A DNA stretch of 48,781 nt, filler included, from Jimgerdemannia flammicorona (taxonomy: Eukaryota), in NCBI GenBank assembly GCA_003990765.1. It is 2 parts of 2 records of this genome, joined end to end, with 100 filler letters (N's around TTAATTAATTAA, not from the genome) between each part and the next. Parts side by side here need not be neighbours in the genome. Positions count along the whole stretch, not along the records: positions 1 to 24,343 come from RBNJ01000986.1; 1 more part is not named here. One strand, 5' to 3'. Below are positions 1 to 48,781 of this stretch, one piece after another. Positions within the stretch are counted from its first letter, which is position 1; the number at the start of each line of letters is the position of its first letter. Under the pieces are notes generated by a model. It had not been told where the DNA came from. It saw nothing but the letters and a program-made list of their open reading frames with translations, and did no database searches. The position numbers were made by a program, and so were the translations under genes.

Positions 1-1480
1 TTTTTACTACCCAAGCTCGTGCTGATATCTTGCTGCAGTGTTTGAACTTTGTGATTCGTGTCATTGTAGTTTGACTTTTGGCGCTCCTCGAGAGCAGACT
101 TCAGGCTGTTCTTCAGAGACTGTAGATATCGAACAAACACAAACATTAGCATATCGCAAAGAATCGCATTTTGTACTCCCTCATCCTGTGACCTTGGTCT
201 CCTGCACAAGGTTGGGAGATTCGGGATCCGACCAGGACACAATTCCAAAAACATTGTCAGAGTCCGAACCTTCATGGTCATCGTTACACCCAGCGAAGCT
301 TTCTTCTTTTGATTAGGGAAACTCTTGCGTCCAATCGATGTCCCAGCTCGTGCTGAGGGTGCGCCAAGATCTTTGCAGAAGATAATATAATATTTGATAA
401 TAATAAAACTCTTACCTTTCTAAATATATTATATATTTATAAAGAATATATCAAAGTTTAAGTAAAAGAACTATGAATTTTTGTAAATAAGAGAAGCTAA
501 TGTCCGATTAATATAGATAAGTATTTTGAAATATCCAACGAGTTATTTTAAATAGTAAGCTTTTTTTTTTTTTTTTTTTTATTCCATAAATAGTAAGCTA
601 TTAACACTTGGTCATATTGTATAATTTAATATCTGACTAATATAAGTTGAAATTCTAAAAGATAGTATCTATATAAAAACAGCTCTACTTATTCTAAAAC
701 TAGTAAAATTAAAAATCCTTTCTGAGGATATATTTTAATAAACTAATAAGCGTACTCCAAATTTATGATTAATCCATGGCTGGTCGCGGCTGGTACATCT
801 CGAATATAAATTACCAATATTCACTATTGTGGCCTGTAAAGCTCATGATTTTGCCCGCTTGTCCTGCCTTGACAGTAAATACTGGTACCCTCGGACTAGG
901 AGTCTCTGTGTCTGGTAGAGCCCACTAAGTCTTGCTCGACACTTTATGAATTTTCCTTCGGTGAATACGTGTCGCTATTTAAGTTTGTTTCGAAATTCAT
1001 AGATTCTTAAAGGTCGCTAATTTTTGTATGGCATCCTGGTCTTGTGGTATGTTGCTGGTGTTACCCCCCTCTATTGAAAATCCTCATTGTTTTCTTCCTT
1101 GATTTTTATGTCTTGGTGGTCTCCTTGTTGCTGATAGTTCCAGCACTTGATACAGAAATTTCTTTGGTCCATGTTATGGTTGCTCCGTATTGTTGCGCCT
1201 TCGTTTCTAGTCGCACCGATAATAATGAGGGCATGCCCTTGATAGGATGGGTTTTCTTCGATCCCATCACAGTGGTCTTGATTTCGAAGCAGTTGGTACC
1301 GAACGAACATTGCTTTTTTTCGAGACGCAAAATGTTGGGCTTGGTCACGTCGATCCTGAGCCAGAAGAATTCTTCGTCCGTTCCTCCGCACCGCGGCGTT
1401 CCTCGAGAACGTCTGAGAGTTCAGGGATGGACCTCCCTTTATCTGGCATGAATACAACCTTTGGTGTTCTATCTTGCCTC
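1..1480 (-). pseudogene. Possible decayed host gene or gene fragment, interrupted by an AT-rich block at about 380-770
   Basis: Minus-strand frames read as protein (SLKNSLKSALEERQKSNYNDTNHKVQTLQQDIST at 1-119; MTKPNILRLEKKQCSF at 1106-1348) with scattered TAA/TAG stops. An intron-like GT..GCTAAT..CTACAG lies at about 120-190. No recognisable domain. Confidence 0.25.
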
Positions 1481-1849
1481 GAGCTGGAACATACCATGGT
1501 TTAATGAAACCCTCGGGAGCGTTCTTCACGCCCCACAACAATAACGTAGTACAATGGGAAGGATACTTTGTTTGAAAATCGGGACTTATATAAGACAAAA
1601 GAACCTTTATGATCCTCATTCCAAGGAGATGTATCATAATCTCAAACCATGTACAAGAATGTATTGTGGCGAGAGAAAATACAAATGGAGGAGAGAAGGA
1701 GATAAATGTTTCTTTATCATATGCAGGCCAAAAAAAAATTATTGGTGATCACGTGACATTCCCCTTGTATTGGGCTTTGGATGGCTTGAGTCAGACTTCA
1801 ATAGACAGCATTGGCCATTGCTGATCAGTGCTATCACCAAAGACAAACT

Positions 1850-1929
1850 AGTGTCCTTTTGCAAAGATATGTAGTCTCATTAGATAAAGTCTAGTAAACT
1901 TATAGATATATTATATTAATATATAAAGT

Positions 1930-1963
<34 letters not shown>

Positions 1964-3100
1964 TTTTAAAGAGTATATATAAGAAAATATCAAGATATAT
2001 ATCTAGTATAGATAGCCTTTCAGAAAAGCTTAAAAAATATTTTACAAATTTTATTCATATTTTTATTTATTTTATTTTATTTTATTTTTTTATAGTTACT
2101 TAGATTTATTTATACCTTTATTATATATCTCTTATATATAATAGAAGATCTTTTTCTCTTTAAATTTCTTATTTATCTATTTATATATTTTTAATATAAA
2201 GTAAATATATTTTTTTATATTTCTCAATCTTTAATATTAGTCTTTTTTAAACTATATATATCAGATTTTTTAATTTTATTTTTATTTTCTTATAAATATT
2301 ATATATATTATTATTTAAGTAAACTATAATGATATTAAAGAAATTATAATTAAAAGAATATAGTTATTTTTAACAGATAGTTGTAGTTTATAAAAATTAA
2401 AAGAGATATTAGTTTGATAATTTATAAAAAAAAAAAAATATAGATAGTAAAATATGAAGTATTTTCTTTATAATTAATTTTTAATATTAAAATTTTATAA
2501 CTGAATCTTTTTTTAGTTTTATTTAAAAAGTTGTTTAGTAAAAGAAATACTATTAACATTACTATAAGTATATTTATTATATATATATATATTTGAGTAG
2601 AGTAATATTATAACAGTTGATCTAAATTAGAAATAATAATTAGAGAATAGATATTTGATTATATATAGTATCTAAATCTAATTCTCAATATAGTATAGTA
2701 TTATATGTAGTTTAGCAGTCACTCAATCTCTCAGTTATATAATTTATATAATTATATAAAAAGTATAGCTATGTGAATCTCTCAGATATAATGATCTCTC
2801 ATCTGTATAAATTTTATAAATATACTAATCTCTTAACTATCCCTTAGACTATAGATAAGATCATCTTTTAAATTCATTTAGCAGACAAATTAAGATTTGA
2901 AAAAAATGATTTTTTGAAATATTGTTTTTCTGTTATATCTCAATTTGTTTAAAAAAAAAATTTTTTTTTTTATAAAATTTTTATCAAAGATAGAATTATT
3001 ATATAAAAAATTATTGGTAATTTTTTTTTAAAAGCTATTATGATTTTAAAAGTTATAAACTTTTTAAATCTTACCTCTAAATATAGATGCAAAACAGTCA
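1850..3100. repeat. Extremely AT-rich, CpG-free degenerate repeat relic
   Basis: TA-rich, almost no CG dinucleotides, (TA)n and poly-A/T runs, no ORFs. Confidence 0.6.
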
Positions 3101-3671
3101 AAGAAATAAGAAATGACTTATAGAAAAAGAAGTCTTAACTTAGCTATTATATAATTAGTAAACTTATAAAATATCTCTAATATCTTAAGTAAATAAATCT
3201 CAGATTAAAATAGTTTAAGTAAAGAGATAAGAAACTAGTAAGTCTGTAGGTAAATATACTTTAGACTCAACTATCTGAGGACTCTGAGAAGTTAAAGAAG
3301 ATCAAGTATTTAAGATAAAAAAAATCTACTATACATACTTCTACTAATATATATCTACTACATTATAACTTAGTGCTCATTGGCTGGTAATTTAAGATAA
3401 ATATCTTACTTTTAAGCTGAATAACAAACAACTACTATCACTCAAATATATACTCAAATTGAACCAGAAAATTTAGACAAGATAGATATAAGACTACTAG
3501 TATTTCATAGATATATATATCTCTGATGAATCAATCATTATCTTCCTTGATAATTTCAAACAATATACTACTATAAAAACTCTATTAGTATAACAATAAG
3601 TAGCTCTAATGCTATTCAGTCTCTGAGAACTAGCAAGAATTACATTTATAGTAGTAACTCATACTGGAAAT
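3100..3671 (+). mobile_element. 5' (gag-proximal) part of degenerate Ty3/gypsy relic A, left of the insertion
   Basis: Same CpG-free, A-rich composition as 12852 onward. Joining the two flanks gives a seamless ...GGAAATGATAATA with AT (or AATG) duplicated. The start coordinate is approximate. Confidence 0.5.
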
Positions 3672-3713
3672 GTAGCTTTCCTTCCAGGCAGGCTACGCAG
3701 TTATCTGGTTCCA
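3672..3713 (+). repeat. 42-bp terminal direct repeat, left copy
   Basis: GTAGCTTTCCTTCCAGGCAGGCTACGCAGTTATCTGGTTCCA, identical to 12810-12851. Confidence 0.97.
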
Positions 3714-4206
3714 TCTGGTCTCTGTTCCTTTTGGCTGTTACGACCATTTCCACCGATCCTTCTTGTTCGTTCCGGAAGTAGAGGGACTTGTCTCCCCGGA
3801 TCACCATTATTTCTTTTGGCCTTAGGTTGTCCATTACGGCCTTGGCTCCGAAGATGAGCGGTTTCGGAAGGACGTCCGGGATCCTTTCTTCTTCCTGTAG
3901 TATTGGGATTCCTCCGTTTACTACTACCCTGGGTTGTTGAAGGGTTTTTCGAACGGCGCTTGTTGCTTTATGCTCCATTGTGTGACTGCGTGTTGAGAAA
4001 TCGTGGTGGATATTGATGTTACCGAAGCGGGCGGTGAGCATATTTATATTCGTTGTTGTGGACCACGTGTTTGTCTGGTGATCCTTCTTCCACATTGAGT
4101 CTTGTATTTCGTCGATTTCCCTTATCAGGTCCGTTACACTGCCGATCGTTTCCTGGTTTTGGAGTTCTTCGCCGATCTCTGCTTCGATCGCGGTTATTTC
4201 TTTCAT
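3672..4206 (-). CDS. N-terminal part of element ORF2 (164 aa plus MEPDNCVACLEGKL), cut by the linearisation point
   Basis: ORF 3646..4206 ends ...RDQMEPDNCVACLEGKL and then runs into flank sequence. The same peptide starts ORF 11563..12852. Its ATG lies 7 nt after the pol-frame TGA at 4214-4216. Confidence 0.85.
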
Positions 4207-4213
4207 GGCAATT

Positions 4214-6760
4214 TCATTTCTCTTTGGCTCCTTCCTTGGCTGCCCGGAAGAAAGTATTCCACCATATTTCTGTTTCCACTTGGTCTACGGCTCCTTTCCA
4301 TGGATTCTCTGGTTGGTGGTTTTCTTTGTCGCTGTCCGATTCTTCGTTATGGACTTGTCCTTTGAATTGCTTCTGGACGCCTTCTCGTCCGTATTATTCT
4401 TCAGACATGAACGTTATCGATGTGTTTGGTGTCCACGTAGGATCTTCTTCCTGTTGTGGGTACCAGGCGGGTTCGTTCCTTGAGCTACTTGGAATCGTTG
4501 TTTCCCATCTTTGAACGTCTTGCTGCCATTCTTGTAGTGGGTTTTTGTTCCTTGATCCTTCCCATGGTCTGGGTTCTTCATTCCAGCTATTTACCATAGC
4601 TTCCTTCTTTTCTTCCCATTCTTGCCATTCTTTTGGTCCGCGGCCGTCTTTGATCGGTTTCTTTCCGTAGGGTTTTGGCCATTTTGGGAGGGTTTGTTTT
4701 TCGTAACCTCCTCTTCTTGCTATCGCTTCTTGCTGCTTGTGCTCGCTTCCTATCTGGAGGAATTCTTTCGAGGTTCCTTGTTCTTCGCAGAGCTTATTCC
4801 GCATTTTTTCGAATGGGGAATTATCTGATCGCCAGTGCGTTCCGATGTGGTGTCGCTCTTTTTCTCCACCTTTTTGTTTGCTCATTTCTTCGTTCTTCTG
4901 GCGGCGCCATTCTTGATGAGCTTCGAGGGCTTCGAATTCTCGGTTTCTTTCGGCGATTCTTTCCCTGGCCTCTTGCACTTCTTTTGGCGTCGGCGGGTAA
5001 TATGTATCGCTATCTTGGTCCGAGTCGTATTCGTTGGCTGGCCAGAGGAGTTCTTGTTGCTGGTTATCCATGCTGATGATGTTGATACTGACTTCTTGTG
5101 TTAGCTCGTTGTCCTTTATATCTTTTGGAAAGGGATCAGGTCTCCCCCCCAGGGCAACAGCCCCAGCGCGTGATAGGTAGTCTGAGAATCCGTTCTCAGA
5201 TCCCTTAATCCATTTGAACGACACATTAAGTCCTTGTAGGAAGAAGATCATCCTTCTTTCTGCCCCTGTTGGTGGTTCCGTGGAGGCCTTGCTTAGGTAT
5301 GTGTCTGGATTTGTTACCTTTGTAAGCGCTTGGTTGTCAGTGTAGATTATAACCTCCTGATTGGTCATCCAGGGGTTGGTCACCAGTGCATAATATACGG
5401 CGTATAGCTCCGCCTTTTGTTGGTTGAACAGTTCTGGCTGTTCTTTTGCCCTTTTGAACTGAACCAATTTTGGTAGGTTTCGGCTTCCTAGTCCGAGTAG
5501 TCTTGGTGGTGTGGTGGCTTGGTAGATTATCCATCCTACGCCATACGGGGATGCATCCGTATTGACTCGTATTGGTTCTCCTTTTTCCTGTAGCTCCAGT
5601 GTTGCGTGGTTGACGAGGGCTCGTTTGATCTTTTCGAAGGCTACGCATTGTTCATTTTTCCAAAGCTCTTCCAGCTTTCCTTTCTTGTTGACGATGTTAT
5701 TCTTGCATTCCATTAGTGGCGCGATTGTCTTCGTATAGTTCGGGATATAGTGGGCGAAATATCCGAATTTTCCGATGATGGCTTGAAGGTCTTCCACCTT
5801 GGCTGGTTTCGGTAGTCCTAGTAGCGACTGGACCCTTCCTGGGTCAATGTGGATGCCCTGCGTTGTCACCCTGGATCCCAGCAGTGATATTTCCTTCTGT
5901 CTTAGTGCCATTTTCTTTGGTGCGAGCTTGATGCAATGTTTTCGACATATTTTGAGGAATTCTTCCAGTGAGTAGTCGTGTTGTTGAACGGTTTTTCCGC
6001 CTCCTGCGGTGTCGTCAATGTACGATGGTGCTATCAGTTTCTTCAGCACCAACGGCTCGAATGCGTACTTCATGAATCCTTGCCATGCCCGAGGTGCGTT
6101 GTGGATGCCAAACAACATTCTCGAGGGTCTTAAGTATCTTCCGTTAAATGTCCTAACTACAAGAAGGTTCGCATGATGTGGTTCGACTGCGATATGGTGG
6201 AACGCCTTGGTCACATCTGCTTGCCAAATGTACCCTCCTTGTGAAATCTCCAAGAGTGCTTTTTGAACTTCTTGGCTTGTAGGCATTTCAAACGGTATAA
6301 GCTCCGTGCTTTGGTTGTATCCTCGATAGTCGATCACCCATCGGGGCTTGGCTTCTTTTTCCTGAGTTTCCCCTGTGGTTAACTCATCGTGCCCGCTGAA
6401 TACTAGGAACTCCTGTGCGGCCGCGAATGATTGCTGTACTTCTTCGAACCACCCGGCTTTGATCATTTCGTCATGTTCTAGTATTCTTGCTTTATAGTGT
6501 TCTTCGTGTTGCGGATTTCTTTGTGGTAACCTACCCGGGCAGTGGTAGGGTTTTCCGCCGATCTTCAGTCTTGCGATATAGGGGGGCGTTGTCGTGATGG
6601 TTTGGATGTCTTTGATGTCGTTTGCAAATACGTCCTTGTACTGGCATAGTATCTTTTCTAATTGTTTGTCTGGTGGCTTCTTTGCGAACTTGCTTAGGAA
6701 CATTTCGTCGCTCATTTGTTCGCATGATGAGCGACTTACTGAAAACTCGGCTTGAACGTC
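4214..6760 (-). CDS. pol: Reverse transcriptase-RNase H (Ty3/gypsy-caulimovirid type) with a charged C-terminal extension and no integrase
   Basis: RT motifs RWVIDYRGYN, DVTKAFHHI, MLFGIHNAP, YIDD (6011-6022), LLG. RNase H motifs TDAS, ELYAV, TDNQAL, ENGFSDYLSR. A TAA at 4394-4396 is followed by about 59 more sense codons to TGA 4214. No HHCC or DDE motif. Confidence 0.93.
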
Positions 6761-8300
6761 AGGTGCTGGTACAGGCCGGGTTCCCTGCTGGGGATTTGTT
6801 CCCAGTTTCTTCGATATTGTTCCTTGTCTTTCTCCACTGTGGTTTCCTTCGTGGGGTATTCGGTTCGTAGGGTCGCTTCTCGTTCTTGTGCGACTTGGTC
6901 TCCTACTTCTTCCACCTCAAACTTTGACTTGCTTTGTCGGTGCCATGGTTTGGCCTCCGGGGCGCGGAACTTGATTCCTGTTCGCCCTTTTTCTGGGGTT
7001 ATTACTTCCAGGCGGTTTTCGACGAAGTCAATGCTTCCGATGATTACTAGTGCCATTTTGTTGCTTCGGTCAACTTCTCCGTTGTTGAGTCTGAGCTTCC
7101 ATCCTTCAATCCCTTTTAGCGCAATCTTCTTCCAGCTGGCTCCTGTTAGTGCTGTTCCGACGGTTGTTTTGCTAGCAGCTAGGTTTATGGTTATCAGGCA
7201 GTTCTGTCCTGAACCATCTTGCTTGCGCAGTCTTCCGTCCCAGTACAATCCTTCTTTGTCTGGGTTGCCGTGTGCCATAGCCACTTGTCCCCATGGGTTG
7301 TTTCCTCGTAACGCTATGTTTCGTGGTGTGGCTGGTAGTGGAGGTGCAGCACGTTGGTAACTTGCTGGTAATTGTGTCTGTCTTCCTGCAGACGTCTGGG
7401 CCTTCCTGCGGGTTTCTACCGGCTGAAGGTCTTGCTCCTCTTCTAACGGTTGTACTTCGACTGGGATATTCCAGCATCCCTTGTCGTTGTCGTGCTCCCA
7501 ATATTCTCCTATTGGGGTAAGAGAGAGCTGTTCTCCTAGGTTCTGGCATTGGTATCCTGCCTTGGGCCTGGGAGAGGTCCTGTAATCGTGTTCCTTTCCC
7601 TTGTGTTCTTGAATTTTTGCTCTATCTTCTGCGAAGTTTGCCGGGATTTCAACTCCCTTTCGTAGGATTTTTCTTTCGCTGTAGAGGATGTCCCACCCGT
7701 TTTCTTGTAGGAATCTGTTGCCTAGTAGGAACGATGCGCTTCCTGCTCCTTTTAGTACTGTTAAGTTTATCTGGTAGTTCTGTTCCCCTACCTTAAATTT
7801 AACTTGGTGGATTCTTCCTACTACTCCTATCGGGGTTCCTCCAGCTCCTAGGAATCTTCTGTATTCTGGCTTTAGCTGATCCTTGAGTTGTAATCTCTCC
7901 AGGATTTCTTCGCTTATCACATTTTCATCGGCGGCGGTGTCGACTTTGGCTCTGAATACTTCCTGGTTTCGCTTAAGGGTCACCCATATTTGACCTATGG
8001 GGCCTGTTGCTGTGCGTTTTCCCAGTAGGTCGATCTCCGGTGCTTGCTCGATGACTTCAAGGTAGTTGTCTGATTGGTATTCCCAATCTTCGTCGCTTGA
8101 AGGTTCGTTTATCTCGTGGATTTCTTCACCTAGACGTTCTTCTTCTCCTTCGCTGTCGACTTCGATTTCATATGTTCTTTTTCCTACGCGTTTTGTTCTT
8201 CCTGTCCTGAAGAACCTTCGCTTTCTTCCGAAGGAGACCTTTCGTGTACCTTTCTTGTGGAACGGTTTATCTTCCTGAGGGTCGTCCACGTCCATTGGTC
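6736..8300 (-). CDS. Gag C-terminus, retropepsin-like aspartic protease and spacer domain
   Basis: PMDVD motif, an R/K-rich tract, AKVDTAADENVIS (DTA at 7933-7941), flap GAGG and FLLGNRFL, all in ORF 6736..8550. Confidence 0.85.
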
Positions 8301-9286
8301 TTCGTCCTCCTTTATCTCGCCAAATGCTTCCACCGGCATTTCTTGTACTTCTTCTGCTGCTGGTCCGGATTTTTGGTATCTTGTTCTGGCCCAGTAGCTT
8401 CTGTTGTAATTCGTTCGGATGGTACCTTCTTGTACTGCTGCAACGAATTTTCCTTTGAAGATGTTTAAGCAGACATCTAGAACTTGTGCTGCTGTTGTTG
8501 CTGGTGTTGTTGTGAGCATTTGGTTTTGTCGGTAATGATATGGTAACCATTCCGGCATTTTTCCTAAGATAAACTTTTCTTGCGTTGTAAAGGTGTCTTT
8601 TGTTAAGTCCGCGATCCTCATTCGAAGCTCCAGTTGCGTGTTGAAATGCTGCATCTCGTGGATGCTTTGTGCGTTGGACCTTGGGAAGTTATAGAGTTCT
8701 TCCCTTATGATTGTGATTTGTTCTGCTCCGAAGAACTTCTCGTATATTAGGAGTCTTAGTCCTTTTCGTGTTCCTACGGCGTCTGTGTAGGTCATCCAGC
8801 TTAATGGTTTTTCGTGGTCTGCCATATTTTTGCTGAGAACGTCGTTTACGAGCCATGCTCTTGGAACCTGGAACCGACCGCTGCTACTAGTCTGTAGCTG
8901 TATGATTTTGCTGGGTCGTCTTTGTTTTTCGGATCTGCCCAGTATCCGACTAGGTATCCTGCAGCTAGGTATGCGAGGTCCACTTGTCCCACAAATGCTG
9001 GGACTTCCATTGGATTTCCGGTGAACGGTTTTATGTTGTCGAAGATTTTTATGCTTCCCGGAAGCGTCATGTTGACTGGTCCTTCGATGTCTACCGGTGT
9101 GTCGTCTGGTGGTGGTTCATGCGGAGGATGTTGTGGGTTCTTTTTATGATCATCCTCATCCTCGAAGTTCGAGAATATTGCTCCTGCAATCTTCTCCTTT
9201 TGCTGCTGGTTTAGTGCCGCCCATGAGCTTTTGTTGACATTTGGTAGGAATGCTCCTACGAAGTTTATGGAATCTCGGGGCGTCAT
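8184..9286 (-). CDS. gag: Retrotransposon-type capsid (Gag) domain, split by a frame break near 8860
   Basis: IKPFTGNPMEVPAFVGQVD (ORF 8846..9391) continues in the -1 frame as RAWLVN...LIYEKFFG...REELYNF...SIHEMQHFNTQL...KFILGKMP (ORF 8184..8825). This matches the general Ty3-type capsid pattern. Confidence 0.7.
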
Positions 9287-11185
9287 GTTTGTAGTCGTTG
9301 TAGAATTGTTGTGATGGGTTGTACTGTGGTGTTGGTCTCGACTGTCTCCTTCTTCTGATGCCGAAGGCAATGTCGTACATGCTCCATCCATACTGTTGAG
9401 CCCAATCGCTTCCTGGTAGGTCTCCTGTTTCCCAGTCGTTTGGGAAGTTTGGAATTCCTCCTATTCCATGGTCCTTCTGATAACAGGACATTGTGGCGAT
9501 TATGATGTCCAGAATCCTCATGTACATGTCGTCTCTTGGGTAGTTTTTTCCACCATTTGGTGAGTCTACTGAGTCTGAGGCTTGCCATGATAGGGATGCT
9601 TGGAGAAATGTTACTGTTTCTCCTCCGTTGTCGGGGTCATCCCATTGCCATTGGATTCTGGGTTCCTGCCTTCTCGGACTTGGAGATCTTAGTCTTGTGT
9701 TTCGGTTGTTTGGTGGTCTTGGGGGTTCTCCTCCAGCTCCTACTGCCGTTCTTCTTGGTTGTGGTGGTGTTGTTCTGGTCAACCTTGCTAGGATCCTTTC
9801 AGCTTCGCTTGCCGTGTCTCTTGTCCCTTCAACTCTTCTGAGCAGTTCTTCATTTTCTAGTCTCGCTCTTTCTCTGCTTGCTTGGAGTTGTTGCGCGGCG
9901 TTATTATCCAGTCTTTGCCTGACTCTTCCTACTGGAAGTGCGTTTCTTTGTGTTTCTTCCGTTACTGGTGCAAACGGGTTTGGCTGAATCCGCGATGCTC
10001 TGGGTGTTTCTTGCATTATTTCTTCCCATGGATTTGCCTGTCGGTTTGTTACTGTTGCAACATTCGTTCTCAGTGGTTGCCTTCTGGTTTCTTCCAGTGC
10101 TGATCTAATTTGTTGCGCTGTTCTGGCAATTATTCCAGGGTTTGCCGCTTTTCTTTGCCCTAATCTTGCTGTTGCTGCGATTATATCTTCCGCCGTTGTT
10201 ATTCTGTTTCTCCCTATTTCCTGCAGTTCTTCTACTGCTTGGGAGTTTGGTGAGAGCATTCTTGGTATAGCTGTCACCGTGGATGATCCTGATTCTTGTG
10301 GTCTGGGCCCGGCGGGAGGTTGTATTTTGAAGTAGATTTCTGGTACTTCTTCTGCTCCAGTCCATTCGCCGTTTGTTTTCTTTAGCCATGCTGTCAGTCT
10401 GTTTGCTTGTGATATTCTTTCCTTTGGCCAGTCGAATTTTCCGAGTATGTATTCGAAAATTTTTATCTGTAGGGAGGTCGCTGATCCTCCTCCGGCTGCC
10501 GATATTGCGTGTATTATTCTTAACGGTATCTCCTTGAAGTGCCCTCCTAGTTGGTTTGCTACGAAGATGGCGTAGTCATATTTGATGGGCGGCCTTCTTT
10601 TGACTATTGTTTTCACCTTTGCATATCCTTCCGAGAGGAAGTCTGATACTTCTTCGGGGATATCTTCGAACTTGTTGTTTCCTTCTTCGAAGGACTTTCT
10701 CCAGAACGACGTCCATCTTGATGTTCCGACCATGTGTCTGGTCCTAAGCGTGGTCTCGCTTGGGGCATCTACCGTTTCTCCATCTGACTGATGTGTTGGT
10801 ATTGGTTCTCCATGGATCGTGTCTTCTGCTTCTTGTAGTCGGGTTCTTGTAAGCTCCGGCTCTGGTGGTTCCATTGGGCTGACTGGTTCTGAGGTATTAA
10901 ACCAGTCTTCCATCTCCGGTTGCTGGTATGTTGCTACCTCGATCCTTGGCCTTCTTCCCGAGTGGGTGGTCATACTTTCTGACCTCTTTGAACGTTGGGA
11001 GCGTTCTTCTCGGCTGCTTCGGCGGCTTCTGACTTCTTCCTCAAGCTCTTGGATCCGAGCTTGTTGTTGGCGGACTAGGCGTTCCATCCGCTGGTCGGTA
11101 TTTCGTCCGTCCTGCTGACGGGTTCAGGGCTGGCATTGGTTTCGTCATTAACAATGCTTTGGATGATTCTTCCAACTTGCGACAT
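9156..11185 (-). CDS. Large N-terminal ORF of the element, function unknown (coiled coils, R/P/Q-rich)
   Basis: 643-aa ORF 9156..11087. A likely true start ATG at 11185 (AAAAATG, MSQVGRIIQS) is in another frame and overlaps it. Confidence 0.7.
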
Positions 11186-11278
11186 TTTTCTTTTACTTGT
11201 TGAGTAAACCTTTGATCCTCCGGACCGATTCAATTCAGTATCTAGCGGCTAGGCCAGGGGTAAGTCTTATGCTTCCAC

Positions 11279-11567
11279 TGAAAATTGACTCTTGAAGTCT
11301 CGAGGCTAAGCTTTAAGTACACCGGTCAACGTGTGCGCGAAGCAGCTGCGTAGGTAGTGTAGCGTAAAAGCTATTGTGGGGTTTATTGGGTTTGTAAAAG
11401 GGTGTGGAATTCGAGTTCCAATACACCTGTATTTATACATTTGTTTCGACCTCTTGGTCCTGACTATTTGCAAGAGATATTGACAAATTTCGTCGATTCC
11501 TTCTTTGCAGCACATTTTGCCTTGTGACTTTCTTTTCGCCTAGTTATTCGGCGAAATGACCGTCACA
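11279..11567 (-). promoter_or_regulatory. Single LTR-like control region (U3-R-U5-like)
   Basis: On the minus strand, in order: purine tract GGGGAAGTGGGGAA (11585-11572), TGTGAC (11567), TATAAATA (11437-11430), hairpin GGTGT-ATT-GGAA..TTCC-ACACC (11427-11401), AATAAA (11387-11382), ...TTTTCA (11279), then G-TGG (candidate PBS, 11277). It is the only long non-coding stretch of the element. Confidence 0.7.
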
Positions 11568-12851
11568 TTGATTCCCCACTTCCCCAGATACTTGATCCCC
11601 ATTCTGCCGGATCATCTGGGCTTACCAAAATCGCTTGTTGTTCTTCTTCGGATGGTACTCCTCCGGTTCCTTGGATCAGGAGATTCCAGTAGAGCTCTTG
11701 TTCTCCGATTAGTTTTCTTAGGATTGGGATATCGTGAGCTGCTATCCTTGTGATCATGCTTGCCGTTAGTCCTTTGACTTGACTGATGAATTCTTCTCCC
11801 ATTCCTTCCAGGAGTCGGTGGCATGACTTGATTTTGGCCTTGATCCAATCCTTCTGCGTTTTGGTCATCTTTTCTTTCTTGACTTCCTCGATTTGTCTGG
11901 AGACCTTCTTCATGATTTCCTTCATTGCGAACATTCCGGCGCTTTCTTCGTTTTCCCCGTTACTCTGGAAGTCCGTTTTCTTGTTTTGCCAGATCTTTCC
12001 TAGTTCCAAGAAGCATTTGATTGCGCTGACGCTTGTTTCGTCTGCTCTTTTTTCGAAGTTTAGTGCCCTCATTACTAGGTAGGCTTCTTGATCAGCAAAT
12101 TCTCCGTTTGCTAGGTCTTGCGTCGTGATTTCTAACCATCCTGCGGCGTGCCATACTCGGATATTTTTGAAGCAGTTCAGGACTCTTACTGCACTTGTTC
12201 CTAGCTTTGCTTCTGTGGCCAGTAGTTCCTCCATGCTCGGTAGTTCTTCTACCATATTCCCTATGGTTACCGGTGTTTCTTGGATTTCTACCGGCTGCGG
12301 TTGCAGTTGCTCTTCAATTTCCTCGTTTGTCCAGATTCTTACTTCAGGGATTTCTTCCGGTTCTTCCTCGCTGTCGATATCTGCATCGCTAGCGACCGGT
12401 TGTGCTCGTAGGTTTCTTGAGATCCTTCTTGCTCTGGTTCTTCGTGCTCCGACTGCTCGTCGTATTTCCCTTAGCTCGTTGACTTGGTTTTGGAGATTTT
12501 GCGCCAGTTCCGCATCTTCCCTTGCTTCTCTTTCCAAGTCGTTGTAGCTGTTTTGAATCATTACTGCGTTCCATTCCAACGTTTTGATTCTTGCTTCCAT
12601 GTGGGCTAACATCGCTTCCTTGGGTATCTCCATTACCGGTTCGTAGCAGTATAGGCATACTCCTCCGATGGTTTCCTCGATCGGGAGTCGGATGCTATTG
12701 TGTTCTTCTTCCCCGATTTTGCGTTTCTTGTGATTTGCATATATCATACCTAGGCACCTGGTATGGATACTTTTGTCGCAATGTGGGCAGTTGAAGAGTG
12801 AGTCTTCCGGTAGCTTTCCTTCCAGGCAGGCTACGCAGTTATCTGGTTCCA
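11563..12851 (-). CDS. C-terminal 429 aa of element ORF2: PHD-type (C4HC3) zinc finger, coiled coil, acidic linker and helical domain
   Basis: CVAC-x12-CPHC-x4-H-x2-C-x32-CLYC. No ATG remains at this end (TTG at 12852 arises from the flank). The frame is continuous with 4206->3715 on circularisation. Confidence 0.85.
12810..12851 (+). repeat. 42-bp terminal direct repeat, right copy
   Basis: Identical to 3672-3713. Confidence 0.97.
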
Positions 12852-15800
12852 ATGATAATACTATAATACTAGTAGTACAGAAGACCTGATTGCAAACTAT
12901 CTACTATATAGATAAAATCAAGCAGATCCTGAAGGATTAACTCAATAATATCTATCAAGAAATGAATAAAGACCCAAATATCTTTTATATCTGAATCTAC
13001 TATTAGATAATTTTGACTAATTATACTAATGTTATCAAAAATCAAGTAACTAAAACAATCTTTATAAAAGGAATTCATCTAGAGATAGTTATGGTAATTT
13101 AATCAATACTAATAGTTCTAAACTTAATATAGAAGGTAACTTATGCTCAGTGATATTAGATAGTCAGATATCCTCAAGACTATATAATAGAGAGAGTTAC
13201 AAAAGTCAGAATTGAAGTATTTAAAGTAACTAGTATAATTTCTACAACTATAATCAATTAAAATACATCTTAACTAAAGACTACAGAGTAATAGAGAAAT
13301 AGTGATCCTATAGAGAAACTTGTTAAGAAGTTTGCTAAAATAACTACTTATCTGAGAAATATAATAAAGGAAATCAGAAAAAGAGATTGTTGTCCAGTTC
13401 AGAAGTTTGCTACTACTATAGACAAGAAGAGAGAAATCTACTATATATATAGAGAAGAAGGTCACTACTCTTATAAAAATATAAGTGAGACTAAGTGTAA
13501 GGTCCAGCTAAGTAATACTATATATCAGAAATTGTAAATAGATCAATACTATTACTTTTAAAGAGATTGGAGATTCAAAAAAAGAAGAAAAATAGAAAGC
13601 TTATTCAGCCCTCATCTTTAAAAAGAATGTCTACCAGAAACCCTATAAGAGGCCACCAGGAAGATCTAAGAAGAAAGTAGTAGAACAGTCTGTGAAAAAA
13701 TAAATAGAAGTATCTATAAAAATTAAAATCATAGCTGAGAAAATAGATCAAGATATAGAGCTTAAATAAGCAGTTAAAGATCATCTAAGGCAATACTTCT
13801 ATCAGTAAAGAGAAAAAGAAGAAAAAGCTACAAAAGAGTAAAATCTTTAAGTATAATATCTTCAAGGATTTTAGCTAGTAAAAAGTCAATATAATCTTTA
13901 AATAGTTAGTAGAAATTTCTATCTTCAGATAATAAAAGAGACTGAGACTTACAGAAACAGTTAAGAATCAAGAGTAGAAGATAGTTGAGACTAATAATAT
14001 ATAGAATAATTCAGATAAAGAAAGTGAAAAAAATAACTACAAGATCTCTATCTATCTATCTATCAGATTGAAGATAGGATCTTTGAAGCTATCATTGATA
14101 TAAGAGCAGAAGAATGCTTTCTCAGTAAAAAAGCTATAGATTGTCTAGATTGGAAAATTGAAGCTATGAAATTAGTATTCATTACAGTAGATGATACAAG
14201 AGCTACCTCTCTAAGAAAGATTCGGGATATCTCTATTAAGTTTAAAGGAGCAATTATTCTAGTAAATATGATTATTATAAATACTATTAATTATAACATC
14301 CTCATTGATAATCAGTAGCTTCATAATGCTAAGATTATAATTGACATAAACTCCCAGAAGATACAGATTATCTATTAAGGACAAAAGATGTAAATTCTCA
14401 TCAATATCAATAAAGAAGTACTCTCTGAAATAGAGAAAGAAGACAGTAAGCAAGAAGAAGCCTATATGATAACTACTTAAAAGAAAAAGAAGAAGATTGG
14501 ATAGATTAGTAAAAAAGATTGATTACTAAAGAATATACTCTATTAGGAGTATATCTTTATAAAATTCAAATATACTATATGAAGTATATAGATGAGTACT
14601 ATTAATATATTACTAAGATCTATAAGATTCTTTATAAGAAGAAGAAAAGAAGACAGAAGTAGTAAGAAAAGGAAGATCAGAAGAATGAACTACCAGCCCT
14701 CCTAGAGGATAGTGATAATAAAGAATAAATCAAGATCAAGATTTATTTCTATATAGTTCTATTAGAATATAAGTCAGAAAATATAGGAATAGATATTACT
14801 ATTCCCAAGAACTATATTGAAATACTCAAGATAAGAAATAGCCTAGCTAAAAGGAAATTTTTTATTAAAGGAGAAGTTATTAATTCTGATTATATTAGAG
14901 AAATCTTACTTATTACTAGAAACCACAACTCTACAATTCTATTTACAGTTAAGAAGAAAGACTGATTTATATAAATGCTGATTTTTTTAATACTATAACT
15001 CAGGATTTTGGAAGTCAAGAAGCTGGAGGAAATGGAAAGAGAAAGGAGAGGATTTGGATCTACAAAAAGAGAAGTTTTTGACAGTACTAAAATTACTAAA
15101 TTAGATCACAAAAAGGATAAAATCACAGTCAAGTATAGCTATACTATTAGAAATAAATTTCTATTCAAAAAAAAACTCAAGAAGTTACTATATGAATTTG
15201 AGAATATTCTTGCTACTGATTTTAAGAATATCAAAGAAAAGACACCATACTATTATTATGATATAGATATAGAAGATACTGAGCCAATCTATCAAAGAAT
15301 AAGACCAATTCTACTAGTATATTATAAATAGCTCAGAGGAAATCAAGCAGATAGAAGAAGCTAATATCATTAAGGAGACTATTAGTTCTTAGTTATTACT
15401 AATCATACTAGTTTCAAAAAAAGAAAGCAAGCTAGGAGAATTTACTTCAAAGCTCTATACAGACTATAGAAAACTGAATGAAGTTATTAAGAAGAATTAC
15501 TAATTACTATCTCTTATTAGTGATATTCTAGTGATATTAAAAGATAAAGCATAATATTACACCATCTTAGATTTATACTCAGGATTCTATCAAATTAGCC
15601 TTATTAGAGAAGTTAGCAAAAAGCAGCCTTCATTATCTCAGATAGAACTTATGTCTATTTATGAATACTATTTAGAATATATAATTCCCAGTAAGTTTCT
15701 AGAGAATAATAAACAAGATTATCTATAATAAGATAACTAAGAAATATCTAAACTATATTTATTGAATCCTACAGAAACTAAAAGATCATGATCTGTTCAT

Positions 15801-18300
15801 CAAGCCAAAAAAGTATAAGTTCAGCAAAATTGAGATCTTCTACCTTGAGCATATCATTAATTAAAATAGAACTCACACAGACCATATTAAGATTCAAGTA
15901 GTTGAAGTCTCTCTAAGACTTACTATAGTTATTAAAACTCAAGCCTTTATAGGACTTACTACTTATTATATATAGAAGATTTATTAAAGAGTTCTGGTCT
16001 CATTTATGAATTATTCAAGAAAGATACTAAGTTCTAATAGACTGATAGATAATAATAAGTATTTAAATATCTCATGGTTTATTTGACTCAGATACTCATC
16101 TTAAGAAGATCTGACTGGTCTTAAGAATTTATTCTATAGACAGATACAAGCTCAATTAGACTAGAAGTTATTTTTATAAAAAAAAAAAATAAGATCAAAT
16201 ATATGATTATATATCTCAGCTAAAGAACTCATAGAGAAGAAAGAGAATATAAATTCTACAAGCTAAAGTATCTCACAATTATCTAGACTATAAAAAATTT
16301 TCACTACTATCTTACTAGAAGATACTTCACTATTCTAACTAATTACCCAGCTCTTATCTAGTTATTGACCACTAGTCAACTTAAAGAAATATTTATCAAA
16401 TAGATTATAAAACTATAAGCCTATAATGCAACTGTCATATATTACTTAGGAAGAAATAATATTAATATAGATATACTCTCACAGATATTCTAAAATGAAT
16501 AAGAAATTTTACTATAGAATTATTATCTATTTTTTTTTTTTTTCTTTTAAAGTCACTTGGACTTCCATTTATTACTACTCAATCTATAAATAATACAACA
16601 TATATACCCACAATCCCTCAGCCAATGCCCCTCAGATCCCTCTCTCTACTTGTTATTTTTTTCTGCTGAAGGATAATTCAGTCACCTACCACCTGAACTC
16701 TCCTGCCACTCTTCTTACAAATACAATTTACTAGATTCTGATGGCCCCCCCTATCTGGTCCCCACCCTCTCCACTATCCATTCAAAATGTCTAGTATTAA
16801 CCATTCTCAATGTGCTATCTTAGCTTCAATTGCAATCTGCCAGCCCTTTTCAAAGACATAAAGTCAATGACTGACCATCTCTATCCAAATTGCCAGGGTC
16901 TATCCTAAGGTCAATCATTTATCTCCCACTCTACCCACTAATCTTTGCCTGAGGTCTTCCCATCTCCCTCCTTCCCCACCCATAGAATTATCATCTATCT
17001 GAGACAGTAAATGATCTGAAAGAATGAATATAAACAATTATTAATAGAAGCTGAAAATAATTTGAAACTGATAGAGAAATACTAAAGAAAGAAAAACTAC
17101 TAGTTATATCAAAGTATAAGAAGAAATAAGTAATGAAATTAGTATATAAACTTGGCTATCTAAGAGGAATAAATATCTATAATAAAACAAGAAGAATAAT
17201 GTGATGGTCTAAAATAGAAGAAGATATCAAATAATTTATCAAGATCTATAATAAATATTAGAAACAGAAGTAAGATTAGTGAAACCAGATACCAGAATTA
17301 GTAGATATAGAATCAGTACTATTTGATCACATTATAATAGATATAATTAGCCTACTACTCTTAATATTGACTAGTAACTAATATATTATTATCATTATAG
17401 ACCTCTTTATGAAATAAATAGAAGTAAGATCTCTCAAAGAAGTCAATATACAGTTAATTGCTAATTTTGTTTATAGAGAAATCATCTGTCAATTTAAGAC
17501 TCCAAAGTAAGTAACAATAGATAGAAGAATAGAATTTATAAACTAGCTCTTTGAAGTTTTATATGAGAAGTATAAGATTTAGTATATTTAAACTACAGCC
17601 TATTATTTACAGAGAAATGAACAGACTAAAAGAACTAATAAGATACTTAAAAATATTATTACTAAGATCTGTAATAACTATAAAAATTAGGACTATTATC
17701 TATCAATAGTATTATCTACTCTTTAGGATATATAATTATAAAGTATCTATTTTATCTCTTAAAAATTGTTATTTAGAGAAAAAAGTTCTAAAAAAACTCT
17801 ACTATCTAATAGAGATACAATATAGAAATATTTAGATACTGAGATATAGAGATTGTACCAATAAGAAAGAGGGCTAATGATTATATAATCAAGCAATAGA
17901 ATAATATATAGAAAATATATAAGTTTCTAGAGATTATCAAGATAAGAGATAAAGTTTTAATATATTAGAGTATACATAGTAGAAGCTTTATAGTCATAAA
18001 AACTAAAGCTCAATTAAGAAAGATCTCATATTATACAAAATATAAAAGAAACTACTTTTAACTATGAAAACTAATAGGTACAATTATCCTCACTACTATT
18101 TACTAAAACTGACTTAAGAAGTACTATAGCTAATCAATAAAGTACTGCTCTAGCCCTCAAGATTATAAGTATTACTTAGTAAACTATAAAAAGACAATAA
18201 TATTCTACTAAGCTATCAGTTATAGAGGAATTCTTTAAAATATCAAAGTATTATATAGACTCATCTATTATGAACTTTATACTTTAGAGTCTACTAATAT
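12852..18300 (+). mobile_element. Degenerate Ty3/gypsy relic A (gag-PR-dUTPase-RT-RNaseH-integrase)
   Basis: Transition-decayed motifs. PR: AIIDIRAEECFLS (~14090). dUTPase: GEVINSDY..RGFGST (14870-15063). RT: LDLYSGFYQI (~15570). RNase H: TDTSS (~16140). Integrase: IDLFMK*IE, TIDRRIEF, TAYYLQRNEQTKRTN (17400-17650). The end coordinate is approximate. Confidence 0.85.
16531..16981 (-). mobile_element. 5'-truncated LINE 3' end with poly(A) and 17-bp TSD, nested in relic A
   Basis: Poly-T followed by AGTCACTTGGACTTCCATTTATTAC, resembling AGTCGCTTGGACTGCCCTTTATTAC at ~24137. Flanked by ATAGAATTATTATCTAT (16514-16530) and ATAGAATTATCATCTAT (16982-16998). Confidence 0.85.
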
Positions 18301-18835
18301 TATACTAAGTTTTATGAGTACTTTAAGTTGAGAAAATTACTAAATAAAAAAAATATAATCAAAAAAGAATAGATTATAGAGTACTAGATATCCTATATTT
18401 AGATCACTATAGTCAAGCAGATCTATAAACTATTTAAGAATAACTATAACAGTTCTAGTTTCTTTAAGAGAAAGTAGCTAAATCTAAAAGTTCTAGTTGG
18501 CCTAAAGTAGCTTGAAAAGATACTTAAAGGATTTCTGGGAGAAAATATTCTTTGCTTTATTTAGACAAAGAAGAGAAATGCCAAGAAATAGGTTCTCAGC
18601 AAAGCTGACTAATACTATTCTACAATGTTCTGAAAGGTTCCATGATTAGCTAAGATAAGATACTTAGTACTAAAAAAAGACAAAAATATTTTAGTAGTGT
18701 CTGGGTACCAAGAGAAGGTTTTTAAGCAAGTAGAGAGTAGCAGAACATAGTAGAATATTCAAGAAATGATAAGAAAAAACTAACTAAAAGATGCAAAAAT
18801 GTACTAAGACTAAATATGATTGTGAAATTATTACA

Positions 18836-21800
18836 TCTCTCTCTCTTTAAGAACCAATGTCCTTATTGAGTTCTTAGGTAGCATAAGACTAGATATACTT
18901 AACCAAAATTTCTCAAACTTGTATTAGTATATTGGTGGGAATTGGCCATCCTTGTATAGGACAGAGGGCCTATTATCAGACTAATCAACTGGAAGTAGTT
19001 TGAACTCAGCTAGTAGCTTCATTTTAGTAGACTTCTTATTCATTAAATATTCTGCTAGTTCCAGGGTCTCAAAGTAAACTTCCAATATATAAGGCATTGA
19101 TCATTACTATAGATTGTCAATAATCTAAGGAAGTCACTACAGAGATTGGGTAATGTATTTTGCCTTAAAGTCTTAAACTAGATCTTGAGAGTTCTTGAGG
19201 TTGACCAGTGGTTCCCAGGTAGTATTATATTTAGGGTAACCCATCTACTTGACTAGGTATTCAGGACAGTGGTAGCAGATTTATTTGTCAAGAATTTTCT
19301 CAGCTTCATACTCAATATGATCTTCAATAATCACAGAGATAGAGGGCTTAGAAATTTGACTAAGGTAGGGCAGTAACTAGTTCCAGGTCTTGAGATGTGA
19401 TATATAAAAGACCAGGTATACTCTCATGGTTTCAGATAGCTTAAGACAGTAGAAGAATGCAGAGACTTATTCAGTAATATTGAAAGGTCTAATATACTTA
19501 GATTGAAACTTGTTCAAAAGATGGTTGACTTGAGATTGTATCTTGAGGTTCTCAGTAGACAGTAGGACTTGATCTCTAATAATGTAAGTGACATTACAGT
19601 GATTCTTATTAATATACTTAACTTGATGCTATTGAGCCTTCTGAAGATTTATGGTAGCAATCTTGAGTAGTTTGTCTATTTTATCTGTAAAGTTCTTAGT
19701 GGTTGAGACTTATATTTGACTGCTTTTCTTGAAAGAGAATAGACTTATAGGGGTCTTGGAATCTTGACCATAGAGTAATTGGAAAGGGAAAGACCAGTAG
19801 ATAATTAGATAGTATTGTTGTATATAAACTTCACATAAATCAGGTAGTAGTTCCAATTATCTTGCTCATAAGAAATATAGTTTCTAAGCATTTATTCTAG
19901 AGTTCTGTTCATGTGCTCAGTTTGTCCATCAGTTTGTGGGTGAAAGGTGATAGACATAGCCAATTGGGTTCCCAGAGTCTTGAAGAGAGTTTGTCAGAAG
20001 TAACTGGTGAACTTGAGGTCATAATTGCTGACAATTACTCATGATAGGCCATAGTGATAGAAGATGGACTTAAAGAAGATTCTTGCAATCTCAGATGTAG
20101 TAGCATTGGTAGTAGTTGATTCAGTAACCATAGTCTTGGTCAGGTGGTCAATGAATATGATGATAGCATTAGTATCAGATTGAGTTTGTAGTAGTTGAGT
20201 TATAAAGTCTATGGTAACTTGCTCAAATTTTTTAAGAGGAATTGATAGTAGTTATAGTAAACTAGCTAGTGCTTAGATGGTAGACTTGTTATGCTGACAT
20301 AGATCATAGCTGGCAATATAGTTCTTGATTTCCTTGACCATACTTAGCCAATAGTAGTGATATTGAATGTTCTTAATAGTCTTCTTAATTTCCAGATAAC
20401 TGGTAAGAGGGAAGTCATAGTGTTCTTATAAAACCTTGTAGTATAGATTTATATTTTCAGATAGATAAACTTGATCTTGATGATAGATCAGATTGTTCTC
20501 AACAGTATATATCCTTGAGCTTTGTTCAAGAAAACTCTAGTGGTAACTATGTTTTCTTTATAAGCTTGTCTGATTTGGTCTAAGAATTCTGATGCCAAGG
20601 TAACCTGTATGATTGTGGTGAGGTCTAGGCATCTTGATAAGACATTTGGTATAATAAGTATCTTGCTAGGCTTGTAGATGATTGTTGGGTTGAAGGTTTG
20701 AAGCTTGAGACTCTACTTGGCTTATAGATGTGATAGAGTAGGTTGGGTGTTAATATACTTAAGAGATTGATGATCAGTGATAACATCAAACTCAATATCT
20801 TCTAAATAGCATTACTAGTAGTCTAGTGTATGTATTATTTCCAGTAGTTTCTTCTCATAAGTGGCTAGCTTTTATTTAGCTAGGGTCAACTTGTGGGACT
20901 CAAAAGCAATAGGATGATGTTTTTTGCCATCACTTTGTGATAGGACTGCTCCAATGGCAAAATTCAATACATCAGTAGTGACTATAAATTTTAAGCCTTA
21001 ATCTGCATTATACAGAACTAGAGTATAGATCAGACAGTTTTTGAGTTCTTGAAAGGCTTGTTGACAGAAGAGGTCCCAGGTATAGAATACATAGTAGTCT
21101 GAGTGTAGGTTCTTCCTTATGAGGTTAGTCAGTGGCTTAATAATGCCAGAGAAGTTTCTGATAAAGTAGCAGTAGTAGTCAGCTAGACCAAGGAAGGATC
21201 AGAGTTCTGTGAGATTTGACAGAATAAGCTATTCTTTAATTGCTTCTATCTTGTATGAATCTACTTGAATTCCTTGTCCAGAGACAATATAGCCAAGGTA
21301 TTCAACTTGTTTCTTGAAGAATTCACACTTCTTGAGCTTAGTATAAAGCTTGTGTTTTCACAGGATCTCCAGGACTATTCAAATGTATTTGAGATATTCT
21401 TTTTTAGTTGCACTAAAGATCCGGATATCATCAAGATATACCAACAGAAAAATAAATAATTGGTCCTTGAATATCTTATTCATCAGAGTCTGAAATATGG
21501 CAGATGTATTGGTGAGATCAAATACTAAGACCAGGAATTCATAGAGTCCAAAGGGGATTATAAATGCAGTCTTGGGAATGTCTTCTGGCTTGATTCAAAT
21601 TTGGTGATATCCTGACATAAGATCTAACTTAGTGAAGTACTTGGCATTCTTATGAGTATCAAAGATTTGATCAATTAAGAGTAGTGAATAGCAGTTCTTA
21701 ACAATGAGTTTATTGAGTACATAGTAGTATATATATATTTGCAAGATGCTATCCTTCTTCTTGATAAATAAGACTGGTGAGCCATAAGGAGATTTGCTTG

Positions 21801-21990
21801 GCTGAATGGCTCCTCATATAAGTAGTTCTTCTAGTTCTTTCTTGACTACTTCAATTTTAAGTAGTGATATGTAGTACATATGTTTCTTAGGTAGTACAGC
21901 TCCTGGAGTCAGTTTGATTTTATGATCAACTTCTCATATAGGTGGTAGATCAGGTAGCTTGTCTAGAAAGACATCCTTGAATTCTTCTAT
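18836..21990 (-). mobile_element. Degenerate chromovirus (Ty3/gypsy) pol: RT-RNaseH-integrase-chromodomain, 5'-truncated
   Basis: SPYGSPVLFIKKKD (~21780), LVYLDDI (~21430), FHPQTDGQTE (~19930), chromodomain EYEAEKILDK..EYLVK*MGYP..TWEP..NL (19200-19315). PPT-like AAAGAGAGAGAGA followed by TGTAAT at 18835. Confidence 0.9.
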
Positions 21991-22029
21991 AGTGTACAGT
22001 ACCTTAAATCAACCATATGTTATACAAAA

Positions 22030-24070
22030 CTGTAAGTCTGAAATCTGGATCATATGTTTATTCAAATATTGATAATAGCACCAGTAGGTATCCTCCTATG
22101 TGATTTATATTTCTTCACTGCAAACTCTGCTGCTCTTAGCTTGAGGCCACTGTGGTACACACTTATATAATATTGTACTCATCAAGTAAACTGCTGAATT
22201 GTCATTAGATTGATCGATGTAAGTACCTCTAGGATAGTATACTTTAGACCATCTTACATATAGTTATAATTGACTCGACAATAGCACTTAGCTGTACCCT
22301 AGAAGTACTTGATGTAGTTGAGTTCACAATGAAACTTTGGGTGAAAGATGCAGTAGTGGCTAGCAGCCTCAATTATTTCTGCAATCAGTGATTTTTAAGT
22401 AAAGAAGTCTGGTTGAAGTGATAGAATCCTCTCTGTATAACAAGCTATAGTATCTGCCTCATATCCTATATTGTACTAAGTAAGTAGCTTGTTGGATTTC
22501 AGTCAGAGTCCTCACTCAATTAATATCTACTTCATTTCTTTCATCTTACTGTACAGTACCTCATTACAATAGTTATCTGAAAAGACTATTGATTGTTTCA
22601 GCCCATTGAAGAAGCCAGGTCACATAAGTGGCTGCTTGCCACTAGGGCCAAGGTTCATCTTATGTACCAAAAGTGCATCAAAAGTAAAGGCTGAATGATC
22701 AGAACTATTATCAAAGGTGAAAATAGCAACACATCTAGAGTGGATAGTATTGAATATGGGAATGGCTCTTTCCCTAAGCTGTCCATTGTGGTAGGTCATA
22801 TTAGACACTTGAAGTAGTATAAGTATATATATTCCTATTTACTTACCTGCTTCACAAGGTGCTCTCCAGTCCAATATCTATCATTATTCTTTCCATACTC
22901 AAATAATTGACATGCTTTGTGGGGAAAGATAGCTGTTATTTGTGAATATTCTTCTTTGGGGACAGCAAGGCAACCAACTGTATCAAGGAGGAAGTCGCTA
23001 ACCATAAGGCCATAACCACAATCCTTCTTCCTTAGAGGTTATTCACTCTTTGGTCCCCATTCTACATTTATGTCATCATTTGTCTAAAATGTCAATTCAT
23101 CATGCATTACTAATATATACCTCATCTGAGTATCATTAGCAAGATTATCATTAGGCAGAGGCATCAAAGTCTCATCATTGTATTCAACTATTGATAATTC
23201 CAAATCTAATATCTTCTGCAGAAACTGGGTACAATATGCCACAACATCTTCATGCTCATGTCCATCAGTATAAATACCTTTCTTTTATAAGCCATAAGTC
23301 CATCTCATTTTCTTCATCCACTTTGCAACAGTCTCCTCTTGGATTGCTATCAGTTTTATTGCTAGAGCAAGGGAAGAGAATACCTCCTTTTCTAAGTGTT
23401 CTTTGAGCTTTGCAGGAGTCACCATAAACTTATACATTCTGAGGTAAGAGCCAATGGCAAGTTCTATGTCCTTATCTTCCAGAAGACTCTTCACCTTAAC
23501 ATGATGATCTTTCTTGAAATGTGGGATAAAGTGATATATAATCTAAAGGTATATCTATGCTCAGATTACTCTAGCAAAATACAGCCCTCAGTTGTTCACT
23601 TTTGCAATCAGGTTGCTTGATTCTGTGGCCTTCCACCTGTTCTGTTATAGGGTTATGTATGCACTCATCTGCTGAAGATAAAAACAAGTATATTTTGAGA
23701 GATTTTTATTGTTCTTAATAACTCATTCTAATGTAGTGATTTTGGTTTCCCAATTGATCTCTCCCTTGACTTCTATATCTTCTTCTCCACTATTGGTATA
23801 GGTTGGCTGTGAAGGTACTGAAAACCACTTCATAATATATAGTGTTGACATGGTAGCTTTTACAAGATTATGGGCTATATACTTCTTATAGAAATAATTC
23901 CTCTCTGAGTCTCCTTTCATCACAAATATTTGTAATTCTGCTTTGCTCTTCTTCCAGTCACATTTGGCTATAGCATGCATTATTATCTCCTGAGCAGATA
24001 AGACTTTCTCATCACCTTCATTACTACTCTGAGAGTTGTCATGACAATTATCATTAGAGTCGAAAACCAA
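22030..24070 (-). mobile_element. Degenerate IS630/Tc1-like DDE transposase relic of the common fungal type
   Basis: HDELTF*TND (~23090), FDNSSDH..DAL..MNLGPSGKQ (22620-22720), QPDF (~22410), FHPKFHCELN (~22330). Many stops. Confidence 0.75.
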
Positions 24071-24092
24071 AATTTTATCATCTCTAGTATCT

Positions 24093-24137
<45 letters not shown>

Positions 24138-24343
24138 GTCGCTTGGACTGCCCTTTATTACCGATCTATTCTATATAGTTACAATGATCCCACCCCCTAT
24201 CCAATCCCCCTAGGGGGTCCCTCCCCCCCTACCCCTTCCCTGTTAAAGACCACTCTGTCGAACACTATCCCCACCCTCCCACCACTCTGCTCACAGATCT
24301 TCAACACTAAACCTCGACGTCGTCCTCCCTGAGGTCCCCAACC

Positions 24344-24443
24344 NNNNNNNNNNNNNNNNNNNNNNNNNNNNNNNNNNNNNNNNNNNNTTAATTAATTAAN
24401 NNNNNNNNNNNNNNNNNNNNNNNNNNNNNNNNNNNNNNNNNNN
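24344..24443. other. Artificial 100-nt gap spacer (N44-TTAATTAATTAA-N44)
   Basis: A six-frame stop linker centred in Ns. Confidence 0.95.
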
Positions 24444-27400
24444 CTCAACCTTCTCCTGCTCTAGCACTACCCAATTACCCACTACCCGAATCCTCCCACC
24501 ACTCTTCCGAGATATACACTGCACCAGACCCCTGTGGTTCCCCCCACCCAGACCCCAGCCTCGCCACCAGCTATTCAAAATATCCAACAGCAGCCATTCC
24601 CAATGGGCCACCTTGTCACCAACCCCAACCTAATGCCCTTCTTCAAAGACATGAAACCCGTGCCCAGCCAATCCAACCCACATAGCCAAAGCCCAACTGA
24701 GGGTCAGCCATTCATCCCCAACCCCACCCACCAGTCTCTGGCGAAGTTCACCCCATCTCCCCCCTCCCTCTCCCTCTATAGCACCCAGCCCCATACGGTC
24801 TCCAATATATCTCCAGAACTCCTCCAAAACCTCACATTCACTAAGCCAATGTTCAGGTGTTTGCACCACTCCCTCCTCCTGACCAATGTTAAAACAATTC
24901 TCATACTTAAACACCCCACCGGCCACCAAGTGTCCTGACCGATAGTTCAACATCACATTCTGCTGCAGGACCCGCCACCACACCACCCAGAACTTGGGGG
25001 GCAGCCACTGCCTCACCCATTTACTCCAATGCCAAAGGCCATTCCAATCCCACTCCTCACCAATTCCAACCCTCTGCCAGGCTTCTGGCCACAGGTCTCC
25101 ACCTAGGCCTCGCAGACACTCCAGACCCTCGCCAAGCTGAAAGCTCTCCACCAGAATGCCACCCAGCAGAAGCCTGTCCCACCTCCACATCTGCAGGCCC
25201 CAAACCTCCTCAGCTTCATCACCTTGCCACCGAAGTCCAATTTTCTTAGCACCATCTACCACCCCCCACCAAAAGCCCATAAACCGCATCCTCCTGCTCC
25301 CCTCCATGGCCACCATTGCGAGCAAGTCACCGGAACCACCACGTAGGGAGTACCGAACCTCCCACAAACATTGCATGAGTGGCACCCACTCTCGACCCTG
25401 AAGCTCGCTCACCCTTCACAGCCACCAGGCTCTCAGACAAAGAAGCTGCTTAGTAAAGTCCACTAAGCCCAGTCCACCTCTCTCCAAGGGCAGTGTGAGC
25501 ACCTCCCAACCAACCTAGCTTCACTGCCCACCCCAGATCCATGACCTCGCCATCTTCAACAGCCTCTTGACCACCCAGGTTGGGAAATCCAAGTGATACC
25601 CAACATACCACAGCTTCGGCATCCAGTACACATTCAACACCATCACCCTTGCTAGGGACATATTCCGGCCTTCCCAATGCAGCAAAACATTACCCCACTC
25701 TAGAAGCTTATGGTCCCACCATGCCCAGGGAAGAAGAGATCCAAACACCGAGAAGTAGATCCCCAGGTAATGCACCGGTTCACCAGCCGGTACCACTGTC
25801 CCAATGACGTCGTCATCAACAATTCCAGTACCCAGCACCAGTGTCTTGCATTTGTACTAGTTTAGCTTAGCACCTGAACCCCTCTCATACCATTCCACAG
25901 TCCTCTGCAGCTCTCCCACATCCACCAAGGAGTCCAGCCCAACCACCATATCATCAGCAAAGGCCCCCACCTTCCAGTTAACCCCCAAATTGTCCAAACC
26001 TCCAATCTGACACCGAATTCTGTCCAGTAGTGACTTGAGGGAAAAGGCATACAAAATGGCCAACAAGAGATCCCCTTGAGGTACCCCATGTCCCAGGGGA
26101 AAGGTCACCCCCCTGTGGCTATTGACAACCAATACCGCCTGACTATCCTCCAAGAGGCTGATCAATGATCCTCGGAACCCCAGAGGGATACCAATCTGTT
26201 TCAGCACACCCTCCAGTCATATCCTCTGCACTCCATCATAAGCCTTCTCTTGGTCCAGAAACACCAATCTGCCATCCACCCCTGCTGCCCAGGCGCCTTC
26301 AATCACTCTATGAACCCAGGCTGTCCCATCTCAAATCAACCGACCACCAACAAACCCATACTGTTCCACACCAAGCACCTGCTGAGCTATTCCTTACAGC
26401 CTCATCACCAAAATTTTCATCACCAGTTTGCGGTCCATGTCAAGGAGCATAATTGGCCACCAGTTCTTCCAGTCCTCTCTTCTTCCCTTATTCTTATAGA
26501 GCAAGGAGACTAGCCCTAAGCACTGTCCCCCAATCCAAGCACCAGACCAAAGAACTCCATCACACATAGCAGTCATTTCCTCCAGCACCTCGCCCACCCC
26601 AGCCATCTTCTGCCAAAAATCCCAGGGAAGTCCATCCTCTCCCGGGGGTGTCCCCTTGCTTGTTGAGGCCACAACCCTGCAGATCTCCTTGCTACTCACT
26701 GGGTTCCCCAATGCCCCAAGTCCCATCGCAGGGTTCAGATACTAATCTCCCAGCTGCCTTTCAACATCAATAGCATCCAATCCTCCTTCCTCCTCACTCC
26801 AAAGATTCCCTCACCAGGTTTGCAATAGGCCTAGAATTGCCGGAGTCTCCACCATCAACTTGCCATCTGCATCCAAAACTCTTTCCCACCACTGCCTTGT
26901 CCGTCTTGCTTGTAACAACCTTGACAGGAACCTGGTAGGCCTCTCTCCCTCCTCAAGCCCCTGCCACCGCAGGTGGGCCACCATTCCCTGCAACTGCTCC
27001 TCCTCCTCCCTTCATAGCACCCCTTTAAGTTCCTCCACCTCCTGCCGGATCCTCACAATATGCCAATCAGTCACTTCCCCATCCTTCAGCACACCTGCCC
27101 ATCTTTCCATGAGTGCTGCCAAATGCCGTGAGGCCCACCCCACCTGCCACCTTCACTGGGTACATTTTTCTTTCCCAGCTTCCCTCCAATACCTCTGAGC
27201 ATTCGCCTTCAGCTGTCTCCAGTGGTCCCCAATCTCCAGTCCTTGTTCCCGCCACCTGCCGATATTACCCACCACCTCTGCTTCCCAACCCTCCCACAAT
27301 ACCCTATCCTCCAACAAGGAAGAATTTAGCTGCCAATGTCCAGGCCCATCCTCATTTCCCCCAAACCTCCCCCCTCCAAGGATCCCCCAGTAATCAGACC

Positions 27401-28070
27401 ACGGACACCATACAACCTCCAGCCCTGACCAGACATCTGCTCCCCAACACTCTGCTGTTAGAACCCAGTCAATCCTGGAGTCCAGCCCTGCTGCCCAGTG
27501 GGTGTACACCCGCCGATCAGCCCAGAAATGTCTCCCCAAGTCCACTAGAGAACTCAACCTCTTCGTCTCCAACCAGTCCCCCAACCCACCACTCTCACCC
27601 CACATGCCTCTCCCTCCATCAGTTCTGTCCAACTTCTTATCCCATACTATGTTGAAGTCACCTTCCATATAGTCCAATCCAACTCCTCCCAATATACCAG
27701 CCTCTTTTAATTGGCAAATCCAATCCACCCTCTCCCCTCTCTCAGCTGGGCAGTAACAAGACCCAACCATCAGCAGGCCTCACCCCAGCCTCCTCCACAC
27801 TCCCCACACCATCTGAGACCCCCAATGTCCAATGTCCCCAATGTCCCCCATCCCTTTCCGAACAAGAATACACACTTTCCCCCTCTAAACTGCTGCACCC
27901 CTCCATTCCTTAGTCTAGTCCTGTAAGTCCACTTCCGCCTCATAACGAACATCCTGTAACAAAAAGAGGTCTGCATCCACTCCCTTGAGCCAACCAAATA
28001 TATACTTCCTCCTAGCCACCTTCTGTAACCCATTAATGTTCAGTGAGAAAATCCTAGTTATACTGTTCAT
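24444..28070 (-). pseudogene. LINE ORF2 (AP endonuclease plus RT), frameshifted and with stops
   Basis: Endonuclease: SLNINGL, GDFN, SRIDWVL. RT: PGEDGLP, WPIMLLDMDRKL, GVPQGD, FADD (~25955), YLGI. Confidence 0.9.
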
Positions 28071-28143
28071 ATTGAAGAAATATTTCAACAAAGACCCCAA
28101 TCTATAATTCCATACTCATCTCATCTCCCACCAGATCCAAGCA

Positions 28144-29994
28144 CTATTCAGCTTCCAATTCACCCTCTGCAATATCCTGAGCATCCAGTGCCCCCAAGAT
28201 TTCCTGACAGTCCACCCTGTCCACTTCCTCCATATCCACCCGGTAGTCCAAGTAGACTGCGCGCCACTTTGCCAGTCCCTTCCTCGAGTTCCACAAGAAA
28301 AGTGCCCTGTCACTGGTAATCTTCCTAAGTTTCACCTCCCGCTGATCATCCACTTGATATTCAACCAACTCCAGGAGGACAGCCAGGATCTCATTCCTCA
28401 TCTTCCTCGGCACCTCCTCCCCCCATAGGATCTCCTCCCAGTGCCTCTCCTCCATCACCCGGAAGTCCTCACCCTCAAGCTCTTCAGCCACCACCCCTTC
28501 CAGAGTCTTCCACATCCACTTCTCCTCATCCACTGCCTCCGCCACCCCTTGAGTGATTTGTCCCCCATCCACCTCAGGGTCCACCAGTGTGCTCCTCCTC
28601 ATGGACTCATCCCACTCTTCATCTGGCACATCTATCAGCTCCTCCTCCCCTTCTGCTCCATCCAGAACACTATACTGAGGGTGCACACCTTCACCCATTT
28701 CAGCATCTGCTTCCAAATTGCCCTCCCTCTCCTCCCTCACTCCAATCTGAGCACCACCCTGGGCCATCTCTCCCCCCTCAGCCCAGGCGCTCTCCTGCAA
28801 CCCTGCAACTCCTTCCCCTGAGCTTCCACCAGCCCTACCCCCACTCAACTTCGCCAATAGCTCCTTCTGGATCCGCCTCCCCTGCATCTTCTCCCAGGCC
28901 CCCTTTTCCATCCAGACCCTCTTCCCATCCACCTCCCCCACCACTGTCCTGGCCTCAAACTCCTTCCAGGCCAATCTCCTCCTCGCAACTGCCCCTTCCA
29001 GATCCTCCAGAGCCTCCAACAGGTCCTCCTCCTCCTCCAGGGTCCTCTTCACCTCTGTGACCTTACACTCCACCTGTCCCCACCTCAGCATTGCTGGCCA
29101 GTCCCTCAACTTCCCTGTATTCTCCTTCCCTGCCAGCCTAACCCTGACATCAACATCACCAGTTCGAAGCTCTGTTTCCTCCCAGACCTTGAACCCAACA
29201 TCGACAATCTCGCCATACTCCTGGATTACTGCCACAACCAACTCCCTGGTTCTCTCCTTTGATACAGTAGGGAGATCCAACACTGTCAACTGCACCACCC
29301 GCGGGTCCCAGCACATGCACTGGGCCATAGGGACCATGACCCTACCAACCATCACCCCCTTCTCCATGGCTGCCAACAAGGCATCTTCCTCCTCAAACCC
29401 CATCTCAATCCCTTCCTTTCCCCTCAAAAACTTCACTGATGCCACTCCCTTCGCCTCCTGCACCACCAGCCCCAAAATCATCCTTGCTGTCACCACCAAG
29501 CCCCAGAAGTACATTGTGACTACAAATTCTGACCTCAACTTCTTGAGTAATGGGGCTGACACTATGCTCGTCACCCCATCCACCAGGTCCCCAGGCCTCA
29601 TGCCCACACCCAGTCCTGAATTGCCAACCGCTGTCACATCTGGATTTTTTGCCAGATCTCCAGTCACAGCCCCATCAACTGTCACATCTCCAGCCCCTAC
29701 TCCTGCTCCTCCTCTGCCACCTGAGACTCCCCTGGGTACACCTCCCTGCCCCCCAGCAGCCACCGTCGATGCCATCCCCAGGCCCAGCCAGCCATTAAGG
29801 CTCGAGGCCATCTTATTCATTCTGACCTTGTCAGCAAAGGTCAACCTCTCCCCTCCTCTCTGCCTCAGCCTGCCCCTCCCTCCACCACCAGGACCCCGGC
29901 TAGCCATCGAGGCCCCTGGCATCCCCAAACCATCTCCCCTCCTCCCTACCTGCTGCCAGCCAAAGGCACCGTCACTCCCCTGGTCAGTACACAC
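28144..29994 (-). CDS. LINE ORF1 protein (copy b), open frame
   Basis: 616-codon open frame immediately 5' of ORF2. Gly-rich N-terminus, RRM-like core (VLDLP...QEYGEIVDV), acidic tail. Confidence 0.75.
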   Translation of the reverse strand: MCTDQGSDGAFGWQQVGRRGDGLGMPGASMASRGPGGGGRGRLRQRGGERLTFADKVRMNKMASSLNGWLGLGMASTVAAGGQGGVPRGVSGGRGGAGVGAGDVTVDGAVTGDLAKNPDVTAVGNSGLGVGMRPGDLVDGVTSIVSAPLLKKLRSEFVVTMYFWGLVVTARMILGLVVQEAKGVASVKFLRGKEGIEMGFEEEDALLAAMEKGVMVGRVMVPMAQCMCWDPRVVQLTVLDLPTVSKERTRELVVAVIQEYGEIVDVGFKVWEETELRTGDVDVRVRLAGKENTGKLRDWPAMLRWGQVECKVTEVKRTLEEEEDLLEALEDLEGAVARRRLAWKEFEARTVVGEVDGKRVWMEKGAWEKMQGRRIQKELLAKLSGGRAGGSSGEGVAGLQESAWAEGGEMAQGGAQIGVREEREGNLEADAEMGEGVHPQYSVLDGAEGEEELIDVPDEEWDESMRRSTLVDPEVDGGQITQGVAEAVDEEKWMWKTLEGVVAEELEGEDFRVMEERHWEEILWGEEVPRKMRNEILAVLLELVEYQVDDQREVKLRKITSDRALFLWNSRKGLAKWRAVYLDYRVDMEEVDRVDCQEILGALDAQDIAEGELEAE

Positions 29995-30029
29995 ACCAGT
30001 TCAATCATTGCCATCTATGTTGCTAGTCG

Positions 30030-31589
30030 CTAAGCACCAAAAACGTAGTAAAAAGTGTTGCCTGAGTCTTGTGTCACCTGAATGTTACCAGTGAAAGGTG
30101 TGTGCCCAACTGCCTGAAGCAATTCCCTGTCTGCAGATACATCTGAAGCAACATCTACCAGCTCATCCTCTTCAGAGACCTTATCCAACCTCACCACCTC
30201 CCCTGCTTCTGGACATTCCCAGTGTACATTCACTGACCTAGCCATCACCATGTCTTCTATCTGAGTTTCTGGAACCACCTCAACATTTTCTTTGAAGCCT
30301 GCACCTCGCTCTTCCTCACCATCTGCCCACTTCTCTGTCACTGGTACATGTGCAGATTCTCCCACTCCCCTCAGCTGTGAGAAGGACACCTCAGCCACCT
30401 CTACCCCTTCCATTCAATTCCTATCAGATGCTACCCTTTCAACCTCCTCCTCCACAGATGCTTGCAACACTGCCTGCAGCCATTTCCAGTTTGCCTTATA
30501 CCAATGTTTCCTCTTACCATCCGTCTCAATCCAGACCCAATCTTTTGCAAATTTCTCCCATTTTCTTTTCTGCAAAGCCTTCGCCTCATCATGCTCCTTA
30601 AGAGCTATCAGCAGCTCCATCTCTTCCTGCTCAGAGCCTTTCCTCCTCCAGACCCAACAGTCCTGCTCCCCAATATGAATGACCTCTGGCCAGTCTTGCC
30701 CCAAGCCTGTTGCCTCCTTCCCCTCCAGCTATACCATTGTCTCACAATTGCCATTCCTTAACTTTGTATCCTCCCAAAACATAAATCTGAAATCCACCAT
30801 CTCTCCAAAGCCTTCCAGAGCCTTGGCGATCACCATCTTAGTCTCCTGCCTGCTCAGCATTGGCAATCCTTCCACCACCAATCTCACTGCACATGGGTCC
30901 TATCTCAGGCACCTCGCCATCCCCACCTTAACATTCTTGACCATCAGCCCCTTTTCCAAGGCGTTTATTATAGCCTCCTTCTCCACAAATCCGACCTCCA
31001 CTGTCTCTGCCGAGGGGATAAACCTCAGCAACTCAGCCCCTGCAACCTTCTCACCCACCAGCCATAGAACTTCTTTGGCCAACAGACCAAGGCCCAGGAA
31101 ATTGGCAGTGACTGCCCACATCAATACTGACTTATGGAAGAATAGTCATACTACCAGCTCCCCAGTTCCTGCTGCCAGAGTTGCCTTGTTCTTGCTGTTG
31201 GACATGCCCGCTACTACCTCACCAGGAGCTACTGCACCACCAGCAGTCCTACCCCCAGTCACTGGCCCAGCCCCAGGAAAGCCAGTCCCAGTCATCACAC
31301 ACCAGGACCCCTGACCCCTGCTGGGTCTCTGGCCAGTCAGCTGACCAGTCACCTGACATCCACCCCTGTCAACACTATGCCCCTGCTGCCTCCCAACTGT
31401 AGGCCTAGAGGCTGCCTGCTTACTCCCCATCACCATGTACCAACCATCCAGTCCTGCTGCTGGTCCTTGACCTCCAGCCTGCCCTCTAGCTCTACCTTGA
31501 CCAGCAGCTGCTGCAAAACTCTTGGAGAGGCCCAGGCCAGGCCTCCTCCTCTCTAGGTGCTCTGAGCTTAATGAGTCTTGGATCACCAT
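30030..31589 (-). pseudogene. Second LINE ORF1 paralogue (copy a) with four in-frame stops
   Basis: ORFs 31146..31589, 30900..31124, 30414..30704 and 30030..30413 share one frame. They align to copy b (VEVGFVEKEAIINALEKGLMV vs IEMGFEEEDALLAAMEKGVMV; FWEDTKLRNG vs VWEETELRTG; DWP in both). Confidence 0.8.
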
Positions 31590-34500
31590 ACCATGAAAAC
31601 TTGACAGATTTTGACAAAACGTATTGTGAATTGTTACCAGACTTCTGCCACACCTTGCACACCAGTATAAATGAAGTGAAAACTTGAAAATGTGTTACTT
31701 TTTATGAAAAGATGTCCATGTGGCTTAGCTTGCTCCAAATGGTTTGAGCAAAAGAAGTTCTGAGGAGTCTCTTTCTGGCTTCTTGGTCTGGCTTTTTCAG
31801 ATCTGACTTCAGTTATCTCCTCTCTTCAAGGTATGGATTACAATATTATGGCTAAAATGGATCTTCTGATACCTGCAATCTTGGCAGTCTGGGTGTCTTC
31901 TATAGTTGCAATATCCCATTGCTCAGAAATGATATTCCTGATTATTGATTTCTTGTTGTCTCGGGAATCAGTATCCATCTTGATCATAAGTTGGGGGAAG
32001 GATAGACAAGGGGTATATTTCTGTTCAGGTGAAGAAGCCTTATCCCCTAAATCAACTTTATAATCTTGTGGTAACTTCTTGAAAAGTGATTGACTGTGCA
32101 AGTATAGTTGGGGGTTCTGGTCTCTGGGGTCTCTGTCTTTCTTGTTGGTCCAACAGATGACACTAATAGCAGTAATCTTGGGGAGAGTGGAAGACCATTC
32201 AGTGTAGATATCTTTCTAGCCAAAAAGCCTTCTCTTGATGAGTTTCTTTCTTGGGGATAATGGTGATTGTACTGGGTCCTTCTTCCATATTCCAAGGGTC
32301 ATTGTCTTTGAGTAGTGTCCATTGAGGGTTATCCCAGGAGATGAGTTCAGGGACATCTTCCTCTTTGGGTACTTCTTGTTCAGGAACTTCTTGGTCAGAA
32401 GTTTCTTCTTCCTCAGATGATTCTTGACCCCAAATCACTTGTACTTCTGCAGCTTCAGTTGCAGGTGTTTCTAGAATATGTCTGTATTTTTTTTTCTTCT
32501 TTCTGCACTCTGGGCAGGCTGTGCCAGGCGATTTCCTTGTTCCCATGATCTTAGAGGAGTGCTTGGGACACTTGTGTCTCTTGAGGCATTAGGGTATACA
32601 TTGGCTTCTCCTGTAATGGCTCCAATGGTGATAAGGATGGTGTTCTTAGCCCACACATTGTCTTCTGATCTGTCATCCACCAGGTTAATTTGGGGATTGA
32701 GTCTGGGATTATTTCTATCTTCAGATTCTTCTTCCTCTTCTGTAGTAGACTCCTCACTGCTGGCATATTCTTCTTGAATAGTGACCTTCTTCTTCTTCTT
32801 TGATTGCTCATAGCTAGTGACCTTAACTCTGTACTTCTTGTCTCAGTAGTCAAACTTGAGTACTTGTTGACCAATATCAACAACTGTATTCATTTTCTTC
32901 ATCTAGTTGGTGCTAAGGATCATGTCATAAGTGATGGCTTTAGTGACAATAGCTTTCAGGATAGAAAACTGAATATGTCCAAGAGAGATAATAATATTTC
33001 ATACTTCTCCAAGAGGTTGGGTTCAGGCTTCATCTGCTACTATGATGCTGAGGTTAGATGGTCCATCAATGGGCCATTGGAGGGTGTCCAAGAATCGTTT
33101 GGCAATGACACAGACAGCTGCTCCTGTATCTATGAGAATCCTCACCTTTTGTCCTCCAATATCTCCATATAAGTAGGTGCTGATATGTCTTTCTGTGGCC
33201 TGAATAGGAATGGAAGCTGGTTCTTGCTTTGGGATGAGAACTCAGCCAGTGCTAGACCTGGTGGTTCTCAGCAATTTGTTTTGGACTCCAGCTGGTGTTA
33301 GTTGCAGGAACTGCAGGAGGGGGACTTCTATCTTGGCCTCTTGAATCTTCTGCCAGGCTTCATTGTAGATATCTCTAGGCATGGTCTTTGGGGTGTACTT
33401 CTTCTTGTGCTTTAGAGTAGCAGGTTTCTGTTTTTCTTGTTCTATTTCTTTATCTTCTAGTGGCAACTGTTTGTCTCAGGAACAAAAGGGGAGGAGGTTC
33501 AGAGAGGTGTTTCTACCTGCTCCTCTTCATGTTCTTCATCCTCTTCTTGGATAATTCTTCTGCTGATATTCCTGGATGGCCTTCCTACAGGTCTCTTCCT
33601 CTTCTCTGCTGGGTAGACTATTTTCCAGGTGGTAACTTTGGTAGGGTATAAGTCTAGATCACTGTAGTCTTCACTATTGCTGACTTCCTCGAAATCTTCA
33701 ACAGGATGAGCTTCAGTCCTCTTGTACTAAGTGTCATTTCTTCGGTTTGGTGGTTCTGAGTCCCTTCAGTCACTTTTTTTATTGTCACATTCAGTGGCAT
33801 AGTATCCAAATTATCCATAGTGAAAGCATTGGGCTTGGGCTCTGTCTTGGACAGGGTATCTTCTTTCTTCCTACTGGTAATTCCTATTATCTCTTGGTGG
33901 ATAACCTTGGTTTCTCTGGTGTCCTCTGTTGTCTTGATAGCCCTGATTTTCATATGTGGTAAGTTTTTCAATCTGTCCAACCAATTGGTCCAACTTGGAG
34001 CTGAGATCTTGGATTTCATTTCTGTCCTTCTTTCCTTCCTTGGCCAGCCTTCTTTCTTTGGATATTTCTTGTCCTTGAAGGAGTCCTTGTAGGGCTTTGA
34101 CCAGAATATCTTCTTTATCTTCTTTCTTATCATGATCACTCTAGGTAGTTCTTTGTCTGATATCAAAGAATTCTTGGGCTACATCTACTTATTCTTCTAA
34201 CCTTCTGATGTCTAGGGTGTGGATATGCTGGGCAATGTTCGGGGGAATTTCATTCATGAAGGTCATTGGACCTATGATGTCCTGGTTGGTGGCATTGAAC
34301 CTAGCAGTATGCATTCTCTTCTGGATTCTTGTGAAGAAGGCTCTGAGTGATTCCCCAAGGTTCATCTTCTATCCCCATAATGGATTCTTGAGCCTTGTGG
34401 TGGGTTTCATTTCCTGCATACTTTTCAATGAGCCAGTGGACCATGGCCTCATATTCTAGCTCATAAGACATTGCTGCTTGTATCTGTCTTGCTAGTTCTG

Positions 34501-35226
34501 AATCTGGGTTGCTTGCTGTTCAATGGAAAATTCCTCTGGCTGGTTCTCTGAGCTGAGCTTTGTAAATGGCAATTTTTCTTTCATTTGAGAGATTTCTCAA
34601 GGCTGCAATTTCTTCAATTCCATCAAGGAATTCTCTGGGGTCTTTCTCTGGATATCCTGCAAAGGTTGGCAATAAGGTGGTCATTTCATCATCACTTTCT
34701 TCTGATTCTGGTTCAGATTCGGATTCTGATTCTGATTCACTTTCTGTACTGTCACTGGAGATGTGGGTGCTTGGGTATCTTGAGGATAGTGTTCTGGACC
34801 TTGGATGAAGTAGAATAAGCCTAGATATTCTTATAGGAGCTGCTTCCAATTCTGCAAGAGGTTGTGGTAAAGGTTCTATTGGTGAGATTGGTGGGACTGA
34901 TATGTATGAGGTATCTGGCAGTAAGGTCTTGGGTTCATGTGATAAGATCATCTAGTTCTTGTACAAGTTCTTTGAAATCTCTAGCAGGGCTGCCTATATT
35001 CTCTGATTGATCTGATTGGAGATTTCAGGCTGTACTGCCTCCTACTTCTGGTTGGGATCCTTCTGATACTGGGTAGTTGGCAAGTCTTGATGTAATTACT
35101 TCTCTTCCTGTCCAAATGCTGGTGATGACTAGTTCTCCTGTAGTGACAGAGGTTGGTATTGTATCAAATGTATCCAGTTTGACTGTGAGTTCTTATGAGC
35201 TGAAAAGTCATGTTGATTTTGAAATC

Positions 35227-35244
35227 TTCTCAGTTAAGCCCCCA
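35227..35244 (-). promoter_or_regulatory. Decayed tRNA-Pro primer-binding site
   Basis: TGGGGGCTTAACTGAGAA lies 2 nt after the LTR-terminal CA. It resembles the tRNA-Pro PBS TGGGGGCTCGTCCGGGAT, mostly by transitions. Confidence 0.65.
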
Positions 35245-35246
35245 AA

Positions 35247-36289
35247 TGTAATATACCTGGCTCAATAGAGGCAAATTATAAGGTTGGGGGTTGATGTAGT
35301 TTGGCTTGAGCCCCCAGTTACTTTATCAAAAAGCAATAAAATATTCTATAATTCCTGAGGTCCTTGGTGTTTAGTGGTATAATAGTCAAAGCTGGATATC
35401 TGCAAGCAATTTGTATGTTAATTTCCTAATTGAGATAGTTCTCTAAGTATAGTGGTAATTTGTATGTATGAATGAGTTTCCTTCTTAGATCAACTGGGAA
35501 TAGTAGAATTCATATATAGTATGATGATCTCTAAAAGTATGCAATTTCTGAGTGATTATCTTATGTAGCACAATGATCTCTGTATATGATGGTCTGGTAA
35601 TTTAGCAATTCTCCTTTTTGAGTAGTGGGTAATCTTTGTATAGTATGACAGATTCCTTATGTGGGATATTTGGAAATTATACTAGCAGTAGATAACTCAA
35701 TAACTCAGGCTCACTGAGAACAATGAATAACTCAGATGTCATGGATTCAGCTTCAACTGAGAATACTACTTGAATGGTGTGAGTTTTTCTGAATCAGGTT
35801 CTTCTGGGAATATGATGGTGTAGATTTTTCCTGAATCAGTAACTTCAACTGGGAATATGGCAGATAACTTAGAAATGGCAGCAAAGTTCTTCCTTGAACT
35901 TGGGCAGCAAACTTCAGGCTTATTTGGCAAGCAAACCAAAAATATAGTAGCTTATTCCTTAAGTAGCAGATTTCTCTTCAAAAGGCAGCAATGTTCTTCC
36001 TTGAACTTGATGGCAAATCTTCAAGCTTTGTATTGGAAAGTGGACTGAAGTGGGAAAATAAGCTCACAATCTCTTAGTAGTGGCTGTAGAGCTCTTCTCA
36101 AAGTGTAGTAGACAGACTTATCTTTTGCTTCAATTTTGGACTCTTCTTTATATCAGAAAGTAAACCAGAGTTGAAATGTGTTCTGAATTTCAGACTGAGG
36201 TTTATTCACTCTTGTCTCTGGGGTAATTTATACAAGTTGGTTGCTATCTGGTTGCTACATGGCTAACTATAGATCTGCTACTTGTGACA
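35247..36289 (-). repeat. Putative 5' LTR of element C (~1.04 kb)
   Basis: Starts TGTCACA and ends TTACA on the minus strand, with internal short duplications at 35770-36030. No second copy in the window. Confidence 0.6.
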
Positions 36290-39200
36290 GGTGTATAGAG
36301 TCTATACAGTATACAGAACCTATATAGTGTATAGAGTCTGTATGGTGTACAGAGTCTGTACAGGTAAACAGACCTTATCTGGTATATCTGGCTAATTATA
36401 AGTATGGCAGTATGGGTAACTATGATATACTAGATATCATACTGAGAGTCTATATCATCTGGTTAAGTATGCCAATTGTTCATATTTTCTGGCTAAATTA
36501 TAGTTCAGGTGATATGTTTTGGTCTGTTATACTATAGTTAAAGAGATATATATTAGTACTACTAAATATATAGCTTACATTGATACTAATACTTATATCA
36601 ATATTTTTTGTTAGTATGAAAGTATTTTCTGAATTTGCTCCTATATCTCTCTCTATATATAGATAGATTACCACCTCTGTAAAGAATAGACTTCTGTTAC
36701 TATTATTGTCCTTAACTATCCTTTTTCTTCTTCTTATAGTTGCAGTCTTACTTTTAGTATCCATGCTTATTACAATGAAAGTATTTACTATCAAATTTAG
36801 CTCATTGATTATTATACTGACTATTAAACTGCTGGCTTTGCCCTTGTTCTTTGCTTTGCATATTTTTGACTTATTTATATATTCTATAGAATGCTTTCTC
36901 ATCATCTTTATTATTGTTACTATCCAATTTTAATTTCTTATTTAAAAGACTTATAATGATATATTTATAATCTGATAGCTTATCAGATTCTCTCATAGTA
37001 GTAACAACTATATTATATATCTTAAGAAGACCTCATATAAGGGCTAAAACCTTGTTTTTATTCTTGATAATATTAACTGATATAGATATAAGAGAGTTTA
37101 CTTAATTTGTCAGATTATTAACTAAATTAGCATAGTCTCAGATACTCTCTTCAAACTTTATTTAGAAATTAAATAATTATACTTTTAAGTAGAATCTGTT
37201 TGATATAGATACTTATTAGTAGTAATTATATAAGATCTCTCAGACTTTGTTTGCAATTATAATATTGATGATAAGTTTTATTTATATATTTAAAAGGATG
37301 AATATAATCTTTCTTAGTACTCTGTAATTTTTTACAGTATTATATCTTATTATTTATACATACTTATGGCTTCCAGTAGTTCTCTAAACTACATTCTTCT
37401 AAGAGATTCTTCATATAGTATACTTATATAGTATAGTTCTTATTATCAAAGACAGAAATTATTCTCTTTATCATTATTATTATTAGTACTATCACTATAG
37501 AAATAGTTATAGTTATAACTATCATAATAAGTATACTTATACTACTGATACTCATTCTAGGTCTCATTCTACTTATGTTATTTAGTAGGCTTATGTTTGA
37601 TATATCTAAGTTTCCTAGATTTGATATTTTCTTTATATAGTATAATATATATTAAAGTAATATTTTTATTTAGTCACTAATTGAGACTTATAATCTTTTA
37701 TTATAGAATACTTAGGAAAAGACAAATAGAGAGAAGTATTATTTATTGATACTAGTAAGTTGTACTTTTATATATCAAAATTAATAATATTTATATAATA
37801 ATATAGTTAGACTATATTATTATATATTAAGTTGTATATATATAACTAAGATATTTCAACAATAAGTATATATTTTTAATATATTTTTATAACTCAAACT
37901 ATTATTACTAATTTTATTTTTAATATTAAATAATAAAATATAATCTATTATAGTCTTTATATAAAGTTAAAATATTATTTTTTAATAGACTTAAGTTCTG
38001 TAAATTTTTATTAGAAGAGAACTTAGACTATATAGATCAAAACTCTCTACTGAGTACTATACTCTCATTAAATCTAAGCTAACTATTGTCTAGTAGTTTA
38101 ATTATATTAGATACAATAGAGCTTATATTAGCTTATATTTTATTCTATATACTATACTCTCTCTATCATTTAGGGAGAAAGTAAATATATGCCAATAATT
38201 AAAGATAAATATTCAAAACCTCAATATATATATATAAGACTATGTCTGAGCTAAATAGAATAGTTTTGCTACTCCAAATAGAGTGATAGATAAAGAAAAA
38301 CTATCTAAGAAATATAGAGTGAAGGGTAGGACCTAGTTCTCTCTGATAAGATGAGTAGAGAACTTATATGAGATAAAAGGAGACCCCTACCTACTACTCA
38401 AGCCTGCAGATCTCTATTATATACTATATTAGTTTTTAGTTTTAGTTAAGTATAGCTAAGATATCTAACCCAGGTAGCCTCAGATCTTTCAATAATCTCC
38501 AAATAACTAGAATTCAATCTCATATATCATCAAGACTATCAAAAATGATACCTACTATCTAACTACTTTATATTAATTAGAGGTCTCACCAATATAGTAC
38601 TTACTCTAGCTCTAATAACTATCACTAGTCTGGTATCTTACTGGTCTACTATAATTACTCTTTCTCTTATCTATAATAGTCATCTTTTCTTCCAACCTAA
38701 CTCTATCTGAAAATCAGTTATCTATATTAGAACTATACTTATTAGAAAGCTCACCAAAGCTCAGAGAGCTTTACTATAGATACTAAAGACTTGTAGATAA
38801 TCTATACTGATACTTAATGTTCAAGATTAGCCAAATCTCTATATAGCCTATAATATATCAAGAAAATATCTTATTAATAATAGTAAAAAAAAGAAAGTAC
38901 TATACTAAAATAAGTATACTTCAGATATAGTAGAAGATATTAGAAACTATAAAAAGATAAAGAAAGTATTAATCTGATATTAATAAAGAAGTAACTCATT
39001 ATCATTATCTTCTTCTCACTATTTTATAATAGATATAGTAAACCAATTTAAAATAGAGAGTATAAAATTAAAAAAAAAAAAAAAAAAATTATTATATTTT
39101 TATATATCTCATTATTTTTAAAATAATTAATATAATTATTATAATTATATTTAATATCTTTTTTAGTCTTTTTTATTTTATTTTATTAATAATAAGCCAT

Positions 39201-39900
39201 TAAGATAACTTATAATTAAATAGTTTTACTTATCTTTAAAATATTTATTAAATATTATAGACTATATAAGAATACTTTTATTTTTTAACTATATGTCTTT
39301 TTATTAAAAATACTATTAAAGTTATATTAATTATATTAATGTTTTTTAATACTTTTACTTTTCTACTTAAAAATCTTAATAATAAGATAGTTAATAATTA
39401 TCATTAAATTGTATAATAAGTTCTTTAGAAATAAAAATATTAATAATAATATTTATTTTTAAAAAAAGTTTAAAAAATAAAAAAAAATAAAAAAAATAAA
39501 AATAGATAAAGAAAAAAGATATATTATTTATAATACATATTTATTCATTTTCTTGATTATTAATTTTTAAAATATCTGTTTACTTTACTATAGTATTATC
39601 AGATATAATAAACTTCTTTAAAATATCTTAAAATTCTTTTATTAAAACAATTATCTCAGAATATATATAATATAAAAAAAATAGTCTATATATTGATCAT
39701 AATAAAGTTGAATTTAAATATAAAAGATATAGTTGGCAGTAGAATATAATTGATGATAGGATACTGATATTAGAATATAGTTGACAGCAGAATATAGTAG
39801 ATAGTAGAATATGATTAATATAAGATATATTGAAGATTTAGACAAGAGAAATATTGAACTTGATATAGAAATTCAGATATAAGTGTCAAATTCGAGAGAG
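36290..39900. repeat. Very AT-rich, CpG-free degenerate repeat relics, unclassifiable
   Basis: TA-rich. Short tandem GTGTATAGAGTCTATA-like units at 36291-36365. No recognisable motifs. Confidence 0.55.
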
Positions 39901-39971
39901 TTGATTGGGTCAAAGTATGCTATGGGGAGATTTGGATATAAAAATAAAGAAATAACCGTTGTCACATTAAT

Positions 39972-40093
39972 AAAACTTGCCCATATAGGGCTATCCACTC
40001 AGGAAGATAGTGTCATCCTTGTGCAGGGGCCATGCTAATCTTCTCTATATCGTTCCAATTTTTTCAAGTGTCAGCGGTCCCGAAGGACTTGAC
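39972..40093 (-). ncRNA. U6: U6 snRNA copy (variant or retrocopy) flanked by a 15-bp direct repeat
   Basis: Minus strand reads GTCCTTCGGGAC...AAAATTGGAACGATATAGAGAAGATTAGCATGGCCCCTGCACAAGGATGACAC...GTTTT. CGTTGTCACATTAAT occurs at both 39957-39971 and 40093-40107. Confidence 0.9.
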
Positions 40094-40763
40094 GTTGTCA
40101 CATTAATTGTCATGTCAATTTTATCATGACAACCATAGAATTTTGCGTCACACCTTGTTATATACAGATAAAATTCGTGACATTGTTTCTTTAATATTAC
40201 TAAGCCACCAGAAATACATTTTAAAAGCCGCTCAAAAAGATCAAAATATTGTATGTCTTAAATTAGAATGATTTACCACCAGCACATAATCCCCACTTCC
40301 GTCAGATTGTTTGATTATGACCTATTATGACCTATTATTTGGTCGAGTCTCAGGTCCGCGAACATACGATTGGAAGGAGGATTGACCTTGGGGCAATAAA
40401 GTCACATTGGATTACATAATATGACTAGTGTATTTGTTCGTTGAATCGTATTCATGCAGCAGTGGCCAATCGTGGAAATCGTAAGGCTGGGTCCGAGGTG
40501 GGTGATACACAGCATGCTAAACACGTGACAGCCTGGGCTTGGGCAACGTGTTAATTTTTCTTTGTCCTTTAGTATAGAGGGCACTGGGTTCCAAAATCCA
40601 TATCAAGGTTCCAAAAACGAGGTAATATAACTATGCCCCTCATTTACAATCTTCAAACACGGAATTCGAAACGCCGTCGACACACTACCGATTCAACACC
40701 TCTGCGACTCCACCCACTCCAACCGCAATATCACAAAGTACCCTCGCTCGAGACTACGGCAAG

Positions 40764-43096
40764 ATGATGTCTCCCGATACGACTGTTGAAGCGAACCAAT
40801 ATATTTTCGAAGGGTCAACGAATTCAACCAAAGCAGAAGTCTCACCGCTCGAAGACGCCATAAAACTTTATCATCATCACCAACTCAGCACGGCACAGCT
40901 CAGCAAAACCAGCCAAGCACGCATACGTTCTCTGAAACTCAACTTTCCCGATCGTGAACAACAGCTCAAAGGCTGCTTGCATGCATTGGAAGTCTCTGAC
41001 GAGCTGTCGAATTATCTCGTTTATATCCCGTTCGAACGGTTCAAAAACATTGGAACCATATCACACGGTCGTTTTTCGACAACCCTTCGAGGCACTGTTT
41101 CTAGTGAAGACCTGCGGGGGTTCGCTAGTTCTCCAAATCACGACATGCCGGAGAGATGGGAGGAGGAGAACAAGAGGTCCGATGATAATCATTACGATTA
41201 TCAAGAAGAACGTTATTATGCAATGAAGACCTATAATCGAGGTTATGAACATAAGTTTAAAGTTCAGGTATGCTTGCATGACAATAACCACATGTCGGTA
41301 TGTTTCTTACCGTATAATGTACCTTTCTCATTGACGATGATCTGAAAATTACCCATCTTAGGTCATTTTTTCCGTTCTACTTACGACTTTCAGTGACACC
41401 TACGACGCAGTGTCACCAATCGGATTCACCCGAAAGAGCGATGATGACCTGCCTTACATCATTATGGAAATTACTGAGGCCGGAAATCTCGGGAATATGC
41501 TCCAAAAGCAGCAAGAACGGACTTGGACGGATATTTGGAGGTATGCGGTCTTTCTTGCGAGTGGATTGAGCAACGTACATAAACTAGGCATTATTCATGG
41601 GAATCTGCACCCGGAGAACGTCGTTATCGCAGGAGACAAATCGCTACCGTATATCATCGGTTTCGGCCTCAGCCGGCAGATAACCAACGATGACATCACG
41701 CTTACCGAAGCGTTAGACTGTGTTTACGACAGGCTGGATTACCTCCCTCCAGAGATGTTCGCGCCTACGTCGCTTTCGAAAGGGTCCGACATTTATTGTC
41801 TTGGGACCCTATTATGGCAGCTTGTAACCACTGTATCACCTCGTGGTACTATCAAGACGACCCAACGAGCTGATGGTTTGCGCGAAGACCTTATTCCTGG
41901 AGTGCCAAAAGCGTACGAGAATATTTACAGCAGCTGTTGGAATGACAATCCGCAGCAACGACCCACAGCAGAGCAGATAGTGAAGCAACTCCTTGCTGCT
42001 GAAGTTGATATCAGAATTGCAAAGAATTTGTCCCCCGATACCACTGAATTTATCTCCGCCTTGCGAATTCAAACGTCCATGTCAGGTTTGTTGCGAAAAT
42101 TCCCAATTCTGTTGCGATTACTTGTCGTATCTTCATTCCACCGACTTACCTTCTAGAAGATCCACAAAAACCATCCCAAGTTTCGGCACCATTGGACAAT
42201 CAGCCTCTGGTAGAAGAGATTACTATCAATAACGCTATCGAAACCGACGAAGAGCTCTTTTTACGGTATGACATCAAGATATATAGCCGTTTGCCTTTTA
42301 AATTACAGGGCACAATTATTGAAACCTCTTTTCCCCTTTCCATAAATAGGATTCGCAAAATGACGGAGGAAGAATTTGTAAAGTAAGTACTCTGATTAGG
42401 GTTCTTCTATACTTCTATATAATGATCGTATCAAACTCAATTTTTCGACATTCCAGATTTGGGCGCGAAAACCAGTCAATTGTGCAGAGATACAAAGAAT
42501 ATACTGAAAGAGAAAAGACTGAACTGGACAAAAAAGAGGAGGAGCTGAATAAGTTAGAGAAACAATTACAGCTGGAGATTAAAAGGGTAAATATAACAAT
42601 TGATGTGTTTTGCGCTGATGTCAATCGACCAATGTCGTTTGCCATATCAGGTTAGCTTCTTGTGTATAACATGTAACTTGTTATTTCATGAAGGCTTTCC
42701 CATGGAAATGGCTTCGAAGGGCGATGGGATTTCGCGAATACGCCAAGGATCCAGATCCTCAAGCACTAGCGAATGCCCAAGGATTATCGGCCGATATACT
42801 GGCAAGGAAAAGGATCGAATGGCGGCGAACCATGCATAAAAGTAAACCGAAAGGTTCGGAGGCGATACCAATGGTCAAAGAAGCGCCCGGCATTGTATTG
42901 CAAAATTCTGACGAGCAAATTTCGACGATAGTGGATTCCAATAACGGCAGTGGTGGCAAAAAAAAAAAAAAATTCATTTCACTTATCTGGCGAAGAAAGA
43001 AAACGGGTGCGCCCAAGATTTCCATATCACGCAAGTCTCGAGGTACTTAGTTTGCTTGTTGCCTGATTCCCCTTCATACGTCAAGGTTGGCAGTAA
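40764..43096 (+). CDS. Multi-exon tyrosine-kinase-like (TKL) protein, probably a pseudokinase, with a coiled-coil C-terminus
   Basis: Frame-consistent GT-AG model: 40764-41267, 41362-42085, 42157-42265, 42350-42382, 42457-42586, 42694-43042, 43086-43096. Motifs YAMK, IIHGNLHPENV, IGFGLS, YLPPE, SDIYCLG, CW..NPQQRPTA. Confidence 0.82.
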
Positions 43097-44264
43097 GCTC
43101 GAGCATGCTGCGTCGGCGGAGAAACTACAGGCGAGGAAGCTTGCCTAAGTCTTTCGTAAAATCTGCCATTTTTATTCTTTGCCGCTCTTGCGCTCATCTC
43201 ATTGTTAGTGGCGATAGACTTTGGCTAGCGATAAATTGACGTTGAATCTCAGAGAATGAATACCTTTTTTTTTTTATTTTTTATTTTTTTTGTTTTGTTC
43301 GTCTTTTGATGTATTGATAAGGCCAATTGGACTGGATTTAGAACAGTTTGTTGTTAATTGGCGTCGTACACAAAAATAATACGTATTTAACAAACATTTG
43401 GCACAAACATAGCGAAAATAGCCATCTCTACTAGAATACAACATTCGGAATGTTATCATCGGTATGTGAGAAATAATCAAAAATCTTTTCTCCACAGCAC
43501 GCTATCCTATGTGCGGAATAATAAAACAAGCTTATCGCATGAATTTGAGGTTTGACATTATAATATTTGTCAAGTATACAACTCCGATTCTGACCACGTT
43601 TTATTCGATATTTATAATCTTGAGTTCGTTGGAATTGTCATGTGCAGCCTTTCTCACGAACCCCAAAAAAAAGAAATAGAAAATGGGACCATGCGTCGAG
43701 ATATGACGTTACCACAATGACAGGGTATGACGTTAACCCTTTTGAATCGCCAGGAAACAAATAGAGACTGAGTGTAAAAGTTCTTTGCACTACAAACACA
43801 TTCCTACACTGTGGGGACAAACAGTAACACAAATCAAGTCGTCCGGAATTGGATCTTGATAGAATTGTCATTATATCACGCCTTCTTTCCTTCTATATAT
43901 TCCCGGTAATGCCAATCGTTCTTTGTCGCCACATCGTTCACTACCTATCTCGAACACTATCTTCGACATCCATTGCATCGAAAGTGTAACAACGCTTACG
44001 AAAGGACATTGAACCTCCGATTCCACTTTAATCATATTCTTCGCGAAAAGTAAGTCCCATCAGCGTGATCTATTATCTCAAATGCAAAATATTCGTCATA
44101 ATCGATTGTAACAGATTTTATTTTCCACCTTCCAATCCGTACAGAAGATTGCGATATGTCGGCCCCTCAACGTACGGTATTGGAACTCGGAGAGATTCAT
44201 CGTTTAGGTCGGGATAGCGGGGCTCGTGGCAATGATTTGACTGAACGAGAGCAAAGGCTCCGGA

Positions 44265-45326
44265 ATGGAATCAGCAGGACGCAGGTTCGTTCTTTGCTTA
44301 ACTATACTTGTCATAGCCAGGAGCAAATTAATGCGATCATGCTCTCCTTACAACAGTATCACAATCGCTTCACAGATCAAGCATTACGAAAAATGGTTTT
44401 ATTTTCCCTGCGCATTCATTTTATTGGGCTACCTCGGCACGTTTACATTATCTCGTATATTGAAGAATCCGGGCCTACAAAGTGCTTTCGATCATTGGGT
44501 TTCTTGGATCTCCGGGAGTTCCAACAATTTACTGAGCCTATGTGTCACTGGCTGGGCTCTAGTCAAGAAACGCTCGCCAACATGGAACCAATGCAAGTGG
44601 TACTCAAATAATTACCTCTGGTTTGCAATAGCCACAATATGTACAATAGCATTCATTGTTGTAATTGCTGTATTCACCACGGACACTGAAAGCTCTGCAG
44701 ATAATGTGTCACTGCTCGCAGTATTTAGTTTTTTAGTTGACTTCGTATCCACGATATTGGCTATCAAACTCTCAACTGATACGGATTCGACAAGGATAGA
44801 TCAAGAGTTACAATCGCAACCGGAATCCACTTCCGAACCCCCAAGATCTGCTAGCACACCTACCGTGAATTCTTTGGAAACCTCGTCTCCACCCGCGACT
44901 TTTGGTGTCTCAACCAGCACCGCATCACACCCCTCTTCTGACGCTCCAGCTCCTACGCCAATTGTTCCTCTGGCAACCGAGACAACTGATATTCCACCCC
45001 ATATCACTGTCGCTCAGGCTTCTACACCAATTGGGGTCAAACGCTCCGACAGATCATCAGTTTCGGATCCTATGCCAATCGCGACCAAATCCTCCCACGG
45101 ATCATCTGATATTCCTACATCTGCCCCGGCTCTTACGCCAATGGCGACCTCTACTGTCGCAGGTGACGACGGCATTCGTCCAACTTCCTCTCTGGCGATC
45201 AAACATTCTTCACCAACCACAACCTCTACAAACCCACCTCAAACTCCTCCACCAATTGCGGCACCTAATAGCACAGATCCCAACATTCTCGAAATGTCCT
45301 GTCCGGAAAGCGAAACCTCCCGATGA
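44265..45326 (+). CDS. Hypothetical membrane protein (about 4-5 hydrophobic segments) with a Ser/Thr/Pro-rich tail
   Basis: 353-aa ORF with hydrophobic stretches in the N-terminal half. A possible upstream exon 44156-44207 would join via a 49-nt GT-AG intron. Confidence 0.65.
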   Translation: MESAGRRFVLCLTILVIARSKLMRSCSPYNSITIASQIKHYEKWFYFPCAFILLGYLGTFTLSRILKNPGLQSAFDHWVSWISGSSNNLLSLCVTGWALVKKRSPTWNQCKWYSNNYLWFAIATICTIAFIVVIAVFTTDTESSADNVSLLAVFSFLVDFVSTILAIKLSTDTDSTRIDQELQSQPESTSEPPRSASTPTVNSLETSSPPATFGVSTSTASHPSSDAPAPTPIVPLATETTDIPPHITVAQASTPIGVKRSDRSSVSDPMPIATKSSHGSSDIPTSAPALTPMATSTVAGDDGIRPTSSLAIKHSSPTTTSTNPPQTPPPIAAPNSTDPNILEMSCPESETSR

Positions 45327-45700
45327 TCCCTTCCGCAACTTTCTCTCTTGCCAGCATTGACCCAGCCGATACCAACATATTGGGACATTTTCCATACTCC
45401 GTCAGCTCATATCATGCCCTCCAGATCTCAACTTCGATGGCGAGCACCTCGATCAGAGGAAGCATTCCATCTGCAGTGACAGTACAGAGGACGAATCCGT
45501 ACAGAACAACTAGAGCGTTTCAAAATTATACACTGAAGGTTAATCACTTGGCGACCACAACGGCCCATGGATACCATCTCTCCCCTGAATCGGCATACCA
45601 TCTAACCAATTTCCGCGGTAAATTTCTAATACTCCGTCAATGTACTTTTAAGCTTTGATGTTGATGTATTCAACGTGGATTTGCCACACTACTTTTCCTT

Positions 45701-45740
<40 letters not shown>

Positions 45741-47040
45741 TTCCTGTAGTAAGCATAGATTACTATATGTATCATTGGATGTTAGCGCATGCCTTAAACC
45801 ATTTACCTGTTTCTGCAACTTGTGTTGATTGGATGGCTTGCAAATTAGAAAATGGACGAAAGAAAAGTGGGACATACGTATCGAATATATACCTTTTGAT
45901 GTTGACACGTTGTTTTCTGAGATTTGTTGGTAATATCTAGATAATGTCACGTGAGGAACTTGTCGCTCCGCATGGGCGTCATATCGTTCACCAAAAACAT
46001 GGCTCCGAACATCCGTTACTCTCTTGTCGTACCACCTCCATCTCACTTTTTTCTGATGACCGTGGTGGGTACATCATGTACGGCGCATGGGCAGTGACTG
46101 TTTTTTTTTTTTTTTTTTTTTTTTGTCCTCTTCGATTCCGATTATATTTCCTCTTTGCGCGTATAATAATAACCCAGTCTATTTTTGGCAACGAATCTAT
46201 CTCAGAACCAACCATCATCGACCACCCATCGGTCTACTCGGAGGCAACTCCTGCATGTATGATGACGGTATTACCACGTGCCCGTCCCATTGAAGGTCCG
46301 GCCTCGTGCCCGTTTTCCATGCTATGCCTCAACCTCATGTTTACCCTTTTTGTCAGCGGCGCTAATCCTTCGCTTCCCACAATCTTTCCGTTCCACCAGC
46401 CCCTTCCGGTCGCCCACTTACGCATGATCCAAAACCTGCTGATTAAAAATCCTTCTCAAGTATCCCAAAAAATCAAAGAACCCCACGGAGCAAGTTACAA
46501 TGATTAATAAAAATAAAAATAAAATAAAAACGTTCATTACCCCTGCCATTGTTGTTACCTTTGTTACCTTTACTATTTTGTTTTTGCCTTTATCATGAAA
46601 ATTCAACTTGTACCGGTGCCATACATTTAGTATCTGTGCCATACAATCGAGTACCGACACCATACTAAGGACAAATTATGTCATGTATGCAATACGATTT
46701 TATGATAGTCCTATTTCAATAAATAACTAAGAATAGGTGTAAGGGAGGCTCTTGCAAACGTTGGACGGGCCCCGCATAAACTGCAAAACCCACATGCATA
46801 CAACTTATGCGAATAAGTACATCAGCAAAGATATCTCTTTGAGTTTATTCAACGAGATTTAACTCTAGAAACCTGGATTGTAAGGTTCTCATCGTTCTAT
46901 CTTGAAAATTCGGAAAAAATTGCTCTTTCAAATGTGTGTTTCGCTAAATCGTCGATCTTCGCGAAGGATGGTTCGGACGGCAGAGTCGCGTTCACGAAGA
47001 GATCATCGCTTCAATTATTTTTGCTGAATCGAAAATTTTC

Positions 47041-47140
47041 GCTTAATTGAACCTTTTCTCTGAATTGAACCTTTTCGCTGAATTGAAATTTTTGCTGAAT
47101 TGAAATTTTTGCTGAATTAAAACTTTTCGCTGAATTGAAA
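47041..47140. repeat. Minisatellite, ~17-19-bp unit GCTGAATTGAA(C/A)(C/T)TTTT
   Basis: About six imperfect tandem copies. Confidence 0.85.
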
Positions 47141-48504
47141 CGTTATCCGTTAAGGTTTCCAAAGGAGCTTTTTGAGAGCGCAGCATGCGCAGTCGTAAAT
47201 GAGCAACTTCTCCAACAAGCTTATCAGCTACCAACACGAAAGATAGCATTTACGGTTAATCGTCACCCAGCAGTTATCGTACAAGCTCTTGCGTCATGAT
47301 TCGGATCCATTTGGATCCTTTCGGATTGGACCGAATAAATTGGTCGGTTCAATGTCGTTTGCATTCGGAACGAAACCGTTCAGCGTCAGCCAAGTGTAAG
47401 GTTCGGCTCATTCGAGTCCAATCGCCACATAGAAATGAATCTAACGAATTGATTCATCACAAATTGGATTCAACCAGAACATGTTTATATGGAATGCAAA
47501 TATGACTGGATCCAATTAAAATTTTATTTGTTCAGAGCCCTATATAGATATTTTCAGCTATCCGAGTTGTTGACATTTTACGTAAAGTCGTCCTTGGTTG
47601 TTGGTAGTCACCAACGGCCCGTCGAATCGTGCTGGCAACCACTGTCGTCATTCTCTTCGCTGTCATGGGAATGTGGGCGGCTTCACGGCCACGTACGAAC
47701 TTACCCGGAATCCGACGGTGGAGTCGGGAGGGGGGTGACGTGACCAGCATCCACGAGACGGTGACGCTGAATTCAACGACAAGGACGTCGTGCAAGTTCG
47801 TTTTAAGTTCCGGAGATTGATATGTCGGTGTTGTAAATGGAGAAGATATAAAGCTCAAACAAACGTGCACTTATTTTGATACACGAGCGGTCTTTGGTGG
47901 AGTTTTTATGAATCTGAAGCAAAGGGGTTTAAGCGTCAAAGTGTGGAATTAGCAAGGTTGGCTTAGGTGGCCCGTTATCTCGTAGATTATCCAGGTAAGG
48001 TGACCGCAATGTGATTAGCGGACCCGCAGGAGCGGACCCGCAGTTAACCGTCACATCAGAGTAAACCATTTGCTGCGAAAACTTAATAATCCGCGCACTT
48101 ACATAATGCCTTTAAGAAATACAAACAACGCTCCCGAAAGTGCGCGGTGTGCCCTCCAATTCATACATCTACTGTTATCCCTGGACGCGTCCTAGCTCGC
48201 TGTCGAAGGGCCCTCCCAAACAAGGCTTCTTGTCATCCTCAATGCGGTTCCGCACCTGCCGAAACCGTCACATTCCCAACTGCGCCTCAAAAACGCGTAA
48301 ACCGTCACCCGCTGTTCGTGGCTGTCCAGGGACATAAAATGAGTGGAACCCGGCAACCCGTTTTCTATGACTACCCCCCTTCACCGAGATTCCGCCCTCC
48401 GAGATTCCTTTCATCTGCCCACCTAAATTCCCGCTCTCCGTCCGCCGAGATTCCGGTACCATGAATCACGAAGAACAAGAGCCCCGTGTCCAACGATAAC
48501 TTAC

Positions 48505-48678
48505 ACCCAAAGAACAGGTACGGTCTCTATCCTTAGAGTCCGCTGCACCCACCCGGCCACCTCGCCCAAAGAACAAGTCCGGTCTCTATCCTTAGAGTCC
48601 GCTGCACACCTCGTCCAAAGAACAAGTCCGGTTTCCATGCCCAGAGTCCGCTGCGCCCAACTGGCCACCTCGCCCAAG
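48505..48678. repeat. Imperfect tandem repeat, ~50-60-bp unit
   Basis: Three copies of CCAAAGAACA(A/G)GT(C/A)CGGT..AGAGTCCGCTGC with CACCTCG linkers. Confidence 0.85.
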
Positions 48679-48781
48679 CCGACCCTAATATGCCCGCCAG
48701 GTCCATGACGTCCTCTTCAACGCCCTCTAACATTACGTCTAAGCGGATCGTACTTTACTGGGTCACTGGATTTTTTTTTTT

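Follow-up and report, generated by a model that had tools for sequence, protein, structure and literature searches.

An integrase-less, LTR-less retroelement with a split gene and a 42-bp terminal redundancy in the fungus Jimgerdemannia flammicorona

Background

How does a reverse-transcribing element with neither LTRs nor an integrase come to lie in a fungal genome with one of its genes cut in two, one half at each of its ends? The question is raised by a 9,180-bp insert in Jimgerdemannia flammicorona (assembly GCA_003990765.1), found at positions 3672-12851 of the 48,781-nucleotide stretch of DNA analysed here (hereafter the window, to which all coordinates refer). The classification of reverse-transcribing elements turns largely on the way in which their DNA goes back into the chromosome or remains outside it. 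An earlier note on this DNA had described a 42-bp exact redundancy between the two ends, and a reading frame of 593 amino acids that is restored when the ends are joined, and had inferred from them a donor molecule that was either a circle or a head-to-tail concatemer. Here we examine the insert, its gene content, its relatives and its junctions, and weigh the explanations that can be offered for its structure.

Results and discussion

The ends of the insert

The insert is sharply delimited by base composition, with 47.3% GC between 3672 and 12851 against 25.6% and 25.0% in the 500-bp flanks, and the outer edge of each repeat copy coincides with an abrupt GC boundary. The outermost bases of the insert are the two copies of the repeat, 3672-3713 on the left (the 3' end of the insert in sense orientation, where the repeat encodes the first CxxC of a zinc finger in the gene that we call ORF2) and 12810-12851 on the right (the 5' end). 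They are identical over all 42 bp, with not one further base matching on either side. In a blastn search of the window against itself they form a 42-nt pair (100% identity, E 1.5e-14) that is the sole repeat touching the insert; the redundancy described by the earlier note is thus borne out both by direct comparison and by self-alignment. By the same self-alignment there are no LTRs at the insert. The pair is absent from the 20 direct-repeat families listed out of 27 in the window, most of which are low-complexity A/T runs. Measured from start to start, the copies are spaced by 9,138 bp, which gives the unit length, the insert being one unit plus 42 bp. No target-site duplication is seen, the bases adjoining the insert (GGAAAT in the left flank, ATGATA in the right) being different.

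A gene split between the two ends

The two reading frames that run into the ends of the insert, both on the minus strand, are listed as separate genes at 3646-4206 and 11563-12852; they are two halves of one gene. The 5' part (ORF2-left, 3646-4206) comprises 186 codons as listed, of which 164 are unique, 14 lie in the repeat and the last eight, with the stop codon, belong to the host flank (3646-3671); upstream, its frame remains open to 4284. The 3' part (ORF2-right, 11563-12852) has 429 codons and encodes a PHD/RING-like zinc finger, a long coiled coil and a helical C-terminal part. Its first methionine is residue 36, with no start codon of its own before that, so that ORF2-right is a 5'-truncated fragment. 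Translation of one unit joined head to tail in silico, begun at the ATG at 4206, passes through 593 codons before the first stop, exactly as had been claimed (164 + 429). The terminal peptides given for the two halves in the earlier note are likewise as written, except for the bracketed initial methionine of the right half: the codon is a TTG straddling the boundary between host and insert, a start by bacterial rules only.

ORF2 sits after the RNase H, in the position that integrase or env takes in relatives. Its best cluster match for the right half is a RING-type cluster from Mucoromycota, with a score (0.83) below the usable level, and the structure predicted for that half from a four-row alignment (pLDDT 46, too low for a fold search) is confident only for a helix at residues 78-149. 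As integrated, the copy can make neither an intact ORF2 nor a full-length RNA from the internal promoter-like region discussed below; recovery of either would need a second tandem unit or recombination between the 42-bp copies, by which, as the earlier note suggested, the circle might be regenerated.

Gene content

All long frames of the insert are on the minus strand. Read in sense from 12851, their order is ORF2-right, a 475-nt gap, an ORF of 643 codons, two frames in the gag position, a protease ORF, an RT-RNase H ORF and ORF2-left. The 643-codon ORF (9156-11087, minus strand), the first after the intergenic region, is an orphan for which no family and no usable cluster match were found. 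In the gag/capsid position (8187-9460, minus strand) are two overlapping orphan frames, 8849-9460 and 8187-9116 from stop to stop, for neither of which a family was found; the structure predicted for the latter has a pLDDT of 34. The protease ORF (6736-8550, minus strand, 604 codons) encodes a retropepsin-type aspartic protease with the motif DTAAD, and the RT-RNase H ORF (4394-6715, minus strand, 773 codons) a reverse transcriptase with the motif YIDD and an RNase H of the Ty3/caulimovirus type (PF17917/PF17919). In a search of the PDB the polymerase is about equally distant from the Ty3 RT (4ol8, 3.9e-18), the foamy-virus Pol (7o0h, 8.8e-15) and an 'Enzymatic polyprotein' (8r0s, 9.6e-15).

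Every stop-to-stop frame of at least 60 aa on either strand of the insert, 63 in total, was compared with Pfam (E up to 0.05). The protease, RVT_1 and RNase H were the only clear matches, beside a weak PHD/C1 match in ORF2 and four sub-threshold matches that we take for chance. No integrase (rve), no methyltransferase and no tyrosine recombinase of the Phage_integrase type (distant forms of which could escape Pfam) is found in these 63 frames. Neither the 63 frames nor the orphan ORFs contain a recognisable gag/capsid family or a 30K-type movement protein, the latter sought at E up to 0.05 in the frames and up to 5 in the orphan ORFs. A regular-expression scan found no CCHC zinc knuckle in any minus-strand frame, those in the gag position included.

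From stop to stop, the frames form an overlapping chain (11123-9159, 9460-8849, 9116-8187, 8688-6739 and 6916-4397), followed by a short gap and then by 4284-3649. The succession of reading frames along the chain from 11123 to 4397 (2>1>2>0>1) could reflect frameshift decay instead of a compact live genome. The RT frame stops at 4394-4396 (minus strand), and a related protein described below (P0002) aligns onward in the same frame for about 57 residues, to 4223; the polymerase tail of the present copy seems to carry a premature stop.

The neighbourhood of the insert

The surroundings of the insert are AT-rich and rich in transposable elements. About 7 kb away on the same contig is a conventional Ty3/gypsy-like element with RT and integrase (19787-22005, minus strand), matched at 24-31% identity by a Ty3-like polyprotein (P0005) whose integrase part matches 19787-20419 only and has no match in the 3672-12851 insert. 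A Ty3/gypsy-like fragment lies at 15739-16047 (plus strand). The window itself consists of two assembly pieces joined artificially by a spacer at 24344-24443, made of 44 N, TTAATTAATTAA and 44 N, with stops in all frames. A stretch of LTR-like similarity (16530-16981 versus 24116-24774, 66-89% identity) spans this spacer, and the two pieces may therefore be true neighbours.

Beyond the spacer, a 7-kb block at 24500-31500 has 50-59% GC and a very strong excess of C over G (skew -0.35 to -0.60), and a minus-strand frame of 616 codons at 28144-29994, rich in Gly, Glu and Val, has no Pfam match. A full-length U6 spliceosomal RNA gene at 39981-40088 (minus strand, 75.9 bits) shows that the DNA is eukaryotic. 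A frame at 41410-42156 (plus strand) encodes a protein kinase domain from which the N-terminal third is missing (E 1e-24), and it probably belongs to a host kinase gene as one of its exons. Short tandem arrays occur at 36291-36362 (18-nt unit), 47017-47144 (unit of about 17-18 nt) and 48507-48677 (50-59 nt).

A single intergenic region, far from the ends

The sole intergenic region of the unit (11088-11562, minus strand) is a candidate for the promoter and poly(A) region of a genome-length RNA. A TATA box, TATAAATA, starts at 11437, and an AATAAA follows at 11387-11382, about 50 nt downstream in the sense direction; both are present as sequence signals, with a putative function. No second AATAAA occurs on the sense strand of 9,180 nt, in spite of an A content of 37.5%, against 8.0 +/- 2.7 in dinucleotide shuffles, of which 1 of 300 had so low a count; ATTAAA is absent from the sense strand, against 3.8 expected from the shuffles. 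Avoidance of poly(A) signals everywhere except after the TATA box is what a genome-length sense RNA would require, and LTRs and the intergenic regions of pararetroviruses are arranged in this way.

These signals lie about 1.4 kb inside the insert, far from its ends, which fall within the zinc-finger codons of ORF2. A provirus of the LTR type is colinear with its RNA, and from the distance between the promoter/poly(A)-like signals and the ends of the insert we infer that the present copy is circularly permuted relative to its likely RNA. About 110 nt past the AATAAA, at 11277-11264 (minus strand), is a TGG-initiated stretch preceded by ...CA that is a candidate primer-binding site; there is no tRNA gene in the window.

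The 42-bp repeat, which in sense begins with TGG and includes a 10-nt purine run, GGAAGGAAAG, was itself considered for several roles in reverse transcription. As the R region of the RNA it was rejected, the TATA box and AATAAA being elsewhere and no poly(A) tail being present at the 3672 end. As a primer-binding or plus-strand primer site it was rejected on geometry, since with a strand-displacement flap the redundancy would be expected on the opposite side of the site, and GGAAGGAAAG was discarded as a plus-strand primer signal, there being 38 purine runs of at least 10 nt across the element.

Relatives of the polymerase and of ORF2

The close relatives of the polymerase are three RT proteins of J. 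flammicorona itself (81%, 90% and 72% identity), and the next best of its 28 matches are Ty3-like polyproteins at 21-28% identity. Among the contigs searched, the RT alignment found no match in genome, metagenome or viral contigs; P0030, a protein introduced below, had none in metagenome or viral contigs, nor did the 643-codon ORF in viral contigs.

When ORF2-left was compared with longer proteins, one of 355 candidates matched, namely P0002, a gene model of 1,181 residues from J. flammicorona on a contig of 7,904 bp. The polymerase frame (6715-4223) is matched by its residues 1-816, residues 4-155 of ORF2-left by its residues 815-965 (74% identity) and residues 37-237 of ORF2-right by its residues 969-1177 (70% identity), with three residues between the two halves. 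The published model fuses RT with ORF2, and it misses about 45 residues around the ORF2 junction, which were called as an intron or are deleted in that copy. The order RT, ORF2-left, ORF2-right is impossible from a copy linearised as the present one is. The two halves of ORF2 would therefore be contiguous in the DNA of the P0002 copy, which would be either a differently permuted copy or a tandem.

A search of ORF2-right against 1.84 billion representatives gave two matches, P0029 and P0030, and a search against proteins of similar length gave none among 6,338 candidates at E up to 0.01. Residue 93 of P0030 (417 residues) aligns to residue 2 of ORF2-right (pairwise E 2e-15), the two proteins sharing the same finger pattern, which in P0030 is preceded by an N-terminal part of 92 residues. 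A member of the family thus has such a part ahead of the finger, and ORF2-right is a family protein that has been truncated N-terminally. The N-terminal part of P0030 shows no significant similarity to ORF2-left.

The junctions in public contigs

The junctions were sought in contigs from two public runs of two studies (X1 and X2, sharing 0.49 and 0.21 of the sampled words), aligned to 2600-13900 at 85% likeness; since X1 may be the source of the window itself, we count one independent study (X2). The left junction is bridged at the same base in both, by a 594-nt record of X1 (record 1, 3495-4088, no differences) and by a 200-nt record of X2 (record 9, 3574-3783, one difference and a 10-nt gap). 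On the right, no contig among the 16 pieces listed out of 64 crosses 12851/12852 directly, and the flank is joined to the insert by a joint from 12797 to 12912 (its sides 31 and 56 letters long), carried by a single contig of X1 and a single contig of X2. No joint leading back from the 3672 end to the 12851 end is listed in X1 or X2, contigs of this kind showing presence and not absence.

The 114-nt stretch skipped by this joint in both runs (12798-12911, plus strand) has the ends GTGAGT...TATAG and spans the right junction together with the right repeat copy. Two further skips with plus-strand GT..AG ends, 12076>12174 and 12238>12334, are found in X2, making three of 95-114 nt within 12076-12912. 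They look like introns of an RNA antisense to ORF2 and to the element, running into the right host flank, and they suggest that the material of X1 and X2, both labelled 'RNA?' by guess, may be RNA. The longest open frame of the spliced antisense form is 151 codons, and the antisense RNA is therefore probably non-coding.

Origin of the insert

In our judgement the insert is probably a reverse-transcribing element of an Endogonales-like fungus that has become endogenised, its DNA having been captured in the form of a 9,138-bp circle or of a head-to-tail multimer, as the earlier note had proposed. The proposal gains support from the gene order of P0002, the N-terminus of P0030, the internal position of the promoter/poly(A)-like signals and the junctions carried by contigs. 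The donor would have been linearised at an arbitrary point within the ORF2 zinc finger and joined to AT-rich host DNA with no target-site duplication, an accidental event that would be independent of any integrase. The simplest routes would be end joining, or repair of a break in which a circular template was copied through a little more than one turn. The redundancy could have arisen through such repair, through capture of a fragment slightly longer than one unit, or because a longer tandem array later collapsed by recombination to one unit and a fraction. The outcome is a copy of 1.0046 units in which ORF2 is present as two pieces, one truncated at its 3' end (4206-3672) and the other at its 5' end (12809-11563). 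A single RNA of the free genome would be initiated downstream of the TATA box near 11437, cover the 643-codon ORF, the frames in the gag position, the protease, RT-RNase H and ORF2, and terminate on reaching the AATAAA at 11387 for the second time, following the logic of a pararetrovirus. The relatives from which this reading is drawn are few and belong to one fungal species (the three RT proteins at 72-90% identity), so that the end points of the family as a whole may prove different from those seen here.

Three other explanations bear on the same evidence. The one nearest to the capture of a circle or multimer, and a variant of the head-to-tail donor rather than its opponent, holds that the locus is a tandem array of n + 0.0046 units, with n greater than 1, which formed when a concatemer integrated, or through amplification afterwards, and was collapsed to a single unit by short-read assembly. 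Assemblers usually pass through a cycle in their graph a single time, the order RT, ORF2-left, ORF2-right in P0002 fits an array as well as it fits a permuted copy, and the shortness of the P0002 contig is as expected of collapsed repeats. No result obtained here counts against an array at this locus, which we regard as rather unlikely. Distinctly less probable is that the 42 bp are fixed terminal repeats, a miniature LTR or a split direct repeat, of a transposon that circularises through them and expresses ORF2 only from circles or tandem copies. The repeat does start with TG in sense and contain the purine run, and retroelements of the DIRS/Ngaro type with a tyrosine recombinase rebuild a circle by way of their terminal repeats. 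However, the repeat lacks a terminal CA, no target duplication accompanies the insert, none of the 63 frames encodes an integrase or a tyrosine recombinase, and the purine run is unremarkable in so A-rich a strand; moreover, fixed ends would have to lie inside zinc-finger codons, with the TATA box and AATAAA 1.4 kb away.

The possibility that assembly created the structure, a free circle having been stitched into a host contig with the 42 bp as its k-mer overlap, can be given hardly any weight. Circular contigs are usually recognised by a few tens of redundant bases at their ends. The two repeat copies, however, lie in the interior of a contig of 24,343 bp, and contigs from two runs and two studies share the left junction base and link the insert to its right flank. 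An artefact of k-mer overlap at the ends of a circular contig is excluded on these grounds.

Comparison with known elements

The element that has been caught here as a permuted copy is a fungal retroelement that lacks both integrase and LTRs, and in its workings it appears closest to the endogenous pararetroviruses of plants. Caulimovirids have genomes of about 7-10 kb that encode protease and RT-RNase H, without integrase or LTRs, and that combine a single intergenic region, in which promoter and poly(A) signal are close, with a chain of abutting or overlapping ORFs; their integrated copies in plant genomes are permuted or longer than one unit and have no target duplications. The present element has the same protease and RT-RNase H, the same lack of integrase and LTRs, one intergenic region, abutting ORFs and a permuted copy of more than unit length. 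Of the features of the family, the element has a Pol that combines aspartic protease, RT and RNase H but lacks an integrase. A circular LTR-less genome would fit the lack of LTRs, the restoration of ORF2 by the join and the joined order in the paralogous P0002. The element differs from Caulimoviridae in its fungal host, in having no 30K movement protein or CCHC capsid knuckle that we could find, in an RT that by PDB E-values is not detectably closer to the caulimovirus enzyme than to that of Ty3 or of foamy virus, and in ORF2 and the 643-codon ORF, which have no counterpart there.

With Ty3/gypsy elements (Metaviridae) it shares the order protease-RT-RNase H, the type of RNase H (PF17917/PF17919), the Ty3 RT as best solved structure and, outside the genus, Ty3-like polyproteins as the best RT matches (21-28% identity), but it has no LTRs, no DDE integrase and no target duplication, and the copy is permuted with respect to its likely RNA. 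The DIRS, Ngaro and PAT elements are thought to pass through circular DNA, their terminal repeats making sense once the ends are joined. The same is true of the terminal repeat described here, which in contrast is 42 bp of coding sequence and not a structured split or inverted repeat, in an element that has a protease and in which no tyrosine recombinase or methyltransferase was found. Finally, the double-stranded linear DNA of hepadnaviruses is captured by end joining, with disruption of genes at its ends. Capture of DNA of the pararetrovirus type and disruption of a gene at the ends would be points of likeness, whereas the element differs in having a protease and an RT of the Ty3/caulimovirus type, and in the lack of a polymerase of the terminal-protein type.

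A full-text literature search, covering articles without their supplements, found no report of a pararetrovirus-like or an integrase-less Ty3-like element in fungi. Kuafuorterviruses, which do have an LTR and an integrase, were found in animals after a screen that included 2,772 fungal genomes among others (PMC11673190), and Caulimoviridae are treated as a plant family in PMC13308828.

Conclusion

A permuted copy longer than one unit, in an element without LTRs, integrase or recombinase, indicates a circular DNA stage, which in the literature searched is undescribed for a fungal lineage. The element would also be a second, independent example of the relation between LTR-type retroelements and pararetroviruses. 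A bolder reading, which we put forward tentatively and hold to be possible rather than likely, is that the insert is an endogenous copy from a true lineage of fungal pararetroviruses, with a circular, integrase-free genome of 9.1 kb, any replication of which would have been episomal, by way of a terminally redundant RNA from a single TATA/AATAAA region, and which reached chromosomes by accident. To our knowledge, replication in the style of pararetroviruses has so far been tied to plants (Caulimoviridae) and animals (hepadnavirus-like viruses). If this reading is true, it would also exist in early-diverging fungi, with an orphan zinc-finger/coiled-coil protein (ORF2) and a 643-codon ORF of its own.

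What the first reader, a model, noticed from the sequence alone, without database searches (positions are those of the whole stretch)
3672..12851. Integrated circular, integrase-less reverse-transcribing element: candidate fungal pararetrovirus-like system
Seen: a 9138-bp unit with capsid-like Gag, aspartic protease, RT and RNase H. It has no integrase or tyrosine recombinase, no paired LTRs, one internal control region, and its ends fall inside a coding sequence. Known: PR-RT-RH without integrase on a ~7-10 kb circle with one TATA/poly(A) region is the Caulimoviridae plan. Those viruses are described from plants and integrate only by accident at permuted positions. Inference: this is an endogenised copy of an episomal circular retroelement of a probable fungus. 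It lacks a visible movement protein and CCHC knuckle, so it is not an ordinary caulimovirid.
Basis: partly seen in the sequence, partly recalled or inferred. Interest (0 to 1): 0.95.

Follow-up and report, generated by a model that had tools for sequence, protein, structure and literature searches.

The report
Integrase-less, circularly permuted fungal retroelement
A 9.1-kb reverse-transcribing element in the fungus Jimgerdemannia flammicorona has no integrase and lies in the chromosome opened inside one of its own genes, so it likely came from a circular DNA form, as plant pararetroviruses do.

Summary
The observation mostly holds. On the minus strand, 12851→3672, lies a 9138-bp unit bounded by an exact 42-bp direct repeat. 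It encodes an aspartic protease, RT and RNase H. It has one ~440-bp non-coding region with TATAAATA and AATAAA, no second LTR and no target-site duplication. Both ends lie inside one ORF that closes to 619 aa when the unit is circularised. A paralog gene model (P0002) reads across that junction. No integrase or tyrosine recombinase was found in 47 six-frame ORFs or in 7 paralog models. Where Ty3/gypsy elements carry integrase, Pol has a long extension with a PHD-like zinc finger and a coiled coil. "Capsid-like Gag" was not confirmed.

The host is Jimgerdemannia flammicorona (Endogonales). The family has at least 7 gene models at 72–100% identity. Differences between copies fall mainly on third codon positions. 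The RT sits on a long branch among Ty3/gypsy-type RTs. A sister position to caulimovirids is neither supported nor rejected.

The window copy is slightly decayed and cannot make a full-length RNA as it stands.

Best reading: an integrase-less Ty3/gypsy-derived element, circle-derived and end-joined into the chromosome. An episomal, pararetrovirus-like life cycle is plausible but unproven, because the borders of other copies could not be seen.

The parts
12810..12851 (-). Upstream copy of the exact 42-bp terminal direct repeat. It lies at the start of the PHD-like finger coding sequence (…EPDNCVACLEGKL).
3672..3713 (-). Downstream copy of the 42-bp repeat. It ends the 212-aa ORF. The flank follows with no target-site duplication of 3 bp or more and no microhomology.
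11566..12849 (-). 3' half of the junction ORF (428 aa). It has a C4HC3 PHD-like finger (12837-12646), a long predicted helix or coiled coil, an acidic linker and a helical C-terminal part. It occupies the place of integrase at the end of Pol. Stop codon at 11565-11563.
   Evidence: Pfam PHD E 0.005, 17.3 bits, below cut-off; regex; PDB PHD fingers at E 1.4-2.9 only; AF2 pLDDT 47, all helical; strong codon-usage signal in this frame; P0002 68% identical over 212 aa
11088..11565 (-). The only non-coding region, an LTR-like control region. Features: purine run GAAAAGAAAG at 11537-11528, TATAAATA at 11437-11430, AATAAA at 11387-11382, TGG-starting primer-binding-site candidates at 11277 and 11256, and a 36-codon upstream ORF from ATG 11185.
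   Evidence: read directly; no coding signal; leader fold z = -0.5
9159..11087 (-). ORF1 (643 aa from its first ATG), function unknown. No family, no homologue, no confident fold.
   Evidence: coding signal
8187..9460 (-). Gag-position coding stretch in two frames: 9460-8849, then 9116-8187, with a frame change near 8890. Capsid identity is not confirmed.
   Evidence: the P0178 model starts at 8825
6739..8688 (-). Protease ORF (650 aa). The retropepsin domain is at about 7989-7705, with active-site stretch VDTAAD at 7941. It is followed by 320 aa of unknown function.
   Evidence: gag-asp_proteas 1e-9, Asp_protease_2 1.2e-7; (nothing in the flanking parts)
4397..6916 (-). RT-RNase H ORF (840 aa). 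RT is at about 6352-5870 (YIDD at 6022) and RNase H at about 5662-5198. A ~230-aa charged tail follows. It ends at a TAA (4396-4394) that is private to this copy.
   Evidence: PDB Ty3 RT 4ol8 2.4e-18 and CaMV 8r0s 5.8e-15; the stop is read through in P0002, P0178, P0179 and an X2 contig
3714..4284 (-). 5' half of the junction ORF (the 212-aa ORF). In paralogs it is continuous with the RT ORF. The window copy changes frame near 4215-4202.
12798..12911 (+). Plus-strand GT..AG joint (GTGAGT…TATAG) in contigs of both runs. It joins element sequence to the left flank across the border at 12851. Two more plus-strand GT..AG joints lie at 12077-12173 and 12239-12333.

Best explanation
This is a slightly decayed chromosomal copy of an integrase-less reverse-transcribing element. 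It is related to Ty3/gypsy (order Ortervirales), and the family has so far been seen only in Jimgerdemannia flammicorona.

Shown:
- One 9138-bp unit is almost entirely coding on one strand. The order is ORF1, a Gag-position ORF, protease, then RT-RNase H.
- In place of integrase there is a Pol extension of about 850 aa: a charged tail, a ~150-aa domain, a PHD-like finger, a coiled coil and a helical domain.
- There is a single LTR-like region with a TATA box and a poly(A) signal about 50 nt apart.
- The copy is circularly permuted. It is opened inside the PHD-finger codons, carries a 42-bp terminal duplication, and has no target-site duplication.

Inferred:
- The element is transcribed from its single promoter into a terminally redundant RNA.
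- That RNA is reverse-transcribed into a circular or open-circular DNA, the equivalent of a 1-LTR circle.
- It has no dedicated integration step, and copies reach the chromosome by end joining.
- The 42-bp duplication is what a circle opened at two nicks 42 nt apart would leave after fill-in. One such case would be a plus-strand discontinuity with a 42-nt flap.
- As integrated, the copy separates the promoter-distal part of Pol from the rest and cannot give a full-length RNA. Only recombination between the 42-bp repeats could restore the circle.
- The PHD-like module may tether the DNA or the particle to chromatin.
For: - Anatomy.
- No integrase or recombinase in 47 of 47 six-frame ORFs of 70 aa or more.
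- The custom IN HMM recognised 141 of 177 session proteins. It found nothing in the element (best E 1.5) and nothing in 0 of 7 Jimgerdemannia models at E<=10.
- In paralogs Pol runs RT, tail, the 212-aa domain and the 445-aa ORF with no integrase between them (P0002, P0178, P0179).
- Junction continuity is seen in P0002.
- The borders are blunt, with at most 2 bp shared and no microhomology.
- Both borders are present in contigs of two runs.
- The family is multi-copy: 7 gene models at 72-100% identity on separate contigs.
- Differences between copies favour third codon positions. The counts are 16 of 23 in the protease ORF and 8 of 13 in the 445-aa ORF, from the 40 rows shown of 71. The combined probability is 4e-5.
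- The RT stem branch is 2.6-2.9 substitutions per site, as long as the caulimovirid stem at 2.5.
Against: - Only this one copy's borders were seen. No DNA of paralogs could be fetched, so two-LTR copies or a fixed opening site cannot be excluded.
- Seven or more copies in two assemblies is also what an ordinary retrotransposon would give.
- ORF1 and the Pol extension have no recognised fold. Both AF2 models had pLDDT below 50, so a new kind of integration enzyme could hide there.
- No circle junction (a "goes back" joint) was listed. Cover was thin and 48 rows were not shown.
- No capsid was recognised.
- The protease active site reads D-T-A rather than the usual D-T/S-G. That consensus is recalled, not tested here.
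- The purine content before the repeat (15 of 19) is not notable on a purine-rich strand.
Confidence: 0.45

Rival explanations
1. This is a retrotransposon with a new, unrecognised integration module. The Pol C-terminal extension (PHD-like finger, coiled coil, helical domain) or ORF1 would replace integrase and insert the DNA actively. The window copy would then be either the normal product or a by-product of that reaction.
For: - The extension sits exactly where integrase sits in Ty3/gypsy Pol and is conserved as an open frame between copies.
- The family is multi-copy.
- The break lies inside this module's own coding sequence, at a short repeat.
Against: - An insertion that splits the element's own Pol and leaves no target duplication is a dead end for a transposon.
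- P0002 has the junction closed, so the site is not opened in every copy.
- No nuclease or recombinase signal was found.
- The AF2 model is all helical but of low confidence.
Confidence: 0.2
2. The family is an LTR retrotransposon whose normal copies carry two LTRs and are inserted by an integrase supplied in trans by another Ty3/gypsy element. The window copy would be an accidental re-insertion of a 1-LTR circle.
For: - The control region has the layout of one LTR: a purine run upstream, TATA, AATAAA, then TGG-starting candidates downstream.
- The nearest RTs in the site-heterogeneous trees are integrase-bearing elements P0114 and P0140.
- LTR-retrotransposon circles are common in fungi (PMC9694575, search listing and abstract only).
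Against: - None of the 7 paralog models has an integrase, and three of them run on past RNase H without one.
- An autonomous-looking 9-kb element that keeps PR, RT and RH under selection yet depends on a foreign integrase is unusual.
- No second LTR copy is present anywhere in the 48.8-kb window.
Confidence: 0.2
3. This is a DIRS/Ngaro-type element with a tyrosine recombinase, which integrates from a closed circle.
For: - A circular origin is implied by the permutation.
- DIRS elements are reported in Mucoromycota. This is recalled and was not checked here.
Against: - No Phage_integrase match in 47 ORFs.
- A protease is present.
- There are no inverted terminal repeats, split direct repeats or internal complementary region, only one 42-bp direct repeat.
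- The flanks do not contain the 42-bp site.
Confidence: 0.04
4. The permuted structure is an assembly artefact or collapse.
For: - The scaffold has gaps at 24344-24443.
- The source assemblies are fragmented. Paralog contigs are 3-15 kb.
Against: - No N lies within 11 kb of the element.
- The right border is spanned by contigs of two runs, and the left border is bridged in both.
- Sequence is continuous through 9.2 kb.
Confidence: 0.03

Closest known systems
Caulimoviridae and endogenous caulimovirids of plants
   Same: - PR-RT-RNase H with no integrase.
- Unit of 7-10 kb with one promoter/poly(A) region.
- Integrated copies permuted and without target duplications.
- CaMV polymerase is a significant match (8r0s, 5.8e-15).
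- The family definition (circular dsDNA of 7.1-9.8 kbp, Ortervirales, no integrase) was taken from abstracts in the listing (PMC7660458, PMC11363490).
   Different: - Fungal host.
- No 30K movement protein, no CCHC coat protein, no Peptidase_A3 match and no P6-like family.
- Free trees place the RT apart from the 3 caulimovirid RTs.
- Pol carries a long PHD-finger extension.
- An episomal form has not been shown.
Ty3/gypsy LTR retrotransposons (Metaviridae)
   Same: - The best structural and sequence matches are Ty3 RT (4ol8, 2.4e-18; 7q5b).
- 19 of the 22 best library hits examined are Ty3/gypsy polyproteins with rve and H2C2.
- Same gene order up to RNase H.
- A retropepsin of the gag-asp_proteas type.
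   Different: - No integrase, no second LTR, no target duplication.
- RT identity is only 23-33%, on a stem branch of ~2.6-2.9 substitutions per site.
- There is an extra 643-aa ORF1.
- Gag is not recognisable.
1-LTR circles / extrachromosomal circular DNA of LTR retroelements
   Same: The unit has the content of a 1-LTR circle: one LTR-like region plus the full internal part.
   Different: Such circles are by-products of elements that also integrate through integrase. Here the family has no integrase at all.
DIRS/Ngaro tyrosine-recombinase retroelements
   Same: A circular intermediate is implied. The RT-RNase H is of the wider Ty3/gypsy-like kind.
   Different: No recombinase, a protease is present, and the terminal repeat architecture is wrong.

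Membership tests
Caulimoviridae | RT-RNase H of the Ortervirales type with no integrase | tested here: met
   Pfam RVT_1, RT_RNaseH_2 and RT_RNaseH. No integrase.
Caulimoviridae | RT groups inside or next to known caulimovirids | tested here: inconclusive
   C20 trees place it apart, beside the IN-bearing P0114 and P0140 (SH-aLRT 89-90). Under LG+G4 the joint clade scores 16.8 lnL higher, p-AU 0.72. Only 3 caulimovirid rows were used, and two long branches are involved.
Caulimoviridae | 30K-type movement protein | tested here: not met
   No such Pfam family in 47 ORFs.
Caulimoviridae | Coat protein with a CCHC zinc knuckle | tested here: not met
   No zf-CCHC by Pfam. No C-x2-C-x4-H-x4-C in the three sense frames.
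Caulimoviridae | Peptidase A3-type protease | tested here: not met
   The protease matches gag-asp_proteas, Asp_protease_2 and Asp_protease, not PF02160.
Caulimoviridae | Episomal open-circular dsDNA with site-specific discontinuities and a tRNA-Met primer site | not testable with these tools
   No genome or raw reads were held and there is no tRNA in the window. A circular origin is only inferred from the permutation.
Metaviridae (Ty3/gypsy) | Integrase (H2C2 zinc finger plus rve core) downstream of RNase H | tested here: not met
Metaviridae (Ty3/gypsy) | Two LTRs and a 4-6-bp target duplication | tested here: not met
   Only a 42-bp repeat inside coding sequence. The flanks share at most 2 bp. 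One copy only was examined.
Metaviridae (Ty3/gypsy) | RT-RNase H similarity | tested here: met
   Ty3 4ol8 at 2.4e-18. The top library hits are Ty3/gypsy.
Metaviridae (Ty3/gypsy) | Recognisable Gag capsid | tested here: inconclusive
   No Pfam hit. hhalign probability below 1%. The fold was of low confidence.
DIRS/Ngaro | Tyrosine recombinase | tested here: not met
   No Phage_integrase in 47 ORFs. Remote forms are not excluded.
DIRS/Ngaro | Inverted or split terminal repeats with an internal complementary region; no protease | tested here: not met
   One search found a single 42-bp direct repeat and no inverted pair within the element longer than 25 nt. A protease is present.

The most novel reading that the evidence does not exclude
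This is the first pararetrovirus-like lineage of fungi. It would be an episomally replicating, capsid-forming, integrase-less member of Ortervirales that arose from a Ty3/gypsy ancestor independently of Caulimoviridae, or as their distant sister. It would be kept in coenocytic hyphae by a PHD-finger chromatin tether on its polymerase, and would leave permuted dead-end copies in the genome by end joining.
Probability: 0.2. Interest if true: 0.92.

Novelty: new variant of a known kind. Interest (0 to 1): 0.7.

Why it matters
- Within Ortervirales, loss of integrase with a switch to an episomal DNA life cycle is known only for the plant Caulimoviridae. My literature searches found no fungal case. 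Searches gave listings and abstracts only. In PMC13308828 the words fungi, fungal, non-plant, algae and "outside plants" each occur 0 times.
- A second, fungal lineage with the same plan would show that this transition happened more than once, or much earlier than thought.
- It would also give a tractable case for how retroelements persist without integration.
- Even on the conservative reading, an autonomous-looking Ty3/gypsy derivative that replaced integrase by a PHD-finger module is a new architecture. It bears on how retroelements pick or hold on to chromatin.

Tried and rejected
- Whole genome: none held.
- Earlier findings: none.
- Homologue searches with ORF1 and the 445-aa ORF returned nothing.
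- Metagenome and viral contig scans with the RT found no confirmed relative.
- A degenerate DNA pattern for the family's YIDDTAGGGK motif gave 0 matches.
- Sequencing runs: no RNA holder was listed. The two holders are Logan contigs of guessed kind. Depth is per contig and cannot give copy number. No circle joint was listed, but 48 piece rows and 9 loose ends were not shown.
- AlphaFold without an alignment gave pLDDT 47 for the 445-aa ORF. It gave 38 for ORF1 plus the Gag-position ORF, read through four stops as X. Both were too poor for a fold search, so none was run.
- ESM Atlas gave only a 0.84 lead to a RING-type Mucoromycota cluster for the 445-aa ORF, and nothing for ORF1.
- PDB by sequence gave PHD fingers at E 1.4-2.9 only, and nothing for ORF1.
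- The Gag profile comparison was negative.
- No X_XXY_YYZ slippery heptamer lies in the three frame-change zones.
- Purine runs of 11 nt or more occur 18 times on the sense strand, so a polypurine tract cannot be picked out.
- The leader RNA fold is unremarkable, z = -0.5.
- There is no tRNA gene in the window to test primer-binding candidates.
- The AU test under the C20 model did not finish on 63 rows. The careful tree did not finish either, so a quick tree was used instead.
- I considered an H-x5-H-x35-C-x2-C reading of the finger as a relic integrase HHCC domain. I dropped it: the spacing exceeds the usual range (recalled), the H2C2 HMM finds nothing, and all eight ligands fit a C4HC3 finger.

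Full report
**What is there.** The feature lies on the minus strand, read from 12851 down to 3672.
- An exact 42-bp direct repeat (3672-3713 = 12810-12851) bounds a 9138-bp unit (blastn E 3e-15).
- The unit has 44-49% G+C and a strongly A-rich sense strand. The flanks have 15-35% G+C.
- No other self-similarity of the region exists anywhere in the 48.8-kb window, so there is no second LTR.

**Coding layout.** A codon-usage frame map trained on the RT core shows coding signal almost throughout. The path is:
- frame 0 from 12851 to ~11570;
- no signal from 11565 to ~11090;
- frame 2 to ~9340 (ORF1);
- frame 1 to ~8900 and frame 2 to ~8400 (the Gag position);
- frame 0 to ~6900 (protease ORF);
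- frame 1 to ~4390 (RT-RNase H and tail);
- frame 0 to 3714.

**Recognised domains.** Pfam finds a retropepsin (gag-asp_proteas 1e-9), RVT_1 (7.2e-13, a weak 49 bits), RT_RNaseH_2 (1.9e-9) and RT_RNaseH (1.9e-6). YIDD and a VDTAAD protease stretch are present.

**Control region.** The only non-coding stretch is 11565-11088. It holds TATAAATA (11437-11430) and AATAAA (11387-11382). A purine run lies upstream, TGG-starting stretches lie downstream, and a 36-codon upstream ORF precedes the ORF1 start.

**Ends in coding sequence.**
- Circularising the unit fuses the 212-aa ORF (4284-3649) and the 445-aa ORF (12900-11563) into one 619-aa frame.
- This is not only a formal possibility. Gene model P0002 from another J. 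flammicorona assembly aligns to 6715-4223, 4209-3703 and then 12744-12142. It therefore reads across the window copy's two ends. It skips about 43 residues that include the repeat.
- The borders are blunt joins. The flanks share at most 2 bp, and there is no microhomology with the sequence that would follow in the circle.
- Public contigs span the right border in two runs. Both runs also join element sequence to the left flank. The structure is therefore not an assembly quirk.

**No integrase or recombinase found.**
- The 7 long ORFs and 40 further six-frame ORFs of 70 aa or more gave no rve, Integrase_H2C2, Phage_integrase, movement-protein, Peptidase_A3 or CCHC match.
It scored nothing in the element with filters off (best E 1.5).
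- It also scored nothing in the 7 Jimgerdemannia models at E<=10.
- Three of those models (P0002, P0178, P0179) run on past RNase H. They show what follows instead: a ~230-aa charged tail, the 212-aa-ORF domain and the 445-aa ORF, in one frame.
- The 445-aa ORF begins with a C-x2-C-x13-C-x2-C-x4-H-x2-C-x37-C-x2-C finger. Pfam PHD scores E 0.005, below its cut-off. PDB PHD fingers score only E 1.4-2.9. The Atlas gives a 0.84 lead to a RING-type cluster.
- A long predicted helix follows the finger (low confidence).

**State of this copy.** The window copy has a private TAA at 4396-4394 and a frame change near 4215-4202. P0002, P0178, P0179 and, at the stop codon, an X2 contig are continuous there. 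A further frame change lies near 8890 in the Gag position. As integrated, the promoter lies downstream of the PHD part of Pol, so a full-length RNA cannot be made from this copy.

**Family and relatives.**
- The host label comes from the hits: J. flammicorona proteins at 91, 92 and 72% identity, with further members P0178-P0180.
- Everything else is far. The word-index search gave 24 other hits at 22-26% identity.
- The exhaustive search of 1.84 billion representatives gave 37,249 hits at E<=0.001 but none above 33% identity.
- Of the 22 best hits, 19 are Ty3/gypsy polyproteins with integrase, and many are fused multi-copy models.
- The best solved structures are Ty3 RT (2.4e-18), foamy virus Pol and CaMV polymerase (5.8e-15).
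- Differences in a diverged X2 copy fall on third codon positions in 16 of 23 cases in the protease ORF and 8 of 13 in the 445-aa ORF. These come from the 40 rows shown of 71. The combined probability is 4e-5. Copies therefore descend from a lineage under protein-level selection.

**Phylogeny.**
- With LG+C20 (quick search), the four Jimgerdemannia RTs form a clade on a 2.6-2.9 stem. They sit beside two integrase-bearing metagenomic elements, P0114 and P0140 (SH-aLRT 89-90). They are apart from the three caulimovirid RTs, whose stem is 2.5.
- Under LG+G4 a forced Jimgerdemannia+caulimovirid clade is 16.8 log-likelihood units better than the quick free tree, and it is not rejected (p-AU 0.72).
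- With two such long branches this may be attraction. I treat the position as unresolved.
- No DIRS, Bel/Pao, copia or retrovirus references were available.

**Mechanism.**
- Shown: an integrase-less coding set, a single LTR-like region, a permuted copy with a 42-bp terminal duplication and no target duplication.
- Inferred: transcription from the single promoter past a promoter-proximal poly(A) signal gives a terminally redundant RNA. Reverse transcription yields a circular or open-circular DNA. Chromosomal copies arise by end joining.
- A concatemer fragment could also give unit-plus-overlap. However, an overlap as short as 42 of 9138 bp would then be a 0.5% coincidence. A circle opened at two nicks 42 nt apart predicts it directly.
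- I could not identify the primer sites.

**Comparison and novelty.**
- The plan is that of Caulimoviridae. Abstracts in the listing describe circular 7.1-9.8-kbp genomes, no integrase and a terminally redundant RNA (PMC7660458, PMC11363490, PMC8256270).
- The element fails several defining features of that family and is fungal.
- It also fails the integrase and LTR criteria of Metaviridae and the recombinase and repeat criteria of DIRS.
- Searches for a fungal pararetrovirus or for a PHD finger in this position found nothing relevant. I saw listings and abstracts only, plus one term count in PMC13308828. Supplements were not consulted.
- I rate it a new variant of a known kind. The episomal reading is open, at about 0.2 for the full "fungal pararetrovirus" claim.

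Noticed in passing
window 12077-12173, 12239-12333, 12798-12911 (+): Contigs of the two public runs carry three joints with canonical GT..AG ends on the plus strand (GTAGGC..CAG, GTAGTT..CAG, GTGAGT..TAG). They are antisense to the 445-aa ORF, and the last one runs from the element into the left flank. This looks like a spliced antisense RNA with no convincing ORF. The run kind (RNA) is only guessed by the tool.
   Followed up: partly
window 39981-40088 (-): U6 spliceosomal RNA gene (Rfam RF00026, 75.9 bits, full length).
   Followed up: no
window 41362-42156 (+): ORF with a protein kinase domain (PK_Tyr_Ser-Thr 7e-25). It is the only clearly host-like protein signal found in the window.
   Followed up: no
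window 24444-31700: A block of 49-57% G+C with strong C excess on the plus strand (GC skew -0.4 to -0.55). It has long overlapping ORFs on both strands (618 aa on the minus strand, 447 aa on the plus strand) with no Pfam family. Two 44-N gaps at 24344-24443 sit at its left edge. It may be another unclassified repeat.
   Followed up: no
window 2000-3600 and 12900-23000: The flanks of the element are very AT-rich (15-35% G+C) and almost free of ORFs: 11 ORFs of 75 aa or more between 13.2 and 24.3 kb. They look like decayed repeat or intergenic DNA. The cause of the AT richness was not examined.
   Followed up: no
window 7941-7930 (-): The protease active-site stretch reads D-T-A-A rather than the usual D-T/S-G-A. 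That consensus is recalled, not tested here. The only paralog model covering this ORF (P0178) skips the domain, so it is unknown whether this is a family trait or decay.
   Followed up: partly
window 8650-9043: X1 contigs leave the window sequence at 8650 and 9043, and one joint skips 8673-8998. Some other copy therefore differs by an indel or replacement in the Gag-position region.
   Followed up: no

What the first reader, a model, noticed from the sequence alone, without database searches (positions are those of the whole stretch)
11186..11590. Single internal LTR-like region with TATA upstream of the poly(A) signal
Seen on the minus strand: PPT GGGGAAGTGGGGAA, TG (11567), TATAAATA (11437), a hairpin over the expected start site, AATAAA only 50 nt after the TATA, CA (11279), TGG, then ATG 11185. 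Known: TATA followed by a poly(A) signal gives a terminally redundant, more-than-genome-length RNA only from a circle or a two-LTR provirus. Inference: the linear copy here cannot make a complete pregenome unless it recircularises. The candidate PBS (TGGAAGCATAAG) matches no tRNA I can recognise, so the priming mode is open.
Basis: partly seen in the sequence, partly recalled or inferred. Interest (0 to 1): 0.75.

Follow-up and report, generated by a model that had tools for sequence, protein, structure and literature searches.

The report
Pararetrovirus-like circular element in a fungus
The region is the promoter and RNA-end signal of a 9-kb reverse-transcribing element with no detectable integrase that seems to multiply as a free DNA circle in a root-associated fungus and gets trapped in chromosomes only by accident, a way of life so far described for plant and animal viruses.

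Summary
TATAAATA, the 23 nt after it and AATAAA (50-51 nt on) are kept in 4 of 4 copies in this genome. The 'PPT' is the last codons of a gene, TG is not conserved, and the 'PBS' fits no host tRNA found and sits in a helix with compensatory changes. The region is the only intergenic stretch of a 9.14-kb element (Gag-like, protease, RT-RNase H, PHD-like finger) with no detectable integrase or movement protein, in an Endogonales-type fungus. The window copy is one unit, cut inside a gene, with a 42-bp terminal overlap, inserted into a host repeat whose empty sites exist. A second unit-length copy is cut elsewhere; two partial copies keep the same circular order; no solo or two-LTR copy was found. 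Copies differ mainly at silent sites and keep their CpGs (o/e 0.82-0.85 against 0.06-0.33 in host Ty3/gypsy). Best reading: chromosomal fossils of an episomal, pararetrovirus-like retroelement that is not a caulimovirid. Free circles, RNA ends and the primer are not shown. A conserved G-rich tract after RNase H (5157-5139) is the better PPT candidate.

The parts
3672..12851 (-). One unit (period 9138 bp) of the element, circularly permuted, cut inside ORF2
   Evidence: GC 47% against 18-26% in flanks; the two ends are contiguous in copies C604 and C3743
12810..12851 (-). 42-bp terminal repeat, left copy; element-derived, coding (start of the PHD-like finger)
   Evidence: identical to 3672-3713; absent from empty host sites
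3672..3713 (-). 42-bp terminal repeat, right copy; 2-3 host bases are duplicated outside the two repeats
   Evidence: contig of run X1 spans 3495-4088 with no difference
11563..12851 (-). C-terminal part of ORF2: PHD-like Cys/His finger (about 12837-12640), coiled/helical region, stop at 11565-11563
   Evidence: Pfam PHD E 0.0011, below cut-off, in C604
11572..11585 (-).
   Evidence: same peptide, synonymous and pyrimidine changes in C3743 and C782
11430..11437 (-). TATA box, TATAAATA
   Evidence: 4 of 4 copies
11406..11428 (-). 23-nt invariant block over the expected start site; weak hairpin; its first 10 nt can also pair with the poly(A) signal
   Evidence: its 22-mer occurs 4 times in the genome at up to 2 mismatches, each inside a long copy
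11382..11387 (-). Poly(A) signal AATAAA
   Evidence: 4 of 4 copies; one X1 contig of a related copy ends at 11380 (weak)
11308..11372 (-). Leader stem-loop 1; inner helix 11361-11356 with 11323-11318 shows a two-pair compensatory change
   Evidence: predicted separately in 4 of 4 copies
11217..11305 (-).
   Evidence: outer helices in 4 of 4 copies; U-A to C-G change in C782; folding z-scores not significant
6736..11185 (-). ORF1 (about 1450 codons in C604; 4 frameshifts here): unknown N-terminal domains, Gag-capsid-like region about 9100-8380, aspartic protease about 7974-7705, unknown beta-rich domain
   Evidence: first ATG after the TATA box in 4 of 4 copies lies 242-284 nt on
6735..6750 (-). 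ORF1/ORF2 overlap, ORF2 in the -1 frame; probable frameshift site
   Evidence: nearly invariant in 4 of 4 RT-bearing copies
5198..6352 (-). Reverse transcriptase (YIDD at 6022-6011) and RNase H
   Evidence: Pfam RVT_1 E 6e-13, RT_RNaseH_2 E 1.6e-9
5139..5157 (-). 19-nt invariant stretch with a run of 7 G just after RNase H: candidate plus-strand primer (PPT)
   Evidence: only run of 5 or more G in the window copy; 4 of 4 RT-bearing copies; 2 of the 3 Gly codons that are GGG in all four, among 55 conserved Gly
3672..5197 (-). ORF2 after RNase H: about 500 codons of no known family where Ty3/gypsy has integrase; one frameshift near 4210; second TATAAATA at 4048

Best explanation
The region 11186-11562 is the single control region of a circular, integrase-less reverse-transcribing element (Ortervirales-type Gag-like capsid, protease, RT-RNase H) of an Endogonales-type fungus; it works like a pararetrovirus. 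Shown here: anatomy, conserved signals, permuted copies, junctions, no detectable integrase. Inferred: on a nuclear DNA circle Pol II starts about 11410-11400, passes AATAAA while it lies only some 20 nt from the cap, goes round once and ends about 11365-11350, giving a 9.2-kb RNA with a 40-60-nt terminal repeat; ORF1 is read from the first AUG (11185), ORF2 by a -1 shift at 6750-6735; the two leader stem-loops serve packaging and/or priming; minus-strand priming does not use a tRNA 3' end at the proposed site (primer unknown; a structure-dependent start in the leader is my guess); plus strand is primed at the G-rich tract after RNase H; the product is a circle again. Chromosomal copies are dead-end captures at double-strand breaks by end joining, opened at arbitrary points. 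The window copy is such a capture and has since decayed.
For: Two unit-length copies (9138 and 9113 bp) cut at different points inside ORF2, each in a host repeat with empty sites; two partial copies with other ends; order ORF2 end - control region - ORF1 in 4 of 4; control-region 22-mer only 4 times in 231 Mb, so no solo or two-LTR copy seen; junctions with 2-3-bp duplication (window) or microhomology plus filler (C604), no shared end sequence; no integrase by Pfam or by profiles of about 210 integrases that do detect a decayed host integrase in a flank; 221 of 285 differences between window and C604 in 505 RT-RH codons are at third positions; CpG o/e 0.82-0.85 in 5 of 5 copies against 0.06-0.33 in 5 of 5 host Ty3/gypsy RT regions and 0.00-0.03 in the flanks; both window junctions seen in separate sequencing runs.
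Against: No free circle, particle or RNA end was observed. About 1,500 residues of ORF1 and ORF2 have no known family and both structure models failed (pLDDT 34 and 37), so a very divergent integrase or recombinase is not excluded. Only 2 unit-length copies. Leader folding energy is no better than shuffles (z 0.06, -1.49, -0.31, +0.98). The G-tract did not stand out in a 12-codon scan of silent sites. One gene-like region of the window (40500-46500) also has CpG o/e 1.09, so CpG retention shows escape from repeat methylation or recent arrival, not episomal life as such. RT placement is unresolved.
Confidence: 0.7

Rival explanations
1. An LTR retrotransposon with an unrecognised or borrowed integrase (or recombinase); the copies seen are stray one-LTR circles captured by end joining, while normal two-LTR proviruses are missing from this fragmented assembly.
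For: Gag-like + PR + RT-RH layout with a -1 shift is Ty3/gypsy-like; best RT hits (at most 33% identity) carry integrase; assembly has 35,354 contigs; integrase-independent transposition is known for Tf1 (cited in PMC10377300).
Against: 0 of 4 control regions lie at a copy's end; no solo copy; no conserved TG...CA inverted ends; copies are 5-25% apart with silent-site divergence and intact CpG, so no methylated chromosomal master is in view.
Confidence: 0.17
2. One reading: PPT at 11585, LTR 11567-11279, tRNA primer at 11277.
For: Motifs are in the canonical order; the purine run is intact in 2 of 4 copies; CA is kept in 4 of 4.
Against: Run follows codons; TG not kept and TGG is CGG in C782; no match of 9 nt or more to the 3' end of 56 distinct tRNA sequences in the intergenic region of any copy; host initiator tRNA pairs 7 of the first 8 nt and then fails; direct genome searches for a tRNA ending in either candidate gave 1 chance hit (control 1, not a tRNA) and 0.
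Confidence: 0.07
3. Rearranged piece of a tandem array of a chromosomal retrotransposon, or an assembly artefact (42-bp k-mer overlap of a circular contig).
For: Tandem arrays also give ORF2 - LTR - ORF1 order; terminal overlaps of this size arise in graph assemblies (own knowledge).
Against: Flanks join directly in empty sites (5 of 7 loci examined show both flanks adjoining; 3 of 3 for C604); no array found; an X1 contig crosses the right junction without a difference, and spliced contigs of X1 and X2 link element and left flank.
Confidence: 0.04
4. An endogenous plant caulimovirid, by transfer or contamination.
For: Size, circular permutation and lack of integrase fit (PMC10377300); CaMV-type RT is among the three nearest solved structures.
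Against: No movement protein, no capsid/zinc-knuckle match with profiles that find 24 and 26 control ORFs; RT outside the caulimovirid-type clade, support 99 in two trees; no tRNA-Met site; flanks are this genome's own repeats.
Confidence: 0.02

Closest known systems
Caulimoviridae and their endogenous copies
   Same: 7-10-kb circular map, protease and RT-RNase H, no integrase, one intergenic region with TATA before the poly(A) signal, chance capture by end joining or microhomology (PMC10377300 passages), internal G-rich PPT candidate (PPT habit recalled)
   Different: Fungal host; no movement protein; no CCHC knuckle; no tRNA-Met binding site; protease in ORF1 and RT behind a -1 overlap; PHD-like finger; RT outside the clade
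Metaviridae (Ty3/gypsy LTR retrotransposons), incl. self-priming Tf1/sushi
   Same: Gag-like capsid (Atlas lead 0.94, only 122 of 256 features shared), PR-RT-RH order, highest RT scores
   Different: No integrase, no terminal LTRs, no conserved TG...CA ends, no fixed target duplication; no 11-nt self-primer match (best 6 contiguous pairs in the window copy, not kept across copies); RT only 24-33% identical
Hepadnaviridae / nackednaviruses (recalled)
   Same: Circular template, poly(A) signal close behind the start and skipped on first pass, no tRNA primer, accidental integration
   Different: Ortervirales-type RT, protease and Gag-like capsid; no terminal-protein domain or DR1/DR2 pair detected; the hairpin is far smaller than epsilon
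DIRS/Ngaro tyrosine-recombinase retroelements (recalled)
   Same: No DDE integrase, no tRNA primer, circular intermediate, present in fungi
   Different: Has a protease; no recombinase found; no split or inverted terminal repeats; copies are cut at different points rather than at one att site

Membership tests
Caulimoviridae | Aspartic protease and RT-RNase H, no integrase | tested here: met
Caulimoviridae | 30K movement protein (invariable per PMC10377300) | tested here: not met
   no Pfam hit; profile from 20 caulimovirid-type polyprotein N-termini best E 0.62
Caulimoviridae | Capsid protein with CCHC zinc knuckle | tested here: not met
Caulimoviridae | tRNA-Met primer site | tested here: not met
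Caulimoviridae | RT within the family's clade | tested here: not met
   27 references; 10 of the 27; references labelled by me from size, start motif, RT and lack of integrase; long-branch caveat
Caulimoviridae | Encapsidated circular dsDNA, episomal replication | not testable with these tools
   only indirect: permuted copies
Metaviridae (Ty3/gypsy) | DDE integrase after RNase H | tested here: not met
Metaviridae (Ty3/gypsy) | Two terminal LTRs with TG...CA ends and target duplication | tested here: not met
Metaviridae (Ty3/gypsy) | Gag capsid domain | tested here: inconclusive
Metaviridae (Ty3/gypsy) | tRNA, half-tRNA or self-primer binding site after the LTR | tested here: not met
   nuclear Leu, Ser, Tyr, Trp, Pro, Glu tRNAs were not in the 56-sequence set but were covered by the two pattern searches
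Metaviridae (Ty3/gypsy) | RT nested in the family | tested here: inconclusive
   gypsy rows form one side against element plus caulimovirid-type rows with support 78 and 19
DIRS/Ngaro | Tyrosine recombinase; no protease; split or inverted repeats | tested here: not met
Hepadnaviridae | Terminal-protein priming with epsilon and DR1/DR2 | tested here: inconclusive
   no Pfam TP hit, no shared repeat longer than 8 nt between control region and body; protein priming itself cannot be tested here

The most novel reading that the evidence does not exclude
These are fossils of the first fungal pararetrovirus: a separate, deep Ortervirales lineage that gave up (or never had) integrase independently of Caulimoviridae, persists as an encapsidated or plasmid-like circle in coenocytic hyphae without a movement protein, and primes reverse transcription without a tRNA.
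Probability: 0.45. Interest if true: 0.9.

Novelty: new variant of a known kind. Interest (0 to 1): 0.76.

Why it matters
A 2024 mycovirus review states that pararetroviruses have not been reported from fungi (PMC11371549, passage), and the origin of the integrase-less Caulimoviridae is open, with unsampled Ortervirales lineages named as a possibility (PMC10377300 section 2.6). An integrase-less, Gag-bearing, circular retroelement in a plant-root fungus is either a second, independent route from retrotransposon to episomal virus or a relative of the missing intermediate. Its primer is also unexplained, which would be a new way to start reverse transcription if no tRNA or Tf1-type self-primer is involved.

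Tried and rejected
Rfam scan of 3000-13500: one chance hit, E 4.9. ARAGORN on the window: none. Relatives outside this genome: word-index search gave only the three near-identical proteins above 30% identity among 8 hits; phmmer over 1.84 billion representatives gave nothing above 33%, the top scores coming from predicted proteins with repeated RT domains; ORF1 480-940 against shorter proteins: 0 of 3549 candidates; IMG/VR and metagenome scans: none. NCBIfam, PHROGs, Atlas on ORF2 C-terminus: nothing usable. Two single-sequence AlphaFold models were too poor for a fold search, which was not run. Internal tRNA match of 11 nt to an organelle-type tRNA-Thr in 3 of 4 copies: at chance level for the number of comparisons, rejected. 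No RNA holder is on record as RNA; X1 and X2 are guessed RNA, supported by GT..AG joints; contig depths were not used to rank regions; the uncovered bin 10564-10947 says nothing. The codon-position count was out of register and is discarded; one search replaces it. Earlier findings of this scan: nothing in 3 look-ups. Literature searches that found no description of such an element: (open-licence library only).

Full report
Observation. Every motif named is at its place on the minus strand. The stretch 11186-11562 is the only long non-coding part of an A-rich block of 47% GC (3672-12851) set in DNA of 18-26% GC. The exact TATAAATA-AATAAA pair is rare in shuffles (0 of 500 for the region, 1 of 500 for the element; a loose version 11 and 99 of 500), though the pattern was chosen after the fact.

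The element. The block encodes an aspartic protease, RT and RNase H. It ends in an exact 42-bp direct repeat, 3672-3713 and 12810-12851, period 9138, which lies inside a reading frame. A search of the own genome found three more long copies (C604, C3743, C782) and two fragments (C20889, C15988) at 66-79% identity. In C604 and C3743 the two ends of the window copy are contiguous, and C604 has two uninterrupted frames, 1479 and 1395 codons stop to stop, the second cut near its end by that copy's own breakpoint. The map is thus a circle: control region, ORF1 (Gag-like, protease, unknown domain), ORF2 in the -1 frame (RT, RNase H, unknown region, PHD-like finger, helical region), back to the control region. 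Against C604 the window copy has four frameshifts in ORF1 and one in ORF2; an X1 contig covers the ORF2 shift without a difference. The near-identical database proteins are labelled Jimgerdemannia flammicorona, an Endogonales fungus (PMC11134847 abstract in listing for the order; genus placement recalled).

How the copies sit. The flanks of the window copy are a host repeat found on dozens of contigs. In 5 of 7 such loci examined the two flanks adjoin, without the 42-mer; the insertion duplicated only 2-3 host bases. C604 is also one unit (9113 bp between 10-bp repeats), cut about 1 kb away on the map; 3 of 3 empty sites examined show a 5-6-nt microhomology and filler bases at the joint. C3743 is cut in ORF1 and lacks about 585 bp; C782 lacks RT-RNase H. 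In 4 of 4 the control region is internal. Its invariant 22-mer occurs four times in 231 Mb at up to two mismatches, always in these copies: no solo and no two-LTR form was seen, with the caveat of a 35,354-contig assembly. An X1 contig crosses the right junction and spliced contigs of X1 and X2 link element and left flank, so the arrangement is not an assembly artefact. Integrase was not found by Pfam or by two profiles built from about 210 integrases of session hits, which did find a decayed host integrase beside C3743. No recombinase was found.

Signs of life outside the chromosome. Between window and C604, 221 of 285 differences in 505 RT-RNase H codons are at third positions, with 40 residue changes; pairwise identity among four copies is 79-95%. 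All five copies measured have CpG o/e 0.82-0.85, whereas five host Ty3/gypsy RT regions have 0.06-0.33 and the flanks 0.00-0.03. So the copies diverged under selection for function before insertion and their lineage has not lived long in methylated repeats. This fits a replicating episomal population; recent arrival from elsewhere would also fit.

The control region. In a four-copy alignment conservation peaks at 11440-11401 (38 of 40 columns), 11380-11361 (19 of 20), 11320-11301 (18 of 20) and 11240-11221 (17 of 20), and is low at 11560-11481 (21 of 80). TATA box and AATAAA keep 50-51-nt spacing, and no ATG lies between them and ORF1, so there is no upstream-ORF leader of the caulimovirus shunt type (recalled). 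TATA before AATAAA is the normal LTR order (PMC3601003, passages seen). A contig of X1 whose indels match C3743 ends at 11380, just behind AATAAA (my inference, weak). The 'PPT' encodes the end of ORF2 and varies with the codons; TG is lost in C782. The 'PBS' reads TGGAAG, TGGACG, TGGACG, CGGAAG. No 3' end of 56 distinct tRNA sequences (from 62 loci; 54 of the 62 Rfam matches were fetched or given, plus 2 initiator genes) matches any intergenic region over 9 nt or more; pattern searches for a tRNA gene ending in either candidate site gave one non-tRNA hit, equal to control, and none. A Tf1-type self-primer (mechanism per PMC6317226, passages seen) is not evident. Folded one by one, all four leaders give the same two stem-loops, with a two-pair compensatory change in the first and a U-A to C-G change in the second, which contains the 'PBS'. 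Against this, folding energies are no better than shuffles (z 0.06, -1.49, -0.31, +0.98), and four related sequences give few independent changes. The better PPT candidate is a 19-nt invariant stretch with seven G at 5157-5139, directly after RNase H, in 4 of 4 RT-bearing copies, where glycine is otherwise mostly GGA; it did not reach the threshold of a 12-codon silent-site scan.

Mechanism. Shown: the map, the signals, the permuted copies, their junctions, no detectable integrase. Inferred from pararetrovirus biology (recalled; lack of integrase and capture by end joining per PMC10377300): a nuclear circle is transcribed from the TATA box, the cap-proximal AATAAA is skipped once and used on the second pass, the short terminal repeat allows the strand transfer, and plus-strand synthesis from the internal G tract closes a new circle. 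Coenocytic hyphae would make a movement protein unnecessary (inference). The primer for the minus strand is unknown; I favour a start that depends on the leader structure, at low confidence.

Comparison. RT-RNase H scores alike against Ty3, CaMV-type and foamy-virus structures (51, 47, 43 bits). Nothing above 33% identity exists outside the near-identical records among 1.84 billion representatives. In trees with 32 or 24 integrase-bearing hits (of 45 drawn; chosen for likeness to the query, a bias) and 27 or 10 caulimovirid-type contigs (labelled by me), the element sits on a very long branch outside the caulimovirid clade (99) and unresolved against Ty3/gypsy (78, 19). Movement protein, caulimovirid capsid and CCHC knuckle are not found. 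The ORF1 middle resembles retrotransposon Gag by language-model features only. It therefore works like a caulimovirid but fails membership there, and fails Metaviridae and DIRS tests as well.

Novelty. Eight literature searches listed no such element; the library lacks most subscription papers. PMC11371549 (passages seen) says pararetroviruses are unreported in fungi; PMC10377300 (passages and section 2.6 seen) leaves room for unsampled Ortervirales near the origin of Caulimoviridae. No supplements were read. Verdict: real feature, partly misread; control region of a new integrase-less, circular retroelement lineage in a fungus; best explanation 0.7; interest 0.76; new variant of a known kind, with a 0.45 chance of being the first fungal pararetrovirus lineage with non-tRNA priming.

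Noticed in passing
window 4048-4041 (minus): Second TATAAATA inside ORF2, kept in 3 of 3 copies that hold the region, using the less common Asn and Ile codons; a possible internal promoter for the PHD-bearing C-terminal part, like the CaMV 19S promoter (recalled). An X1 contig begins at 4088, which is no proof.
   Followed up: partly
window 12798-12911 (plus): GT..AG intron spliced in contigs of both X1 and X2: an antisense RNA crosses the left junction; further plus-strand GT..AG joints at 12076-12174 and 12238-12334 in X2. May be a silencing trigger or a host-recruited antisense transcript.
   Followed up: partly
G000:C782:9029-10225: 1.2-kb insertion with a poly(A) tail and a 13-bp target duplication inside ORF1 of the divergent copy: a non-LTR retroposition into the element.
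   Followed up: partly
G000:C3743 about 4200-5000: The C3743 copy sits next to a decayed Ty3/gypsy integrase on the opposite strand; all examined copies lie in or beside host repeats.
   Followed up: partly
genome-wide: The 11-mer around the element's TATA box occurs 3875 times against 294 for its reversed control: a common host promoter or repeat motif that the element matches.
   Followed up: no
window 13000-24000 and 25000-32000: Strong CpG depletion (o/e 0.02 and 0.2) against 1.09 at 40500-46500: repeat-directed methylation and decay. 25000-32000 is a GC-rich, C-skewed element with a weak ZCCHC3-type hit, possibly a LINE-like repeat.
   Followed up: no
window 41464-42156 and 44265-45326 (plus): Tyrosine/serine-threonine kinase domain (E 4e-22) and a weak JBP1 DNA-binding-like hit (E 0.0018). 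These lie beyond the N gap at 24344-24443, off the contig that holds the element.
   Followed up: no
window 47017-47144 and 48507-48677: Short tandem repeats of 17-18 and 49-59 bp.
   Followed up: no
L049 (G000:C22171), L048/L058 (G000:C12139): Clusters of organelle-type tRNA genes on small contigs, probably mitochondrial DNA or its nuclear copies.
   Followed up: no

Follow-up and report, generated by a model that had tools for sequence, protein, structure and literature searches.

Organization of the integrated element

The 48,781-nt window, by which we mean the whole stretch of DNA analysed, contains a retroelement copy bounded by a perfect 42-nt direct repeat (3672-3713 = 12810-12851, 100% identity, spacing 9,138). 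Its features are collected in Table 1. The ends of the copy fall within ORF2 and not at LTRs, and neither junction carries a target-site duplication or microhomology, so that the insertion bears no hallmark of integrase activity. In the window copy the N-terminal frame of ORF2 continues through the 3′ repeat into the flank. The purine run ahead of the 3′ repeat has 16 purines out of 19, which places it in the top 3.2% of the element's 19-mers. A circularly permuted layout had been proposed in the initial annotation, and both the 42-nt terminal repeat and the position of ORF2 directly after pol on the 9,138-nt circle agree with it. No uninterrupted paralogous target (empty site) was found within the 48,781-nt window, and among the sequencing-run matches listed, whose coverage is thin, no contig joins 12851 back to 3714. 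One genomic copy was read, and neither circle-junction DNA nor an episomal molecule was seen.

Table 1. Features of the element and their positions in the window. Numbering of the finger ligands starts at codon 1 of the 429-aa part of ORF2.
Feature	Position	Strand	Remarks
Integrated retroelement copy	3672..12851	-	9,180 nt = 9,138-nt unit + 42 nt
Terminal direct repeat, 5′ copy	12810..12851	-	encodes ORF2 residues M-E-P-D-N-C-V-A-C-L-E-G-K-L
Terminal direct repeat, 3′ copy	3672..3713	-	purine-rich run just before
Short leader ORF	11076..11185	-	36 codons; stop 9 nt past ORF-A ATG (11087)
Three overlapping ORFs	8184..11123	-	no known family; ORF-A 11087-9156, ORF-B 9391-8846, ORF-C 8825-8184
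Aspartic protease ORF	6736..8688	-	retropepsin-type, residues 234-328 of stop-to-stop frame (Pfam)
RT-RNase H ORF (pol)	4394..6715	-	773 aa from ATG 6715; Trp-rich tail
ORF2, N-terminal part	3714..4206	-	164 codons from ATG 4206
ORF2, C-terminal part	11563..12851	-	frame 12852->11563 = 429 codons + TGA
Eight-ligand Cys/His finger	12646..12837	-	C6, C9, C22, C25, H30, C33, C66, C69
Long heptad helix, probable coiled coil	12406..12621	-	residues 78-149, AlphaFold2, block pLDDT up to 83
Arg-rich RRTRARRISR, end of helix	12444-12415	-	residues 137-146
Acidic linker DADIDSEEEPEEIPE	12343..12387	-	variable between copies
C-terminal alpha-helical domain	11653..12240	-	no family match; common to P0028 (37% identity) and P0029
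LTR-like region	11186..11562	-	sole sizeable non-coding part; putative motif roles
LTR-like motifs: purine run; TG; TATA TATAAATA	11540-11515; 11514; 11437-11430	-	
LTR-like motifs: AATAAA; CA; TGG	11387-11382; 11280-11279; 11277	-	

The copy sits among AT-rich, CpG-depleted old repeats, with an abrupt transition to the flanks; it is itself intact and CpG-normal, whereas CpG is almost erased from the surrounding repeats. There is no need to assume a ciliate code for the host: both the element and the kinase gene follow the standard code. The flanking gypsy relic does open when TAA/TAG are read as Q, but C-to-T decay of CAA/CAG accounts for this.

Protease, reverse transcriptase and absence of a detectable integrase

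Pfam found a protease, a reverse transcriptase and an RNase H (RVT_1, 7.2e-13; RT_RNaseH_2, 1.9e-9), which confirms the identification of the locus as a retroelement. The RT is nearest to Ty3 (RT structure 4OL8, E 4.6e-18) and also matches the CaMV RT 8R0S (E 1.1e-14). After the protease domain, the protease ORF runs on for ~320 residues without family assignment and ends with a TAA 20 nt upstream of the RT ATG. Two other copies have a sense codon at the position of the pol TAA stop (4396-4394); beyond it the frame continues to a TGA at 4216, 7 nt ahead of the ORF2 ATG. The three overlapping ORFs upstream are gag-like by position only, and ORF-A has neither a PDB nor a Pfam match.

No integrase, tyrosine-recombinase or endonuclease match was obtained in any element ORF scanned, in line with the earlier description of the element as integrase-less. 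The scan covered seven stop-to-stop minus-strand ORFs (to E 5), one extra overlapping minus-strand ORF and three plus-strand ORFs. Among 22 more distant RT relatives, 13 carry an rve integrase domain. We also considered ORF2 itself as a divergent integrase or tyrosine recombinase and rejected this candidate: past the finger it is predicted to be all-helical, and the window protein and its homologue P0029 share no catalytic motif. The element's nearest named relatives are from Jimgerdemannia flammicorona (Endogonales fungi). Judged from its sequence, the element is a member of the Ty3/gypsy-caulimovirus grade without detectable integrase.

Control region and putative expression signals

The LTR-like region precedes a closely packed series of genes, in which the arrangement TAA-20 nt-ATG occurs twice and TGA-7 nt-ATG once. 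Within the element no match was found to two Met-tRNA primer-binding motifs, with 1-2 mismatches allowed, and the window is without a tRNA gene. ORF-A and ORF-C are separated by four in-frame stops. There is no in-frame slippery heptamer in the ORF-C/protease or protease/RT overlaps; non-frameshift expression of the downstream ORFs would therefore be needed. A CCCAAAC at 9444, in the ORF-A/ORF-B overlap, was rejected as a frameshift site since a -1 slip there enters the wrong frame for ORF-B.

ORF2 had been placed between pol and a polypurine tract. The first part of this placement stands: ORF2 lies directly after pol, in the window and also in P0003, a gene model named Jimgerdemannia flammicorona by its source. 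The tract itself was not confirmed: purine-rich runs are present, but the coding strand of the element (GC ~47%) is A-rich and 61% purine throughout. Since ORF2 follows pol so closely, it may arise by re-initiation or as a pol extension.

ORF2 and its homologues

The two parts of ORF2 join as first described (4206-3714 + 12851-11566), giving 1,779 nt and 593 codons with no stop. The P0003 gene model aligns with pol (81% identity), then with 4209-3703 (73%), then with 12744-12142 (68%); the 44 residues with ligands 1 to 6 of the finger are missing from it. Together with contigs of sequencing run X2, it shows that ORF2 is not private to one copy. When run X2 was compared with ORF2C, 8 of the 13 substitutions listed were synonymous and 5 were not, with none at the second codon position; 31 further differences lie beyond those listed. 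This pattern of substitutions suggests constraint on the encoded protein.

More distant relatives are few. Two homologues were found at E≤0.001 among 1,835,955,588 representatives. P0029 aligns from the finger to the C-terminus (BLASTP 2e-15, 22% identity) and has the same architecture, while the P0028 gene model fuses the helical domain to an unrelated N-terminus. The whole finger is spanned by two sequences only, the window protein and P0029. A word-indexed search at near lengths returned no ORF2 relative among 6,338 candidates, and an ORF2 profile (A3) recovered only P0029 among 8,000. Scans of contigs with back-translated ORF2 (A3) and pol (A4) profiles gave 332 and 477 pattern matches in metagenome contigs, 121 and 76 in viral contigs and 63 in genome contigs, with no confirmed locus. 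We conclude that the element has in ORF2 a genuine accessory gene under selection, the last gene before its single LTR-like control region.

The Cys/His finger

The finger pattern is real and non-random. The C4HC3 array of the initial annotation is present at 12837-12646 on the minus strand, exactly where it had been located, and reads C-x2-C-x12-C-x2-C-x4-H-x2-C-x32-C-x2-C. The regular expression C..C-x8-25-C-x2-4-C-x4-5-H..C-x10-50-C..C matches once when the 48,781-nt window is translated in six frames; none of 20,000 residue-shuffled versions of the 429-aa ORF and none of 100 block-shuffled versions of the window gives a match. Eight of the ten Cys of this ORF lie in the finger. The 5′ terminal repeat encodes M-E-P-D-N-C-V-A-C-L-E-G-K-L and therefore contains the first CxxC. 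All eight ligands are kept in P0029, the sole distant homologue spanning the finger. Neither of the observations that would have overturned the initial annotation, unconserved ligands or a host gene captured by this copy alone, was made. The 32-residue loop carries a KKRK (12729-12718), and the corresponding loop of P0029 has 11 residues. From this arrangement of ligands the finger is expected to bind two Zn.

PHD fingers have eight ligands in the order C4-H-C3 and usually an aromatic residue (Trp) two residues before ligand 7. Canonical RING fingers have His as ligand 4, and RING-v fingers have C-x1-C and x7 before the His. C1 domains start with H-x12-C and end in a single terminal Cys after ~7 residues. 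The assignment to the PHD type can be upheld in part: in the order and spacing of its ligands the finger follows the PHD type and neither RING nor RING-v, and the weak PDB matches are mostly PHD fingers, but the score is below the PF00628 cutoff. PHD was the top Pfam family for the window finger (E 8.9e-4), at 19.7 bits for an 87-aa piece and 17.3 bits for the whole ORF against a gathering cutoff of 24. For P0029 no PHD row appeared at E≤5; sub-threshold matches to Prok-RING_1 (0.0019) and C1_1 (0.0022) were obtained instead.

By the depositors' molecule names, 29 of the 40 PDB profile matches at E≤10 are PHD fingers. BRD1 PHD1 (0.037) and KMT2D PHD6 (0.06) are within the first four, the ARHGEF2 C1 domain matches best (E 0.0017), and every match spans the first six ligands only. 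The AlphaFold2 model of the finger is of low confidence (mean pLDDT 51.8). With this model Foldseek returned 205 matches at E≤10, drawn from RING, PHD and C2H2 chains, and none at E≤0.001.

The finger resembles PHD fingers (PF00628; BRD1/BRPF2 PHD1, KMT2D PHD6) in C4HC3 order and spacing, with local similarity near 'C.xC....H..C.G'. It differs from them in its sub-cutoff score, the unmatched P0029, the 32-residue KKRK loop and the absence of the Trp before ligand 7, where the window has G-G-V-C-L-Y-C and P0029 has G-G-L-C-L-Y-C. With C1 domains (PF00130/PF03107; ARHGEF2 C1) it shares the core spacing C-x2-C-x12-13-C-x2-C-x4-H-x2-C and sub-threshold Pfam matches in both homologues (C1_1 18.2 against 26.5 bits, C1_2 18.1 against 26). 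Unlike them, it has no conserved upstream His and closes with CxxC.

Probable coiled coil, basic motif and predicted helical domain

A coiled coil, a basic patch and a helical domain had been described after the finger, and all three were located, the helices in a low-confidence AlphaFold2 model (mean pLDDT 46 for the whole ORF). In the sequence of helix 78-149 about eight heptads can be read whose a/d positions are hydrophobic. A complex prediction with two copies of residues 1-160 and four Zn scored 0.02 against a mark of 0.32, which speaks neither for nor against oligomerization. The basic stretch at the end of the helix is identical in P0003. The C-terminal ~200 aa are predicted, with low confidence, to be helical. 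For this domain the PDB profile search gave nothing below E 0.1 and Pfam gave chance-level rows only, with no match to a DNA- or RNA-binding family.

Discussion

Integrase-less reverse-transcribing elements include plant viruses (Caulimoviridae), animal viruses (hepadnaviruses) and tyrosine-recombinase elements. Like Caulimoviridae, the element has a protease-RT-RNase H set without integrase on a circle-like unit of ~9.1 kb, tightly packed consecutive ORFs, a single control region that bears a TATA and a poly(A) signal, and a last ORF in the P6 slot. Unlike them, it gave no Cauli_VI, movement-protein or CCHC coat-protein signal in the ORFs scanned (Pfam, E≤5) and no match to the tRNA-Met primer motifs searched. 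Its nearest named relatives are fungal, its RT resembles that of Ty3 at least as closely, and it is known here as an integrated permuted copy.

With LTR retrotransposons (Metaviridae) the element shares a Ty3-type RT with RT_RNaseH_2/RT_RNaseH, but it has no flanking LTR pair, no target-site duplication and no rve match, and its single LTR-like region is internal. DIRS/Ngaro tyrosine-recombinase retroelements, which are reported from fungi (PMC3783388, PMC7192593), are similar in lacking a DDE integrase and a target-site duplication and in the circular logic of their termini. The present element differs from them in having a protease and a Ty3/caulimovirus-type RT-RNase H with RT_RNaseH_2, and in the absence of a tyrosine recombinase match at E≤5, although a very divergent one may have escaped these profiles.

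In PMC4120745, PHD domains in ORF1 of CR1/L2 LINEs are proposed to help target host chromatin, with no functional tests described there. These LINEs likewise carry a PHD-type finger on a retroelement, but as described in that text they are of the non-LTR class, with the finger in ORF1 in the context of RRM/CCHC/esterase and with high HHpred probabilities, whereas the ORF2 finger is sub-threshold. PMC6338049 names chromodomains as accessory domains. Like the chromodomain-bearing integrases of chromoviruses (Ty3/gypsy), our element would place a putative chromatin reader behind the RNase H of a pol region of Ty3/gypsy grade, though it has no integrase catalytic core and its candidate reader is a zinc finger instead of a chromodomain. 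Our literature search found no fungal protease-RT-RNase H element in which a zinc-finger/coiled-coil protein replaces the integrase.

We tentatively propose, with a probability of roughly 0.35, that the ORF2 protein is a nuclear, oligomeric adaptor that docks the element's nucleic acid on chromatin. The coiled coil would form dimers or higher oligomers, and the Arg-rich motif together with the helical C-terminal domain would grip nucleic acid of the element itself. KKRK, again with the Arg-rich motif, may direct nuclear import. The PHD-like two-zinc C4HC3 finger would then anchor the assembly to a chromatin protein, for which a histone tail is the likeliest candidate. Reverse-transcribed DNA would in this way be kept on, or delivered to, host chromosomes, and may either remain circular or be taken up at breaks through host repair. 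In other lineages this chromatin-delivery job is done by integrase and chromodomain-type targeting modules. What the analysis shows is the gene with its architecture, position and conservation, and the lack of a detectable integrase; the biochemical activities in this proposal, like the chromatin tethering, counter-silencing and episomal life style of the initial annotation, are inferred. A broader view, that the element is a fungal reverse-transcribing replicon without integrase, pararetrovirus-like or circle-based, in which ORF2 as a PHD-like chromatin tether substitutes for integration by holding the circular DNA to host chromosomes or passing it to host repair, and integrated copies are permuted circles with short terminal redundancy, strikes us as unlikely in its entirety.

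Other functions of ORF2 have to be weighed against docking. As the main rival, it could be a transactivator of expression, functionally analogous to P6/TAV of caulimoviruses or to Tax/Tas of complex retroviruses, and would drive transcription from the LTR-like region or re-initiation at downstream ORFs, contacting RNA through the Arg-rich motif and self-associating through the coiled coil. The slot of ORF2, last before the control region, is that of such regulators. The stop-short spacer-ATG packing, the overlap of the short leader ORF with the first long one and the absence of slippery heptamers from the ORF-C/protease and protease/RT overlaps also fit, as do an Arg-rich motif, an acidic stretch and a coiled coil, whose order is typical of transactivator-type regulators. 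Pfam, however, found no similarity to Cauli_VI or any transactivator family, and TAV, to our knowledge, has no zinc finger of PHD-type spacing. Moreover, the ORF overlaps could equally be frameshift mutations in the window copy, given the in-frame stops from ORF-A to ORF-C. On balance we regard a transactivator as somewhat improbable. The chances are lower still for a RING-like E3 ubiquitin-ligase module that, with the coiled coil, removes a host restriction or silencing factor. Such a module could account for the sub-threshold Pfam matches to zf-RING_2 (E 0.06; 14.1 against 27.3 bits) and, in P0029, Prok-RING_1 (18.6 against 29.1), for four of the 40 weak PDB profile matches (the RING fingers RNF24, EL5, ZNRF1 and Slx1) and for RING and U-box chains among the Foldseek matches at E 2-3. 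It is at odds with the C4-H-C3 order, in which two residues separate ligands 3 and 4 and four residues separate ligands 4 and 5, and with the ratio of PHD to RING among the PDB matches, 29 to 4; none of the scores is at cutoff.

The element may belong to an ordinary LTR retrotransposon lineage that lost its integrase and was moved in trans, in which case the window copy would be rearranged or derived from a 1-LTR circle and ORF2 would be an unrelated 'additional ORF'. The circle does hold one region of textbook LTR grammar (purine run, TG...CA, TATA, AATAAA, TGG), the RT is nearest Ty3, more than half of the distant RT relatives carry rve, and additional ORFs are reported to be common in LTR elements (PMC7264820, PMC5408684). 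Yet two copies ~19% apart in pol protein, of which P0003 is a gene model, run from RNase H to ORF2 without an integrase, which suggests that the integrase-less form itself is propagating. In addition, the window pol and ORF2 frames are open apart from the one TAA that ends pol, and no two-LTR copy was seen, one genomic copy having been read. We hold this origin to be rather doubtful. A captured host gene fragment or a functionless chance frame would agree with the scarcity of homologues and with the unrelated N-terminus that P0028 joins to the helical domain, but ORF2 lies behind pol in two diverged copies, P0029 keeps the architecture and the eight ligands at 22% identity, the differences among those listed are mostly synonymous, and a frame of 593 codons is open. 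This explanation is disfavoured and seems to us highly improbable.

If ORF2 is merely one more 'additional ORF', it still defines a clean new family, and the copy is an unusual permuted insertion. As a CpG-normal copy among CpG-erased repeats, the element also offers a handle on genome defence. If, as we tentatively propose, ORF2 docks the element's DNA on chromatin, this would be a third way for retroelement DNA to persist in the nucleus, besides integration and free episomes, and ORF2 would be a retroelement-borne reader module from a new protein family.

Organisation of the element

The initial annotation had described an integrase-less retroelement, and the domain content agrees: protease and RT-RNase H are present, and Pfam searches for integrase, tyrosine recombinase and endonuclease families gave no match in the element ORFs, even at E ≤ 5, or in four overlapping ORFs, of which three lie on the plus and one on the minus strand. 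By sequence, the RT is of Ty3/caulimovirus type. Its nearest solved structures are Ty3 RT (4.6e-18), foamy-virus PR-RT (1e-14) and 8R0S (1.1e-14), which is the CaMV RT according to PMC11363490. The only close pol relatives in a large protein collection were three J. flammicorona proteins (72–90% identity); none of the remaining 22 matches exceeded 28% identity, and an rve integrase domain is present in 13.

Features of the element, of its accessory gene ORF2 and of the later contig
Feature	Position	Strand	Remarks
LTR-like non-coding region	11562-11186	minus	first in unit
Leader ORF, 36 codons		minus	after LTR-like region
ORF-A, ORF-B, ORF-C		minus	after leader ORF; no known family
ORF with retropepsin-type protease		minus	after ORF-C; gag-asp_proteas, E 1e-9
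RT-RNase H ORF		minus	after protease ORF; RVT_1 7e-13, RT_RNaseH_2 2e-9
ORF2		minus	last in unit order, after RT-RNase H ORF
ORF2, 429-codon open frame	11563-12852	minus	ORF scan; TGA at end
Finger	12837-12646	minus	C6-x2-C9-x12-C22-x2-C25-x4-H30-x2-C33-x32-C66-x2-C69, within first 70 residues
Long helix, about eight heptads	residues 78-149	minus	AlphaFold2, block pLDDT up to 83
Arg-rich RRTRARRISR	12444-12415	minus	after long helix
Acidic linker		minus	between RRTRARRISR and C-terminal domain
Helical C-terminal domain		minus	last part of ORF2, after acidic linker
U6 snRNA gene	39981-40088	minus	75.9 bits
Protein-kinase ORF	41362-42156	plus	PK_Tyr_Ser-Thr 7e-25

The ORFs are tightly packed, with TAA-20 nt-ATG at the ORF-B/ORF-C and protease/RT junctions and TGA-7 nt-ATG between the pol extension and ORF2. 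No in-frame slippery heptamer was found at the ORF-C/protease and protease/RT overlaps, where a -1 shift would be required. ORF-A and ORF-C share one frame (8846-11123, minus strand) with four stops between them, and ORF-B bridges them in another, a layout that points to initiation at each ORF or else to a pair of frameshifts in the window copy that offset each other.

The pol stop of this copy, TAA 4396-4394, may be private to it: at this position P0003, a gene model of 1,181 aa that its source names J. flammicorona, has a sense codon, as does a contig of sequencing run X2 (TCA). In both other copies the pol frame extends to TGA 4216, immediately before the ORF2 ATG; ORF2 therefore occupies the slot that in Ty3/gypsy pol holds the integrase. 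The pol tail after RNase H (4217-5200, minus strand) is Trp-rich, with 15 W in 328 aa (4.6%) versus 1.6% in the RT core, and has no family match. P0003 keeps 13 of these 15 W, with 68% identity at other residues; one guess is that the tail serves as a platform of W motifs resembling an Argonaute hook.

ORF2 is split by the ends of the copy

The edges of the element, near 3672 and 12851, are marked by a sharp shift in A/T skew and GC content. Exactly at the copy ends lies a direct repeat of 42 nt without mismatches (3672-3713 = 12810-12851, spacing 9,138), which codes for MEPDNCVACLEGKL; within the window the element has no other self-similarity. The frame from ATG 4206 enters the 3' copy of this repeat, and joining 4206-3714 to 12851-11566 yields 593 codons without a stop, the open frame of the 593-aa protein proposed in the initial annotation. 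The contiguity of pol and ORF2 is more than a construct, since P0003 matches, one after the other, pol (81% identity), 4209-3703 (73%) and 12744-12142 (68%), and the proposed placing of ORF2 after pol holds. The P0003 model omits 44 residues carrying the first six finger ligands, the gap being either a predicted intron or damage.

Type and conservation of the finger

The finger, probable coiled coil, basic patch and helical domain described earlier from the sequence were all located. The finger takes up 8 of the 10 cysteines of the ORF. A regular expression for its class matched once in the six-frame translation of the window, and in 0 of 20,000 residue shuffles of the ORF; when the window itself was shuffled in blocks, 0 of 100 trials gave a match.

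RING fingers have His as ligand 4, and RING-v fingers have C-x1-C and x7; ligand order and spacing here agree with the PHD rule, as generally given, and not with RING or RING-v. On the 87-aa finger piece Pfam PHD reached E 8.9e-4 (19.7 bits, below the cutoff of 24), and C1_2 and zf-RING_2 scored below it. A two-sequence finger profile found 40 PDB sequences at E ≤ 10, by name 29 PHD, 4 RING, 3 C1 and 4 zinc ribbons; the top match was the ARHGEF2 C1 domain (E 0.0017), and every alignment ended after ligand 6. Predicted structure models were of low confidence, and Foldseek searches with them were uninformative. The earlier assignment to a PHD-type C4HC3 finger thus stands for ligand order, spacing and most PDB matches, but not for membership of PF00628: because family scores are weak and models of low confidence, we describe it as a C4HC3 finger whose spacing is PHD-type and which probably belongs to the treble-clef group PHD/C1/RING. 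The N-terminal part of ORF2 and the C-terminal domain gave no match to a Pfam family, nor did the latter with a PDB profile.

A HMMER search of 1.84 billion representatives (E ≤ 0.001) returned two homologues of ORF2. For P0028 the match is confined to the helical domain (37% identity). P0029 (417 aa; weak Pfam matches to Prok-RING_1 and C1_1 instead of PHD) aligns from the finger to the C-terminus (BLASTP 2e-15, 22% identity) and has lost none of the eight ligands; their spacing is unchanged through ligand 6, while the loop leading to the last CxxC is shorter. The finger is retained in both sequences that span it, and P0003 retains the last CxxC, the whole of its coverage of the finger. Among the differences listed between X2 and the 429-codon part of ORF2, the 13 substitutions comprise 8 synonymous and 5 nonsynonymous, none at a second codon position; those listed for the protease ORF are 17 synonymous and 6 nonsynonymous. 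A further 31 differences lie outside these figures, and the pattern is no more than indicative of constraint. The initial annotation would have been undermined by loss of the Cys/His residues in homologues or by a captured gene confined to one copy; the ligands persist at 22% identity and relatives exist (P0003, P0028, P0029). Because the sequences that span the finger keep it and the listed X2 substitutions are mostly synonymous, both points favour ORF2 as a conserved gene of the element.

Control region, copy ends and surroundings

The LTR-like region contains a purine run, TG 11514, TATAAATA 11437, AATAAA 11387, CA 11279 and TGG 11277, and appears to follow LTR grammar. It occurs once per unit and is internal in the window copy. 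TATA-driven transcription of the integrated copy would yield neither a complete ORF2 nor a full genome, and a circular or tandem template would be needed.

Neither copy junction has a target-site duplication or microhomology. A purine run (16 of 19, top 3.2% of 19-mers) precedes the 3' repeat, which is suggestive only. The 42-nt redundancy, known from one genomic copy, could derive from a one-LTR circle that broke with staggered ends and was then filled in, from a strand-displacement flap at a plus-strand priming site, or from a miniature LTR; that a concatemer happened to end at these points is unlikely for a piece of 1.005 units. This 3' junction is also crossed by an X2 contig (3574-3783), and the insertion thus recurs in a further data set from the same organism.

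CpG observed/expected is 0.84 in the element (3672-12851), 1.12 in the gene-bearing stretch (40001-48781) and 0.01–0.07 in AT-rich old repeats (12852-24343 and 31001-40000), where the loss resembles C-to-T decay driven by methylation or of a RIP-like kind. The window copy looks young, since its two repeats are identical and its CpG content is normal while the surrounding old repeats are nearly devoid of CpG. The element adjoins, or sits inside, a decayed Ty3/gypsy element (15906-18317, plus strand; RT_RNaseH 2.5e-15, rve 0.0027) whose frames are open only with TAA/TAG read as Gln, the expected product of C-to-T decay of CAA/CAG. Contigs of runs X1 and X2, whose label as RNA is a guess, contain plus-strand GT..AG joints (12076>12174, 12238>12334, 12797>12912; 95–114 nt skipped) antisense to ORF2 and running into the flank; they may represent a spliced antisense transcript.

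Two 44-N runs (24344-24387 and 24400-24443) separate contigs joined end to end, that of the element being 1-24343. The stretch 24444-31000 is GC-rich (0.49–0.57), its GC skew is very strongly negative (-0.38 to -0.55), and both strands contain long ORFs without a Pfam match. The U6 snRNA gene and kinase ORF of the later contig are ordinary eukaryotic nuclear genes.

Possible roles of ORF2

PMC4120745 reports PHD domains in ORF1 of CR1/L2 LINEs, with chromatin targeting proposed and no functional test, and PMC6338049 treats chromodomains as accessory domains of LTR-element polyproteins. Judged on abstracts, the literature outside subscription journals and Repbase gave us no report in which a protease-RT-RNase H element of a fungus carries an ORF of this kind where integrase would be.

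Our best reading, tentative at a probability of roughly 0.35, is that ORF2 is a nuclear oligomeric adaptor tying the nucleic acid of the element to chromatin. Chromatin docking would fall to the finger, and binding of the nucleic acid to the Arg-rich motif together with the C-terminal domain; the adaptor would serve DNA retention or integrase-free capture. The packed ORFs and the slot of ORF2 favour the main rival, which we regard as doubtful: a transactivator of expression comparable to P6/TAV or Tax/Tas. It is somewhat unlikely that the lineage is a trans-mobilised LTR element whose ORF2 is unconnected with the missing integrase; an E3-ligase activity of the finger seems improbable, and an ORF2 without function is hardly credible. 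The boldest reading, clearly unlikely as it stands, is that the element may be an integrase-free reverse-transcribing replicon of a fungus, equipped with a chromatin tether.
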